64,000 bases of DNA from Octopus sinensis (lineage: Eukaryota): positions 60,760,001 through 60,824,000 of the forward strand of contig NC_043000.1 of NCBI RefSeq assembly GCF_006345805.1, written 5' to 3'. The position numbers were made by a program, and so were the translations under genes. Shown piece after piece: positions 1 through 64,000 of the stretch; position 1 is the stretch's first letter; each line of letters begins with the position of its first letter. Under the pieces are notes generated by a model, which was not told the DNA's origin, ran no database searches, and was given only the letters and a program-made list of their open reading frames with translations.

Positions 1-330
1 ATAAAAAAAATCAAACATGTTTTGCTCAAGAATCTCTTAGCAAAGCTGATCACATTTAAGCTTCTGTTTCTCATCTCATGAGCTGGAAGCTTCTCAGACT
101 GTACCTTTGAAATGTAAACTCATAAAGCTTTCTCTGACCCACACATTGTCAATCAACTCTGGTATATATCAATGTTTATTTATGTCCACCACACTTTTCA
201 ATCTTTATATCAATGACTTACTTGCAGCCTTTGACAAAGTTCACTTCTATACAAATAATACCACTTTTCACTTCACTCTAACTTTCTGCATATAGACACC
301 ATCTACATGCAACCCAGACACCTCATATCA
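1..330 (+). mobile_element. Decayed LINE reverse-transcriptase fragment
   Basis: ORF 107-295 SINSGIYQCLFMSTTLFNLYINDLL...HFYTNNTT resembles the LINE RT motifs (xNSGVPQGSVLxPTLFxxYINDL...YADD) with the catalytic residues degraded. Confidence 0.5.
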
Positions 331-559
331 AACTTACACTGCATCCACAAATAAATATGAAAGCATACTTCAACAGGGGCATGATAAACTCGTTATTTTT
401 CAATTACATAACACATAATAATTGCAAATATTAAGGAAATAATTCTATACCACAATCTCTCTACTCTTGGATATATATATATATATATATATATATATCA
501 AAAGGAAAATGGTAAATTCCCTATATATGAAGTGTTACTGCAAAAATATGGATACTCAT

Positions 560-2430
560 TTCACCATTATATAAGAGAGAACTGGAAATAATAACTGGAT
601 AACAGCTTTATCATTTGGAAGGATACCATTGATAAACTTTGGGAATTCATTCAAATCAATACTAAATAATATAAACCATAACATTCAATTCACAATGGAA
701 TGTAGCAAAGAACAGCTCCCTTTCTTGGATATTCTTTTCTACTTTAGGCACAAGGCCTGGAATTTTGGGGGAGGGGCTAGTTGATTAGATCGACCCCAAT
801 ACACAACTAGTACTTAATTTAACGACCCTAAAAGGATGAAAGGCAAAGTTGATCTTAGCAGAACTCAGAAAGTAAAGACAGATGAAATAGCATTAAGCAT
901 TTCGCCCTGTGTGCTAACATTTCTTCCAGCTCGTCGCCTTCCCTTTCTTGAATATTATGATAAAAAAAGTTGACAACCAAATTATAACTGACATTTATCA
1001 TTAACCAACAGACTTGAAGCAATATCTTCTATTTAGCTCATATCACCCGAAACACACCAAAAGAAATATCCCCTTTAATTTAGCAAAAAAGATTTGCACT
1101 ATAGTGTCCGACAGAAATACTCAGGACCTTTGTTTTCAAGGCCTCAGAACAATACTAACTGAAAGACAATATCCACCCTCACTTATAGATGATGAAATTA
1201 AGCTCGCCAAGAAATTAGACATTAAAACACCAAGAGCAACAAAACGTAACACCACACCTCATCTCAAAACACTACTGCATATATCAACTCACAACCATAG
1301 AAACAATGAGGCATACAACACTATTGTACAAAATGTACCTATGCTCACTAGAAATCCAAAAATTAACAACATTCTCTAAACACATGAATTCACCAAATGC
1401 AAAAAGCAACACAAATTACTAAAAAGACTTCTAACAGATGTGAAGCTTTACACAACAACCATGAAACCAACAGTTAAAAAGTGTGAACACCTAAATTGTG
1501 GAACATGCCCCAACCTACTGGAAAGTTCAGAGTTCCTAGTCAAACAAGAAGAGAAGTTCACAATTAAAAACAACTTCACTTGTGCTCCCAAGAATCTAAT
1601 TTACCTTATACCTTGTTCAGGTTGTGGACATAACTATATAGAACAGATAAGTATGACACTGAGACAGAGAACCACACTACATAAGGAACAGATCTGGTCC
1701 CCACAATACAGACAAATTCCTTTGAGTGAACACATGGAAAGATATGCAGGTAATATCCAACCAAACTTTACAGTTTTCCCCATCTATCAGTGCAAAGAAA
1801 CAATTACTATACAAGAACGTTTAAATAAAGAAAATTTGTTCATTGAAAAATACAGAACATGTCTAAATATGAACACATAACCAACTTTGATCTCAGTATA
1901 TATTTTAATTCATGATCACATACCCATCACTATACATATTTCTTCTCACTACTTCAGCTTTTGAGTTTTTGTGTATATTTATCCCTTCCCTGAAAGATAA
2001 ACAATTACACCCCTGTCCTCAATAATAACGATCGCCAATTACTTCCCCTTAGATTTTTCTACACGAATCATTCATTCATAAGCTTCTCCACACACAGCAT
2101 GGACTCAAATCTTCTGAAGAAAATATGACATTACAATAATTTCAATGTCCATGATTAGTGAAAGCGAAACAGGTCAACAAACACAATATAAAATATATCA
2201 AAAAATATATTAAAACTATGCAAAGTGTATGCATTTTCCTTCTTTTATTTCATACATATTTTTTGTATTACAACTCACCATGTAGGAATAACCAAAATTC
2301 CTTCCATGGTGTTCCTATATATGTATATATAACAGGATACGTTACAATTAAACTGCTGGAAGTCTGTGAGACCGTGTAATAATGAACATGGAAATGAAAA
2401 ATATTGTTTACAGTTTTTATTCATACGCCA
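560..2430 (+). mobile_element. Penelope-like retroelement (RT C-terminus + GIY-YIG endonuclease + 3' pLTR), decayed
   Basis: Fragments read WK..LDNSFIIWKD, NIQFTMECSKEQLPFLDI, TDIYH*PTDLKQYLLFSSYHPKHTKRNIPFNLAKKIC, then CGTCPNL...FTCAPKNLIYLIPCSGCGHNYIEQ (GIY-YIG with the Penelope CxxC insert). Contains stops and frameshifts, and a SINE interrupts it. Confidence 0.9.
734..940 (-). mobile_element. tRNA-derived SINE (about 210-bp family) inserted in the Penelope RT
   Basis: Same family recurs near 29600-29785, 34000-34170, 43815-44000, 44230-44645 and 46730-46910. Flanked by a 16-bp TSD, CCCTTTCTTG(G/A)ATATT, at 718-733 and 941-956. Confidence 0.85.
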
Positions 2431-3089
2431 GATCAGTAGGTAAGCCTTAGTAGTAGTTGGCAGTTCAGTGGTATAAGGAGGATGACAACAATGAAATGCT
2501 CAAGCACCCTTAGATGTGTGTGCCTGGGAAGAATAGCTGTTTGCCAGAAAGTGAAGACATATGCCATGTGGAATCAAAGAAAAACTAAATAGGAACTCTG
2601 TGAGTTCCTATTTATACCTATGGTGTGTGTGTGTGTGGGGGGATGACTCAATGTTTGCTTGAAAGCAAAAGGATGTATATGCTTTATCTATCCTAATTTC
2701 AAAATGACCATATAAATTTCCAAGCACTAATGCCGAAACAAAGGCAAGGATGTAGTAAAAATCTAGGTTACCGTTTCAATTTTTAACTTATAAATTCAGG
2801 AAGCAATCACACACACAGAGGCACATGTATATAGCATTCAACTAATATTTATTCAATTGTCTAAATAACTATATAACAAATTAATCTAAAAATATTTTAT
2901 TTGAAATTTTCATGATATGATTATTGATATATTTCTAAAAGATTTGCTTTAGATAAAGATTATTAAAACAACAAATATAATTATATATACTAAAGTTTCT
3001 GATCCAGTAAAACATCATCATATTATCAAAAAAAAAGTATACTCTTAATATGTATAAAATCAACAACAAGTAATATATATATATAAATA

Positions 3090-3336
3090 AATGTGCCCTT
3101 TTAAAGCCTAGCCAGGTTCATAGGCCCGGTTTCCTGGTTTCTATGGCTTATGTGTTCCCCAGCTGGACGGGATGCCAGTCCATTGCAGCGTTACTCATTT
3201 TTGCCAGCTGAGCAGACTGGAGCAATGTGAAATGAAGTGTTTTGCTCAAGAACACAACATGTCACCCAGTCCAGGAATTGAAATCCCAATCTTACGATCA
3301 TGATGCTGACACCCTAACCACTAAGCCACGTGCCTC

Positions 3337-3340
<4 letters not shown>
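3090..3340 (-). mobile_element. tRNA-derived SINE
   Basis: Minus-strand head GTGGAGGCACGTGGCTTAGTGGTTAGGGTG... with A-box and B-box-like GATTTCAATTCC. Related heads at about 11400, 26290, 27490 and 32520. Confidence 0.8.
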
Positions 3341-3379
<39 letters not shown>

Positions 3380-3674
3380 GTATGTATATACTCAAAACAA
3401 TATTACATATATACACACACACATACAAAACTAGAACTGCCTCCCTATGACTAAGGCTTCACTTTCCATCTAATGAATACTTCAGTTCTGATCAACTGTT
3501 GATTGCCTATAAAACTCACTCCCTGTTCACTACTCCTCCACAAGCTACACAGACAAAAATCCTGATTGTTCTGAACAGAAATCATCCAACTGATTGAAGT
3601 TTCTCTTAGCAAAACATTAGAACTTCTAAATGAGCTGTTTTTATATTCAGCAATAGCTAATTGCATATCTATCA

Positions 3675-4121
3675 TCATCATTCTCCCTTAATGTCCATTG
3701 TCCATGCTGGAGAGCTGCACCAGATTCCAGTCTGATTTGGCTTGGTTTATACAGCTGGATGCCCTTCCTAATGCTGACCACTTTACAGTGTGTACTGAGT
3801 GCTTTTAACATAGCACTAGCATGAGTTCTTCTATATGGCACTGGAACAAGTGCTTTTTACGAGGCACCAGCACAGGACTCTTGCATATAGTAGTCTTCTT
3901 GAATATCTCTTTTACTTTCATTATTCACACCTGACACTTAACACTATGCCTATTCCTTTCTCCCCAAAATGTGATTCCACTGGAAGGGCATCCAGCTGTA
4001 GGAACACTGCAAGATCAGACTGGAGCCTGGTGCAGCCTCCTGGATTCCCAAACCCCGGTTGAACCGTCCAATCCATGCTAGCATGGAAAACGGACGTTAA
4101 CGATGATGATGATGATGATGA
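3675..4121. mobile_element. Two opposed copies of an RTE-type LINE 3' end with (GAT)n tail
   Basis: GGAAGGGCATCCAGCTGTAG...CATGCTAGCATGGAAAACGGACGTTAACGATGATGAT on + (3975-4121) and its reverse complement (3675-3830). The family recurs more than 10 times in the window. Confidence 0.75.
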
Positions 4122-5033
4122 CTGCTCTATTCCTTAAAGTATATAAAGGCTCCATTTATTTCATCATAATTTAAACATGGTTTTAAATGCACTCATTCTG
4201 GTTCAAGTTGTCTGTGGGGTTTCTTACTATAAATAGCCTCCACCCAGCTCAACAGAATATTTTCATTCAACTTTTATTAAATCCATACCAGCACAATTGA
4301 CGTGTCTACACTGGTCGATACCTTTGAATCATCAACATTTTCAATTTATTTTGCACTCAGCCTTTCTTGAAAGTTAATGTGACACATCGAAACAATTAGA
4401 ATTGATTACTAGATTTCGATTACTGAGGAGGTTGAAGAGAAACACACATGAGAAAGAGGCAGAGAGAGAAAAAGTCAGTACAAACAATAAAAACACAAAG
4501 GAGCGAGAGAGAGAGAAAAGATCAATGGGAAAAACTGAACAGAAGCAGAAAGAAAAATTTGAGGTTAAAAGAGAGAATGAGAGATTCAGACGCAGCTTGA
4601 AAACCCAGTCAAGACTATGTATAATAAGTTTGTATTGAGTTGTTTTGTCTGAGAATGTATGTTGTGTTTATAACAATAATTTAACAATAACCCTAACATT
4701 AACTTATATGTGCATGTGTGTGTGTGTGTGCCTATCTATCTATGAAGATATGCATTATACCTCTAATAGAAACTGTGAAAGTATAATGAAATGTAGAATG
4801 AAGAATAATTGTAAACTGCTAGCATGTTGGCATCAAAAGTTTCTTTCTGTATAGTTGACAAACTATGATGCTCCATTGCAGTAAAGCAAGAACAATGTGT
4901 TGACATGTAATCCTTGTAGCAGTTGAATCTAATTATTTGGATGGGTCATCATGTTGACTTTGAAGAAAGGATGCATATAATATTAATTTAATACAGAGAG
5001 ATCAGAGCAGAATAATCTCCACTGGAGCAAATA

Positions 5034-5545
5034 CCGTAAAGCCTCGAGTATAATCCACATTTTTTCCCCAAAATTTAAAGGTCAAAATCCCTAGTGCGTA
5101 CTATATATACGAGGTTAAAAATGAAAATTATTTTCTCAGCAATGTCCGAGTCTATTTGCTGTCCGGCAATGTTTATTCAGACGCATTTTGTGATGTCAGG
5201 TGCGAAAATGCCTTAAGCTAAGCCTGAAAGCAATGAAGTCATAAAAGAATCATCCATAACTTGCAGTAAGCAACATTTATTAAACATTATTACTGTTATT
5301 TCTTTATTTTCTGCAAACAAAATGCACACAAAAGCTACACGTTTGCATTATGTTATATGTAATATAATAATAAAGGACGTTACTGTATACATTTTTACAA
5401 ACCAAGGATGTTATATAGACCTCCTTGACTCAAGTTAGAGAAGGGGTGTGTATTATACACAAGGTTTAGGTTTTTCAGAGGTACAGCACCCTAAAAACCC
5501 CCTGCGTATTATACTCAAGGGTGGACTATATTTGAGAATTTACGG
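5034..5545. mobile_element. Tc1/mariner-type MITE
   Basis: TA|CCGTAAA...TTTACGG|TA termini with imperfect TIRs of about 20 bp and a TA TSD; no coding capacity. Confidence 0.8.
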
Positions 5546-6325
5546 TATGCAACATTCTGGGTATTTTATATGCAAACACTCTAATGTTAATTTCTACTAA
5601 GTCAGTGTGTTTAAATAAATTACAACTGAATAAAAGAGGGTATGGTCATGGCTGGGATGTCTTGGATTATAGATCTGCTCATTTCAAGCTGATGAAAATG
5701 AACAATCCCAACATCTGAACAAACATTTACAGGCTCGCTGACAGTGTTGTTGTTGTTGGGAGATTTTCCCACTATTTGTAGCAGGTCAAGTGAAAGTGGG
5801 CTGTGATATACAATTTGGGCGTTTTACTTACAAGTTTAGACTAGAATACATTTTCATGAGAGCAATCAACCAGGTTTCTTTAAATGTCAACCTTGAACTT
5901 CTTAACAAGGCTATATTCAAATTCCATTGTTTAATCATTGATCAGCTTTGATCAGCAAGCCTATGATTAAGAGCATACTAGTTTTGATCATCCGATCTTT
6001 TATGATATACAAACTATACATCTTTTCTTTTGTAAGATGGTAGAGTGTGATATGAAGGAGTTTCACTGTTGTTTCTGGCAAGTTAAGTGACAATAAGTTC
6101 CCCTGGCTAACTCAGGCCATACTCAACCTCAATGACATGGTAGCAGGCAAACCGCTTCCTGCATTACACAGCAAGTCACTAAACCTTTAATTAGTTACTA
6201 ATATATTTTGTAGTACCAACTGTCAAACAGCACAAATTTTTGACCATGGCTCTGTTGTGTAATGAAATAAAGTGAAGAAATGTAAAAAAAAAAAAAAAAA
6301 AAAAAAAGAAAAAGAAAAGAAAATG

Positions 6326-6666
6326 TAACCACATGGCTCTGGGTCCCGCTGTGTAGTACCTTGAGCAAATGCCTTCCATTTTAGTTCTGGGCTGTCCAAA
6401 GCCATGTGAGTGGATTTGGTGAATGAAACTGAAAGAAGCCCTTCATATATATGTATATATCTATGTGTATGTGTCTTTGTGTTTGTCGCCCATCACCACT
6501 TGGCAACTGGTGTTGGTTTGTTTATGTCCCTGTAGTTCAGCAAAAGAAACTGATAGAATAAGTAACAAGCTTTTAAAAAATTAGGGTTGATTCATTTGAC
6601 TAAAACTCTTCAAGATGGTGTGCAAGCATGGTCGCAGTTCAATGATTGAAACAAGTAAAAGAAAAG
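6326..6666 (+). mobile_element. tRNA-derived SINE (about 400-bp family, 5' truncated)
   Basis: Body GTGAGTGGATTTGGT..GAAACTGAAAGAAGCC, internal (TA/TG)n, tail GAAACAAGTAAAAG. Other copies at about 7468-7888(-), 42450-42810(-), 49577-50100(-), 58350-58745(+) and 59583-59990(-). Confidence 0.8.
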
Positions 6667-7467
6667 TCTTTTTTTTTTTCCTTAAATCATATCTGTAGAC
6701 AAATGAAGATTGGCCTGATCAGATTTGGCTCAAATTTAGACTCTCTTCATAGGCTATAAACTAACTTTTGCCTGTCTATTGGGAAATATTGCTCATAGTT
6801 ATTTATATAGTTACTTCCGTAAATATGAACTTCAATCAATCAATAAATCCAATTAGCATATATAATGCTTTTCTGGCAGCTAGGTCAATTAAATGATCAT
6901 TGATGCACTAAGCTGCATATTTTGGGTAATGGATTTACTGATTTCTTGAAGTCTTTCTTTTTTAAGACTATATACATCACTATAAGATATATTCTGCTGT
7001 AGGCAAAGTCAAGCATTTGGTTTCTGAGAGAAAGTCTGAACTAGGACCAAATACTGGTCATGCCAGTCTCACTTTTTTGGTCCATGAAGAAATTAAGGAT
7101 AAAAAAGACTTGTTTAGATTTGTTCAATGTATTTTTAGAGCACAGTGATAGCTAGAAAACTTGTACTGTTAGATGGGGTATATTCAATATTATATTCAAT
7201 AGTATATTTCTATTAACTAAATCATGTTGTCAGCCTTTTCTGACTGCACTGGAGATACCAAAAAAAAAAAAAAAAAATGAAATGAAATCTTTTGTCCACT
7301 GGAGATCAAATAAAATGTTACTTGCAAATTGGAAAGTAAATGTAAAAAGAAAATGACTAACACAGAAGATTAAATAAAAGAAATTTTCCACACTTTATGT
7401 GGAAAGCTTAAAAGAAAACTACGTTTTAAAGTTTAAAATTTAAGCAAAAATATAGAGAACTATTATT

Positions 7468-7888
7468 CTTTTACTTGTTTCAGTCATTTGACTGCAGCCA
7501 TGCTGGAGCATTGCTTTAAAGGGTTTTAGTCAAAGAAATCGACCTCAGGACTTATTCTTTGTAAGCCTAGTTCTTCTTCTATCAGTTCATTTTGCTGAAC
7601 TGCTAAGTTACAGGGACATAAGCCCAACAGCATCAGTTGTCAAGTGATGGTGGGGAGGGGACAAACACGAATATATACATATACATTATATATATATATG
7701 TGTGTGTATATATATACACACACACAAAATGAGCTTCTTTCAGTTTCCATCTAACAAATCCACTCTCAAGGCTTTGGTTGGCCTGAGGCTATAGTTGAAG
7801 ACACTTGCCCAAGGTACCACGCTGTGGGACTGAACTCAGAGCCATGTGTTTGGGAAGCAAGCTTCTTACCACACAGCCACACCTGCAC
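7468..7888 (-). mobile_element. Full-length tRNA-derived SINE (about 400-bp family)
   Basis: Head AGGTGCAGGTGTGGCTGTGTGGTAAGAAGC and tail GAAACAAGTAAAAAGAAT on the minus strand. Confidence 0.85.
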
Positions 7889-8759
7889 CTATTAATTGCC
7901 CTATTTCATTAATCATACTTGTATCTTGCTGCATTTTCATGTCATTCAAATATTTGAATTGATTTTCTAAATCCTGAAATTATGTTTTTATAAATCTTCT
8001 AAGATGCTTCTTGCACCATAATGCACAAGCATTATGGCACAGTATTTATGACCTGCTGAATAAGTCCTTATTTTTAATAACTGACCACTATCATACGCTT
8101 ACGCGAAGTCAGAATTTTGACTGAGGGATTTTTCAGTTATTAAAATGGAACCCCAATTAGCCATTTAATTTGCACTTTTCTGCTCTACTGTTCTTATCAT
8201 TTTCACAGTATAGCATCTGTGACTAAGGCATTTAACATTCAATTGGCTAAGTTCACTAAATTCTTGTTACTAAATTGTTGTTGATGTTGTTTAAATCCAG
8301 TTTGCCCTGATTGTGCAAACCTTTGATTAAAGTGGTTATAGAAATGTAAAGCAAGGGTGTGGTGTTCACCTACTTTTTAGCTCATGGTTGGGAGGATTGT
8401 CGTGTCAACTCCCACTCCTCCTCAACCTGAGCTTCAAAAACTTTAGCATAGCTCTAATTCCTAAAACCCATTGCCATCACCAGATCAAAGATTTTCAAAT
8501 CATAAGCACCACTTCTCCTTTCTCAAGTAGCATGCATCCAAGATCACATCAATGTGACCTTCTTATTTTAAGACAGTAATGTGTAATGTGAATGTGACTT
8601 AGTCACTGTTTCTAGGAGATCAGATAGCAATGTAAAAGATCCTGTAATACAGTGAGGTAAAGTTTGTTGATATAAGCTAGTTGTATCAGAGGTTTACATT
8701 ATTTCAAAGAACTGTGAATAACAACAGCATCAAGAAGGAGTAGGAAATAGTTTACTTAC

Positions 8760-8920
8760 TTTAGGATATGGAATACGGTTGATTTTTGGATATTCATCAT
8801 CCATGTAGCCATAATATGGATATTCAAACATTCGAACACCCCTGTCATCGAAAGTAGCATAAGCAAGGCATTTGCCAGTCTTCGAAAACCATATGGCTTT
8901 GTTGCTGTAGAGAATTTCCT
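8760..8920 (-). CDS. DPP4-like: DPP4-family gene, exon 7 of 7 in window (161 bp)
   Basis: tttatCAG acceptor and GTAAGT donor. Phase 1 start gives (E)EILYSNKAIWFSKTGKCLAYATFDDRGVRMFEYPYYGYMDDEYPKINRIPYPK, matching the DPP4 EEVF...WWSPNG..LAY.F.D...YPK...PYPK segment. Confidence 0.95.
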
Positions 8921-9292
8921 CTGATAAATAGAGAGGAAGAAAGTTAGGATTAGAGAAAAAACAGAAAGAGAGACAGAGGGAGCAAGCAATAAATCATTGT
9001 ATTTATTCACATATAATGCAAGAAATCTAATGTAAAACAACAAAACAGAACAAAAAGAAAACAAAAAACTAATAGTCTAATTTGTTGGGTAACATTATAC
9101 TCAGGTGAAAAACACAAGAAATCTTTGAAAACAAAGATACTAAAGACAGTACTCATGAGACACTTAAAGACTGTGTACACTTTATTAAAGTGTGGTTGTA
9201 AAACTATTAGGTTGTTCAGATTTTTGAAAACATTTTTTTTCAAATTCGGTTCAAGATGTTATTTTTGGAGTGTTTAGACTCCAAGAATGTAA

Positions 9293-9668
9293 TCTTTATA
9301 TATAAAACTGTAGTTGTGTGAGTGTCTGTCCCCTTCGATTTAGATTCCTAACTACTCCCACATTTTGCGGTGCAGTTTAACCAAAACCGGGTATCTTATA
9401 GTCGTGATTCATATTGAGCCCTTCTACGATGAGTCTACGATTTAAAAAATAATTTATCATCATTTTCTTCCATTTTCAAGCATATTCTTTTAAAGGGAAG
9501 TAACTCTCTAAAAATGTCTACGATGAGTCAACGATTTAAAAAAAAATTTACCATCATATTTTTTCCATTTTTAATGCATTTTTTTGCTATTTTTTGGCTA
9601 TAACTCTCTAAAATGCTTATATAGTTATTTCCCTTACAAACCCGAGCAACGCCGGGCGATACTGCTAG
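9293..9668 (+). mobile_element. Non-autonomous Helitron
   Basis: Inserted as A|TCTTTATATATAAAA ... CTAG|T. GC hairpin CCCG(A)GC-AAC-GCCGGG at 9641-9656 ends 8 nt before the CTAG; no TSD; carries an internal tandem duplication. Confidence 0.85.
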
Positions 9669-10352
9669 TATAATATAATAATATAACAATACCAGACTAG
9701 ATTCAAACTGGGAACCTTAATTCCTCTTAACTAAGAATAGTGACGACCAAATCCACTTGACCACAAATGCATATACATGTACATCTGCTAACAACAACTA
9801 TCTCAAGCATTTAAACATTTAATAGTGGTGGTAACAGAAGTAGTAATAATAACAGTACTGGTAGTACCTGTTACAAATTTGTAATATCTGATTATAATAG
9901 AGTATAACTATAAACTTGTGTACATACTATGTAAGAAATCAATATTATATGTTTTCTCAAGATATATTGACTGAATATTCTTATTGAGTGCTTTCTTAAC
10001 AAATTTATTTTGGAAATGTAAACAGATATACTTTGTAACCATGTGGCTTTGGGCTTGTTTCCACCATGTAAGAATCTTTTACTATTGTCATAAGGCAACT
10101 GTTTCTTTGAGGATGAATTTAGTAAACAGAAACTGCAAGAATCCCATTGTACACACACACCTTTTATATATGAATGTGTGTGTGTGTATGCAAAAATGTA
10201 CTTGAATACTGATGTCTCTTTATGACATTGTGACTTTGCACTTAGGAAAATATTTGGGACAGAAAGTTTCATACTTGAGAAACAGGTAAGAATTGGTGAC
10301 AAGAAGAACCTCTGACTGTTAAATCCTGCCTCAAATAACTATCCAACTAAAC

Positions 10353-10403
<51 letters not shown>

Positions 10404-11097
10404 GTGGATAAAAAGGATAATTTTCCATGCTTTTTAGAGCAACATGTTTTACTTCAGTGAAATATAAACACGCTTGTCCTTCATTCATCGGCTTAGCTAT
10501 CAATAAATTAATATATTGATTTATATCATTAACAAAAAGTCACACATTTTAGAATAGAACACAGTTGGCTAAACTGACCTGAATGTTTAACTAGAATCAT
10601 TTGCCAATCCTAAATAATTCCAAACTTAAAGAGACAAAACTGAATACTATTTGTATAATATTTTGTCCAGTGTTTTATTAATTCTAACATCTACAACCTT
10701 TAAACCTTTCATAACAATATTTCTGATTAAATAAATGCATTGTATATTTATTTTCATTGTTAGTTAAAATGATTGAGAATTTGGAGGAATTTAATTGAAT
10801 AACTAAGTTTTTCATCATTAAGATGATGTTTGGAACACAAAAGGTTTTTCGATAATGGCCTTGTACCTAATTTAGAAAGGCAGCAAGCTGGTAGAGTTAT
10901 CAGTGCATCAAACAAAATGGTATTTCTCCCAGCTCTTTACCTTCTGAGTTCAAATACTGTTGAGAGTGACTTTGCCTTTCATCCCTCCAGGAGTCAATAA
11001 AATAGAATATCAATCAAGTGCTGGAGTTGATGAGATAATAACTGACCTCTTCCCTTGAAAATTGTGGGTCTTATGTCATAAATTGGCACTCCATTGT

Positions 11098-11410
11098 TTA
11101 CGATGGTAAGGGATCCAGTTGAACTGAATAATGGAACAGCCTGCTCATGAAATTAATGTAGAAGTGGCTGAGCACTCAACAGACATGCATATATTTAACT
11201 TAGTTATCAAGGAGATTCAACATGACACTGAATGTGACAAGGCTAGCCCACGGAAATACAGGTACTACTAATAAACTTTGCTAGCTGAGTGGACTGGAAC
11301 AACGGGAAATAAAGTGCCTTACTTAAGGACACAATGCACCACTGGAAATCAAACTCATGACCTTATGATTGTGAGTCAAATACCCTAACCACTAAACCAT
11401 GCACCTTCAC
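11098..11410 (-). mobile_element. tRNA-derived SINE (about 310-bp family)
   Basis: Head GTGAAGGTGCATGGTTTAGTGGTTAGGG; homologous to 26951-27497(-) and 53210-53510(+). Confidence 0.75.
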
Positions 11411-11639
11411 TGTGTCATAAACACTACAGACATGAAAGTACTGGCAGGTGGGACTGTCTGAGATGTGTACAGATCAATGAAAGCATGCTGCAGGTATTTG
11501 TGTAATGTCTGAGCATTGCTGACTTGTGGAGTTATACCAAACAGCTGTTGTTGCTTATAGAATGAATCCAGTAATTGGTTGAGTTCATCATGAGGATTAT
11601 CCATCCATCTATCTTTAACAAAGCAGGGTAGGTAGTATT

Positions 11640-12100
11640 GCTCTGTCTAGTAGCAAGTTGTGTGGTGGATGAGGCTGAAGGGAGAGAGGAAAGACACCTT
11701 CCTCTTCAGTTAAGCTCATATCAACTTTCTTAAGTTTCATTTGGAAAGGAAAATAAGGTTGGATAGGGAACTACTTGAATTTGTAAAAAGGTGGGTGACT
11801 GTGGCAAAAATGGTTATGGAGAACAACAGTTAGGTGAGGGCTTGTGCCTTTGGTGGTCTGTGGGTTTCTTTGATTAGCTTGAGTTCGAGGTTCTCTTTTA
11901 ACGAGAGGATTGCATCATTAATGTGTTCCCATACATTGTATATTATGTGTACTTTTTGTCTCACTGTCTTTTTTTTTCACTGTCTTTTCCTTTTCTTTCA
12001 CATCTTTAATTGAATGCCCTACCACACACACACACATACTGTTGACTGTCCTTGTGATGTCGCCCCTCGTCTATGTCCCTGTGGCAAATAAAAGAAACCA
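11640..12100 (+). mobile_element. Decayed L1/Tx1-like LINE 3' end
   Basis: Degenerate FLKFHLERKIRLDRELLEFVKRWVTVAKM-like frame, then a T-rich UTR ending ...GGCAAATAAAAGAAAC. Confidence 0.4.
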
Positions 12101-12990
12101 CCACCATCATCATCACTATTATATGAATCATGAACTGTTGTTTTGGATAAATTTAGAAAGAGAAAAGTCAGTTATTTAAAAACAATATATATCTATGTTA
12201 CATTTGATTGACCTGGATTATAAGTTAGTGAAGAAATCAATCCAGCTAACAGCAGTAATGGCAGCAGTTACAAGAACAGTAGAAACAAGAATAAGATGCA
12301 AAGCTTTAAACCATTAGCATCAAAGAATTGTGAAGCATGAGAAATCTCCAGGGGAAATTAATCAAGTACGATGCATTGGGAAAGAGACTATACAGCTGTT
12401 CTTAGAATCAAATACATTAATTGAAGACTTCATTTTTATACAGGTCTGAGACAATTACTACTAGAAATGATTTTGTTTATCTGCCTTTCCTTTTGTAAAG
12501 CATAAATATGATGTAAAGGAAGTTGAATTGGCTTCAACCAAGAATTGGTTGTGTTCACTCAATCTGCTAGAAATAGTAACTAAATATCCATCATATCCTA
12601 CCCTACTGTCTCAGAAAGAAAGATATGTTTATAATGTGGCTTTGGGTGAGCAGAGCTCGAATACCTTTAATTATATGTTTGCTCAACCAATCATGCCTGA
12701 TCTGGCTGCTGCCACTGCCAGCAACTTTGCTTCCAGTCAGCAAGGGATTTACTCATATTTCACGAGGCTTGACCCAATCATATTTTGTATTAATGTCTTC
12801 TTTTGATATTATGTTTTAGTTAAGATCTTAAAATATCAGAGATTAAAATAAGTAGCTAACTATTTTGATGTTCATACATTTCATAAACATTAGCATTAAC
12901 AGAGAGATGTGTAGGATGGTGAGAGGGGGGTGCTATGCTAAGAGAAGTAAAGTTGAGCTAGGAGGAATAAATGAACAGGTAAAAAGAGGA

Positions 12991-13400
<410 letters not shown>

Positions 13401-13644
13401 GACCAGAAGTACAAAATATCAGAAGTTAGAAATTAAGAGGTTTAGCGGTTTTTGAGATGTAGATTAGATAGATAGATAGATAGAATCTGTAGAAATGAGT
13501 TGTGAGGGGAGACTGGTATGTATGAGCAACTGTTGGTCTTCCATAATCAACCTAGCCTGGACTTGTGCCTTGAAGGGGAACTTTCTAGGTTCAATCCCAT
13601 GGTCATTCATGACCGAAGAGGGTCTACAAACTCACAGCATATCT

Positions 13645-14030
13645 TGCTGGGTGTGATGGAAAGTGTCAGCTTTCCACAGCCAGCAGACTAAGGTGACACT
13701 CATTTACTGGTCATGCTTCAAGAACTCTGTGAATTCTTGCAGTTCCAAGCAATGCTAATTTTTGTAGGTGCTCTACCTTTGCATTTATATCAATCTATTT
13801 GAGCCTTGATGGTAGTTGCGTGCTGATGCTTCCAAGTGCACCAATTACTCTAGGTACCACATCCACTCTCCTCATTGATCACAACCTTCGAATTTCCCAC
13901 TTCAAATCATCGTAGTTGTTCAGGTTTTCTTCTTCTTCTTTCTCTTTGATCTTGTTATCACCGGGTCATGCTATGTCAATCATCATGCATGTTCTCTTTT
14001 TCTTCTTTTATTGTCATTATTATTGAGAGA
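13645..14030 (-). mobile_element. R4/Dong-like non-LTR retrotransposon 3' fragment (restriction-like endonuclease)
   Basis: Minus frame RTCMMIDIA*PGDNKIKEKEEENLNNYDDLKWEIRRL*SMRRVDVVPRVIGALGSIS, the REL-endonuclease C-terminal motif. Confidence 0.8.
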
Positions 14031-14514
14031 GCAGTGCATGCCATCAAAGTGACATTGGTGTAAAATATACAAGGCCCAGTATACTGATCATGACTACCCA
14101 TCTGATAAGGGTACACCAGGCACATGCATCACATTCATATATGTGCAATATGATGATTTCATATCAAGATAAACAGCGCATGACCTTGCAGGCGGGGCTC
14201 AATTAGAATTTTCTTCAGGTTGAGTAGCCTATCCCACTCAAAAGGTTCTTGATTAAAGGTTGTTTAAGGATAATGAACGAAACACCCAAGTTTCCAGAGG
14301 TGAATTATCCAAACCCCAAAGAATCCCCCTCAACACATGGCTATAACTGATACTCCCCGACTACTTCTGCTCGTGATCAGAGATGCACATATCATCAGCC
14401 ACACCGCATTTTGGCTGTGGCTTTAGCTGGTTAAATCAACCTCAATATTAGGCTGGTACTGAGTGGTACTTTAATTTTATTAATTCAAAGAGAATGAATG
14501 CCAAAGCTTGTTAG

Positions 14515-14940
14515 GTGCAGGCATAGCTGTGTGGTAGGAAGTTTGCTTCTCAACCACATGGTCTTGGGTTCAGTCCCACTATATGGTACTTTGGGCAAAT
14601 GTTTTCTAACATAGCCCTGGGCCAACCGAAGCCTTGTGAGTGGATCTGTTAAACTGAAATTGAAGAAAGCCCATCATATGTGTGTGTGTGTGTGTATGTG
14701 TGTATGTGTGTGTTACAGCCTCCTTGCCTTGACTTCATGTGATAAATGTAAATGTCATCATCATGTAAGTGGTGTCCTCCATTTCCAATCTTCCATGAAA
14801 ACATGGAGAAATATTTACCTCACTTGGAAAACAGGTGAGGGTTGGAAACAAGAAGGGCATCCGGCTGTAAAAAATCTGTTTCAATAAATTCCATCTGACC
14901 CATGCAAATGTGGAAAAGAGGATCTTAAACGATGATATGA
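14515..14940 (+). mobile_element. tRNA-derived SINE variant with GAT tail
   Basis: Head GGTGCAGGCATAGCTGTGTGGTAGG shared with the 400-bp family; different 3' half containing GAAGGGCATCCGGCTGTAAAA. Confidence 0.75.
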
Positions 14941-15789
14941 CATAAGGCTACAAATTTTGAATCAAGTATTTGACTGGTACTATGTTTTATCAAACCCTAA
15001 AGGATCAAAAGGCAAAGTCAACCTTGATAAGATCCAAACTTGGAATGGAAAGAGATGCAATTAAATAGTGCAATGCATTTTGCCTGCTGTTTTAGTGATT
15101 CTACCATTCCAATACCCCTAAAGTACTATTCTGTTATATACATTTTGCTATATTTCGGTATGAGTTGATGACAACACTGTGAAGAGCATAGTATATTTAA
15201 CCTCATTAACTTTTTAATCAATGTGACACTATATTCTGTATATATAGGATATTTGTAAGATGTGATATCCATATGATCGACATATACTGGGACTTGAGAG
15301 CAATCTAAAGCATTTTCATATCACAATTTCTCAGCTTATAACTTCTGATTTACTAAAAAAAAAAAACACACATAAAACCCAACAACTATAAACAAATCTC
15401 CATAGGTAAATTTAGTTAATCCTTGTTATATACACATAATGAAAAATTGAGTAGGATGGAAGGGCATGAAATATGGTGAGAGTTGGATAAGTAGGCACAC
15501 CCAAATGTTCAATCAACTATATTTGTAACACAGCTCTGTTGGAATAGGATTGACTGGGGTGGGTGAACTTGAGAGGGGAAAGGAGGGCATACAACAATAT
15601 ATAATTAGATATTCCTTGTAAATGCCAATGACCATCATGACATTTCTGTTGCATAGGGTAACATGACACATTGATTTATGTGTGTGTGTTTGTGCGCACA
15701 TGTGTGTGAAAGCAGAAATGAAGGGGCAAACATTATGGTAAAACTTCACAATGTCATTTAATTTAGTTATATAATATTATAACATAACA

Positions 15790-16368
15790 CACTTGGCAAG
15801 CGCAAGTGTGACCATAACCTTGTGGCTTATGCTAGGGGGTGTAACCAGTCAACTTATGCGTGCCTTTCCTTCATTGGACACTAAACTCTGCTTGTGAAGA
15901 CCAGTTGAGGCAAGTGAAATCGAAATCAAACTCGGTGACTGGCATCTGTTGCTAGTGGAGCACTAAGAGTACCATACGAGTGAGATCATTGCCAGAGCAA
16001 CAAGCTGGCCTTTGTGCCGATGGCACATTAAACACACCATTCGAGCGTGATCGTTACCTGCGTTGCCTTACTAGCACTTGCGCTGGTGGCATGTGAAAAA
16101 AACATTCGAGCGAGGTCGTTGCCAGTGCCGCTGGACTGGCACATGTGCAGGTGGCACATAAAAAGCACCATTTGTGCGTGGCCGTTGCCAGTACCACCAA
16201 ATTGGCACATAAAAGCACCCACTACACTCCCAGAGTGGTTGGAGTTAGGAAGGGCATCCAGCTGTAGAAAGTCTGCCAGATCAGATTGGAGTCTGGTTCG
16301 CCAGACCTCAGTCAAATCGTCCAATCCATGCTAGCATGGAAAGTGGACGTTAAATGATGACGATGATG
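15790..16368 (+). mobile_element. RTE-type LINE 3' UTR with internal subrepeats
   Basis: Subrepeats of GGCAC..AAAAGCACC and CATTCGAGCG..GTCGTTGCCAG, conserved GGAAGGGCATCCAGCTGTAGAAA, and a (GAT)n tail. Confidence 0.75.
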
Positions 16369-17589
16369 AATATTATAACATAATGAAGAGATGTATTTAG
16401 TCTCTAACAGCTGTTTCTAGAACATCCCATCTATTGGAACTTCATGCTGAGCAAAGATTCCATGTGCCAAGTAAACAGTCATCAGAGAATGAAAAGATAA
16501 ACAGATGTAACTGTGGAAGAACATTACACAACAGCTAACTAATATTATTTATTGTTCATATTGTCTAAAAGAGGAGCAATTCAATTAAAGTCCAATTAAA
16601 ATATGTATTCATGAGGTAAATCCATGAACAAATGAAGAGAGTTGGTAATGTCCAAATAAAGAATTGTGTAGTTACGATCCATGGTAAGTGGAAAATAGGA
16701 GTTAGCAGTTCCAATGTTGGAAAAATACAATAGCTATATTCCATCCAATGTATTTCTGTACAGTTTCCACTGGCTCAGTTCCACTCACAAGGATTGGCTC
16801 AACCGAAAGCTATGACAGTAGACACAAGCCCAAGGTGTTAGGCATGTGGTAATAAGATAGACATATTGTAAAATATCAAAAAGTTGGGGAAACAATTATA
16901 TCTTATTTATCACAGAAATAATTTGTTGCTATTCCCCCACACCTGATAAGTTTAGATAGAAAAGTGGTATATATTGTTTATTTTAGGCACATCAGCTCAT
17001 ATACGAGTGGGTATCTGTGTGAAACTTAGAATATGTAAAAACTGGTTATTTGTAGTTATTTAAGTCTGTCGGAATGTCAAAATTTCTATTTTATTATGCT
17101 TATCAAATTTTAATGCTTATTCATATTGTTTTGAATTAATCATGTATTATGTTGTAGCTTTGATATTTTGATGATGTGATTTTTAGAACAACATTGCAGG
17201 GTAGGTGTGAGAGGCCACATTTGGGTAAGTTGAATATAAAACAGGTTGAATATTTGGTTCAGACAAGGCCAGTTTAAATGCTAAAGAATGAAACTGATCT
17301 ATTCCTGGCATATTGTAGATCTCAAATGTTTGAAAGAAATATTTGAATATCCGAAATATAAAATTATAATGGAGCAAGTTGATAAAAAAATTGAAGGTTT
17401 GTCACTATATATATATATATATAAATATAAATATTAGGGAATAATCCAAATTTACAAAATAGGATATCGATTTTATATATATATATAAATATTATTCGAG
17501 ACAAAACCATATTTATGCACAAATATCATACATAATTTTTAATAAATATCACACATACATCATACAATCACATGGACATATTCATGTTG

Positions 17590-17601
17590 CAAATAGTCTC
17601 G

Positions 17602-17645
<44 letters not shown>

Positions 17646-17727
17646 CACACACACACACACGTATATATATATATATATATATATTACATACATACATACA
17701 CACACACACACATATATATATATATAC
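17590..17727. repeat. (TA)n/(CA)n compound microsatellite
   Basis: Read directly from the sequence. Confidence 0.95.
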
Positions 17728-19170
17728 ATTTTCTGTGAACATCTAGATTCCTTATTCTCTTTTGTCAAATCTTTCCATCCTACTCTCCACTTTCCCTGCA
17801 CTATCTCTGACACCTTTGTCTCCTTTCTTGACATTTCAGTCAGCATTCATCACTCCACTCTCACCACCTCCATCCACTATAAACACACACAGACTCACGC
17901 TCATACCTCAACTTCTCCTCCTCCCACCCTAAACACACCAAGCTTTCCATCCTCTATTCCCAATTCCTCCATCTAAGCAGGTTCTGTAGTAACGGCCATA
18001 ACCTTGAGACTCGGTCTCAACTCATGGCTTGCCACTTCATCCTATGTGGATATCCCCTCACCACTATCTACACCACCCTTGCCAGAGCATGTTCCGTGGA
18101 CCGTGCATCTGCTCTCTCCTTGAACCTGCCCCGCTGTATCCTGCCTCCCATTTCCCCTTACCTACCACCCCACCACTCTACCTCTCCAACACACCATTCT
18201 CCGAGCCTTCCGGAGACTCCAGTCTGACCCCTCCACTTCGCACATCTTTTCTAACTGACCCCTCCTCTCCTTCAAATGAACCCACAACGTACGAGACCTC
18301 TTGGTTCACAACTTCTTCCCTAACCCAACCTGGCTCGTTCTCCTGCTCCCGCCCATGCTACCACACTTGCCCTTACCTCTCCAACACCACCCTCCTCACC
18401 GGCACCCATCATTGACCCTATCACATCACTGACTCCTTCACCTGCACTTCTACCAATGTCATCTACTGCATCTCCTGCTCTCTTTGCCCTTCTCTATACA
18501 TCGGGCATACGGGACAGCACTTGGCTGACTGGTTCGCGGAACACCTCTGAGATATCCAACTTGGCAATGACACCCCGGTCTTGCGCCATTTCTGCTCTAC
18601 CGGTTACTCTTTGCAGCACCTGACTGTGTTTGGATTGTCCTTGCACAGGGGCCATCTGGACTTCCATTTGTACTGTGAACAGGGATTAATCTCTCTTCTC
18701 TCCTTTGCACCACATGGGCTCGACTCTCCTCCTCTCTTCATCTAACCTCCTCCCCTCACCTCTCTCCCCCTCACACCTACTTCCTCCCACCCACCTCTCC
18801 TCTCTTGCTCCAACTCCTACTTCTTCTCTTCACTCCTACCCACCTTCTCCTTCCCCCATTCATCGTCACCCCTTCCTTGTAACCTCACCTCACCCCTACA
18901 CATTCCAACCCACCTTCACTAGCCTTCCCATCCCACCCCACCCCCTACACCTACTCCCAAATACCCCAACCCCACCCCACCTCTACTCCCACCCTCTGCC
19001 TACCCACACATCCCACCTCTACCCCACCCTCTGCCTACCCACATACCCCGCCTCTACCCCCACCCTCAGCCTAACCCCACCCTCAGCCTAACCCACATGC
19101 CACCCTTGCTTTCCTTACTCTTGCCTCTCCCACCTCCCAACACCATCATACCACTATACCACCATACTAC
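17728..19170 (+). mobile_element. Second Penelope-like element (RT thumb + GIY-YIG + C-rich 3' tract), 5' truncated
   Basis: SFVKSFHPTLHFPCTISDTFVSFLDISV...TSIHYK, then FTCTSTNVIYCISCSLCPSLYIGHTGQHLADWFAEHL*DIQ (VIY...YIG). C-rich low-complexity tail at 18720-19170. Confidence 0.9.
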
Positions 19171-19439
19171 ACAACCCTATTCATGTATATTTTCAGTCAG
19201 AAATATTTCTGCAAAACTGTCGTATGTGCTGCATACTACACTTTTGAAAAATGCTAAACCATTGTACTATGCTTTGATAATTTTCATCTGAAGCAGCTGG
19301 AGATATAATGGAATTGAAGGCTTGTGATACCTGTGGAGTATCTCCTTCTCCCATTATAATTTATTTCTGTAGTCTTAAGGATCTGGAACACAAAGAAGAA
19401 GTTTACAAGCTGAGTGCAATTCAATAGTCGTTTATTTTT

Positions 19440-20034
19440 AGTTCTCGTTCATGTGGCTCACTCCCAGTGACCATCTTTATGGCAGCGCATGGTTCATTAT
19501 AGCTCCATGCCAAATGTAGAGGGGATGCCCAAGGGCTGGTGGAGGAGCGAATAAGGCCGAGTTGAAGCATATGCTCAAACTCAGATAAAGCCTTTTTGAG
19601 CAGATCAGGAGCGAGTCGCCGTGGACTGAAAAGATGGGTGGGCCATATAATGGCGAGTTGAGTGTGTGACTTCGATTGATTTGAAAGTCGGATCTACCAG
19701 CTCTTGGAAAGAAGCCAACAGGGAGTGGAACTGGTCACCAGCAGTGGTGACTGAAAACAGCATTATTAGTAACCTGAGTAGGTGTAAACAAAGATGTAGA
19801 ATTGTCCATGAGTCTCTGTCGCCTGACATCTAGTAATAAGTGACAGTGGTTTAAGAAATCCACGCCCAGAATGGGGTACGGTAGATCTGCTATAACAAAA
19901 ACCCACCTAAAATCCCTTCGAAGGTTTAGATCTAGGTGTAATGAGACCTGACCATAAGTTTTTATCTGGGATAGATTCACCGCGTGCAGGTTGATGGCAG
20001 ATTGTTTCTCGGACATGGTAATGGCTACCAGCGA
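19440..20034 (-). mobile_element. Gypsy LTR retrotransposon pol fragment (protease C-half to RT N-terminus)
   Basis: ISLVA..LHAVNLSQIKTYGQVSLHLDLNLRRDFRWVFVIADLPYPILGVDFL, then after a frameshift KKALSEFEHMLQLGLIRSSTSPWASPLHL. Confidence 0.9.
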
Positions 20035-20661
20035 GATCTTGTACAAAATGGCTCTGGCTTCTTGTGCCTCGCTACAATATGATAGTTTGACCAAAAGAAC
20101 CAGCTATCGCAAGCAAAATTGAATATTGATAAAAAAATTTTTTAAAAAACTTACCTTTTGACTGACAGATTTAAAAAATAATTTTTTGTAACTAAACACT
20201 TTCAAACTTCGGACGTTGGTAGAATGTGTCATATAAAACATCTTTTACTCTAAGCATTTTTGAGAAAAACTTATATTTACAAAGTTATTTCACACTAAAG
20301 TTGTCCTATTTTGGTAATTTCAACCAATCAATGACGTGTATTCAACTGAATAAAATTACTGCCGTTGTTTGTCAACAACAACTATTGGCGATGTGTTTTT
20401 CGTTTGTCACTGTTATTTATGACATCGTTCGTGCGTTTGTACTGGTTTTAGCTTTAAGGTTTTAGGGTTAGCGTGTTAGGGTTAGGGTTTTAGGGTTAGG
20501 GTTTTAGGGTTAGCAAAAAAATATATACACATATGGTTTCTGTCTATCTACACATGTAGAAGAGTATATTGTTATAATAAAACTCGCAAATCTTGTCAAA
20601 TAGAGCTACACAGGGTTTTCTGGTCGAAATAATTTATTTCACCATTTTCCAATCTGAGATC
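20035..20661. mobile_element. GATC-bounded non-autonomous DNA element with internal TTAGGG/TTTTAGGG repeats
   Basis: GATC at 20035-20038 and 20658-20661, with imperfect terminal similarity GATCT..AAAATGG. 20150-20400 is homologous to 41355-41608(-) and to the arms of 50633-51402. Telomere-like run at about 20460-20512. Confidence 0.65.
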
Positions 20662-20828
20662 AAGACCATTTGTCAGTTGTCTTTTGAGAAGATGACGATT
20701 AAACAAGAGATGCGGTATTTAACAAGATTTGTGGTTTTATTGTAACATTACTTTTACACTCTTAGGTGACCGAGTGTTATACTACTTGTTGAAGCCTTAC
20801 CGTATTACACACACACACACACACGAAC

Positions 20829-20864
<36 letters not shown>

Positions 20865-21010
20865 GAACACCGGGGACGTTTAATATGAGAACACCGGAAA
20901 CGTATAACAAAGAACTCCGCGAACATTCAACAAGTGAAAACTGTATAACATTATTCCGAAAACTATCTAAAAATAACGACTAAGTTTGAAGCAATTGTGG
21001 CTAAAGCAAC

Positions 21011-21925
21011 ATGGAAAATCTTGAACAGAACGAACAAGAATACAATTCTACAACTAATGCAAACCCTGCGTTTAACTGGATAAGTATAACTGCTTGTATT
21101 GCAGTCATCATAATATTCGCGCTCAACGCGTTGTTAACGATTGCCATTTTCCTAGATCGTAGAGTCTATGAAAAAACACGCTCTTTCGTACTGTTGACTT
21201 ATATGTTTAACTACACACTGTTTGCCTTGCTTTTTTATTTCCGTTACGTACACATTTTTATATTCAATGATTTGCCACTGTCTAGCTGCTTAGTGATTTT
21301 TATACTAAGTTCCGTGGCTGAGGAGGGTGCTGTTTATTTCATGCTCCCTATTTGTTGCGATTTTATCGTAAAATACTTTAAACCAAGCAAATATGAAAGT
21401 CAAAGTTTTCTGTGCGTGCAGATCATATTAACAGTGGTTTTGTGGGCTTTTATCTGGATCAAAGTATTATCAATGACTCTAGCTGGCTCATATTACGAAG
21501 GTGGCTCATGTAAGATATTCTTAGATACTATTTCCTACCATATCTATTTAGCTATAGTGAACTTATATATTATGTCAATGCTAGTATTTGTATGTCTATT
21601 GATCAGCATTGCCGCGAAGAGTAGAGAAAATGATACAATGAAATCATCATTAATAACTGTGATAGTTATTGGTGTATTCATCATAGTTGTCTACTCTATT
21701 GAAAACATTACGTATTTTCTAATGTATAAAAAAATAGTTGAACAAAAGATTTACATAGCGTTTTTAATATTCATGTCAAGATTTTTAGTGGTGCCGTTTT
21801 TGTGGCTTTCTGATACAAGTCTAAAACGAAGTATTCGGAAATTATGTTGCGGGAAACGTAAAGACTTCACAGTACCTCCATCACATGAAATGACTGATCT
21901 AATGCAATCACATAAAGTGATGTAA
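21011..21925 (+). CDS. Intronless divergent class A (rhodopsin-like) 7TM receptor, orphan or putative chemosensory GPCR, 304 aa
   Basis: Longest ORF in the window, with an in-frame TAA at -9 and Kozak AAC ATG G. Seven hydrophobic segments; N-terminal NST sequon; N1.50 (LNALL); Cys at the top of TM3 and in ECL2; W4.50; P7.50; helix 8 ending in KLCC. ATTAAA at 22003-22008. Confidence 0.9.
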   Translation: MENLEQNEQEYNSTTNANPAFNWISITACIAVIIIFALNALLTIAIFLDRRVYEKTRSFVLLTYMFNYTLFALLFYFRYVHIFIFNDLPLSSCLVIFILSSVAEEGAVYFMLPICCDFIVKYFKPSKYESQSFLCVQIILTVVLWAFIWIKVLSMTLAGSYYEGGSCKIFLDTISYHIYLAIVNLYIMSMLVFVCLLISIAAKSRENDTMKSSLITVIVIGVFIIVVYSIENITYFLMYKKIVEQKIYIAFLIFMSRFLVVPFLWLSDTSLKRSIRKLCCGKRKDFTVPPSHEMTDLMQSHKVM

Positions 21926-22884
21926 AAACTGTACTATATTAATTTCTATAGTACTATAAATTTATCTGTTATATCAGCTTGCCTAGTTCTTTATGTAATA
22001 CTATTAAACATTATATCTTCTACTGTACAAATACTTTCTTACTTCATGGGATGGGGGTCATCACAGGTTAGAGGTCCCAGAGACATCGCAATGCATAGAG
22101 CTGACCAGTTTCACCAGTGCTCACCATTGCATCCTCAAAGGTGACATCAAGCCTCTGGAAATCTTCCCCAATCACATCCAGCTATCTGGTGTGGGGCTTG
22201 CTATGAGGCCTCTTCCAGCCAGCAGCTGCTGCATCGAATGCAAGTAAAGCCCTGATAGGATGATCTAGTAGGAGATTACACACACACACTCACACACATA
22301 TATATATATAAATTTAATGCACAATATATGGATTTATCTAATCTGGTGGTACTCACAAAAAGCTCCTTTAGTGGACCAGGGTACAAACCATGTAGTAAAT
22401 CAAATCATAGGGGTGTAATGCATATATATATATATAGAAAGAGACATGTAGAATCAGGTGTATGTGCAGATAAGAATAGACATCACAGAAAGACAGAATG
22501 AACTAAACAGAATAGGAAGACATGGGATGGAGAATTACTGAAGAGGTCACAAGATGTGTGATGATAGATTTAAGACAAAGAACACTAAAATAAGAACAAT
22601 AATAAGACCAAGTATATAGTAAAAATGTGTGGATGTATGTACATGTGTGTGAGTGTGTATATGCACGAACGCGAAAATATTTGTCTAAGTATTAATCTTC
22701 CTTTCACCTTCTACTTTCTTTTTTCCCTAAGCAGTTATTACAGCGGAAGCTGATTATATCATTTTATCTAAACTGGAATGTATGCTTTCCATGTTCATAT
22801 TTGAATTTTTTGCTTTTATTAATTTTCAAACTCGATGGACATATAACAAGAAGCCTGCTGACACTAAAAATCTCTAGTGAAACT

Positions 22885-22946
22885 TCTTTATCAATGTACC
22901 TGAAGAGACCCAGACTGATGGGTCGAAACATGTTGTACATGATAAA
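22885..22946 (+). ncRNA. Minimal type I hammerhead ribozyme
   Basis: Stem I ATGTAC(22894-99)/GTACAT(22935-40), extended by TTTATC/GATAAA. CTGAAGA core 22900-06; stem II GACCCA/TGGGTC; GAAA 22925-28; palindromic mini stem III ACATGT; GUU cleavage triplet ending at 22934. Confidence 0.85.
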
Positions 22947-23593
22947 AGTCTAATACAAAATCCATCTCTTACTATTAATTAATACTGCCACTGTGAAGTT
23001 CCTGAAGTAAATCCAATGGAAGCGTACCACAACTACAGATAACAACAGATAGCCTGAACTGTGCTGGTGCTCTACTCAGCATTTAAACGCACTAACCTAA
23101 TTATACATATTTGTCTAAATTTTCTATTATATATATATATATTCTATGTGAATTCTGTGCACCACAGTGATTCCATTGATTTGGAAAAACTTGCTAATGA
23201 CTAAGAATTGGATGAATTACAACAACTGAAGAACTCTGTATCATCTTTAAAATTTTATCTGGTTTCTCTGCCTGCTTCCATGGAGTGTATATGGTATGAT
23301 ATTTCTATGGATCTTGAATGACCTTTGGTACCTGCTAAACAGACTCCCAGTCTTTTTCTGCTTTTTACAATTCATTTCACCATATTGACACAATTTAAAA
23401 AAGCTCAACTTGATGCGAATACATTTGACGCACAATGATAAAATTACTTATTCATACACAGACACCTTCAGCACATAAATCTGTTGTTCCTAAAACAAGA
23501 CATTACTATATTACTCTTAAAAGTGGCAGAAAAGTTCATTGGCTGGCCAAGTATGAACATGTATTTTATGTATGATACCACATTTCTGTGCTA

Positions 23594-24856
23594 CCAGGTC
23601 ATCCCATAAGTTCTGTCTGATTTTACCTTTTTTTAAAATTGAATGAAATTTAATAGTATTTTAGAATGTCTAATGGAATTAAAAATCATTTTTATGCATT
23701 TGTGTACATTTAAACTAATTGAATATTATTTTACAGAATAATAGAATTAAAATTTCTTTGATTAAAACCCTTTTTAACATGGAAGTATCTAAAGAGCATT
23801 TGAGGCACATAATCCTTTATGAGTACAAAAAGGGAAACTCTGCAGCCGAAGCGACTCGAAACATACACTCAGTTTATGAGAAGAATGCTTGAACGAAAGA
23901 ACTTGCAGAAGCTGGTTTGCAAAATTCAGAAGTGGAGATTTCAGCCTAGAAGATGAAGATTGAACAGGAGGTCCATTTAAGTTTGATGATAAGCTCCGTG
24001 AGGCACTACTTGAAGAAAATCCTACATTATCATTTGAAGAATTGGCAATAAAGCTTAGTTCAAACCATACAACTGTTTATCGTCATCTTCAACAACTTGG
24101 AAAATGGGGGCCTCATGAATTGTTCAACAGCAACCGCAAATCCCAAGTTGACAACTGCTCTTCTCTCCATTCTCATGAACTCATTTCACCCTTTTTGGAT
24201 AGGCTTGTGACAAAAAGTGGATCTTCTATTGAAATGTTAATCGTCATAAACAGTGGCTTGATAAAAGGGAAAAAGCTCAACCACAACTGAGAAGGGAACT
24301 TCATGGAAAAAAGGTTCTTCTCTCTATCTGGCGGGATAGCAAAGGAGTAATTTACTTTGACTTGTTACCACCTAATGCAACAATCAATGCTCAAGTCTAC
24401 TGTCAGCAGTTAGAGCGTTTGAACCAAACTTTGAAGAAAAAAAGACTCACTTTAGTGAATTGAAAAGGAGTGATATTTCATCAGGACAATGTATGACCCC
24501 ACACTGCAAAGATCACATCACAGAAGATCGAAGAGCTTGGTTGGGAAAAAATTCCTCATCCACCTTATTCTCCTGACCTTGCTCCTTCAGACTACCATTT
24601 GTTTCGTAGTTTACAGAATCATTTGGGGGATATAACTTTCGCAAGCCCAGAGGAGGTCGAAACTGACATTTCAGAGTTCTTTGCTTTGAAACCAAAAGAG
24701 TTTTACATTGATGGGATTAAAAAGCTTGTAAATAGATGGGAGGAAGTCATAGATAATCAGGGAAAGTACACTGATGATTAAATTTCAATTAAATATAACA
24801 TTTGATCACTTGTTTTCTTTATTCAAAATTCAGACAGAACTTATGGGATGACCTGG
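23594..24856 (+). mobile_element. Full-length mariner element (DD34D) with transposase pseudogene 23779-24781
   Basis: Perfect 27-bp TIRs CCAGGTCATCCCATAAGTTCTGTCTGA and TA TSDs. Motifs W(G)PHEL, HQDN and YSPDLAPSDYHLF with 34 residues between the last two Asp. Several stops and deletions; the first catalytic D is deleted. Confidence 0.95.
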
Positions 24857-25681
24857 TATATTGAACTATTTTGAATTCTGTATACCTTGTGAACTCTTTT
24901 CTTTTATAGTTTGTGACAATCTTTTTGTTTGCGTTATAATAAACTGTAAGAAGACTTCAGTAATGGGGCTCTTGCTTACTGTTGAACCATCGCCCTCAGA
25001 TTTTTCCAGGTCAGGACCATGACCTACAGCACTATCATAAAAGGCAATGTACTGCTATAAAAAGTATTAATGTCCAAGCAAATATGGCTCAATCAATCAG
25101 CATTGACTGACTTGTTATGGTTGATGCAGTGAATTTCAAAGGAAGTGTGCATGTTTTCCTGCCAAATAGCTTGATTGAAGTTTGTGGAAAACTTTTGATA
25201 ATGATTATAAAAGCTGGCAAATTCAGCCTCAGATCAGAGAACCATCCAGCAGACCACATGGAGCTATGTCGTCGTCTTCTACTTTTCTTATTGAACATAC
25301 TTGTATTATGTTCGACAAGAGGTATTGACCTTGTGCTGTAATGTCAGATCATACACATATTATTTGCATGCAACAGTTGAATGTTGTTCCATTAAATCAA
25401 ATCTATGTATGCATGTGCATATAAATAAAATGAGTTAATAAAAATATATGACATGACAACACAAATAATATTAATGTGATCATTTCTCATCTTCATTCAC
25501 AGCCTACCTAATATTAGGAACTGTCAGTGGAGAATTAATCACCAAGATCCATGCTAAAAAGATTTCATAGTGTTTTCTGGTAAAATACGTATGTCTCCTG
25601 TCAGCTTAATTCTATGAAGACTTGAGATAAATACAGACCAACTGGACTATGGAAAGCCATAAAAAAACCATTCTAGCTTAC

Positions 25682-25808
25682 CTTCATACAGCCAGTCAGG
25701 AACTCCATTGAATATTTGATTTAATATTCCATCTTTTGTTAGACGTTTTACTGTAGTTGAGTCGTTGATGTTGGATTGATAATATAAGTCATTATCTACT
25801 CCAAATAC
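25682..25808 (-). CDS. DPP4-like: DPP4-family gene, exon 6 of 7 in window (127 bp)
   Basis: ttttCAG / GTAAGC; VFGVDNDLYYQSNINDSTTVKRLTKDGILNQIFNGVPDWLYE plus G (phase 1). Confidence 0.95.
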
Positions 25809-26793
25809 CTGAAAATGTTACCAGATATTACTTAGAAAATATTTTACAATTAGAATTTAAAATTAATTGGATAGACATCAGGATACTAGAACTAATAAAG
25901 TAATGGTGTGAATTGGATTATAAATAAAAATAAACAGGTGCAAGTTACCATTTTGTGTAAATAAACAGAAACTATGAAGGACTTTAAGAGAATGAATGGT
26001 TCAGCTGATGGATTCTCTCCTCAAAGATGACATGAGTGTTCAGCTTTTGCTGAATGACCTGCATAAATAATTTGTTTATAATGATCAAATGTATGTGCTG
26101 TACATTAGTGCAATCCCTCCATCAAATCGATGTTGCCAGAACGGGTGCATGGTGTACCACGTGTCAGGTGTCGAAGTGATCGCAGAGCAACAGAAGATAA
26201 AGTGTTTTGCTCAGGAATACAATGCACTACTGGGTCTAGGAAATGAAACCACGATCTTGTGGTCATGAGTGCAACATCCTAGCCACTAGGCTATGCATCC
26301 TAGGGTATTTTAATTAATTCGTACAGTATCATCAATAAAAGAAGCATATCTTGAAACTTTAAGCAATACAAAACGTTGGTAAAATTTTTTACATTATTAA
26401 TTAGTTTATCAAGTAGAAACCATCTGGTTTCTTTTATTTTGGACAGAATAATTATGTATGATGTTGTAACACACATGGAGAAATAGTATTATTGCATGAT
26501 TCATTTAATGAGTGTCATAAGGGAGGTTGTAAATTTTCATCAGACTGAATCGACAATTCAAGTTTGATTTCTGGTTGTCGCTACTTCATTTGTTCTGCTA
26601 ATGCTTTTGGGAAAAACATTAACACAAGTCCCTGTAACTCCTACTCCATAAAGTTAATAAGGCACTTTTCCATTGTATCCACGGTCTGGTTCAAATTACA
26701 GGTTACAAGTGATAGATAGTATGCAGTACTCCCTCTGGAAATGATGAGAAAGTTTTTAATATTCTTGTGTTAATGATGTGCCTTGATAATTAA

Positions 26794-27559
26794 CACTTTA
26801 GCATTCAAACTGGCCATATCAAGCCCAAACATTCTACCTGTTCAAAGTAGCCAGATCTAGCCTCTTTCAATGTCATACAACACTCTACAATGTCATTCTA
26901 AAAATAAACAATCACATTCTTAAAATCTCAGAGTTAGAAAATAATGCATGTTTAACCACACTCTTTTGGTTATGACAGTGAAGGTTCCAGTTGATCTGAT
27001 CAATGGAACAGTCTGCTCATGAAATTAACGTGCATGTGGCTGAGCACTCCACAAACATGTGTGTCCTTAAACCTTTTGTTACCAAATTTCTGTTGAGATG
27101 CTCTGTTTCTTCAACTAATTTTAAATATAACAAAGAATTTAGTAAAATAACTTTGTTAACATTAAGCTAGTGTTAGGAAATTAAATTATGATTTGATGGA
27201 AGATTTTAATTCAGAACTTTTGAAAGTAAGACATTTGTACTACAGAGTCAGAGGCAGTTTCAAGCTGGTTGGTATCAAAAGGGTTAATGTAGTTCTCAGG
27301 CAGATTCAATGTGACACAGAGTGTGACAAGGCTGGCCCTTTGAAATACAGGTACTACTCTTTTTTGCCAGGTGAGTGAACTGGAGCAACATGACATAAAG
27401 TGCCTTGCTCAAGGTGCACAACATGTCACCAGGAATTGAACTTACAACCTTACGATTGTGAGCCAAATACCCTACCCACAAAGCCACTTGCCTTCACAAT
27501 GCATGATTAATACAAAACAAATAAGCATTACAGTTCACAGTTATCTGAATGCTAAAGGG
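26794..27559. mobile_element. piggyBac-type MITE containing a SINE (26951-27497), which contains a second piggyBac-type MITE (27071-27283)
   Basis: Outer TTAA|CACTTTAGCATTCA...TGAATGCTAAAGGG|TTAA; SINE TSD AATGCATG; inner TTAA|ACCTTTTGTTACC...GGTATCAAAAGGG|TTAA. Confidence 0.8.
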
Positions 27560-28179
27560 TTAAAGTCTGAGTGTTATTTTTCCCCCATGAATGGATGTGA
27601 GCTCAACACTAGAAGCTAATGGAACCTTCAACAATTATGTAGTGCTCTTGCATCTTAGATGAGAGTGAAATATGTCCCCAAGGACATATTTTCAGATGTG
27701 AAATAGACAAACTAAACATGCTACTGTACTTGATCATGAGTTCAAATACACTGTAAACAATTTGGTCCGTATTTTGACAGTACATTTTATTCTTTGTGCC
27801 TCAGGCTGCTTTAGTTGTTGGAAATAGGTAGCGAAATCCCTCAAAATGCTACCTGTGCTAGATTGGTGTCCTATTTAGTTTTAGTCACTTTCCTCCTGTG
27901 AATTAAAATCGTTCAGTGGTTTTTCAAGAAGCCACCATAAACCAGAAGCCATTAATTATTGTGGTTCACATACTTTTCCATTGCATCCAAACTCATTCTA
28001 ATTAGAGTCTCCATGTGCTGGTTAATATTTAATGATGTGTGATGGCATTCTGTGTTAAGTTCATTTCATTCAGGCAACTAACATCAACTGTGTTTTTCTC
28101 AGCTACAAAGAATCCTCTGTTGAATTTTTAAAAATAAAACTTTCAAGAAATATTTTCTACAAATAATATAATCACTTAC

Positions 28180-28261
28180 TACACCATGTCCAACCGGAGT
28201 CCAGGCAACAAAAGAGAACCTGGTCATTTCTTTCCTTGGCCCTCTAAATGGGGTGGTAAAC
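28180..28261 (-). CDS. DPP4-like: DPP4-family gene, exon 5 of 7 in window (82 bp)
   Basis: cttaCAG / GTAAGT; phase 2 start, FTTPFRGPRKEMTRFSFVAWTPVGHGV (compare DPP4 WVTWSPVGHKL). Confidence 0.9.
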
Positions 28262-28689
28262 CTGTAAGACAATAATACAAATAATAGTTACTTATTTACT
28301 AAAGTCTCGATTGGCATTACAATTGCTAACCTATACAAAATTCTAAAATCTTCAACATTTTCAATTTCCTTCATATAGTAAATGTAATCATTTTAAACTG
28401 TAGACATGGAGTTGTGATTAAGCAATTGAAAGGCTTTTCCTCCGAATCTCTACTAATCTAATTTCAGTGCTATATTCAAATGTTGCAACAAACCACATTG
28501 CTGTGACTTCTACTTTTTGCCTTGAAAATCAATTACATTAGTCATCATTCTTTGAAACGTATTGGACTCTAATTTTCATTCCTTTAGTCATTCCAGTCAT
28601 TTCTCAATTTTAGTTTAAGATAAATGAATCAGCAGATCAACCACTTTTAACCAGCTTATTCAGTCCATAACAAATCCTTGTACAATTTA

Positions 28690-29486
28690 ATCACAGTTTT
28701 AATAAGCATTACTTAATATCAACGCCACTACCACTAACAACATCAGGGATACTCTTTTTACTCTTTTACTTGTTTCAGGCATTTGACTGCGGCCATGCTG
28801 GAGCACCGCCTTTTAGTCGAGCAAATCGACCCCGGGACTTATTCTTTGTAAGCCCAGTACTTATTCTATCGGTCTCTTTTGCCGAACCGCTAAGTGACGA
28901 CAAATACAAATATTTCATGTCCAGAAAATCTCATATTTGCATTACTTATATTTATTTATGTTATACTCATGTTCCTTTACAGTATCCATAAACATATATA
29001 GGCCATGGCTGTGTGGTGAGAAGTTTCCTTCCCAAACACATGCTTCTGGGTTTAGTCTTACTGTGTGGCACCTTGGGCAAGTGTCTTCTACTATAGACCC
29101 AGGCTAACCAAAGCCTTGTGAGTGGATTTGGTAAGTAGACTCTGAAAGAAGCCCATCGTGTGTGTGCGTGCTGAATAGTTCCTGGCTTGGTGGAAAAGAA
29201 AATACAGGAGGATCTCTGATTTTATTCACCATATTCCCCTCTCAGGATTATTGCAGCAGTCCTTCAGTTTTCTAAGCCTTGTAAAAGAACTCAGAAGGTT
29301 AGGCCTCCAACCACGCCTTTAGCAATACCCTTAAAGCCAGGAACTTTTCAATACCCCCTCGTATACGTGTGTGTGTGTGTTACTGTTTCCTTGCCTTGAC
29401 ATTATATGGTAGTTGAAAATGAGGGTCACTATCATTTAAGCAGTGTCCTTTGTTTCCAAAAACATGTCTGGCCATGGGGAAATATT
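28690..29486 (+). repeat. Local duplicon, copy 1 (unique DNA + SINE + mariner MITE)
   Basis: Colinear with 31693-32369; carries an extra SINE fragment at 28751-28895. Confidence 0.85.
29165..29363. mobile_element. Mariner-derived MITE inside a SINE (duplicate at 32041-32246)
   Basis: TIR remnants GTGCTGAA(T/A)AGTTCCTGGCTT and AAAGCCAGGAACTTTTCAATACCCCCTCGTA. Confidence 0.7.
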
Positions 29487-31692
29487 ATCCTGCTTGGAAG
29501 CAGGTGAAGTTTGGTGACAGGAAGGGCATAAAACATTAATTCTGACCCATACAAGCATGGAAAGCTGGGCATTAAAACAATAATAATAATAATAATCCTT
29601 TCTACTAAATGCATAAAACCTGGAATTTGTGGGGAGGGGTATAGTCAATTACATTGACCCCAATACTTGACTGGTATTTAATTTATTGACCCTAAAAGGA
29701 TGAAAGGTAAAATCAACGTAGGTGGAATTTGAGCACAGAGCATTAAAATGGACAAAATGCTAACAATTCTGCCAGCTCGCCACCTTAATGTTGATGATGT
29801 CTACAAACATAAAATTGTCGCATATTAAACACATGCACATAACATACATCCATTAACGTATATGTATGTAAACAATAAAAAAATCTCTGGTTTCAACAAT
29901 AAAGATTCTGTTTTTTGACCAACTGAGTCACCTGTTCATTGAATTAGAGTGTGAGTGGCTGAATATTCCACAGACAAATGTACCCTTAATGTAATTCTCA
30001 GGCATGATCAGTGTGATACATTATGTGACAAGGCTATTCCTTGGAATTACAAGTACAATCCATCCAACAAGCTTCCACACAGTTTCTGGCTGTCCACTTT
30101 CATTCATAAAGCTAGGATTGAACTGAGGCAATGGTAAAAGATATATACCAAAGATACTATGCAGTGGGATTGAATCTTGGATGTTGCAATTGCAAAAGCG
30201 AACTTCTCTTAACCATTTGGCTATACCAAATACAGACATACACAAATGCAAACGCACACACATATATATACAAGTATTTTCCCATGCAAATTGAAATGCA
30301 CTTGAGACTTTAATTTATATACTTACATTATTCTGATGGATGACTACATACAACTACAATCCTTTGATCTGCTAACTAAGCTATTATGAATTTTGAATTG
30401 GTGAAGAGATAATGTAAACAAATAAATTAAAAGATCTTAAATGCATTTTCAGCCTGATTTGTTAATGCACACACACACACATACAGAGGCTAAATTAATA
30501 TTTTCCTAATAGAAGCCTCTGGGCTTTGTGAAGCAAATGAGGTAAAAAAAAATGTGTTCCTCCCTCCAGGCTCATTGACACTGAAAGGGCACCTAGAATA
30601 GATTTCCTTGTGAAGAGGCAATGATCACAGCAGCACTTAGCAAGCCAAGTAAATATTTGATAAGTCCACAACCCATTTGTTGTGATAACTAATTAGTCAA
30701 GTATCAATTGCAACAAATGAGCTGTAGATTAATCAAGTGTTAGTCGTTGTTTAACCCTGGGTCATCCTTTATTGAGATTTATGATCAAAGACATTTCATT
30801 ATGACTTTTTTTTTTTATTCAGGACTACATTGATAAATATGTCATTAATTTTTAAGATGGTAGAGTGTGATTTGAGTGAGGTTTATCAGCTATTTTTAGC
30901 AGATTAGGTGACCATGTAGAGACTCCATCATAAGTTTGTAGTTGCATCTGACTGTTGAGAGCTGTAGTTGTAATTTTCAGCAATGAATAACAATTATTCT
31001 AAGCAGGTATCACAATAGGTGCACAGTCAGGGTAATAGCTGTGGTAGAGTGTCAGGATGAGTTATAAAATAACAAACATTTCAGTTTGTTGTTCTTTATA
31101 CATTCAATGTGGCCAAACTTGGCTCAATCATACATGAACTTTTATTCTTGTTTCAGTTATTTGACTGTGGCCATGCTGGAGCACTGCTTCACGAATGACC
31201 ATGAGTTCCCCTCTGAGACACAAGTATGGGCAAGGTTGTTTATGGAAGACCAGCATACCAGGCTCCCTTCTCCATGCTACCAGTGTTATCCAGGGGAAAA
31301 ACAAAAGCTAATACAGTTTGGCACCAGTGATGTTGCAACTCATTTCTACAGCTGATGGCCTGCTGGGAGAAGTGAGTTCTGTTATGCCACTCTTAAATTG
31401 ACAAATGATTTCTGCTGATTAGAAAGTAATCAGGTCATCTGTTCTAATGTTACATCTTCAGTAGAAGACACTTCATAAAAGATAAGACCTCTCCTCTAGT
31501 TTTAGCAAACAAACTTCTTCCAGTCAGTAAACATTTTGTATTTACTATTCTATTTGCCAACAAGACCACTTGAATGTTGTTGTACATCACTGGTCACAAT
31601 GCACTTCCTTGCACTGTCACAACTTTTGAATGATGCCATCCTGCTGGCTAGGTGGGGAGGCCAACCATTTCCCCTGAACAGAATATCAGTCC

Positions 31693-32369
31693 ATCACAGT
31701 TTTAATAAGCATTACTTAATATCATCACCACTACCACTAATAACATCAGGGATGATGACAACAACTATAAATATTTCATGTCCAGAAAATCTCAAAATTA
31801 TTTGCATTACTTTAATTTATTTATGTTATACTTGCATACCACTCATGTTCTTTTGCAGTATCCACAGACATATGTAGGCCATGGCTGTGTGGTGAGAAGA
31901 TTTCCTTCCCAAACACATGCTTCTGGGTTTAGTCCCACTGTGTGGCACCTTGGGCAAGTGTCTTCTACTATAGACCCAGGCTAACCAAAGCCTTGTGAGT
32001 GGATTTGGTAAGTAGACTCTGAAAGAAGCCCATCGTGTGTGGGTGTGCTGAAAAGTTCCTGGCTTTGTGGAAAAGAAAATACAGGAGGATCAGTTAATTA
32101 TGATTTTATTCACCTATTCCCCTCTAAGGCTTATTGCAGCAGTCCTTCAGTTTTCTAAGTCTTGTAAAAGAACTCAGAAGGTTAGGCTTCCAACCAGGCC
32201 TTTAGCAATACCCTCAAAATTAGGAACTTTTCAGCAACCCCTTGTATATATGTGTGTGTGTGTTACTGTCTCCTTGCCTTGACATTGTATGATAGTTGTA
32301 AATGAGGGTCACTATCAAGCAAGTAGTGTCCTTTGTTTCCAAAAACATATCTGGCCACGGAGAAATATC
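31693..32369 (+). repeat. Local duplicon, copy 2
   Basis: Colinear with 28690-29486 and lacks the 145-bp SINE insertion. Confidence 0.85.
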
Positions 32370-35296
32370 CATTTACATACCCATTTACAGCTGGGTGGAC
32401 TAGAGTGATGTGAAATGAAATGCTTTACTCAAGTGTACAATGTAGTGTTGGTCTGGGAATTGAAACTATGATTGTCAGATTGTGAGAGCAACACCCTAAC
32501 TGTTAGGCCACATGCCTTCACTGGCACCACATGAAAGTGCCTGTGTTGTGTCACGTAAAAGCACCCTGCACACTCTGTAAAGTGGTTGGCATTAGGAAGA
32601 GCATCCAACTATAGAAACCATGCCAAAACTGACTGGAGTCTGGTGCAGCCCCCCCCCCCCAGCTTGCTAGCTCTGGTCAAACCATCCAACTCATGCCAGC
32701 ATGGACAACGGACGTTGAATGATGATGATTATATATATAATGAATATATCCAGTGTCAGTTGTTATCTCTGTTAGCCAGCTGGTGCTGTTTATGTGTGGT
32801 TATATATGTATTTTGTTTGAAGGTGATTATAAACTTAAGTAACTTGAAACATAGAAGTTACACTATTGTCATATTCTTTTACACTTTTAATAGTTTCAGC
32901 TCAAGCACTGTGGTCATGTTGAGGCACTGCAATTAAATGCAGTATCTTCAGTATTTATCCTTATAATAAAAGTATGAATGTGGAAAAAAGAAAAAAAAAA
33001 GAGATGTATTGTTTACAGAGCAAAATTAAAACTTAGTCATAAACTATGTAAGATAAGATATATGACTGACATTTTATTTACAAAAAGAGTGTGTGTGGGG
33101 GACCTCACATTATATTAGAAGCCACACTGTGCATGGGCAAATACAGCAGTTGTGAATGGATAGGTCAGTGTATGAACAAACTGCTCTATTCAATAGTATC
33201 TGTAAAATTAATATTTCCACAGCAGAATTGTTAATGTTGCTCCCCTCCCTGCTGAAGAGGATAGGCCAGCGAGAGCCCTGTGCTGGCACCGCATAAAAAA
33301 ACTCCTATGTCAGTGCCACCTAAAAGCACCTGGCACTCTGTAAAGGAGTTGGCATTAGGAAGAGCTTCCAACTGCAGAAACCAAGCCAAATTAGACTGGA
33401 ATCTGGTGCAACTCTTCTGCTTGATATCTCTGGTCATACTGTATAACCCATGCCTATATGGAAACTGGATGTTAAATGATGATGATGATTTGTTAGCTAC
33501 CAAAATAGAGTTTAAACTCCTGAAAGTATAACTTTGAGGAGAAGGACTTTGCCAATTTCACTTGCTTTAATTCAATGATTCTCAGTCTTATTGACCTTGT
33601 GGTGCACTGGAGTTCAAGTAAAGCTTATTAATGACTTGTAGGTACATGATATATTGTCTTGGATATAAAACATAACAAAATCAAATCAGTGCTGGCTATA
33701 ATTTCTATTGTAAATCTGAGGAGATAACCTTAACACATGATTCAAGTAAAGCCTTACTAGTACACTTTATATAGAAATTGAAAAGAAACTGAATGCAAAC
33801 TAAAACTTTAATGGCATACTATGCATGGAAAGTTGAAAAAATATATTTTAAATATAAAAATTTAGAGAAAATATAGAATACTATTGCTAACCTGGTTAAA
33901 TAATCACACGTGTATATAACAAAATTATTAGCTCATTTTTCAAGATGTTTAAGCATGACATGGATTTTCTGAAAACTTGAGTAATATTGATTTAAAATTT
34001 TGGCACAAAGCCAGCAAGTATGGAGGAGGGGGCAAGTCAATTACACTGATTCCAGTGATCAACTGGTATTCTTTTTATTGACTCTGAAAGGACAAAAGGC
34101 AAAGTCAACCTCACTGGAATTTGAACTCAGAACATGAACATGGCTTCCTAACAATTCTGTTAGCTTGTTGCCTTGAAGACTTAAGTGATATCATTCATGT
34201 GGTGCACCTATATAGCCCTTGCTGTGTAACTGTGCATTTGGTGCACCTGTAGGTGGTGGCACACCATTTGAAAACTACTGGCCAAGATACACTAGGCCAA
34301 ATCTTAATGATGTCTTAAATTTACTAATTGATTGATTGAAAATTACTAAGGAAAACATTCTGGTTTAATTTGCACTTTGAGTTGATTCCATTAATATGTT
34401 GTTCTGCACCCAGTTAATCCACTTTAATAGCTTATAAAAGAATGATTTAACTAATCCTCTTGTGTTGAATTTCACTAAATACAAGATTGCCATGTTTATT
34501 CAGCCTTGTTTCTTTTCATATTTCTCCTTTTTCTTTCTTTCTTCTTTTAATTATTGATTTAAGCATATGCTAATATCTAGTTTGTTTAAAACTGTAATTG
34601 TATTTAGTCTTTGCATCCATAATTATCAACACTTGAGCAGATGACAAGTTGACAGACATTACAGAACACAAGGCTAAATAAATATGCAAGTAGTAGTATT
34701 TTGGTTTATCTCCCTATATCATCAAATCAAATGGTATTATGATGAAATTTACTGCTCATCCATTTTTGAATCTATTAAACAATTATCTTGGTCTGTCCCC
34801 TTCATTTACTCTTTCTTTCCAGAAAAATTAACATTCTATTCATTAAAAAGAAATTAATATTTAGTTTCTTTCCCTTCAGTTTCCCTTTAATTGTTATCTC
34901 CATAATTACTGGTTTCTTTTGTGACAAAGTACAAAAGTCTAGGAGAGGAAAATCAATAATGTGAGATTCACATTTATTAGTGGTTTTTTGAATTTGTTTG
35001 AACTTACTCCCACCCCAAACCATCTCTGTGGTGCTCATTCATCAGTTTCTGCTTCTATAGTAACAAATTTATTAGACTGGCATCAGAAGATAAATTTCTA
35101 AAGGAATCAATTTATCTTGACTGCGATACATGTAGAGTAGTTATTCTCTGGGGATGACTTCATGCAAGGTATATATAAAGTCAAATTGGTAGAGTCATAA
35201 GATCGAACAACCTGTAGTGTTTGTTCTGACTGTCTGCACCCTGAGTTCAAATTCTGCCAATAATTACTTTGATAGTAGACTTATCTGTAATTATAG

Positions 35297-35460
35297 GTAA
35301 GTTCACTGCCATCAATTCACTGTAAAGAAAGTTTCCTGTGAGGAAAGTTTACTGAGAAAATATAACCATAATATCGCACCATTAATAATTAAAAACTATT
35401 TTGCTGCAAAAAAGGAAATGGTGAACTTTTCCTGCAGTGAATTGATGACGGTGAACTTAC
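35297..35460. mobile_element. Small MITE-like inverted repeat
   Basis: GTAAGTTCACTGCCATCAATTCACTGTA at the left versus TGCAGTGAATTGATGACGGTGAACTTAC at the right (about 28 bp, 3 mismatches). Confidence 0.65.
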
Positions 35461-36944
35461 AGGACATGTTAATCTGATGCCTGGTTCAACAGTATCTGAC
35501 TCTTTGAGTGTCTTTAGCAAGGCTGACTCTGTTGCAACCACCTTGACCAGATCTCCAGTTTGAATATACTATCCTTACTACCACCCACAAGTCTTGGAAA
35601 CTCTATAAAAGGTTATAGGTTCTGCCTTTTCTCCTGACTAAAAAATATGAAAAATTGTTAAATACTGTACAGATATTGGTCTGAAATTCTATCATTTCTG
35701 TCAATGTACTGTTTGTTTACTGCTTCAAATTTCTGAGTTAAAAAATTTTTTTTTTTATTTTACATAGGCACAAGCCACAGATTTCCCGGGTGGACATTTA
35801 GTAATCTTCTTTTGCCTGAGCATCCAAATGTTCTCATATATGACCAAGTGTTTAAGAAGTTCGCTTTGCTATCATGAGACATCAGGTCTGATCCCATGTG
35901 GGACATCTTGGGCAAATAACTTTATAATAACCCAAGCTTTATGATTGACACTGGATTGATAGAAACTGTGTAGAATTCAATCAGTTGAAGTGTACTTGTA
36001 ATTCAAAGGTCCATCATTGATACATATTGTGTCATGCTGTTTCAGTTTGGGAATTACATTAAAAGTACATGAGTCTATGGAAAACAAAGCCATTTTGATT
36101 TTGATTTAATGAGTTGGATGGTGATCAAACAACTGAATACTCATTATTGAAACCAAATACAGAGTCTATCACAGACTGGAATCAATAAAGAAAGAAACAG
36201 TTTAGAGCAGTTGGAAAGGTGGAATTGTTAGCATATTGGATGGGATACCTTGTGGCATTTGTTCTGGCTCTTTGCATTCTGAATTCAAATCCTATTGATT
36301 CCTATATGTGTGGTAGATTTGATCTATTGCTTGGTTTAACATTACTATCTGGCACTTGAATGTGTTTAGTGGTGTCTATTCTAGTGCAAGTTTTCAGACT
36401 AGACCTTCAGTTTGAAAATATCTTATTCCTGACCTTCCACCAACCGTGAAGGTCTGAAAAAACAAAGTAAGCAAGAAAAAAAATAGTGAATCCAGGAGAA
36501 TTTGCTGGGTGGGTGACAATAAGTTTAGCTGTTGTGAGGAGTGAGAAAAGCTGACATATATTATGCCTTGTCACGAAAGCTTCTCCATTATAGATGTATT
36601 TCTAATTGAAAGCAACAACATAACTTTTAAAATCTTTCCTGTAATTAATTAATAATAATCATCATCGTCATTTAACATCTGCTCTCCATGCTGGCATGGG
36701 TTGGACGGTTTGACTGAGGGCTGGCAAGCCAGAATACTACACCAGGCTCCAATCTGATCTGGCAAAGTTTCTACAGCTGGATGACCTTCCTAACACCAAC
36801 CACTCTAAGAGTGTAGTGGGAGTTTTTTACGTGTCACTGGCACGAGGGCCAGTCAGGTGGTACTGGCATCGACCACGCTTGAATGGTGCTTTTTACATGC
36901 CACTGGCAGGGGAGCCAATCCGGTTACACTGACAAAGGTCACAT

Positions 36945-37445
36945 TCTGGAAATGATAAAATTCCCTGCTACCACTGTTCTTCTAGTCCGTTCAAGCCTGT
37001 TTCTTTTCCCTAATGGCCCTGTCAACTACATTGTTCCACCACCACATTATCTTGGATCAAGAGCGGACTTTGTACCATCCACAGATCTGGTCAGTAGCCA
37101 ACAGGTTGCCCTGTAAGAACCTCCAGTTGTCTTCCACATCACCTGATGCTATATCCTCCTCTATTTCATCAAAAGCTTTGAATAATATATCCCTAAATCT
37201 CTGTCCATTCACAGGATCCTTAAGCTTCCAGACCCTTCTTCTCCATGCTGGTCGTCTTCTGGGCATCCATTTAGCCCTGATCCTGAAGTCGCTAACTACT
37301 AATCTATGTTATGAGATGCATTCTTCACTTGGCAAGGTTTTGGCATTTATAAGTAGACATCTTTCCTGTTTTCTGGTGAGGACATAGTCAGTTTGACTAG
37401 TGTGTCCACCAGACTGCTATGTGAATAGGTGTCTGGCAGGTTTCC
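36945..37445 (-). mobile_element. RTE LINE fragment (APE endonuclease C-terminus / linker)
   Basis: RRRVWKLKDPVNGQRFRDILFKAFDE...WRFLQGNLLATDQICGW...WWWNNVVDRAIREKKQA, the typical RTE linker. Confidence 0.8.
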
Positions 37446-37658
37446 TGAAGTTAGTATTACAAACCAATAAGATCATTTGCATCGTTGTATAATTCACTAT
37501 GTAAATTTTATTTTTTATTTAACTAATAATTACATAAATAAATATTTTCTTGCTAATGTATAGATTTATGTAGCCATAGTAAAAGAAAACTGAACACTTG
37601 GATTAATTAATATATAGTTTCTGGATTTAGAATAAATGTTTAATGAAAGAAACCTTAC

Positions 37659-37711
37659 CTTGTAGCAACTTCATAGAGTTCATATTTAGCCAAAAATGAA
37701 TGTCGATAAAT
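37659..37711 (-). CDS. DPP4-like: DPP4-family gene, exon 4 of 7 in window (53 bp)
   Basis: ttttCAG / GTAAGG; IYRHSFLAKYELYEVAT plus AG (compare DPP4 QWRHSYTASYDIYD). Confidence 0.95.
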
Positions 37712-40449
37712 CTGAAAATTAAGAACATTCAAATAAGTATATGTTTATGGAACAACATAAAGTATTATAACACAACACATCAATACTAATGTTAGTTTTT
37801 ATGTATAGTTATGCATAAAAACATTAACTGAAAGATCACTCAATACATGTAAGTAGCATTTCGTATTTTGTTTTGCATGGAAAAGGTTGAAAGTAACTTC
37901 AAAGTTCTGGTTGAGTTGCTTTTGTCAGACTATACACCCAGCCCTCAATAGGTGAGAAAAGAGTACAGGTACAACATCGATTTTCCAGGACCGTTGGTTC
38001 CGAACGCTTTCCATAATCACCATCATCGTCATTTAACGTCTGCTTTCCCTGGTGATATGGGTTAGACAGTTTGACTGGAGCTAGTAAGTGGAGAGCTGCA
38101 CCAAGTTCCAGTCTGATTTGGCATGGTTCCTAACGTCAACCATCCCAAGAGTGTAATGAATGCTTTTTATGTGCCACCGGCATAGGTTCCATTTACATGA
38201 CACTGGTAATGACCATGACTACGTTTCATGGTACCATTTATACAACACTGGCAGCAGTCACATAAATGGTACCCATGAAATCATAGTCATGGCTTTTATC
38301 AATGTTATGTAAATGGCACTCATGATTGATTTTTCTGAATCAGGGTCAATACACTCTAAATTAATCAAATATTAAATTTACTTAAATTAAATGAAATACA
38401 GGCACCTGTACATTAAGCGTAAATTAGTGTGGATTATAAGAAGTTCCTAACCATCAGTATCTGGGAAGTTGATGTATCTGTACTTGTTTGTCTGACATCT
38501 GTATTACTAAAAATTCACAGATGCAACAGAGTCAAATAGATTGTTTGGATAAAGCTGAATAGTGAAGCAGCTATAGGCTCTAAGTAAGGTTGATTAAGGC
38601 TGATTAAATGATGAGTGAAACTATTTTATTAACCAATACATGTCCTGTTGTGGAGTCAGTCATTTTGTGCTCGCTGAGTGTTATAGTGAGTACTTAGTCA
38701 CAATAGATTACTCCTATCTAGTGTGCTAGAGTTGACTCCCATACACAATCATATGGAATTACTCTAACACTTAATAACTGGTGAATTACCAGCTCCACCA
38801 CAAGACCTAAACTAGGTAATATGAACAAGTTTCACTCCTCACTCAATGACAGTTGATCTTATTCAAAAGCTGTGGGTACCTCATTACTCTGTATTATCAC
38901 ATCCAAATAGTCAGGTGCAATTTATGCATCTGTGAAAATTTTAGTAATGCATATTCTGAGATGAATACATCCATATGTAGATACATACATACATATCATT
39001 GGCACTTCCTCCATGTACACATGCCTAAGCTATAAAAATGAATGCAAATAACAAATCTGGTTTTAACATGTCTTTCATTTACATGATATAAATTGTGTTT
39101 ACTTTATGAATGTAAGACATCCGGTATCTACAATGGTGTTTATGGGGGTCTTATTTCTTTATTGCCCACAAAGGGCTAAACATAGAGGTGACAAACAAGG
39201 ATAGACAAAGAGATTAAGTCGATTACATTGACCTCAGTGCATAACTGGTACTTAATTTATCGACCCTGAAAGGATGAAAGGCAAATGTCCTCTGTGTGTG
39301 TGCATGTGTGTGTGTGTATGTGTGTGTGTGTATGTGTGTGTGTGTATGTGTGTGTGTATTGGTGGCTGGAGTGAGGGAAGGATAGACAGGTGGACAGATG
39401 GAAGAATATCTTTTCCCAATGTAATTATTGGCAAGAAAAAGAAAGTAAAATGAAAAACTGATGTTTTTTGAATGGAGTTCTTTGTGATGTTTGTTCTGCA
39501 CCAAGTTATACAGACACACTCCTTATCATTCTCATAGTCAGAAACTGAAACAGTTAATTGATCTGCCGGAAACCAACAACACTATTGCATACCAACTGCT
39601 GTTACTAAATAAACAAATAAACAAACAAACAAACAAACAAACAAGCAAATATGCACAGTTGTTATTGAGTAGCCTAGGTCAAGCAGACCTTATGGAATGG
39701 CTGCTGACCAGAGGCTGGTGGCTGTGCTAATATTGATGTATAATGGTAATGAATGATGGTATTAGCTTCCTTTTGTTATTCTTTATTTATTATATCTAGA
39801 TCAGATGAAGGAGTATGACTGTTGGCTGGTTAGTTAAAATAAAGAATAAATCTGATCCAGCTACTGCAGATATCCTTATCGTTTTATTATATCTACTGCC
39901 ATTACTCAAAGATGTCAGTGCTGTGTGTGTGTGTGTGTCAGTGAGTTTCAGTGTGTTTGCATTTGTGTCTATATATGCATAAATCTGTGAGTGCGTGTGT
40001 GTGTGTGTGAGTGCTTAACTTTGTGTCTCTGTGCATGTATATGTTTGCATTCGTATCTGAGTATGTTTGTGTATGTGTGTGTGTGTGTGTGCATGCACAT
40101 ATGTTTGTGTGTGCATAGGTATATGCATGTATATGTATATGAGTAATTAAGAAGTTCATTCTATAGCCACAAGCTCCTAGGTTCTTCATTTCTGCATATT
40201 TCAATTCTACATGATTCAGCTCTATATTCTTATTTGTGTCTATTCTGTTATTGGTTTTGGTGATTGGACTGTAGCCAAAGAAGGGAATTGCCTGTGAGGG
40301 TGCAGTCAATTGTATCGACCATAGTACCCATTTGAGTGGGAAACCTATTTTACAGTTCCCTGTGTAAGGAAAGGTGTGAATATCTTCTCTGGACCTGTTG
40401 GGGGTGCGAGAAGCAATCACTATCCGTTGCTTTTAAATCTAGATTCTAC

Positions 40450-40930
40450 CAGTCAAAGAAACACAAAACGCAGACGTAAAAAATAGATATACTTTATTGT
40501 TTTATACCGGTGAGAAATCAGTGGTATATCTGATGTCCTTGGTTCTGGGCGTGCAAGGCTGAAAGTTAATCGATTGTAATATTTACAATGTTCAGCCGCT
40601 AAAAACAGAACGGGTTAAAGATGGCCGCGGAATATGAAGACGATGTTGTCTGCAACAATTTGGTAAAAAACCTTCGGCCGACTGCTATCAAAGCTGGACA
40701 GAGAGAAATATACGTCTGCTGGTATCAAAGGCCTTCTGCTGTCTCTGATGGTCAAGGTTTTTGCGTTCTCTTGCCTCTTTTCTAAGGGTCGCTTTTCCTA
40801 GCCAATCAGCTAATTCCACGATAGCAATATTTCCTCTTGGTGATGAAAACACGCGCGAATCAGAAAAGGGCATTGTGCGCGCGCGCTGTTGTATAGCGTC
40901 ACTACACCTGTTTATCAAGGCACTAAGTTA
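40450..40930. promoter_or_regulatory. CpG-rich promoter/enhancer-like island
   Basis: More than 20 CpGs in about 470 bp against a CpG-poor background. YY1-like AAGATGGCCG (40618-40627), NF-Y-type TAGCCAATCAG (about 40799-40809), (GC)n and CGCGCG tracts; no recognisable repeat. Confidence 0.5.
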
Positions 40931-41074
40931 CAGAACATAAAAGAATACAACACACAGACAACACAAGACTTTTTTTAGACCAGTGTAAATATGAATATTG
41001 GTATATATATAAAAACATAGGCAAATATACATATATGCATGCATGCATGGCATAAATAAAAGTGGTAAAGGTAA

Positions 41075-41335
41075 AGATCCCTTTCGGTCATGCATGACCA
41101 TGAGATTGCACCTCAAAAGTTCCCCTCCAAGGCGCAAATCTGGGCAATGCTGTTTATGGAAGACCAGCAATTGCCTATGCATACCAGCCTCTCCTTCTCC
41201 CTGCCACTGATGTTATCTATGGGAAAGGAAAAGGCTGATACAGCGTAGCACCCATGATGTTGCAACTCATTTCTATAACTGAGTGAACTGGAGCAATGTG
41301 AAATAAAGTGTCTTGCCCAAGAACACAACACACAA
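41075..41335 (-). mobile_element. SINE (family also at about 13490-13625 and 31190-31355)
   Basis: Shared TTATGGAAGACCAGCA...GATGTTGCAACTCATTTCTA..GCTGAGTG block. Confidence 0.65.
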
Positions 41336-41354
41336 ATATACAAATACACAACAA

Positions 41355-41608
41355 AATATACATCGCTGGAAGTTGTTGTTGACAAACAACAGTAGTAATT
41401 TTATTCAGCTGAATACATGTCATTGATTGGATGAAATTACCGAAATACGTCAACTTTAACAAAAAATAACTTCCAAAATACAGAATTTTCTCAACAATGC
41501 CAAGAGTAAAAGATGTTTTATGTGACACATTCTACTAGTATACGAAGTTTGAAAGTGTTTAGTTACAAAAAATTATTTTTTAAATCTGTCGGTCAAAAGT
41601 TAAAGATC
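41355..41608 (-). mobile_element. Partial copy of the GATC-bounded element
   Basis: Reverse complement of 20150-20400; terminates ...GGTCAAAAGTTAAAGATC. Confidence 0.75.
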
Positions 41609-42161
41609 CCTTTGCTTCTAAATATTTAGGTTGATTGATGAACTGCCTCAACACTAAATTACATAAATTCTAGTGTAAGTGACTGAAACAAGTACATCTA
41701 CGAATACTGCTGAGACATACAACAGAACAACTGTAATATATTTTAGCTTAATACTTATAAATGTTTATTTCTTTTTTACAACCAGAAAAAAAAGGAACAG
41801 CAAACAATGCTGCTGGAGCAGCCATGTCGGCCCCTGAGCAAATCAGTGCACTAGACCCTACAGTATTTATTTATTGACAATAAGCCACACCATACATGGG
41901 TCTGAATTGGGGCCCTGATCTGTGGGGCTCTTGAGCAACTACCTAGTGTACCCATGGCAAGACAGTCCTGACAACAAGTGCTATGATCCTTTACAAGGTC
42001 TCTGAGACTAATATGAGAAAGAAGTCCTGGTCCTGTTGTTTTCTATAGAGTGTGTACCATTTGACAGAGTAATCTGAATGCTAAAGGGTTAAGTTCATTC
42101 TCTATGGAGGGGAAGATACCCAACAGGTATGTACTAATGTTAAAGTGGGTAGATGGATTAA

Positions 42162-42382
42162 CCCTTTAGTATTCAAACTGGCCATACCAAGCCCATATAT
42201 TCTACTAGTAATATGTTCAAACTGGTCAGTGTCAAGCCTGTCACACCTACTCTACAATGTCATTCTGAAAATAAGCAATCATGTTATCGAAACCTTGAAG
42301 CTACAAGATAATGTATCATAAATTCAAGACAGTGTGAATAGATAAGCAATACATTTGACAGAGTAATCTGAATGCTAAAGGG
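42162..42382. mobile_element. piggyBac-type MITE
   Basis: TTAA TSD; 14-bp TIR CCCTTTAG(T/C)ATTCA. Confidence 0.85.
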
Positions 42383-44726
42383 TTAAGTTCATTCTCTATA
42401 GAGGGGAATGGTCATTCTGACAAACTTCCACACAATGTTCTACCTTCTTTTATCTTGTTTTACTCATTTGACTGTGGTCAAGCTGGGGCACCACTTTGAA
42501 GGGTTTTTAGTTGAAGAAATCAACCCCAGGACTTACTTTTTTAAAGCCTAGTACTTATTCTACTGGTCTCTTTTCGAGCTGTTATGGGGATGTAAACACA
42601 CCAACACCGGTTGTAAAGTGGCAGTGGGGGACAAGCACAAACATAAAGACACATAAATATGATGGGCTTCTTTCAGTTTCTGTCTAACAAATCCATTCAC
42701 AAGGCTTTGGTTGGCCTGAGACTATAGTAGAAGATACTTGCCCAAGGTGCCACATAGTGGGACTGAAACTGGAACTATGTGATTGAGAAGCAAGCTTCTT
42801 ACCACGCAGCCCCATATTTTACTCACAAGGCTTTGGTTGACCTGGGAATATATTGGAAGTTGCCTATCCAAGGTGCTAGGCAGCAGGATTGGACATGAAT
42901 CTGTGTAGTTGTGAAGTAAACTTCTTAACCACACAGCTATGCTGGGCATTTTTATTCTATGTGGATGTGTGGGTGTATATTTACTTTGCAATGGAAATGA
43001 TAAATAGTGTGAGAACATTAAGCATCTACTTAATTAAGCATTCCAGTGGAATGTAGTAAAAAATTTTTGTTTGACATTTAGCTGGCTACGCTGTAAAATT
43101 GCCTTCATTAATGTATTAACACTCTTCATTATCAACATCATCACCTATACTGACCAATACCTCTAACACAGCATCCTTACTAAAATCAGCATTCCCACCA
43201 GTATATCATCATCAGCAGCAGTGCTGCCGCTGCTTCCAGTACCAGCACTTCCACCACTTCAGCTACAACTAACATCACCAGAGCAGCAATATTTCTCTCC
43301 ACACAATCATAAAATAAGAGTGATGTAGAAATTGCTTCTTATTTTAGATTTGACCATTCCTGATTTTTTTTTTCCCCCTTTGGGAGTTATAGGAATATTT
43401 TATGTAAACCAGCAACAATCACTATAGAAATTGAAGAATGATATTCAACCAGAAATTAAAACTTTATGGCCATATCATCATAATTGTTTAACGTCTGTTT
43501 TCTGTGCTAGCACAGGTTGGATGGTTCAACAGGGGTCTGGGAAGCCAGGAGGCTGCACCAGGCTCCAGTCTGATCTGGCCGTGTTTCTACAGCTGGATGC
43601 CCTTCCTAATGCCAACCAATCCATGAGTGTAGTGGGTGCTTTTTACGTGCCACTGGCACAGAAGCCAGTCAAGGCGGCGATGGCAGCAGCCACATTCGGA
43701 TGATGCTTTTTACGTGCCACCGGCACAGGTATCACAACTACAATTTCCATTTGATATTTATTTTGATGTCGATGTACTTGACTCAATAAGTCTCCCCAAG
43801 CACAGGGTGTTTCAAATTTAGGCGCAAAACCAGCAAGTTGGGGGAAGGGGTTAAGTTGATTACTTCAACTTCAGTGATCAACTGGTACTTATTTTATCGT
43901 CCCTGAAAGGATGAAAGGCAAAGTTGATCATAGCAGAATATGAATTCAGAACATAAAGATGGATGAAATACTGCTAAGCATTTTGCCTAGCATGCTAGGG
44001 TCAGATATATTACAAGCTGTCATAGAAGACTGTCTAAGAAGGGTTGGACTCTGCAATGTTTGGAAATGGAAAGCATTTGGAAGATGTTTTATTCCACTTT
44101 TCAGCAAACTCACCTAAGACTGCATCAGGTTTTATGATACAAGCTTTCTAGTTTAAAATGATCTCAAATAATACTTTCCATCAAAATTTCATATTAGATT
44201 ATATTCAAAACACTAGCTTAATAAGGATTTCAAATTGTGGCACAAGGCCAGAGAGGGTAAGCTGATTACAGCAGCCCCAGTCCTCAACTGGCACTTAATG
44301 CTGAAAGGATGAAAGGCAAAGTTGGCCTTGGCAGAATTTGAACTCAGAACGTAAAGGCAGACAAAATACCATCGAGCATTTTGTCTGGTGTGCTAATGAT
44401 TCTGTTGGCTTGCTGCCTTATACAAGCTTAATAATCTTTTCTACAATAGACACGAGTCCTGGATTTTAGTGGGAGGAGGACAGTCGATTACGTCACCCTC
44501 AGTCCACAACCCGTACTTATTTTCTTGAGCCTGAAAGGATTCTAGACAAAGCTAACCTTGGTGGAATTTGAGCTCACAATGTAAAGACAAATGAAATGCT
44601 GATGAGCATTTTGCCTGGCTTGATAACAATTCTGTCAGCTCGCATAATAATCACAGTTATTTAACTAAATTCTTCATTAGTTTAAAATTGAGCTGAAATG
44701 AAGACGGTGCATACCATAAGAAATAT

Positions 44727-45571
44727 GCTAATCCTGATGTCTACAACTCTTTCCTGCAATCAGACCTAGACACAATGCAGCAATGGATCACAGACTGGCA
44801 GCTGAAACTGGCTGTGGACAAGTGTACCACCATGCATTTTGGGAGAAAAAACCCTGCGTCCACATACTCCCTCCACAACACTGATATCAAGAAATCCTCT
44901 TGCGAGCATGACCTAGGCATCACTGTCAGCAGTGATTTGCGTTGGACAAAGCATATCTCTAAAATTGTCAAGAAGGCCGAGGGTGTCTTGGCATCACTCA
45001 GCAAGACTTTTGTTAGCCGCTCTCCAGCCATCTATTTAAAACTGTATACAGCTATGGTACGACCACACTTGGAATTCGCATGATCAGTTTGGAATCCCTA
45101 TCTTGCTCAGAACATTGACCTCCTGGAATCTGTCCAGAGACGGGCAACCAAACGCATACCCTCCATCAGACACCTACCATATTCTGAGCGCCTTGTTTCC
45201 CTGGGCATGGATTCACTGAAGCTCCGGCGTCTGGCGACGGACTTGGTAAACGCCCACAAAGTTATCAACCACCTCACCAACAACAACACTGAACACCTTT
45301 TTGATCTCCATGTGTCTAACACACGTGGACATGCCTACAAAGTCAGAAAACAACACAGCTCCCATGACTTTCGGAAACATTTTTTCACGCTCAGAGTTGC
45401 TGAAGCATGGAATAAACTGCCTGCGTCAGTTGTTGACTGCCATGACACTGCATCCTTTAAGGCCCTCATGCTTTCCGAAATCCGCCGAAACTACACCTGA
45501 TTATACATAGACTTTAGATGAGTTGTAGTGCACCTGAGCACTGTACACAATTATTATTATTATTATTATTA
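44727..45571 (+). mobile_element. CR1-clade LINE 3' end (RT C-terminus, 3' UTR, (ATT)n tail)
   Basis: LQSDLDTMQQW..WQLKLAVDKC...DLGITVSSDLRW..HI...LYTAMVRPHLEFA*SVWNPY...LESVQRRATK...RVAEAWNKLP; one stop; ATT tail. Confidence 0.95.
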
Positions 45572-47054
45572 TAAAAGGGTTAATGTGAATAAAAAGCAAA
45601 AGTAACATTAGTGGGATTTGAACTTAGAAGGTAAACAGCTAGAATATATATATATATATACCACAGCCATTTTTGTTCAACACTGTAATGACTGACAATC
45701 CCTAGCTCCTCCATTTCCACTAACCGAAATACCCACCACCACTACCACTATTACTACAACTATCACTTCTGCTGTAGCTGTTAACACCATTTTCACCACT
45801 AAAATACCCAACTTTATCTTACAGCTATTACAATGCTGGCAAGACACCGACCATTATCTCTCTCTCTCTCTCTCTCTTATACTGCTCTCTATCGCATACT
45901 CTTTGTCTTTCTTTCTTTCTCTCTCATACTGTCTGTCTATCTGTCTGTCTCTCCTTATATATTTCACTCCCTCTCCACCCTCACCCCGACCGTTTTTGTA
46001 TTAGCTCATTATACTGTTAATTTCAGTTCTTTGAAACTGACTATAAAAGCCAGACTTATGTCAATTTATGGAAAAATGTACTTAAAAAACATTAAGGATG
46101 TCTGTGGTACAAGTGATGATGGAACTGGTGGTCATGATGATGATGATGTTAGGGAGTGTGGAAGGGCAGTGATAAAGATGACTGTAGGAATGACTGTAGA
46201 GATGATAATATATGAGAAATGATAATGAGGACGATGCTGATGATGATGATGATGTGTGGAGGAGGATATGTCAGTAACAGAAAATGATGATGGGAGTAAG
46301 GATGTTGATGATGATAATGATGAAGAAGATTTGATGATGATTGTTTAACCATCCTCTAATCAAGAAAATACAGGAATATTCAATGTTACTATGGAACATC
46401 ATGAGAACAAAATAATTTATTGCTGTAAAAAGAAATTAAAAAATTTTAGAAGTGATCAAGAGATGGTGTTGTCCATAACAATGACAGTGATGATGATGAT
46501 GATGGTAGAATAAAGAGGCCAAAATGATAGAGAAATGAATTAAATGGCTTTATACTATTTAGTTTCTCATCCTGTCAGGGGTGGTTTTGCTTTTCATTTC
46601 ACTAGGATTGAAAGAATAAATATACATAGTCAAGCCCTGGAGACAAGTCAACTGATTACATCTCTTCAGAAAAATTTGTGGCTTAAAAGTGGACAAAAAA
46701 TCTAGCAGTATCTGTTGTATCATTTTTACGTTCTGAGTTCAAATCCCACCAAGGTCAACTTTTCCTTTCACTCCTCGGGGGGGGGGGGTGTCAATAACTT
46801 AAAATACCAGTCAAGTACTAGGTGTGATTTGATCAACTGTTTCCTTCACCTGTAATCGACTAGCCCTCTCCCACAAAATTTCGGGCTTTCTGCCTATAGA
46901 AGAAAGGATTATTATAGTTAAAATAATAATAATAATTATTATTATTATTCAAGATGACCAGCTGGCAGAATCGTTAGTTCAAATTCCACCAAGGTTAATT
47001 TTATCTTTCATCCTTTAGGGGTCAATAAAATAAGCATCAGTGCACTACTACTAC

Positions 47055-47056
47055 TG

Positions 47057-47087
<31 letters not shown>

Positions 47088-47222
47088 CTATTATTATTAT
47101 TATTATTATTCCTATTATTATTATTATTATTATTATTATTGTTATTATTATTATTATTCCTATTATTATTATTATTATTATTGTTATTATTATTATTATT
47201 ATTAGTAGTAGTAGTAGTAGGG
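47055..47222. repeat. (TTA)n microsatellite with periodic CC/G interruptions
   Basis: Read directly from the sequence. Confidence 0.9.
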
Positions 47223-48132
47223 CACTGGATTGGCAGAATCAGAGTATCAGAAAAGATACCTTATAGTATTTGTTGAGGTTGTTTGAATTCTGGTTTCAAT
47301 TTTACCTTTCATTCTTCCAACAACAACAAGATAAAGTTCTAGTCAAGTAATAGTGTCAGTAGTCAGCAATACTTTTCCACATATTTGTGACCCTAGAGTA
47401 GGTAACCTAGTTAGTGGAGGCAAACGCTCTGAAAACATTGTAGTGCAATGGTGCATTGAAACAAAACATTGAGTGCTGAGTGCAAAGGAGGTGTGAAAGC
47501 TTAAAAGAAATGAAGCAGCCATGTCCCACCACCACCCTGAACCTTGTGTGTGTAATACTTGCAAATGAATGAATAATGGAGCACAGATAAGTTGACAAAA
47601 ATCAGATGTATGATGTAAGAGAGAAGACTGGTATGGACATGTAATGGTATGAATATGTAATGCAGAGCATTAAAGTTGACAGTTGGGTAAAGAATTATTG
47701 AGTAATCCATATGGAAGAATCATGCAAGAGAAGAAAACCACGAATGATAAGGGAAGAAATGGTGAAAAACTGATCTGAAGAGGTTGAACTTCATAAAGGA
47801 TACAGTAATGGACTGTAGTAAACGTCGTCGTCATCGTTTAACATCCGTTTTCCATGCTAGCATGAGATCTGGGAAGCCAGGAGGCTGCATCAGGCTCCAG
47901 TCTGATCTGGCAGTGTTTCTATAGCTGGATGCTCTTCCTAATGCCAACCACTCTGTGAGTGTAGTGGGTGCTTTTTATGTGCCACGGGAGGCTGGCAATG
48001 GCCACGATCAGTTGGTGCTTTTTACGTGCCACCAGCACCGAAGCCAGTCAAGGTGGTGCTGGCATCAGCCATATTCGGATGGTGCTTTTTACATGCCACT
48101 GGCATGGGTATCACAACTACAATTTCCATTTG

Positions 48133-48163
<31 letters not shown>

Positions 48164-49797
48164 GAACACACACACAAACTAGAGAATACCTGTCCAACCC
48201 ATGCTTGCATAGTAAAGTGAATGTATGATGATAATGGCAGTGATGATGATGATAATAATGACAATGATGATGGAGAGGACAACATTCAAACATTGGAAAA
48301 AATTCCTGGTGGTATTCGGTACATATTCGGTTACATGAGGAAGGGCATCCAGCTGTAGAAACACTGCCAGATCAGACTGGAGCCTGGTGCAGCCTCCTGG
48401 CTTCCCAGACCCCAGTTGAACCGTCGAACCCATGCTAGCATGGAAAATAGATGTTAAACGATGATGATGATCATCATCATGATAATGATGATCTGTTTAG
48501 GTTTTGAATTCAAATACTGCTGAAGTAAACTTTAACCTTCCAGCATGTGTGGCCTTGAGCTTACACATAACTTGCAAAACATTGTAAACATATTTATAAT
48601 CATCATCATAATCATATAATTATCATCATACGTAACTACAACTATATCAAGTCATAAAAGTGATGTTAGAACATGCACAACTTGTTTCCTTTGATCTTAA
48701 ATCTTGATTGATATGCATTAATCAGAGTTTTATTAAAGAAGAAGGGACAGAAAAATGCTTCTTTGTCCATTTCCTCCTTCTGTAATAGGGTGTTTATCTG
48801 GTAAGATTTGTACTTTTGTATAACTACGGTATCTATGAATATCCGATATCACCACTAAAAATAAAATCTATTTGCCTGAAATATCCCTCATAGTTCAGTA
48901 GCAATTTGATATGCCAAGATGGAGGTGCAGAAAAATCAGCCATAAATGATATTCCTCAAGAGAAATGTAACTAAAAGAAAAACCTCTATCAATACATGAA
49001 AAATTCATTCAGTATCTCAGGTCAGTTATTTCATTAGATAATTCTATATTTGTTCATTTATTTCTGTTTATTTTTTTCTGCTGTTTTCCACAGATTTTTA
49101 TGTAATTTATCTACTTAGGCATATGTTTTATTTATGATCAGGCTATGGCTGTACAAGAACTTTTTCGAAATGCTATCATTGCTATAGTAACTGTTATTTT
49201 CGTCGATGCTAACCTCACAAGGGTTAGCATCAATGTAAAATGCATTACAGTCAATCTCAACTATTGCATAAGGAAAATCATGAATGAAAAACATATCCGA
49301 ATAGTTAAGCTATCTTACAGCCTTCATCATCATCAACACTTAATGTTTGTTTTCCCTGCTGGCATGGGTTAGACAACTTAATAAGAACTGGCAAGGCCAA
49401 GGGCCGCACCAGGTTTCATAGTCTGTTTTGGGTTGGATTCTATAGCTGGATGCTCTTCCTATTCTGTCATTTGTTATATATATGACATCAGGTAGCCATA
49501 GGCAGTGAATGTGCTTCATCGGTTAACTACTAGATACAGACACAATGGTTAGATAATTTATGTGTGTGTGTATCTTTTACTCATTTCAGTCATTTGATTG
49601 TGGTCATACTGGAGCACCAACTTGAAAGGGCTTAGTCAATCAAATTCACCTCAGGACTCATTTTTTATTATGCCTAGTACTTATTCTATCAATGCCTTTT
49701 TGCTGAACCACTACATTATGGGTATGTAAACACACCAACACTGGTTCCCAAGTGCTGGTAGGGGACAAACACAGGGACAAAGATACACACACATAGA

Positions 49798-49844
<47 letters not shown>

Positions 49845-50199
49845 TTCATTTAAAGCAGCAGAAAATTCAACAAAACCTGTTACTCTGAGTTTCCCGTTGC
49901 CGTTCATCGGACAGTTTTTGCTAGATATATATATATATATGACAGGCTTCTTTCAGTTTATCTGTGCCAAACTCACTCACTAAACTTTGGTCAGACCAAG
50001 GCCATCATAAAAGACACCCAAGGTTCCACACAGCAGGACTGAACCTGGAACCATGTAGCTAGGATGCAAACTTCTTATCACATAGTCATGCCTGCACTTA
50101 TATATGCATATCTATGTGTGTGTGTGTATATTATATAATTATACATATAAATTTATATAAATATACATATAAATATATATATACATATATATAAATAAG

Positions 50200-51520
50200 T
50201 AACAAAAATGTACAGAGATGCAGGAAAAGTAGGAAACTGTGATAACTGATGCGGACTTTATGGAGTTAACAGCAAAGATATCACCCACATCATAAGCAAT
50301 TGTCCAAAAATGTCATCACTGTATTATTTACTGATGAGACATGATGTTGTAGCTAGGATACTATATAATGAGATCTGTCTGAAGGATAACCCTGAGGACA
50401 AAGAAATAAGTATGGAAGAAGCCATTATAAATAGGAATACTAGTGGAATGTCCCAGTGAGAACCTCAATAAAATATAAGCTCAATAGGCCTGATATAATG
50501 ATTTAGGACAGAGAAAAGAAATTGTATACAATTGTAGAAATCAGATGCCCAGCAGTTGTTAACATAAAGCTGAAGATCAGTGAAGAAGAGAATACCTATG
50601 CTGAACTATTGAGAAATCTGCAGTTACTCTATCCTTTTGAACGGCACTTTTCAACACAATTTCTAGTTAACTAAACACTTCGTACACTGGTAGAATGTGT
50701 TTATAAAACATCATTTTTTCTTAGCTTTATTGAGAAAATTCTGTAGGTTGTAAGATATTTCGTCTTTAATTTTGAGCATTTCGGCAATTTTAACCAATCG
50801 CTGGAGTCCATTTAAGGTAAATAACATTCTGTGCATAATGAATATGTCCCTCCTTTAAGAAACAGATTGGGTTTATTTACATTTGTGAAGAAAAAAGATA
50901 CCCTTCCCCCACCCCTAACTTTCACCCTAAATCTAAAATAGATTGAAATGCAATAGATCGATACTAGGGCCATTATTATGGGTGACAGTTTCATACGACA
51001 CCGCTACGGAAAATGGGATTTTTTTCTAGCAGTGTCAAATGAAAATATCACCCATAATTATGGCCCTAGTATCGATCTATTGCATTTCAATCTATTTTAG
51101 ATTTAGGGTTAGGGGTTGGGGAAGGGTATCTTTTTTTCTTCACAAATGTAAATAAACCCAATCTGTTTCTTAAAGGAGGGATATATTCATACAGCACGGA
51201 ATGTTGTTTACCTAAATGAACTCCAGCGATTGGTTAAAATTGCCGAAATGCTCAAAATTAAAGACAAAATATCTTACAACTTATAGAATTTTCTCAATAA
51301 AGCCAAGAAAAAATGATGTTTTATAAACACATTCTACCAGTATACGAAGTTTAAAAGTGTTTAGTTAACTAGAAATTATGTTACAAAGTGCCGTTCAAAA
51401 GGAAAAGATCCCAAGTTCAGGTTTATACTTGTAATTATTGGTGCACTGGAATATGTAACACACTACCCAAATACCAGTCTTGAGAAATTAGGCTTCTCAA
51501 AACCATAAAAGAGAAAGCTG
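50200..51520 (+). mobile_element. R4/Dong-like fragment (CCHC + REL endonuclease) split by the palindromic insertion
   Basis: (C)GLYGVNSKDITHIISNCPKM...RHDVVARILY, NRPDIMI*DREKKLYTIVEIRCP...ENTYAELLRNLQLLYP, then after 51409 PKFRFILVIIGALEYV. Confidence 0.85.
50633..51402. repeat. 770-bp near-perfect palindrome (two opposed GATC-family element copies)
   Basis: Arms of about 375 bp, roughly 90-95% identical by eye, with a spacer of only about 10-20 bp near 51015. Confidence 0.95.
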
Positions 51521-52824
51521 ATTTGAAGACTACAGATCCAAGCCATCACTGAAACTAAAAATCTGTAAAACTTCCCAGAAGTTTATCATTGAAGTATATA
51601 TATGAGCATATTTAGATATGCAACTATATGCATGAGAATACATGCATAAAAAACATACAAATCTGCACCTATGTATAGATACATACATGAATATATATCC
51701 TGTTGTTGATGTCAAAATTTCAATGAAGGAGCCTTAAATCTAGGTTAGAAGCCGGCTCTTTCTCTATTGGCTAAAAATCTTGAAATAATACTGAATGCAC
51801 ACACACACACACATTTCAACCCTTTTATGAGGAGGAGAAGAGTGATTTGTATTCTTTGTAGTTAAAATGTGTACGTGGATATATTTAAATGAAAACACAC
51901 AGGACACCTGTTTCTCTTCTTTGCTATGATACATTTCAACCAAAACATAAAATTCTTTCCTGTTTCCCTTGAAACTTAAGATTTCATTTTCATTTTTTTT
52001 TCCTGTAGTAAGAACATTAAAAAAATTACCACACTTCCTCTTAGATCATATTTAATATATCACCTTTTACATATGTATAGCAGTACTTTTTATAGTTAGG
52101 ATTTTACAGTTCCATTTTTTTCACTTTCTACATATCAATGACTAATCTATGCTAACCTGCAAAATGACATTCCTTTCCAGCTCTACATATATGTTATATG
52201 TTAAAATTTTGATACATAGGGATTTTGATTTAACTTAGTTTCTGTTTTGGCTTTTGAGTGGCTTTGTTTACCTTCTTTTTCCAGTTCTAAATTTCAAACT
52301 GATGAGAATCAATGATGATAAAAACAAAAATTTAATTTTGAACTTGCATTGAAACTTAATGAATTTTTAATTCATCAAATCAAATCTGAATTTTCATTCT
52401 TGATTTATTGAATTGTCATTCTAGCTAAAATCTCATTTTCAGTTTTAGAAGTTTTTAAAATTTCTTCCATTTCATATCCCTATCACCTCCATTTTCTTTT
52501 TCTTTTTTTTCTTTTTGCTTTATGAAAACATAGTTTATTAAACTGCAAATTTCTCAGAAATTGTACCCACTGAAGTTTTAATAAAATACACTGCATGCCA
52601 CTTCTAAAATGCTGAACTTATGACCTAGGTACTGGGTCACTGAAGCTACAGCAGTTCCATCTTTAGTCAACAATACACACTGCTATCTCTAATCTTGTTT
52701 TGAGTTATTTTGATATCCATTAATTTGCAAGAAAGATAATCTTTACACTGATATAACAGAGAACATAGATTTGGTTAGAGTTTGAAGCAAATCATTATCA
52801 CAAATTAAAATCAAATTAACTTAC

Positions 52825-52899
52825 CGGCATGATATTATATGTCAGCAAAACATATTTCCTATCTGCAGATACTGAGTACACATTGGTATCATACTGTCG
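52825..52899 (-). CDS. DPP4-like: DPP4-family gene, exon 3 of 7 in window (75 bp)
   Basis: tttccaCAG / GTAAGT; RQYDTNVYSVSADRKYVLLTYNIMP (compare YSISPDGQFILL). Confidence 0.9.
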
Positions 52900-55849
52900 C
52901 TGTGGAAAGAAAATATAAACCAGATGATAGTTTGATTTACTTTAGTTTTCTTTTTATATTTTATAAATGTAAACAATTAAATGAAAGACTATAGTCATAA
53001 AATTTCAAGGAGACTAGCAGTAGTCTGTGTTAGCAAGAGTTAATATAATTAAATATAAAAATTAGTTATGTTAATAAGTCACAAGGTGAGGCAGTATCTA
53101 ATATAGAGCTGTTCTTTGGAATCATACACCCAAAATCTAATTTAAAATTTATAGTAAATTAGGTGGGTAAGCATATACACATGTTCACTTGATTGGTGAA
53201 CTTTCTCTTACATTACTTAGCAATATCTTATCAACTACACTTTATGTGATGAAGTTAGTGTATTTGGCTTATGAGTTTGGTACTTGGTGGTGTATTGTAT
53301 TCTTGAGTAAGACACTTTATTTCACATTGCTCCAGTTCACCCAGCTGGTTAAAATTAGTAGTACCTGTATTTCAAAGGGCCTGTATTGTCACATTCTGTG
53401 TTATGCTGAATCTCCTTCAGAACTATGTTAAGGTTACTTGTATCTGTGGAGTGCTTAGCCACATGATCAGGCTGTTATGTTGATCAGATCAACTGGAACA
53501 CTCATCATTGTAACCAACAGAGTGCCAATTAAAAATGTTTCTATTGCCTACTTTCCTTTCAACTGCTGCTCTCCAAAAATGAAAACTGAAAATAATCCTC
53601 TCTAGCTTCATAAATTTATCCTTATTTAGAATGCCCTGAAAAATAATAGGGGAGCTGCCCATATTCTTCAAAATATTTAATAAAAGAACTGAATTATATA
53701 GCTCTTTGAACTGAAAAGAACAAGCTAAGTTTCTGTACTTAGTTCCAAAAATTCTTTAGTTATCTACTTTCATCTAGTTTGGACTATATTTTTGATACAT
53801 AAGCCAAGACCCTGAGTGTTTTGGTTACAACATGAGTTTACACCTATGTAGTTTAAACTATGAGACAAACATAAACAAATACCTTAAGGAGGTAAGTTTT
53901 CACACAAGCAAGAAGTAGTAATGCTAATATGGTGCAGACCAAAATATGTTCAGAGTTGTCTCTGGTACTAACCAAAATGATTAGTCATTGAACTGGTATT
54001 ATCTTTTTCTCTCTGCATCAATATTTTTATTAGTGACTATAAGCATTTTGGTTAAGAACAAAATATATCTGTTCTTATGAAATTAAAATATTATGTGTTC
54101 TTAAATATGGAAACTTTGATGTTATTTCCATCAAAAATGTTGGAGGCTGACCTGTTATTGTGATGCAACCAGGATATAACTCATAAACAATCCAAAGGCA
54201 ACAACAGAATATTACAAACATGGCTGGAATGATGTGCTGTACGGTACAGAATGGTTTTTAAAAAGCACATTAAATATATTAACACTAACTTAACACTTGG
54301 CTGGCATTATTGAGTCAAGAATGAACTTATATATGATTTAAAGGCAACAAATATACTTTAGTGGATTAAGTTTTAAGATAGACACCTGATGATTATCAGG
54401 ATTCTGAATACTATTAGGTTCAACCAGGATAAACTTAACCAATAGCCTAGCATAATAACAGTAAACTTCTCTGAGGTTGTAAATGAAATAGTACTTCCAT
54501 CATTTTGATAAAAAAAAAATTAAACCCCAAGTCTGTATACTGGGCCATAGAACCAATTGCTGTTGTTAGTTTGAATTATAAGTGGAATATTAGACCAATG
54601 ACTCACAAATTCTGATACAGCAAATCAAATGTTTTGAGATAACCAATAAGTTTAGTTTCTCAAATGTGTCATACTTTAGAGTGGATTGCAACTATACTGC
54701 ATACCCTTCTTATGCAGTTGTTGAATATGTGTAGTGAAGTATGACAGTTGTGAGCATATAACTTCTTTGGCTGCTCTGTATGATTGTTATTGTTAAAATG
54801 CTTTTGTACAGGACTCAATGGAGATAAACAAAATTTCTGTCAGTGTGTGGTGATATGGGCTCTTAGAGAAAATATATGCCAGGCCTATTACTCTCCTTTT
54901 CATATACACACATTCACATAGTACATTTGATGATAGGCTTATGAAACATTCAAAATACTCAATACATCACCATCATGGAGCAAGTGGAGACCTGCCTACA
55001 TAGAGGAGTCAGTGAACCATGTCATGGTTATACATTCCATTTTTGACATGACTTCTATGATTGGATGCCAATCCTAACATCAATCACTGAACTGCTGCTT
55101 TTTATTAAGGTATCAGTACTTTAGTCTTGTTCTCTCCACCCAACATTGTCTCCTTTCATTGGCCAGTCATTTTACAGAGAGAACTGGGTACATTATATTG
55201 TGGCTCCAGCTTGAGAGAGGTGGGAGCAGAGATAGAAAGAGATAGATTGCCTTATATTCTATGAGACTAAATAGTTCTCTCTATCCTAGGCTGCCCCCAA
55301 TCTTTAAAGGCAAATATGACCAAGGGTCTGAATAGATGCAGAGAGTATGATGCCTATAAGGGTGAAAAACAGAGAGAGTAAGAGGTTGTGTGTGAAACAC
55401 AGTGATGGGAAAGGTAAGATAGTAGAGGAAGTAGAGGGACAGTGACAGCTAGATATTAATTGATTTTATGGGGATTGAATTGAAAAACAGTACAAGCACT
55501 TTGATGATGAAATAGCTATAAAGCTGAGCAGTCAGTGATAGATAGCAATACAAATTGGTGATGTAAAGTGAAAGATGTCTAAAAGTGGCAGACTCTGAGA
55601 GGGGAGATGGTGAAAGAGAGGTAGAGTGATAAGGGATGATGATTGGGGAGAGGTGATAAAGGGTAAGAGAGGTAGAATGAGAGAAGTGTGATAGGAGAAG
55701 AGAGACAGAGTGATAACAGGAGGATAGGAGATTAAGTATGGACTAATCAAATTAAATATCATTCCTCATCATGCAAGTGGTGTACAGTGAATAAGCGAGA
55801 GGGTTATAGAGGAGGTAGCAGATGAAGACTTAACAAGAACATAATACGT

Positions 55850-56900
55850 GAGTGATCCAATGATACGTCATACATTCTAACATTTACCATTTTAATAATA
55901 ACCATTTTGCCATACTTGACTGGTGGGCTGGTCTTCTTTAGCACTATGTATCCCCACTCATCACAGTTGTTTGTCATTTCCAACATGAGGTTCAGATTCC
56001 TGACTGTATTGTGTTTTTCTATGGTTTCAAGTCTCATTTACTTCAAACACAATGCACTTCTCCATATATCCTCAACATACATGCTCACATCAGTACAATC
56101 TTATCTTTTGCACACTGTATCTAATTCTACTTGAATCTAACTTTTCTCAGCTAATTTATGCTCTATTGTTTATATATGCTAATATTACACATGCAGCAGA
56201 GTATTCTCATTTCATTTCTTTCTAATCATTGTGAATCTTCTGCATTTAAGGTCCATGTCTTTCTATCATGTAGCATCATGTTTTGTACACAATACATCAT
56301 ATAATTTGCCTTTACTCCAAAATACAAACTTTTTGTTTCTATTTCGGTAACAGCAGAAGTTACAGTTCACTGAACTTTTCCTATCTAATTCTTACTCTGG
56401 CTACTATACTTTTACCTCCACAACAAATTAGGTTACCTAACTAATGTTACCAACTACTTCTAATGAACATTTAGAGTATTTGAAGGAATAAAACCGTATT
56501 CTAGATACAAAACCATTTTAATGCACCTATGCATACAAAGTCTACCTTCTTTGTTAACTTGTTTGTGATCTCATTACACCTTTTGTGTGTCCATAGTTTA
56601 CATAGGGGTTCACTCTGAAATTTCTACCAACTCCTTTTCTGCATATCAAGCGTAGCTATTTTCTTAATGGTAGCAGGGGTCTGTCTTTTTTCTTACAAAA
56701 ACTTGAGTCTTTGTTAAGTTTATTTTGAGGTTAATCTTAGCTAAGTTTATCCTAATACTTTTGTCTTTGCTAAGCTTACTAGTTCTTGTATAATCTGTTG
56801 TGGACATATAGTTGCAATAGAGTCAATCCCAAATGCATGTCTGTATTTTCTGTTTGAATATTCTCCACATTTTGTATGCAACAATTGGAAATTGGTTTTG
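55850..56900 (-). mobile_element. Heavily decayed RTE LINE RT C-terminal remnants
   Basis: Short recognisable peptides such as SIVARVRIR*EKFSEL and the RTE terminal ...LNLMLEMTNNCDEWGYIVLKKT. Confidence 0.55.
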
Positions 56901-58108
56901 TAAACTTCACATAAGGTAAAAATAATGTCTTTCCTAATGGAGTAAGCATTGAAAATGGAGTGAAATAATATACAAGTTGGAATCACAGTCATAGTTTGGC
57001 TGGTGATTACTTCTATAAAGGGCTCTCATTATAGAAAGGAATGTAATGGAGATGTTGGTGAGACACATAATCAATTGGGTTATAAAATTATCACGAAAGA
57101 CTTCATATTCAATATTCAAGTCATATTTTGAGGGCAAGTTGGCAGAGTCATTATAGTATTAGATAGAATATTTTGAGGTATTTGTTCTGACTTTCTGCAC
57201 TCTGAATTCAAATCTTGCTAAGGTCTGTTTTTTATACTTTCAAGGTAAATGAAATAGTAACAATCCAAAGTAGTGATGACTAGAGAAACATTGGATTGCT
57301 GCATTGCTGAATTTGTTCTGGTTCTTTGCATTCTGTGTTCAAACCTCACCATGGCCTACTGTAGTGGTTGACTTAATCCATTTCTCACTTTAACCACACT
57401 ATCTGACACCTTGGGTGCCCTGAGCAGAGTCCACTCTGTTGCAGGCATATGGGCCAAGTTTCTAGTTTGAGGATACCTTCCGCATTCCTCACTCACCAGT
57501 CTCAAAAACCCTGTAATGGGTCATAAGCACTGCCTTCCCTCTTGACTTGAAGATAAAAAAGAAAGAGCAAGTCAACCTTTTAGAATCCATCACTTTCCCA
57601 GCTACAAGGTTGAATTTAATCTTAGCACTGTAAATTGATAGTGTAATGAAATTAGTATTAACTAATAGTAACTAGAAATAAATATTTGGTAAGGAAAGCT
57701 GCTATTAGTCAGTAACTTACATTTTTATTTTTCTAGAATAGTTTCTAAAGTATCAATCAAAATATCTTGTGCTATCTGAATGCATCTCTTTACAGCCTGA
57801 TTTCACATTCTGCTCTGGTTAAGTTTTCCTTTCCTCTTTTTGGGATTGATAAAGTCCTAGACAAAGTACTGGACTTGGTATAATTGACTACATCCGTGTC
57901 ACAGACCAATGAGCCAAAATAGTAAAAGAATATGTTTGGGAGACAACTCCAGATCATTTTCACTCTTAATCTAAACTCCTCAGTACTTACCAATACACTA
58001 GTAGCAAGTTACAAGCTCTTTGGCCAATAGGAGGACCAATAAGAAAAATGAAATTGTTACAAAATAGAATCTTTATGTCATACAAAGGAGATGAATAAAT
58101 ATACTTAC

Positions 58109-58206
58109 AAATGTGGTATTATCCATAATAAATGTAGAATTTTTCGTAAGGCAGTCGTATTCAAATAGAGCACCATCATCATTTCTGTAAAGAAATGCAT
58201 CTTCAC
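58109..58206 (-). CDS. DPP4-like: DPP4-family gene, exon 2 of 7 in window (98 bp)
   Basis: ctatttCAG / GTAAGT; phase 1 start, (G)EDAFLYRNDDGALFEYDCLTKNSTFIMDNTTF. Confidence 0.92.
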
Positions 58207-59389
58207 CTGAAATAGATAAATACACAAAAGTTTAATTAATCAACAGAAATTCCTCACTTGGCACCATTACCTCTTTTGCAAACATATTTCTAATGATATA
58301 CATGTACTATCAACAGGCATTGATTAATTTTTTAAATAATCAACACTATAGGTGCAGGTGTAGTAAGAAGCTAACTTCTCAACCACATTGCTAGGGGTTC
58401 AGCGCCACTGTGTGGCACCTTGGGTGAGTGTCTTCTACTATAGCCTTAGGTTGACCAAAGCCTAGTGAGTGGATTTGGTAAACAAAAACTGAAAGAAACC
58501 CGCTGTATATATGTGTGTGTGTCTTTGTATCTATGTGTCTCCAACCACTACTTGACAACCAGTGCTAGTGTATTTACATCCCCATAACTTAGCAGTTTGG
58601 CAAAAGAGACCGATAGAATAAGTCCTAGACTAAAAAGATATTATAAGTGCTGGGGTCGATTCATTTGACTAGAAATTCTTCAAGGCAGTGCCCCAGCATG
58701 GCCGCAGTCTAATGGCTGAAACAAGTAAAAGTAAAGATAAAAGTAAAAATGACTATTATAATTAAACTAAACCATAACTTAACAAAAAGTTCATAAATAA
58801 AATGATAAACACTTTAAAATGACAGTTTTGTATCATAAAACCAGTAGTGGCCTTAAAGAGATTGATATGAAAAGGGCTAACTATAGTTTGTATTCATTTT
58901 GCTATACAAGAGAGAGGGGCGAAGATAGAGAGAGAGTTTGAAAAGTGTTATAAAACAAAGGATGGTGCACTCAATATTTAAAAATAAAGTCAATATATTT
59001 ACGATTACGATACTACATAGAATAAAAGAATAAAGTTGTTCAAGATTTAATTCAATATACAAGTTTCAACTGGAGTTTACTTGAAATTTAGAGAAATAAT
59101 TTTTGAACTGGGTAGAGAGATAACCCTGATGATGGAGGTGAGATCTACCTAATGTTTACTTGATTCCATCACTTGTTGCTGCAAACTACACCTGCTAATA
59201 TTATGAAGTAATCCTGAGTTCATAGAAACAGCTGTTGGGCTTGTAACACCATATGATTTCCCCTTAATTTTCTGTGTCTTTGTACTCTGTATAACTACTC
59301 AGTTAATTTGTAACTATCTATATATTTATACATGAATATTCATCATCTGAATATTTTCAGATTTTGTTTTCTCTCTATTTACATGTACT

Positions 59390-59580
59390 GATTGATTGAT
59401 TGATTCTAGTTTCAGCTCACGAGCTGTGGCCATGCTGGGGCACCGCCATTTTAACGTGCTTTGCTTACTGCACCTAGGTTTCCCAAGCGGTCACCCATCT
59501 AAGTACTGACTAGGCTCGACGTTGCTTAACTTCGGTGATCAGACGAGAACCGGTGCTTTCAACGTGATATGGCCGTAATT
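59390..59580 (-). mobile_element. 5S rRNA-derived SINE (SINE3-type)
   Basis: 59463-59580 is an almost full-length 5S rRNA copy (TACGGCCATATCACGTTGAAAGCACCGGTTCTCGTCTGATCACCGAAGTTAAGCAACG...). It has no oligo-T terminator and continues into a ~58-nt SINE-type 3' body and an (AATC)4 tail. Confidence 0.85.
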
Positions 59581-59582
59581 CT

Positions 59583-59990
59583 TTTATTCTTTTACTTGTT
59601 TCAGTCATTGGACTGAGGCCATGCTGGAGCATTGCCTTAAATGTTTTTTTTTAGTCGAACAAATCAAACCAGGAATTATTTTTTTTTTCAGCCAAGTACT
59701 TATTCTATCAGTCTCCTTTTTTGCTGAACCACTAAGTTATGGGGACATAAACACATCAACACTGGTTGTCAAGTGGTGATGGGAGGACAAACACAGACAC
59801 AAAGACACACACATATGTATATATATGACGGGCTTCTTTCAGTTTCCATCTGCCAAATCCACTGACAAGGCTTTAGTTGGCCCGAGGTTATAGTAGAAGA
59901 CACTAGCCCAAGGTGTCACATACTGAGGCTAAATCCAGAACCATGTGGTTGGGAAGCAAGCTCCTCACCAAACAGCCATGTCTGCACCTG
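59583..59990 (-). mobile_element. Full-length tRNA-derived SINE directly upstream of the 5S head
   Basis: Same family as 7468-7888; its tail abuts 5S nt 1-3. Confidence 0.85.
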
Positions 59991-61060
59991 TGTATATTTT
60001 GTATATTGGCTCAAACAGTTTTATTTGTTTATTTGCATCATTTTCTATATATTTATATATGCATGTCTACTCCTATCTTATTTTAACTTCTTTGAACTCT
60101 CTGTCTAAAAGCAGACATACTCTCTCATATTCTCCATTTTCATGTGTGGGGAGGGCTCTTTAATCTTATGAGTTACAAGATAATCTTGCAACTACTGGTG
60201 TCATGAAGAAAAGCACTTAGTACACTCTGTAAAGTTGCTGGTGAATTGAACAGAAATAACACAAGTTCACACAAACTCTTAAATCTTGCCAAAGCAAAAC
60301 AATTGCTATAATACTGGCACCATGACAATTGCATTTAGAACAGTGTAAAGTGATTGGTGTTAAGAATATCATCTAACTGTTGAAATCATGTCAAAACCGA
60401 AATGCTGGAGCAAGATGCAGTCCTCATGTCTGTTGGATCCTATTGGATCTTGTTGGATTGCTCAGCCTATTCCAGTATGGAAGATGGACATAAAATACTG
60501 CTACTGTTGGTGATGGTGATAATGTACCAATTTAGCACACAGTGAACCAATTTAAGAAATGGATGCAAAGATTAAAGATACCAATTTAGCAATAGTAATC
60601 CAGTGTTTTTATAGAGAGGGTTACAAGGTGTCATAATATTTATAACACAAATTATTTCTTCATTTATTTCATAAGTAATAGAGAGTTCCATAAACTTACA
60701 ATGATTTGTGAACAAATGTCTTGATTAGTGGCAAAGTGAAACTACAGTTAGTGGTCTTACCAGCTGGATATGGAAAGACCAGCCCTATAACAATCTACTC
60801 TGTGCAAGTGACTGCAGGGTGTAAAGTTCATGAAGGAGGACGAGGAGAAGAAGAAGAATGAGGATGAGGTAGAGATTTGGGGCTTATTATTTGAGCTGGG
60901 TGAGTACAATCTTAGAAAACTCTTTACCGGCTTTTTTTCTGTGATTCATCGATTACTTTGATTAATTACTTTTTGTATCGTAAGTTTTTTTTATGTAAAT
61001 AAGCTTGTGGATAGAGATGCACACCTTAAATTAAGGTTAATAAGTGTGGACAAGTACCGA

Positions 61061-62233
61061 ACTAGAATGAAAAATGCAGGGACAGAATTCTAGAATATTC
61101 CTAAGTATTTAACCTGGAAAAGAACTGAGCAAGCAACAATTGTACCTGGAAAAATTCAGGACAAGAAGAAAAAAAGAAGCTTAAAATATTGCTGCTAAAG
61201 TTAGAATTTAAAATCTAAAATAGTAATAAATGCCTTTTTATTTTTTAATTTTTACTTGAAAGTTTAAATTAAAATACTCAAGAAACTATTTATTTTCAAT
61301 TTTAGTGAAAAGACTGTCAGCAAATTTAGGCTTTAAAAATTTGAAATTATAAATTTCTATATTTACAGTTGCAGCCAAAAATTTGGAATACAAGTTTGAA
61401 AATTAGAATTTTTATATTAAATGCCCAAAGTTATATTTAATTTGCAATATATTATTACTTGGCCAAAACTTTAGCATAGGTCTGAAAATTTTTCTTTTAT
61501 ACATTAAACCATTGGATCGGTTATTAGGTAAGTATATCTCTATATTTGAATTGAATTGAACTTGGGCACAACAGTTTTAATTTTTTAAAAAATGTTCCAA
61601 ATTTTTAGCCACGACTGCAATAAATCAAATAATAGCAATTTAGGTAAAATTATAATCCTTAAGGTTTTAAAAAAAAGTTTATAGAGTTATTTCTACATTT
61701 TGCACTCAATTTGTTCATTAGCTTTCATTTTAAAAAATATTTTTCAAACTGTAAATAGAAAATACTTCATTATCTGATAATGCAAACTTTAAAGAATTTA
61801 ATTCTTTTGTTTCTTAAAAAAAACTTTTTTACTATTTTTTATTCTTTTGAATTACATATATTCTACATGAGTTTAATTTTATAACATAATACCTGGGATT
61901 TCAAATTTTTGGATACATAGTTTTGTTAAGAAAATAAAATTTTAAAAATAATATAATACTAAAAGACAGACATATCTTAGCTTCATACAAAGAATTTTTA
62001 AATTAAAAAAATTGCAATAAAAAATAAAAACAATAAAACAGTGTACACACTATTTGATGAACAATTTCAGAAATTTATTTAACAATTTCTAACTTCAGCA
62101 GCAATATTTTAAGTTTTTCTTCTTGTCCTGTATTTTACCAGGTTTAATTGACAATTGCTGCTTGTTTTGTACTTTTCCAGGTTCAACACTTATGAATATT
62201 CTAGGATTCTGCACCTACATTTTTCATTCTAGT
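61061..62233. mobile_element. AT-rich element with about 150-bp inverted repeats (foldback/MULE-like MITE)
   Basis: ACTAGAATGAAAAATG..CAGAAT.CTAGAATATTC.TAAGT.TT.AACCTGGAAAAG...CAGGACAAGAAGAAAAA..CTTAAAATATTGCTGCT.AAGTTAGAA at 61061-61208, inverted at 62084-62233. Confidence 0.7.
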
Positions 62234-63903
62234 CCACTTTTTCCCAGGCAATGCTTCTTTTATTAGAATAATTATATTTACCTTTATAATTGGGGATGGG
62301 GGGAATGAAACTATTGTAAATATTTAAAAAAAATACAGATTTTGTTCAAGCATTTTGCTTGCATCTAAAAAAAACCCAGGTTTAATAGCAGCATATCTGT
62401 TACAAATGAATATATTTCTAAACTATTTTTATTATGAAATAATGTTATATTCTAATTAACTAATTAATAATTAGCTTATTAGTTTTCTTAGTGTGTTAAA
62501 ATTTTATTTTCATGTTTTTGATATGTACATATTTTAATACATAAACAAAATAAAAAAAAATAATATGAAATCACATAAAATCATTACTGTTTTTATGCTT
62601 AATATTTTTAGATGGGGTTCTCTACAAAATATTTGTCTTGATGAACTCTTTTATTTAAGTTCAATATTACTTTTCTCTTAAAAAGACGAAAATATTTTAA
62701 TCACATTTTTGCCACTTAAAGCAACACAAGGTTTTTGTAGCAAATATTTTTTGACAAGGTTTTTCACCTTAAAATTTTTCTCATAAAAGTCCTTCATCTG
62801 AAGTAAATCCTGAATGCAGAATGATAAAGACATAGCATTCAATGTGGTTGAGAACTGAATTAGTGATAAAGCCTAAAAGACCTTGCAAGTGACTAAAATT
62901 TGACTTTATGACTAAATCTGAAGGGCCAAGTCAACTGGTATTTTACAGAAAAAAAAAAAAAATCTTGAATGCAGAATAGAGTGTAAACAGATTGGATTGG
63001 TCAAATACTCTAAGAAAACAAAATAAAACAGTGGCTAGCAGGCCCCAACAGAGAATCTAACCAAATACCTTTCAGACTCCAATTAAGTATTCTGTACCAG
63101 TAAGCTTGACAATACATAACATCAGTTGTCTTTTATAATGCTAAATATCTTAAAATGATAAAAAATATTTTAAATTGTTAAATTAATCACACTTTTTTCT
63201 GTCACTTAAGGTCGGACGATTTTCTTCTGTAGCTAATATTTTTTAATGAAGTTTTCACCAAGAGATTCTTCTCAAGGAGCATGTTCTTTTAAACCCAATC
63301 AATTCATACTTTTCTTTTAAAATAACAACTATTTTGATTCACAGTCAATTTTTTACCTTAGTCTCCCATTTTAACCTCACAGATTTTAATGAAACAAATT
63401 TCAATTATTTTGTCTCAAAATGTAGCTTATGACTGGACTATCATTGATAAAAAAATCCACATTCTATTTGGTTGAGAAATGAATTAGTGATGAAACCTAG
63501 AAGTGCATGTGTGTAACTAAAAGTTGACCTTAAGAATATATATAATAAAAGCTGCAGCAGTGGTTTCTAAGTTATGCTTAACTTAGCTACATATTCCCTA
63601 AATCCTCAAAGTAGTGAACCTTTAGAAGCTTTTGTAAGAATCAGTACGAAGTTTCTTAACAGGTTTGGCTGAAGCAACTAAGAATAAGTTAATTACTGTT
63701 TTGAAGATTATCAATATACTGCAAAATATCAGTCAAATGGTTGAAATGTACATAAAAATACAGACACATAAACACACACATATATACTTATATTATATAT
63801 ATGTATGATCTTTTACTAAATAATCCACACACCTTAATTTATATGTGTAGTTTAGGGTAAACAAATTAAGATAAGAAGAAGTGAAAACCATAAAGAAACT
63901 TAC

Positions 63904-64000
63904 CGTCGATCCAGTCAACCTTAAAATTCCGAGGCTTGAAGTTTATGTCAAATGCATCATTAAGGGTAAATGCTTCTCCAAGCACTTCCTCAATTGAAGC
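63904..64000 (-). CDS. DPP4-like: DPP4-family gene, exon 1 of 7 in window (partial, runs off the right edge)
   Basis: GTAAGT donor; ASIEEVLGEAFTLNDAFDINFKPRNFKVDWID plus G (compare DPP4 TYTLTDYL...LRWIS); phase matches the next exon. Confidence 0.85.

Follow-up and report, generated by a model that had tools for sequence, protein, structure and literature searches.

Long introns offer short duplicated genes an easy place to settle. Nested genes are typically of this origin, being short young duplicates inserted in long introns (PMC5174743), and the examples described in Drosophila and mammals (PMC5174743, PMC8467205) are the closest match for the arrangement reported here, in which a short young duplicate with a single coding exon lies on the opposite strand within the long intron of an unrelated host. 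The octopus gene is the same in kind as these, and is additionally a CpG-intact island in a CpG-depleted gene body. For the protein, the closest described systems are the rhodopsin-like G-protein coupled receptors (GPCRs) of class A and, in particular, the lineage-specific expansions of orphan and chemosensory class A receptors known in molluscs (PMC11886862, PMC6408891). With these it shares seven transmembrane (7TM) helices with the N-terminus outside, the disulfide cysteines, W4.50, P7.50, helix 8, the C-terminal cysteines and an ECL2 hairpin, and its family resembles the molluscan expansions in the single coding exon, the tandem paralogs, the restriction to one lineage, the fast evolution and the combination of a variable outside with a conserved cytoplasmic side. 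Nevertheless, unlike class A GPCRs, the octopod family is missed by the Pfam model PF00001, lacks the activation motifs and has ICL1 and ICL2 motifs of its own; and, unlike the molluscan expansions, it is small: the stretches sampled of each annotated genome contain not dozens of members but five to six or more. A survey of octopus GPCRs gathered them by the Pfam class A signature (PMC6408891) and, since the Pfam class A model does not see this family, it was probably omitted there.

The features of the window (the whole stretch of 64,000 nucleotides analysed) on which the argument draws are the following:

8760-8920, minus strand: host exon B, 161 nt, (E)EILYSNKAIWFSKTGKCLAYATFDD...YPK; Pfam DPPIV_N E=1.3e-16; AG/GT splice sites
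8921-25681, minus strand: host intron, 16,761 nt, phase 1, housing the receptor gene on the opposite strand
20001-22000, no strand: CpG-intact island, observed/expected (o/e) about 1.0, within the CpG-depleted host gene
20838-22309, plus strand: block with 82% identity to its orthologous sequence in Logan contigs L002-L004
20865-20983, plus strand: putative own promoter of the receptor gene, CpG-dense and A/T-rich, with TATA-like elements (composition-based)
20984-21010, plus strand: 5' leader, 27 nt, GTTTGAAGCAATTGTGGCTAAAGCAAC, kept across family members (alignment)
21011-21925, plus strand: receptor coding sequence (CDS), ATG-to-TAA open reading frame (ORF) of 304 aa plus stop, divergent class A-like 7TM receptor
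21926-22025, plus strand: 3' UTR, poly(A) signal ATTAAA at 22003-22008 (alignment, signal scan)
23964-24460, plus strand: remnant of a mariner/Mos1-type transposase, decayed and frame-broken, likewise within the host intron
25682-25808, minus strand: host exon A, 127 nt, VFGVDNDLYY...NGVPDWLYE; Pfam DPPIV_N E=1.2e-9; AG/GT splice sites
28180-28261, minus strand: host exon D, 82 nt, ...FSFVAWTPVGHGV; AG/GT boundaries and phase compatible with exon A
52825-52899, minus strand: probable host exon C, 75 nt, RQYDTNVYSVSADRKYVLLTYNIMP; weak tblastn match, good AG/GT boundaries

A preliminary description of this DNA had placed an intact receptor ORF antisense in the 16.8-kb intron of a DPP4-like gene, and both statements were recovered: the ORF at 21011-21925 matches exactly in coordinates, strand and length (304 aa), and exons A and B bound an intron of 16,761 nt on the opposite strand. 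A six-frame scan of the window shows no open stretch longer than this one, which runs for 306 codons; the runner-up has 166. Together with its leader and poly(A) signal it spans 20984-22008, entirely within the host intron at 8921-25681.

Because Pfam scans gave no GPCR model (with a cut-off as loose as E<=10, the window protein matches no family, and 7tm_1, PF00001, finds not one of the 15 family members), the fold was assigned by structure prediction, Foldseek and a comparison of the family profile with PDB sequences. The protein has seven hydrophobic segments, and its AF2 model, calculated from the 15-sequence family alignment (pLDDT 80, pTM 0.77), consists of seven helices plus helix 8 and an ECL2 hairpin. 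Foldseek returned 742 PDB matches at E<=0.001; the best 50 are all class A GPCRs (E ~4e-6 to 2e-5, TM-score 0.58-0.72), and the class A matches include active G-protein complexes. The family HMM found nine matches among PDB sequences, all nine of them class A and all marginal (best E=0.009, to H4R; further matches are 5-HT1D, S1P2 and 5-HT5A), in alignments that keep the TM1-TM5 register and set CDF under DRY, with the D under the D of the H4R DRY. Additionally, two O. bimaculoides relatives carry in UniProt the name 'G-protein coupled receptors family 1 profile domain-containing protein', which implies a match to the PROSITE family-1 profile. The topology is N-out, with a sequon at N12 and a K/R distribution that obeys the positive-inside rule. 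The family keeps the TM3-ECL2 disulfide cysteines (C93, aligned with the H4R TM3 cysteine C3.25, is invariant, and C167 nearly so), W4.50 (W145, also nearly invariant), P7.50, helix 8 and the C-terminal cysteines, and the window protein retains every family-invariant residue.

The canonical switches are missing. Throughout the family there is no R3.50 of DRY, the D or E being followed by F, I, Y, V or L (CDF, CDI, CEF; CDF in the window protein); there is no NPxxY, TM7 reading VVPFLWL (VPFLW) with the Pro retained and the N and Y missing; and neither CWxP in TM6 nor D2.50 is present. Canonical G-protein activation by the family is doubtful for this reason. The GPCR label of the preliminary description stands for the fold and for a weak profile similarity, but not for Pfam 7tm_1, the DRY arginine, NPxxY or CWxP. 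The family has conserved motifs of its own, namely DRxxYxKTR in ICL1, PICCDFIVKYFKPSKYES at the TM3 end and ICL2, and CDFIVKYFKPSKYES in ICL2, and its extracellular side varies more than the cytoplasmic one (entropy 1.95 versus 1.31, p=3e-12). These absences, the silence of Pfam 7tm_1 and unusually conserved intracellular loop motifs unlike the canonical class A loops would suit a seven-helix protein of class A-derived fold that is no longer a GPCR, acting by arrestin- or kinase-biased or scaffold signalling, as a decoy or chaperone, or as a ligand-gated or other transducer. We regard this as unlikely, given that the best fold matches are exclusively class A GPCRs, active G-protein complexes among them, that the family keeps its disulfide cysteines, W4.50, P7.50, helix 8 and C-terminal cysteines, and that a conserved cytoplasmic face is to be expected if the members share a G protein or arrestin as partner. 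Moreover, DRY and NPxxY are missing from several genuine families of chemosensory GPCRs as well.

Homologs were found only in octopods (O. bimaculoides, O. sinensis and Argonauta), with seven matches among 1.84 billion representatives, and 11 with a profile. Tandem arrays on a single strand hold at least six of them in O. bimaculoides and at least five in O. sinensis, these counts referring to the stretches sampled per annotated genome. The array loci are LOC115220942, LOC115220941, LOC106869328 and LOC128246974, in which NCBI models the array coding exons as isoforms X1-X4 of one gene; a literature look-up for six LOC gene IDs found no mention of them. The window gene is 53-62% identical to array members in amino acids (71-75% in the CDS). 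In the phylogenetic tree it forms, together with its ortholog (P0001), the sister of the O. sinensis array member P0004 (LOC115220942 'isoform X3'), with support 100/99, and the 27-nt leader and a 3' UTR with ATTAAA are common to the window gene and P0004. The lineage-specific family foreseen in the preliminary description is thus borne out by the octopod-only homologs, the tandem arrays, omega values of 0.45-0.69 and the variable extracellular side; it is a small, fast-evolving family. Unlike the members of these arrays, the window gene is solitary (far from any paralog), antisense-nested and placed in a CpG-depleted host, and it has lost its splice acceptor.

That acceptor (tttcag) stands 27 nt before the ATG in five aligned members and slightly further upstream in a sixth, and its conservation means that the array coding exons are spliced to an upstream leader exon. 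In the window copy and its ortholog the 27-nt leader is kept but the acceptor is gone; before the leader stands cgactaa or cgaccaa (cgactaa in the window). The gene had been described as intronless, which holds for the coding part only; the array paralogs splice to a leader exon. Some vertebrate olfactory and vomeronasal receptor clusters have been reported with shared 5' non-coding exons. These clusters, and variable-exon clusters such as the protocadherins and UGT1A, are comparable to the octopus arrays, in which several complete alternative coding exons appear to be joined to a common upstream exon; what the octopus exons have in common would be a leader at the 5' end and not 3' constant exons. 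The window copy is no longer within such an arrangement.

How the copy came to its present place is less clear than its kinship. It is possible, although we consider it somewhat less than probable, that it is a processed retrogene, i.e. that a spliced array-gene mRNA was reverse-transcribed into the DPP4-like intron, an origin which is compatible with function. Retroposition can be entertained, as in the preliminary description, on the following grounds: relative to the O. sinensis sister locus (L009), and likewise to other array members, homology starts at the old acceptor position and stops ~95 nt after the stop codon, just past the shared ATTAAA; the acceptor and polypyrimidine tract are missing in both the window and L002, and the copy is solitary and distant from its paralogs. 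Nevertheless, such exon-limited homology is also expected for a duplicate made at the DNA level and does not discriminate between the two, because neutral flanks would be unalignable at the level of divergence at which the CDS is 71-75% identical. The further hallmarks of a retrogene did not appear: there is no A-run of six or more in 21900-22600 that could be a poly(A) remnant, the sole flanking repeat, ATTA(CA)n at 20804 and 22275, is of low complexity and makes no convincing target-site duplication, and the 120 nt upstream of the leader, where leader-exon sequence would be expected, match nothing in ~128 kb of array DNA (the leader-exon search took in 10 kb upstream of the first 'isoform' exon).

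An A/T-rich, TATA-like sequence stands where the array genes have their polypyrimidine tract and acceptor. The TATA-like elements 5' of the receptor gene are TATAA at 20903 and 20944 and TAAAAATA at 20968, the last being represented by TTTATAAAAAC at the same position of the ortholog contig L002; the promoter region is partly conserved between the two, in an upstream sequence of just 68% identity. From this composition we infer that 20865-20983 is the gene's own promoter. The base composition also sets the gene apart from its host. CpG o/e has a median of 0.22 over the window and a maximum of 1.33 at 20751-21250; it reaches 1.38 over the opening third of the CDS and is only 0.10 at 22001-22500. 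The earlier statement that CpGs are kept over and upstream of the gene is therefore upheld (o/e ~1.0 against that median). The array loci are CpG-intact throughout (o/e 0.77-0.99), and the flanks in the 3.3-kb ortholog contig are CpG-depleted. In octopus, constitutive genes are gene-body methylated and short tissue-variable genes are unmethylated (PMC9476566), and the pattern of island and arrays fits these classes. The depletion of the host points to a presumably gene-body-methylated gene, and the receptor island would be hypomethylated in the germline.

A fuller reading of these observations, which we put forward only tentatively and consider rather doubtful as a whole, is that the octopod family dispenses with the canonical switches, that its ancestral array offers alternative complete coding exons on one shared leader exon (possibly allowing a choice of one receptor per transcript), and that the window copy is an escapee in which the acceptor was swapped for a TATA-like promoter and which forms an unmethylated island in a methylated host. 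If true, it captures a receptor gene in the course of gaining regulatory independence.

Constraint on the coding sequence could be measured against the ortholog in one other species. Its ORF of 301 aa is 78-79% identical to the window protein; the CDS is 88% identical, with one in-frame 9-nt indel, and the flanks are 68-75% identical, with nine indel events (the downstream 240 bp of the orthologous block being single-copy). At the flank rate 13.7 indels would be expected in the CDS against the one observed, ~9 of them frameshifting, and none is seen (P of no frameshift about 1e-4). The dN/dS is 0.45 (bootstrap 95% interval 0.29-0.71), at a dS of 0.22 between the two species, at the lower end of the family omega range. 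Being below 1, it confirms the purifying selection proposed earlier, as does the frameshift comparison; it is also high for a receptor, which indicates relaxed constraint. This fairly high ratio, taken with the solitary position and the loss of the family's usual acceptor, might bring to mind a transcriptionally silent relic, immobilised only recently and with an ORF that is still open by chance. We find that very improbable: the ORF is open in two species at this dS and with dN/dS below 1, no frameshift stands against ~9 expected, the family-invariant residues are all intact, and the CpGs have been kept while the surrounding DNA lost theirs.

The host was identified by its exons. An approximate human DPP4 query served only as tblastn probe, and exons A, B and D were then confirmed by Pfam or PDB searches; exon C gave no Pfam match and stays tentative. 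The Pfam-matching minus-strand pieces, 25650-25817 and 8733-8993, cover abutting positions of the DPPIV_N profile (57-96 and 96-153), so exons A and B are consecutive in it, with an in-frame splice and the junction peptide DWLYEEEILY. The DWLYEEE motif of the beta-propeller region (of the DW(V/L)YEEE type) arises by this splicing, and a single-frame motif scan for YEEE and for the S9 catalytic elbow found neither, the former because the intron splits the motif. The spliced D+A+B peptide matches DPPIV_N at E=5e-36, extending the profile match to position 45, and its best PDB matches are FAP and DPP4 (~1e-23), with DPP6/DPP10 behind at 1e-17. No GWSYGG-type nucleophile elbow occurs in any frame of the window, which contains only the N-terminal propeller part of the host. 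By its propeller the host is DPP4/FAP-like, and an active enzyme and an inactive DPP6-like protein are both compatible with the window. Across the 24.6-kb gap between the host exons at 52.8 kb and 28.3 kb the reading phases mismatch, and therefore at least one further host exon must lie within it.

Peptide hormones that signal through GPCRs are among the substrates of DPP4-type enzymes. A functional link of the two genes had been raised as speculation in the preliminary description; the peptidase would trim the ligand of the receptor, or the pair would be co- or anti-regulated as a unit. What speaks for such a coupling is the physical nesting and the substrate range just named. We consider it extremely improbable. 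The sister gene and all sampled paralogs lie in arrays free of DPP4-like exons, none being found around the array members in ~128 kb, of which ~65 kb are from O. sinensis and ~63 kb from O. bimaculoides, and for this reason the nesting looks incidental as judged from the loci compared. The nested gene is a CpG-intact domain of its own, unlike the host, which argues for independent regulation, and nested gene pairs are in general unrelated in function (PMC5174743).

Taken together, the locus is probably a functional gene for a fast-evolving orphan 7TM receptor with a class A fold, a member of an octopod-only family that escaped from an array and whose nesting is incidental. The copy would have left its array earlier than the lineage parted from the species behind contigs L002-L004 (the order of events being the likeliest one), and would have landed antisense in the long intron of the DPP4/FAP-like gene. 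With its acceptor lost, it most likely uses a proximal promoter of its own, TATA-like and rich in A/T and CpG, and the transcript would end at the ATTAAA about 80 nt past the stop codon. An extracellular ligand is probably bound in a pocket that ECL2, ECL3 and the variable outer halves of TM5-7 make up, and signalling would proceed via the highly conserved cytoplasmic face (DRxxYxKTR in ICL1, PICCDFIVKYFKPSKYES at the TM3 end and ICL2, and helix 8). It is a real but fairly ordinary nested gene, without sign of a functional tie to its host, and nothing suggests a new molecular mechanism or a DPP4 link. As such it is a clean example of a common process, the settling of a short duplicate receptor gene in a long intron, and an unusually legible one, with an acceptor replaced by promoter-like sequence, an embedded CpG island and a constraint that is measurable against an ortholog. 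The octopod family, in turn, provides candidate orphan receptors for cephalopod sensory biology.

The other ORFs of at least 100 aa, in the intron and elsewhere in the window, have no Pfam match. At 19735-20094 on the minus strand a retropepsin-like reading can be made, with an ILGVDFL-type motif as its sole basis. A scan for sigma-70 promoters and terminators was set aside as irrelevant for a eukaryotic locus. The decayed transposons said to surround the gene are present, as the broken mariner/Mos1 remnant (Transposase_1 E=8e-27 at 24233-24460, with the HTH at 23964-24287 in a different frame) and as many dispersed SINE-like repeats. A 395-bp element near members in four of the fetched array loci was considered as a conserved, family-linked sequence and rejected, since it belongs to the dispersed repeats of SINE type and carries a (TTA)n tail.

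The receptor gene is an ATG-to-TAA open reading frame of 304 aa on the forward strand (21011..21925), the coordinates and length of the preliminary description being matched exactly by the ORF listing. At 306 codons, its stop-free run exceeds every other in the six frames of the AT-rich (~36% GC) 64-kb window, the runner-up reaching 166, and, given this run length, a chance origin of the ORF is rejected.

The protein matches no Pfam family at E<=10, and 0 of 15 receptor family members reach 7tm_1. It contains seven hydrophobic segments, and an N-terminal N-glycosylation sequon, together with loop charges obeying the positive-inside rule, indicates an N-out, C-in topology. The AlphaFold2 model based on the family alignment is confident (mean pLDDT 80.1, pTM 0.77) and shows seven helices along with a short hairpin in ECL2 and an amphipathic helix 8. 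When this predicted model was compared with the PDB using Foldseek (742 matches at E<=0.001), class A GPCRs made up 50 of the 50 best matches (TM-scores 0.58-0.72), including beta-1 adrenergic, A2A, opioid, chemokine and C3a receptors. A family profile HMM run against PDB sequences gave nine marginal matches, all class A (best E=0.009), with TM1-TM5 in register, the TM3 cysteine aligned and the family's 'CDF' under 'DRY'. Additionally, two O. bimaculoides relatives carry the automatic UniProt name 'G-protein coupled receptors family 1 profile domain-containing protein'.

Class A motifs across the family
Retained: C3.25 and the ECL2 cysteine (C93, C167)
Retained: W4.50 (W145)
Retained: the TM7 proline
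Retained: helix 8, with cysteines after it
Absent: R3.50 of DRY
Absent: N and Y of NPxxY (VPFLW here)
Absent: CWxP
Absent: D2.50

From this fold and motif evidence, the receptor is class A-like in predicted fold and ancestry, while sequence-model membership fails and canonical G-protein coupling is putative. The original designation as a GPCR thus holds for the fold (predicted model and Foldseek) and not for Pfam 7tm_1, the DRY arginine, NPxxY or CWxP. Paralogs differ far less on their cytoplasmic than on their extracellular side (mean column entropy 1.31 vs 1.95, Mann-Whitney p=3e-12); conservation centres on ICL1 (DRxxYxKTR), the end of TM3 with ICL2 (PICCDFIVKYFKPSKYES) and helix 8, and the most variable are ECL2, ECL3 and the outer halves of TM5-7. 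In functional terms, such a pattern would be expected of diversified ligand pockets combined with a common intracellular partner.

Relatives numbered 8 in a word-indexed search of 5.8 billion proteins, 7 in an exhaustive phmmer search of 1.84 billion cluster representatives and 11 in a profile search. Every relative with a named source is from an octopod (Octopus bimaculoides, O. sinensis or Argonauta hians), the others coming from Logan/ENA assemblies. The fetched array loci (L001, L005, L006, L009 and L010, covering O. bimaculoides CM046617.1:221-297 kb and O. sinensis CM016875.1:16.41-16.48 Mb) hold at least six members on one strand in O. bimaculoides (~231-296 kb) and at least five in O. 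sinensis (16.416-16.478 Mb). These octopod tandem arrays bear out the suggested lineage-specific expansion; class A expansions of this kind are well documented for molluscs, cephalopods among them (PMC6408891, PMC11886862). The NCBI 'isoforms' X1-X4 of single gene models (LOC115220942, LOC106869328) differ over their whole length and are separate complete receptor coding exons in tandem. In 5 of 5 aligned array members, a polypyrimidine tract and tttcag acceptor stand exactly 27 nt before the ATG and are followed by a conserved leader (GTTTGAAGCAAT...); in a sixth, the acceptor is slightly further upstream. Because of this conserved acceptor, the array coding exons appear to be spliced to an upstream leader exon (not located in the arrays), which would explain the NCBI isoform models and suggests a putative leader exon common to several alternative coding exons. 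No paper found mentions the family's gene IDs. The octopus GPCR survey was PF00001-based (PMC6408891) and, since Pfam does not detect the family, probably missed it.

For the host gene, 150 stop-free minus-strand pieces were scanned with Pfam, and two matched DPPIV_N: 25650-25817 (E=1.2e-9, profile positions 57-96) and 8733-8993 (E=1.3e-16, positions 96-153). Human DPP4, used as a probe only, located tblastn matches at 25817-25674 and 8921-8739.

Host gene features
52899-52825, minus: probable fourth exon, found via the human DPP4 probe
28261-28180, minus: third exon, phase fitting exon A
25808-25682, minus: exon A, canonical boundaries (acceptor ttttcag, donor gtaagc)
8921-25681, minus: intron A-B, 16,761 nt, phase 1
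8920-8760, minus: exon B, canonical boundaries (acceptor tttatcag, donor gtaagt)

Pfam, the exon boundaries and the intron length show that the preliminary description was correct in placing the receptor opposite in strand to a DPP4-like gene, in a 16.8-kb intron. Splicing of exon A to exon B yields DWLYEEEILY, whose DWLYEEE we take to be the DW(V/L)YEEE substrate-anchoring motif of DPP4-type enzymes. The three-exon peptide matches DPPIV_N at E=5e-36, its nearest solved structures being FAP and DPP4 (~1e-23), then DPP6 and DPP10 (~1e-17); the catalytic domain was sought within the window and not found. The reading phases of the 52.8-kb and 28.3-kb exons mismatch, so that at least one further exon must lie in the 24.6-kb gap between them; the 16.8-kb intron is only putatively the largest of the host.

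The window holds a single family member. Its closest relative is a 301-aa protein, P0001 (78-79% identity), encoded on 1.8-3.3 kb contigs from three sequencing runs, which align to 20838-22309 at 82% identity; because the alignment extends, past the gene's 3' side, over 240 bp that are single-copy, the two loci are orthologous. In the maximum-likelihood tree the two are paired (support 100/100) and sister (100/99) to P0004, an O. sinensis 'isoform X3' lying within the array between two other members. In the O. bimaculoides array, tblastn (E<1e-10) found no counterpart of this clade between members P0005 (~286 kb) and P0002 (~271 kb), the place corresponding to that of P0004 in the O. sinensis array, which suggests that it was lost or strongly decayed there. 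No DPP4-like exon is detectable in ~65 kb of nearly contiguous O. sinensis or ~63 kb of O. bimaculoides array DNA, whereas the 64-kb window has three Pfam-supported exons and a probable fourth; the nesting is therefore a derived relocation of one member and not a family property, and the functional link to DPP4 once entertained finds no support. Among overlapping genes, nesting on the opposite strand of a long intron is the most frequent arrangement, and it usually arises by insertion of short young duplicates (PMC5174743); the window gene, too, is antisense, in the intron of an unrelated host. It is an orphan, class A-fold receptor gene, and the points of modest interest are the motif-poor, Pfam-invisible, octopod-only family with its leader-exon arrays, as well as, in the relocated copy, the visible exchange of an acceptor for promoter-like sequence and the CpG island.

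The 27-nt leader (20984-21010) is kept in the window and in its ortholog (contig L002), preceded by cgactaa and cgaccaa, respectively, instead of tttcag, and the pyrimidine fraction before it falls from 0.67-0.78 in array members to 0.44 in the unrelated A-rich sequence of the relocated copy. TATA-like elements occur in the window (TAAAAATA at 20968 and TATAA at 20944) and in L002 (TTTATAAAAAC). The most economical reading is that the relocated copy would be transcribed from a putative proximal promoter of its own. Homology to the O. sinensis sister locus stops ~95 nt past the stop codon, just beyond a common ATTAAA (22003-22008). This confinement to the exon, from the leader onwards, is what a processed retrocopy would show, and would fit the retroposition proposed earlier; however, we found no poly(A) remnant downstream, no convincing target-site duplication and no match for the 120 nt upstream of the leader in any sampled array DNA, and at 71-75% CDS identity the neutral flanks of a DNA-level duplicate would also be unalignable, so we regard a retrocopy as possible, though somewhat doubtful.

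Selection was measured against one relative, the L002 ortholog, by the Nei-Gojobori method (dN 0.100, dS 0.224, omega 0.45, bootstrap 95% interval 0.29-0.71), with 44/22/38 differences at codon positions 1/2/3 over 301 codons. Identity is 88.3% in the CDS, 68% in the upstream flank and 75% in the downstream flank. The flanks show 9 indel events over 602 alignment columns; at this rate the CDS should have accumulated 13.7, against the single, in-frame, 9-nt indel seen, and the probability of escaping every frameshift is ~1e-4. Omega and this indel deficit show purifying, though relaxed, selection, as had been supposed, with neither a dN/dS near 1 nor frameshifts in the one relative compared. 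Relaxed constraint is typical of fast-evolving receptor families.

CpG observed/expected ratios
Whole window: 0.28 (median of 500-bp windows 0.22)
Host intron without 20.5-22.0 kb: 0.31
1 kb upstream of the receptor: 0.93-0.97
Receptor CDS: 1.00 (first third 1.38)
500 bp past the stop codon: 0.11
Array loci of both species, over 20 kb: 0.77-0.99
L002 CDS: 0.92
L002 remainder: 0.31

The reported CpG retention upstream and in the 5' CDS is evident (0.93-0.97 and 1.38 vs 0.31 in the intron), and the 500-bp maximum of the window (1.33) falls at 20751-21250. Judging by L002, the ortholog may likewise be embedded in a CpG-depleted gene body. O. bimaculoides methylates mainly the bodies of its constitutively expressed genes, and the genes left unmethylated are shorter and silent or tissue-variable in expression (PMC9476566). 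The window pattern would fit methylation of the host but not of the nested gene, which would have its own regulatory domain: CDS retention may reflect coding selection or hypomethylation, and the CpG-intact upstream kilobase argues for the latter. Two other CpG-intact patches (40251-41000 and 9251-9750, 0.99-1.01) may be recent repeat insertions or unmethylated elements of another kind; ORFs 39941-40432(-) and 41220-41531(-) have no Pfam match.

The decayed transposons ascribed to the host intron are present: a frame-broken mariner/Mos1-type remnant at 23964-24460 (+) (Transposase_1 E=8e-27 at 24233-24460, plus an HTH segment read in a different frame), abundant dispersed SINE-like repeats, microsatellites and minisatellites. 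A ~395-bp repeat with a (TTA)n tail (79-88% identity between species) has one copy in the window (14008-14402) and lies 1-4 kb downstream of family members in four array loci (L001:11824-12217, L005:14060-14454, L009:14214-14605, L010:12941-13305); it behaves as a dispersed SINE and was rejected as a family-linked element. The block 18000-20000 is GC-rich (~50%, GC skew -0.36, C-skewed; 34-37% GC elsewhere), with C-rich minisatellites (35-36-bp and 17-24-bp units) at 18780-19094 and ORFs giving no Pfam match. By its ILGVDFL-type motif, ORF 19735-20094 (-), of 119 aa and matching nothing in Pfam at E<=0.01, resembles the retroviral-type aspartic proteases that LTR retrotransposons encode. A TTAGGG-containing interstitial telomere-like repeat (20444-20513, TRF unit GGTTTTAGGGTTAG, 5 copies) lies ~500 bp upstream of the receptor ATG, and an (AC)n microsatellite (20807-20863) marks the 5' edge of the block common to window and ortholog contig. 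A full-length 5S rRNA match (59462-59580 (-), 102.9 bits, gathering score 38, model positions 1-120/120), on the host-gene strand and presumably within another DPP4-like intron, could represent a dispersed copy of the 5S gene, a pseudogene or the head of a 5S-derived SINE. A type I hammerhead ribozyme match (22894-22940 (+), 34.2 bits vs a gathering threshold of 34), ~970 bp downstream of the receptor stop codon, has an intact catalytic core (CUGA.GAG...CGAAAC) and a minimal helix III; hammerheads reduced in this way typically belong to Penelope-like retroelements and retrozymes.
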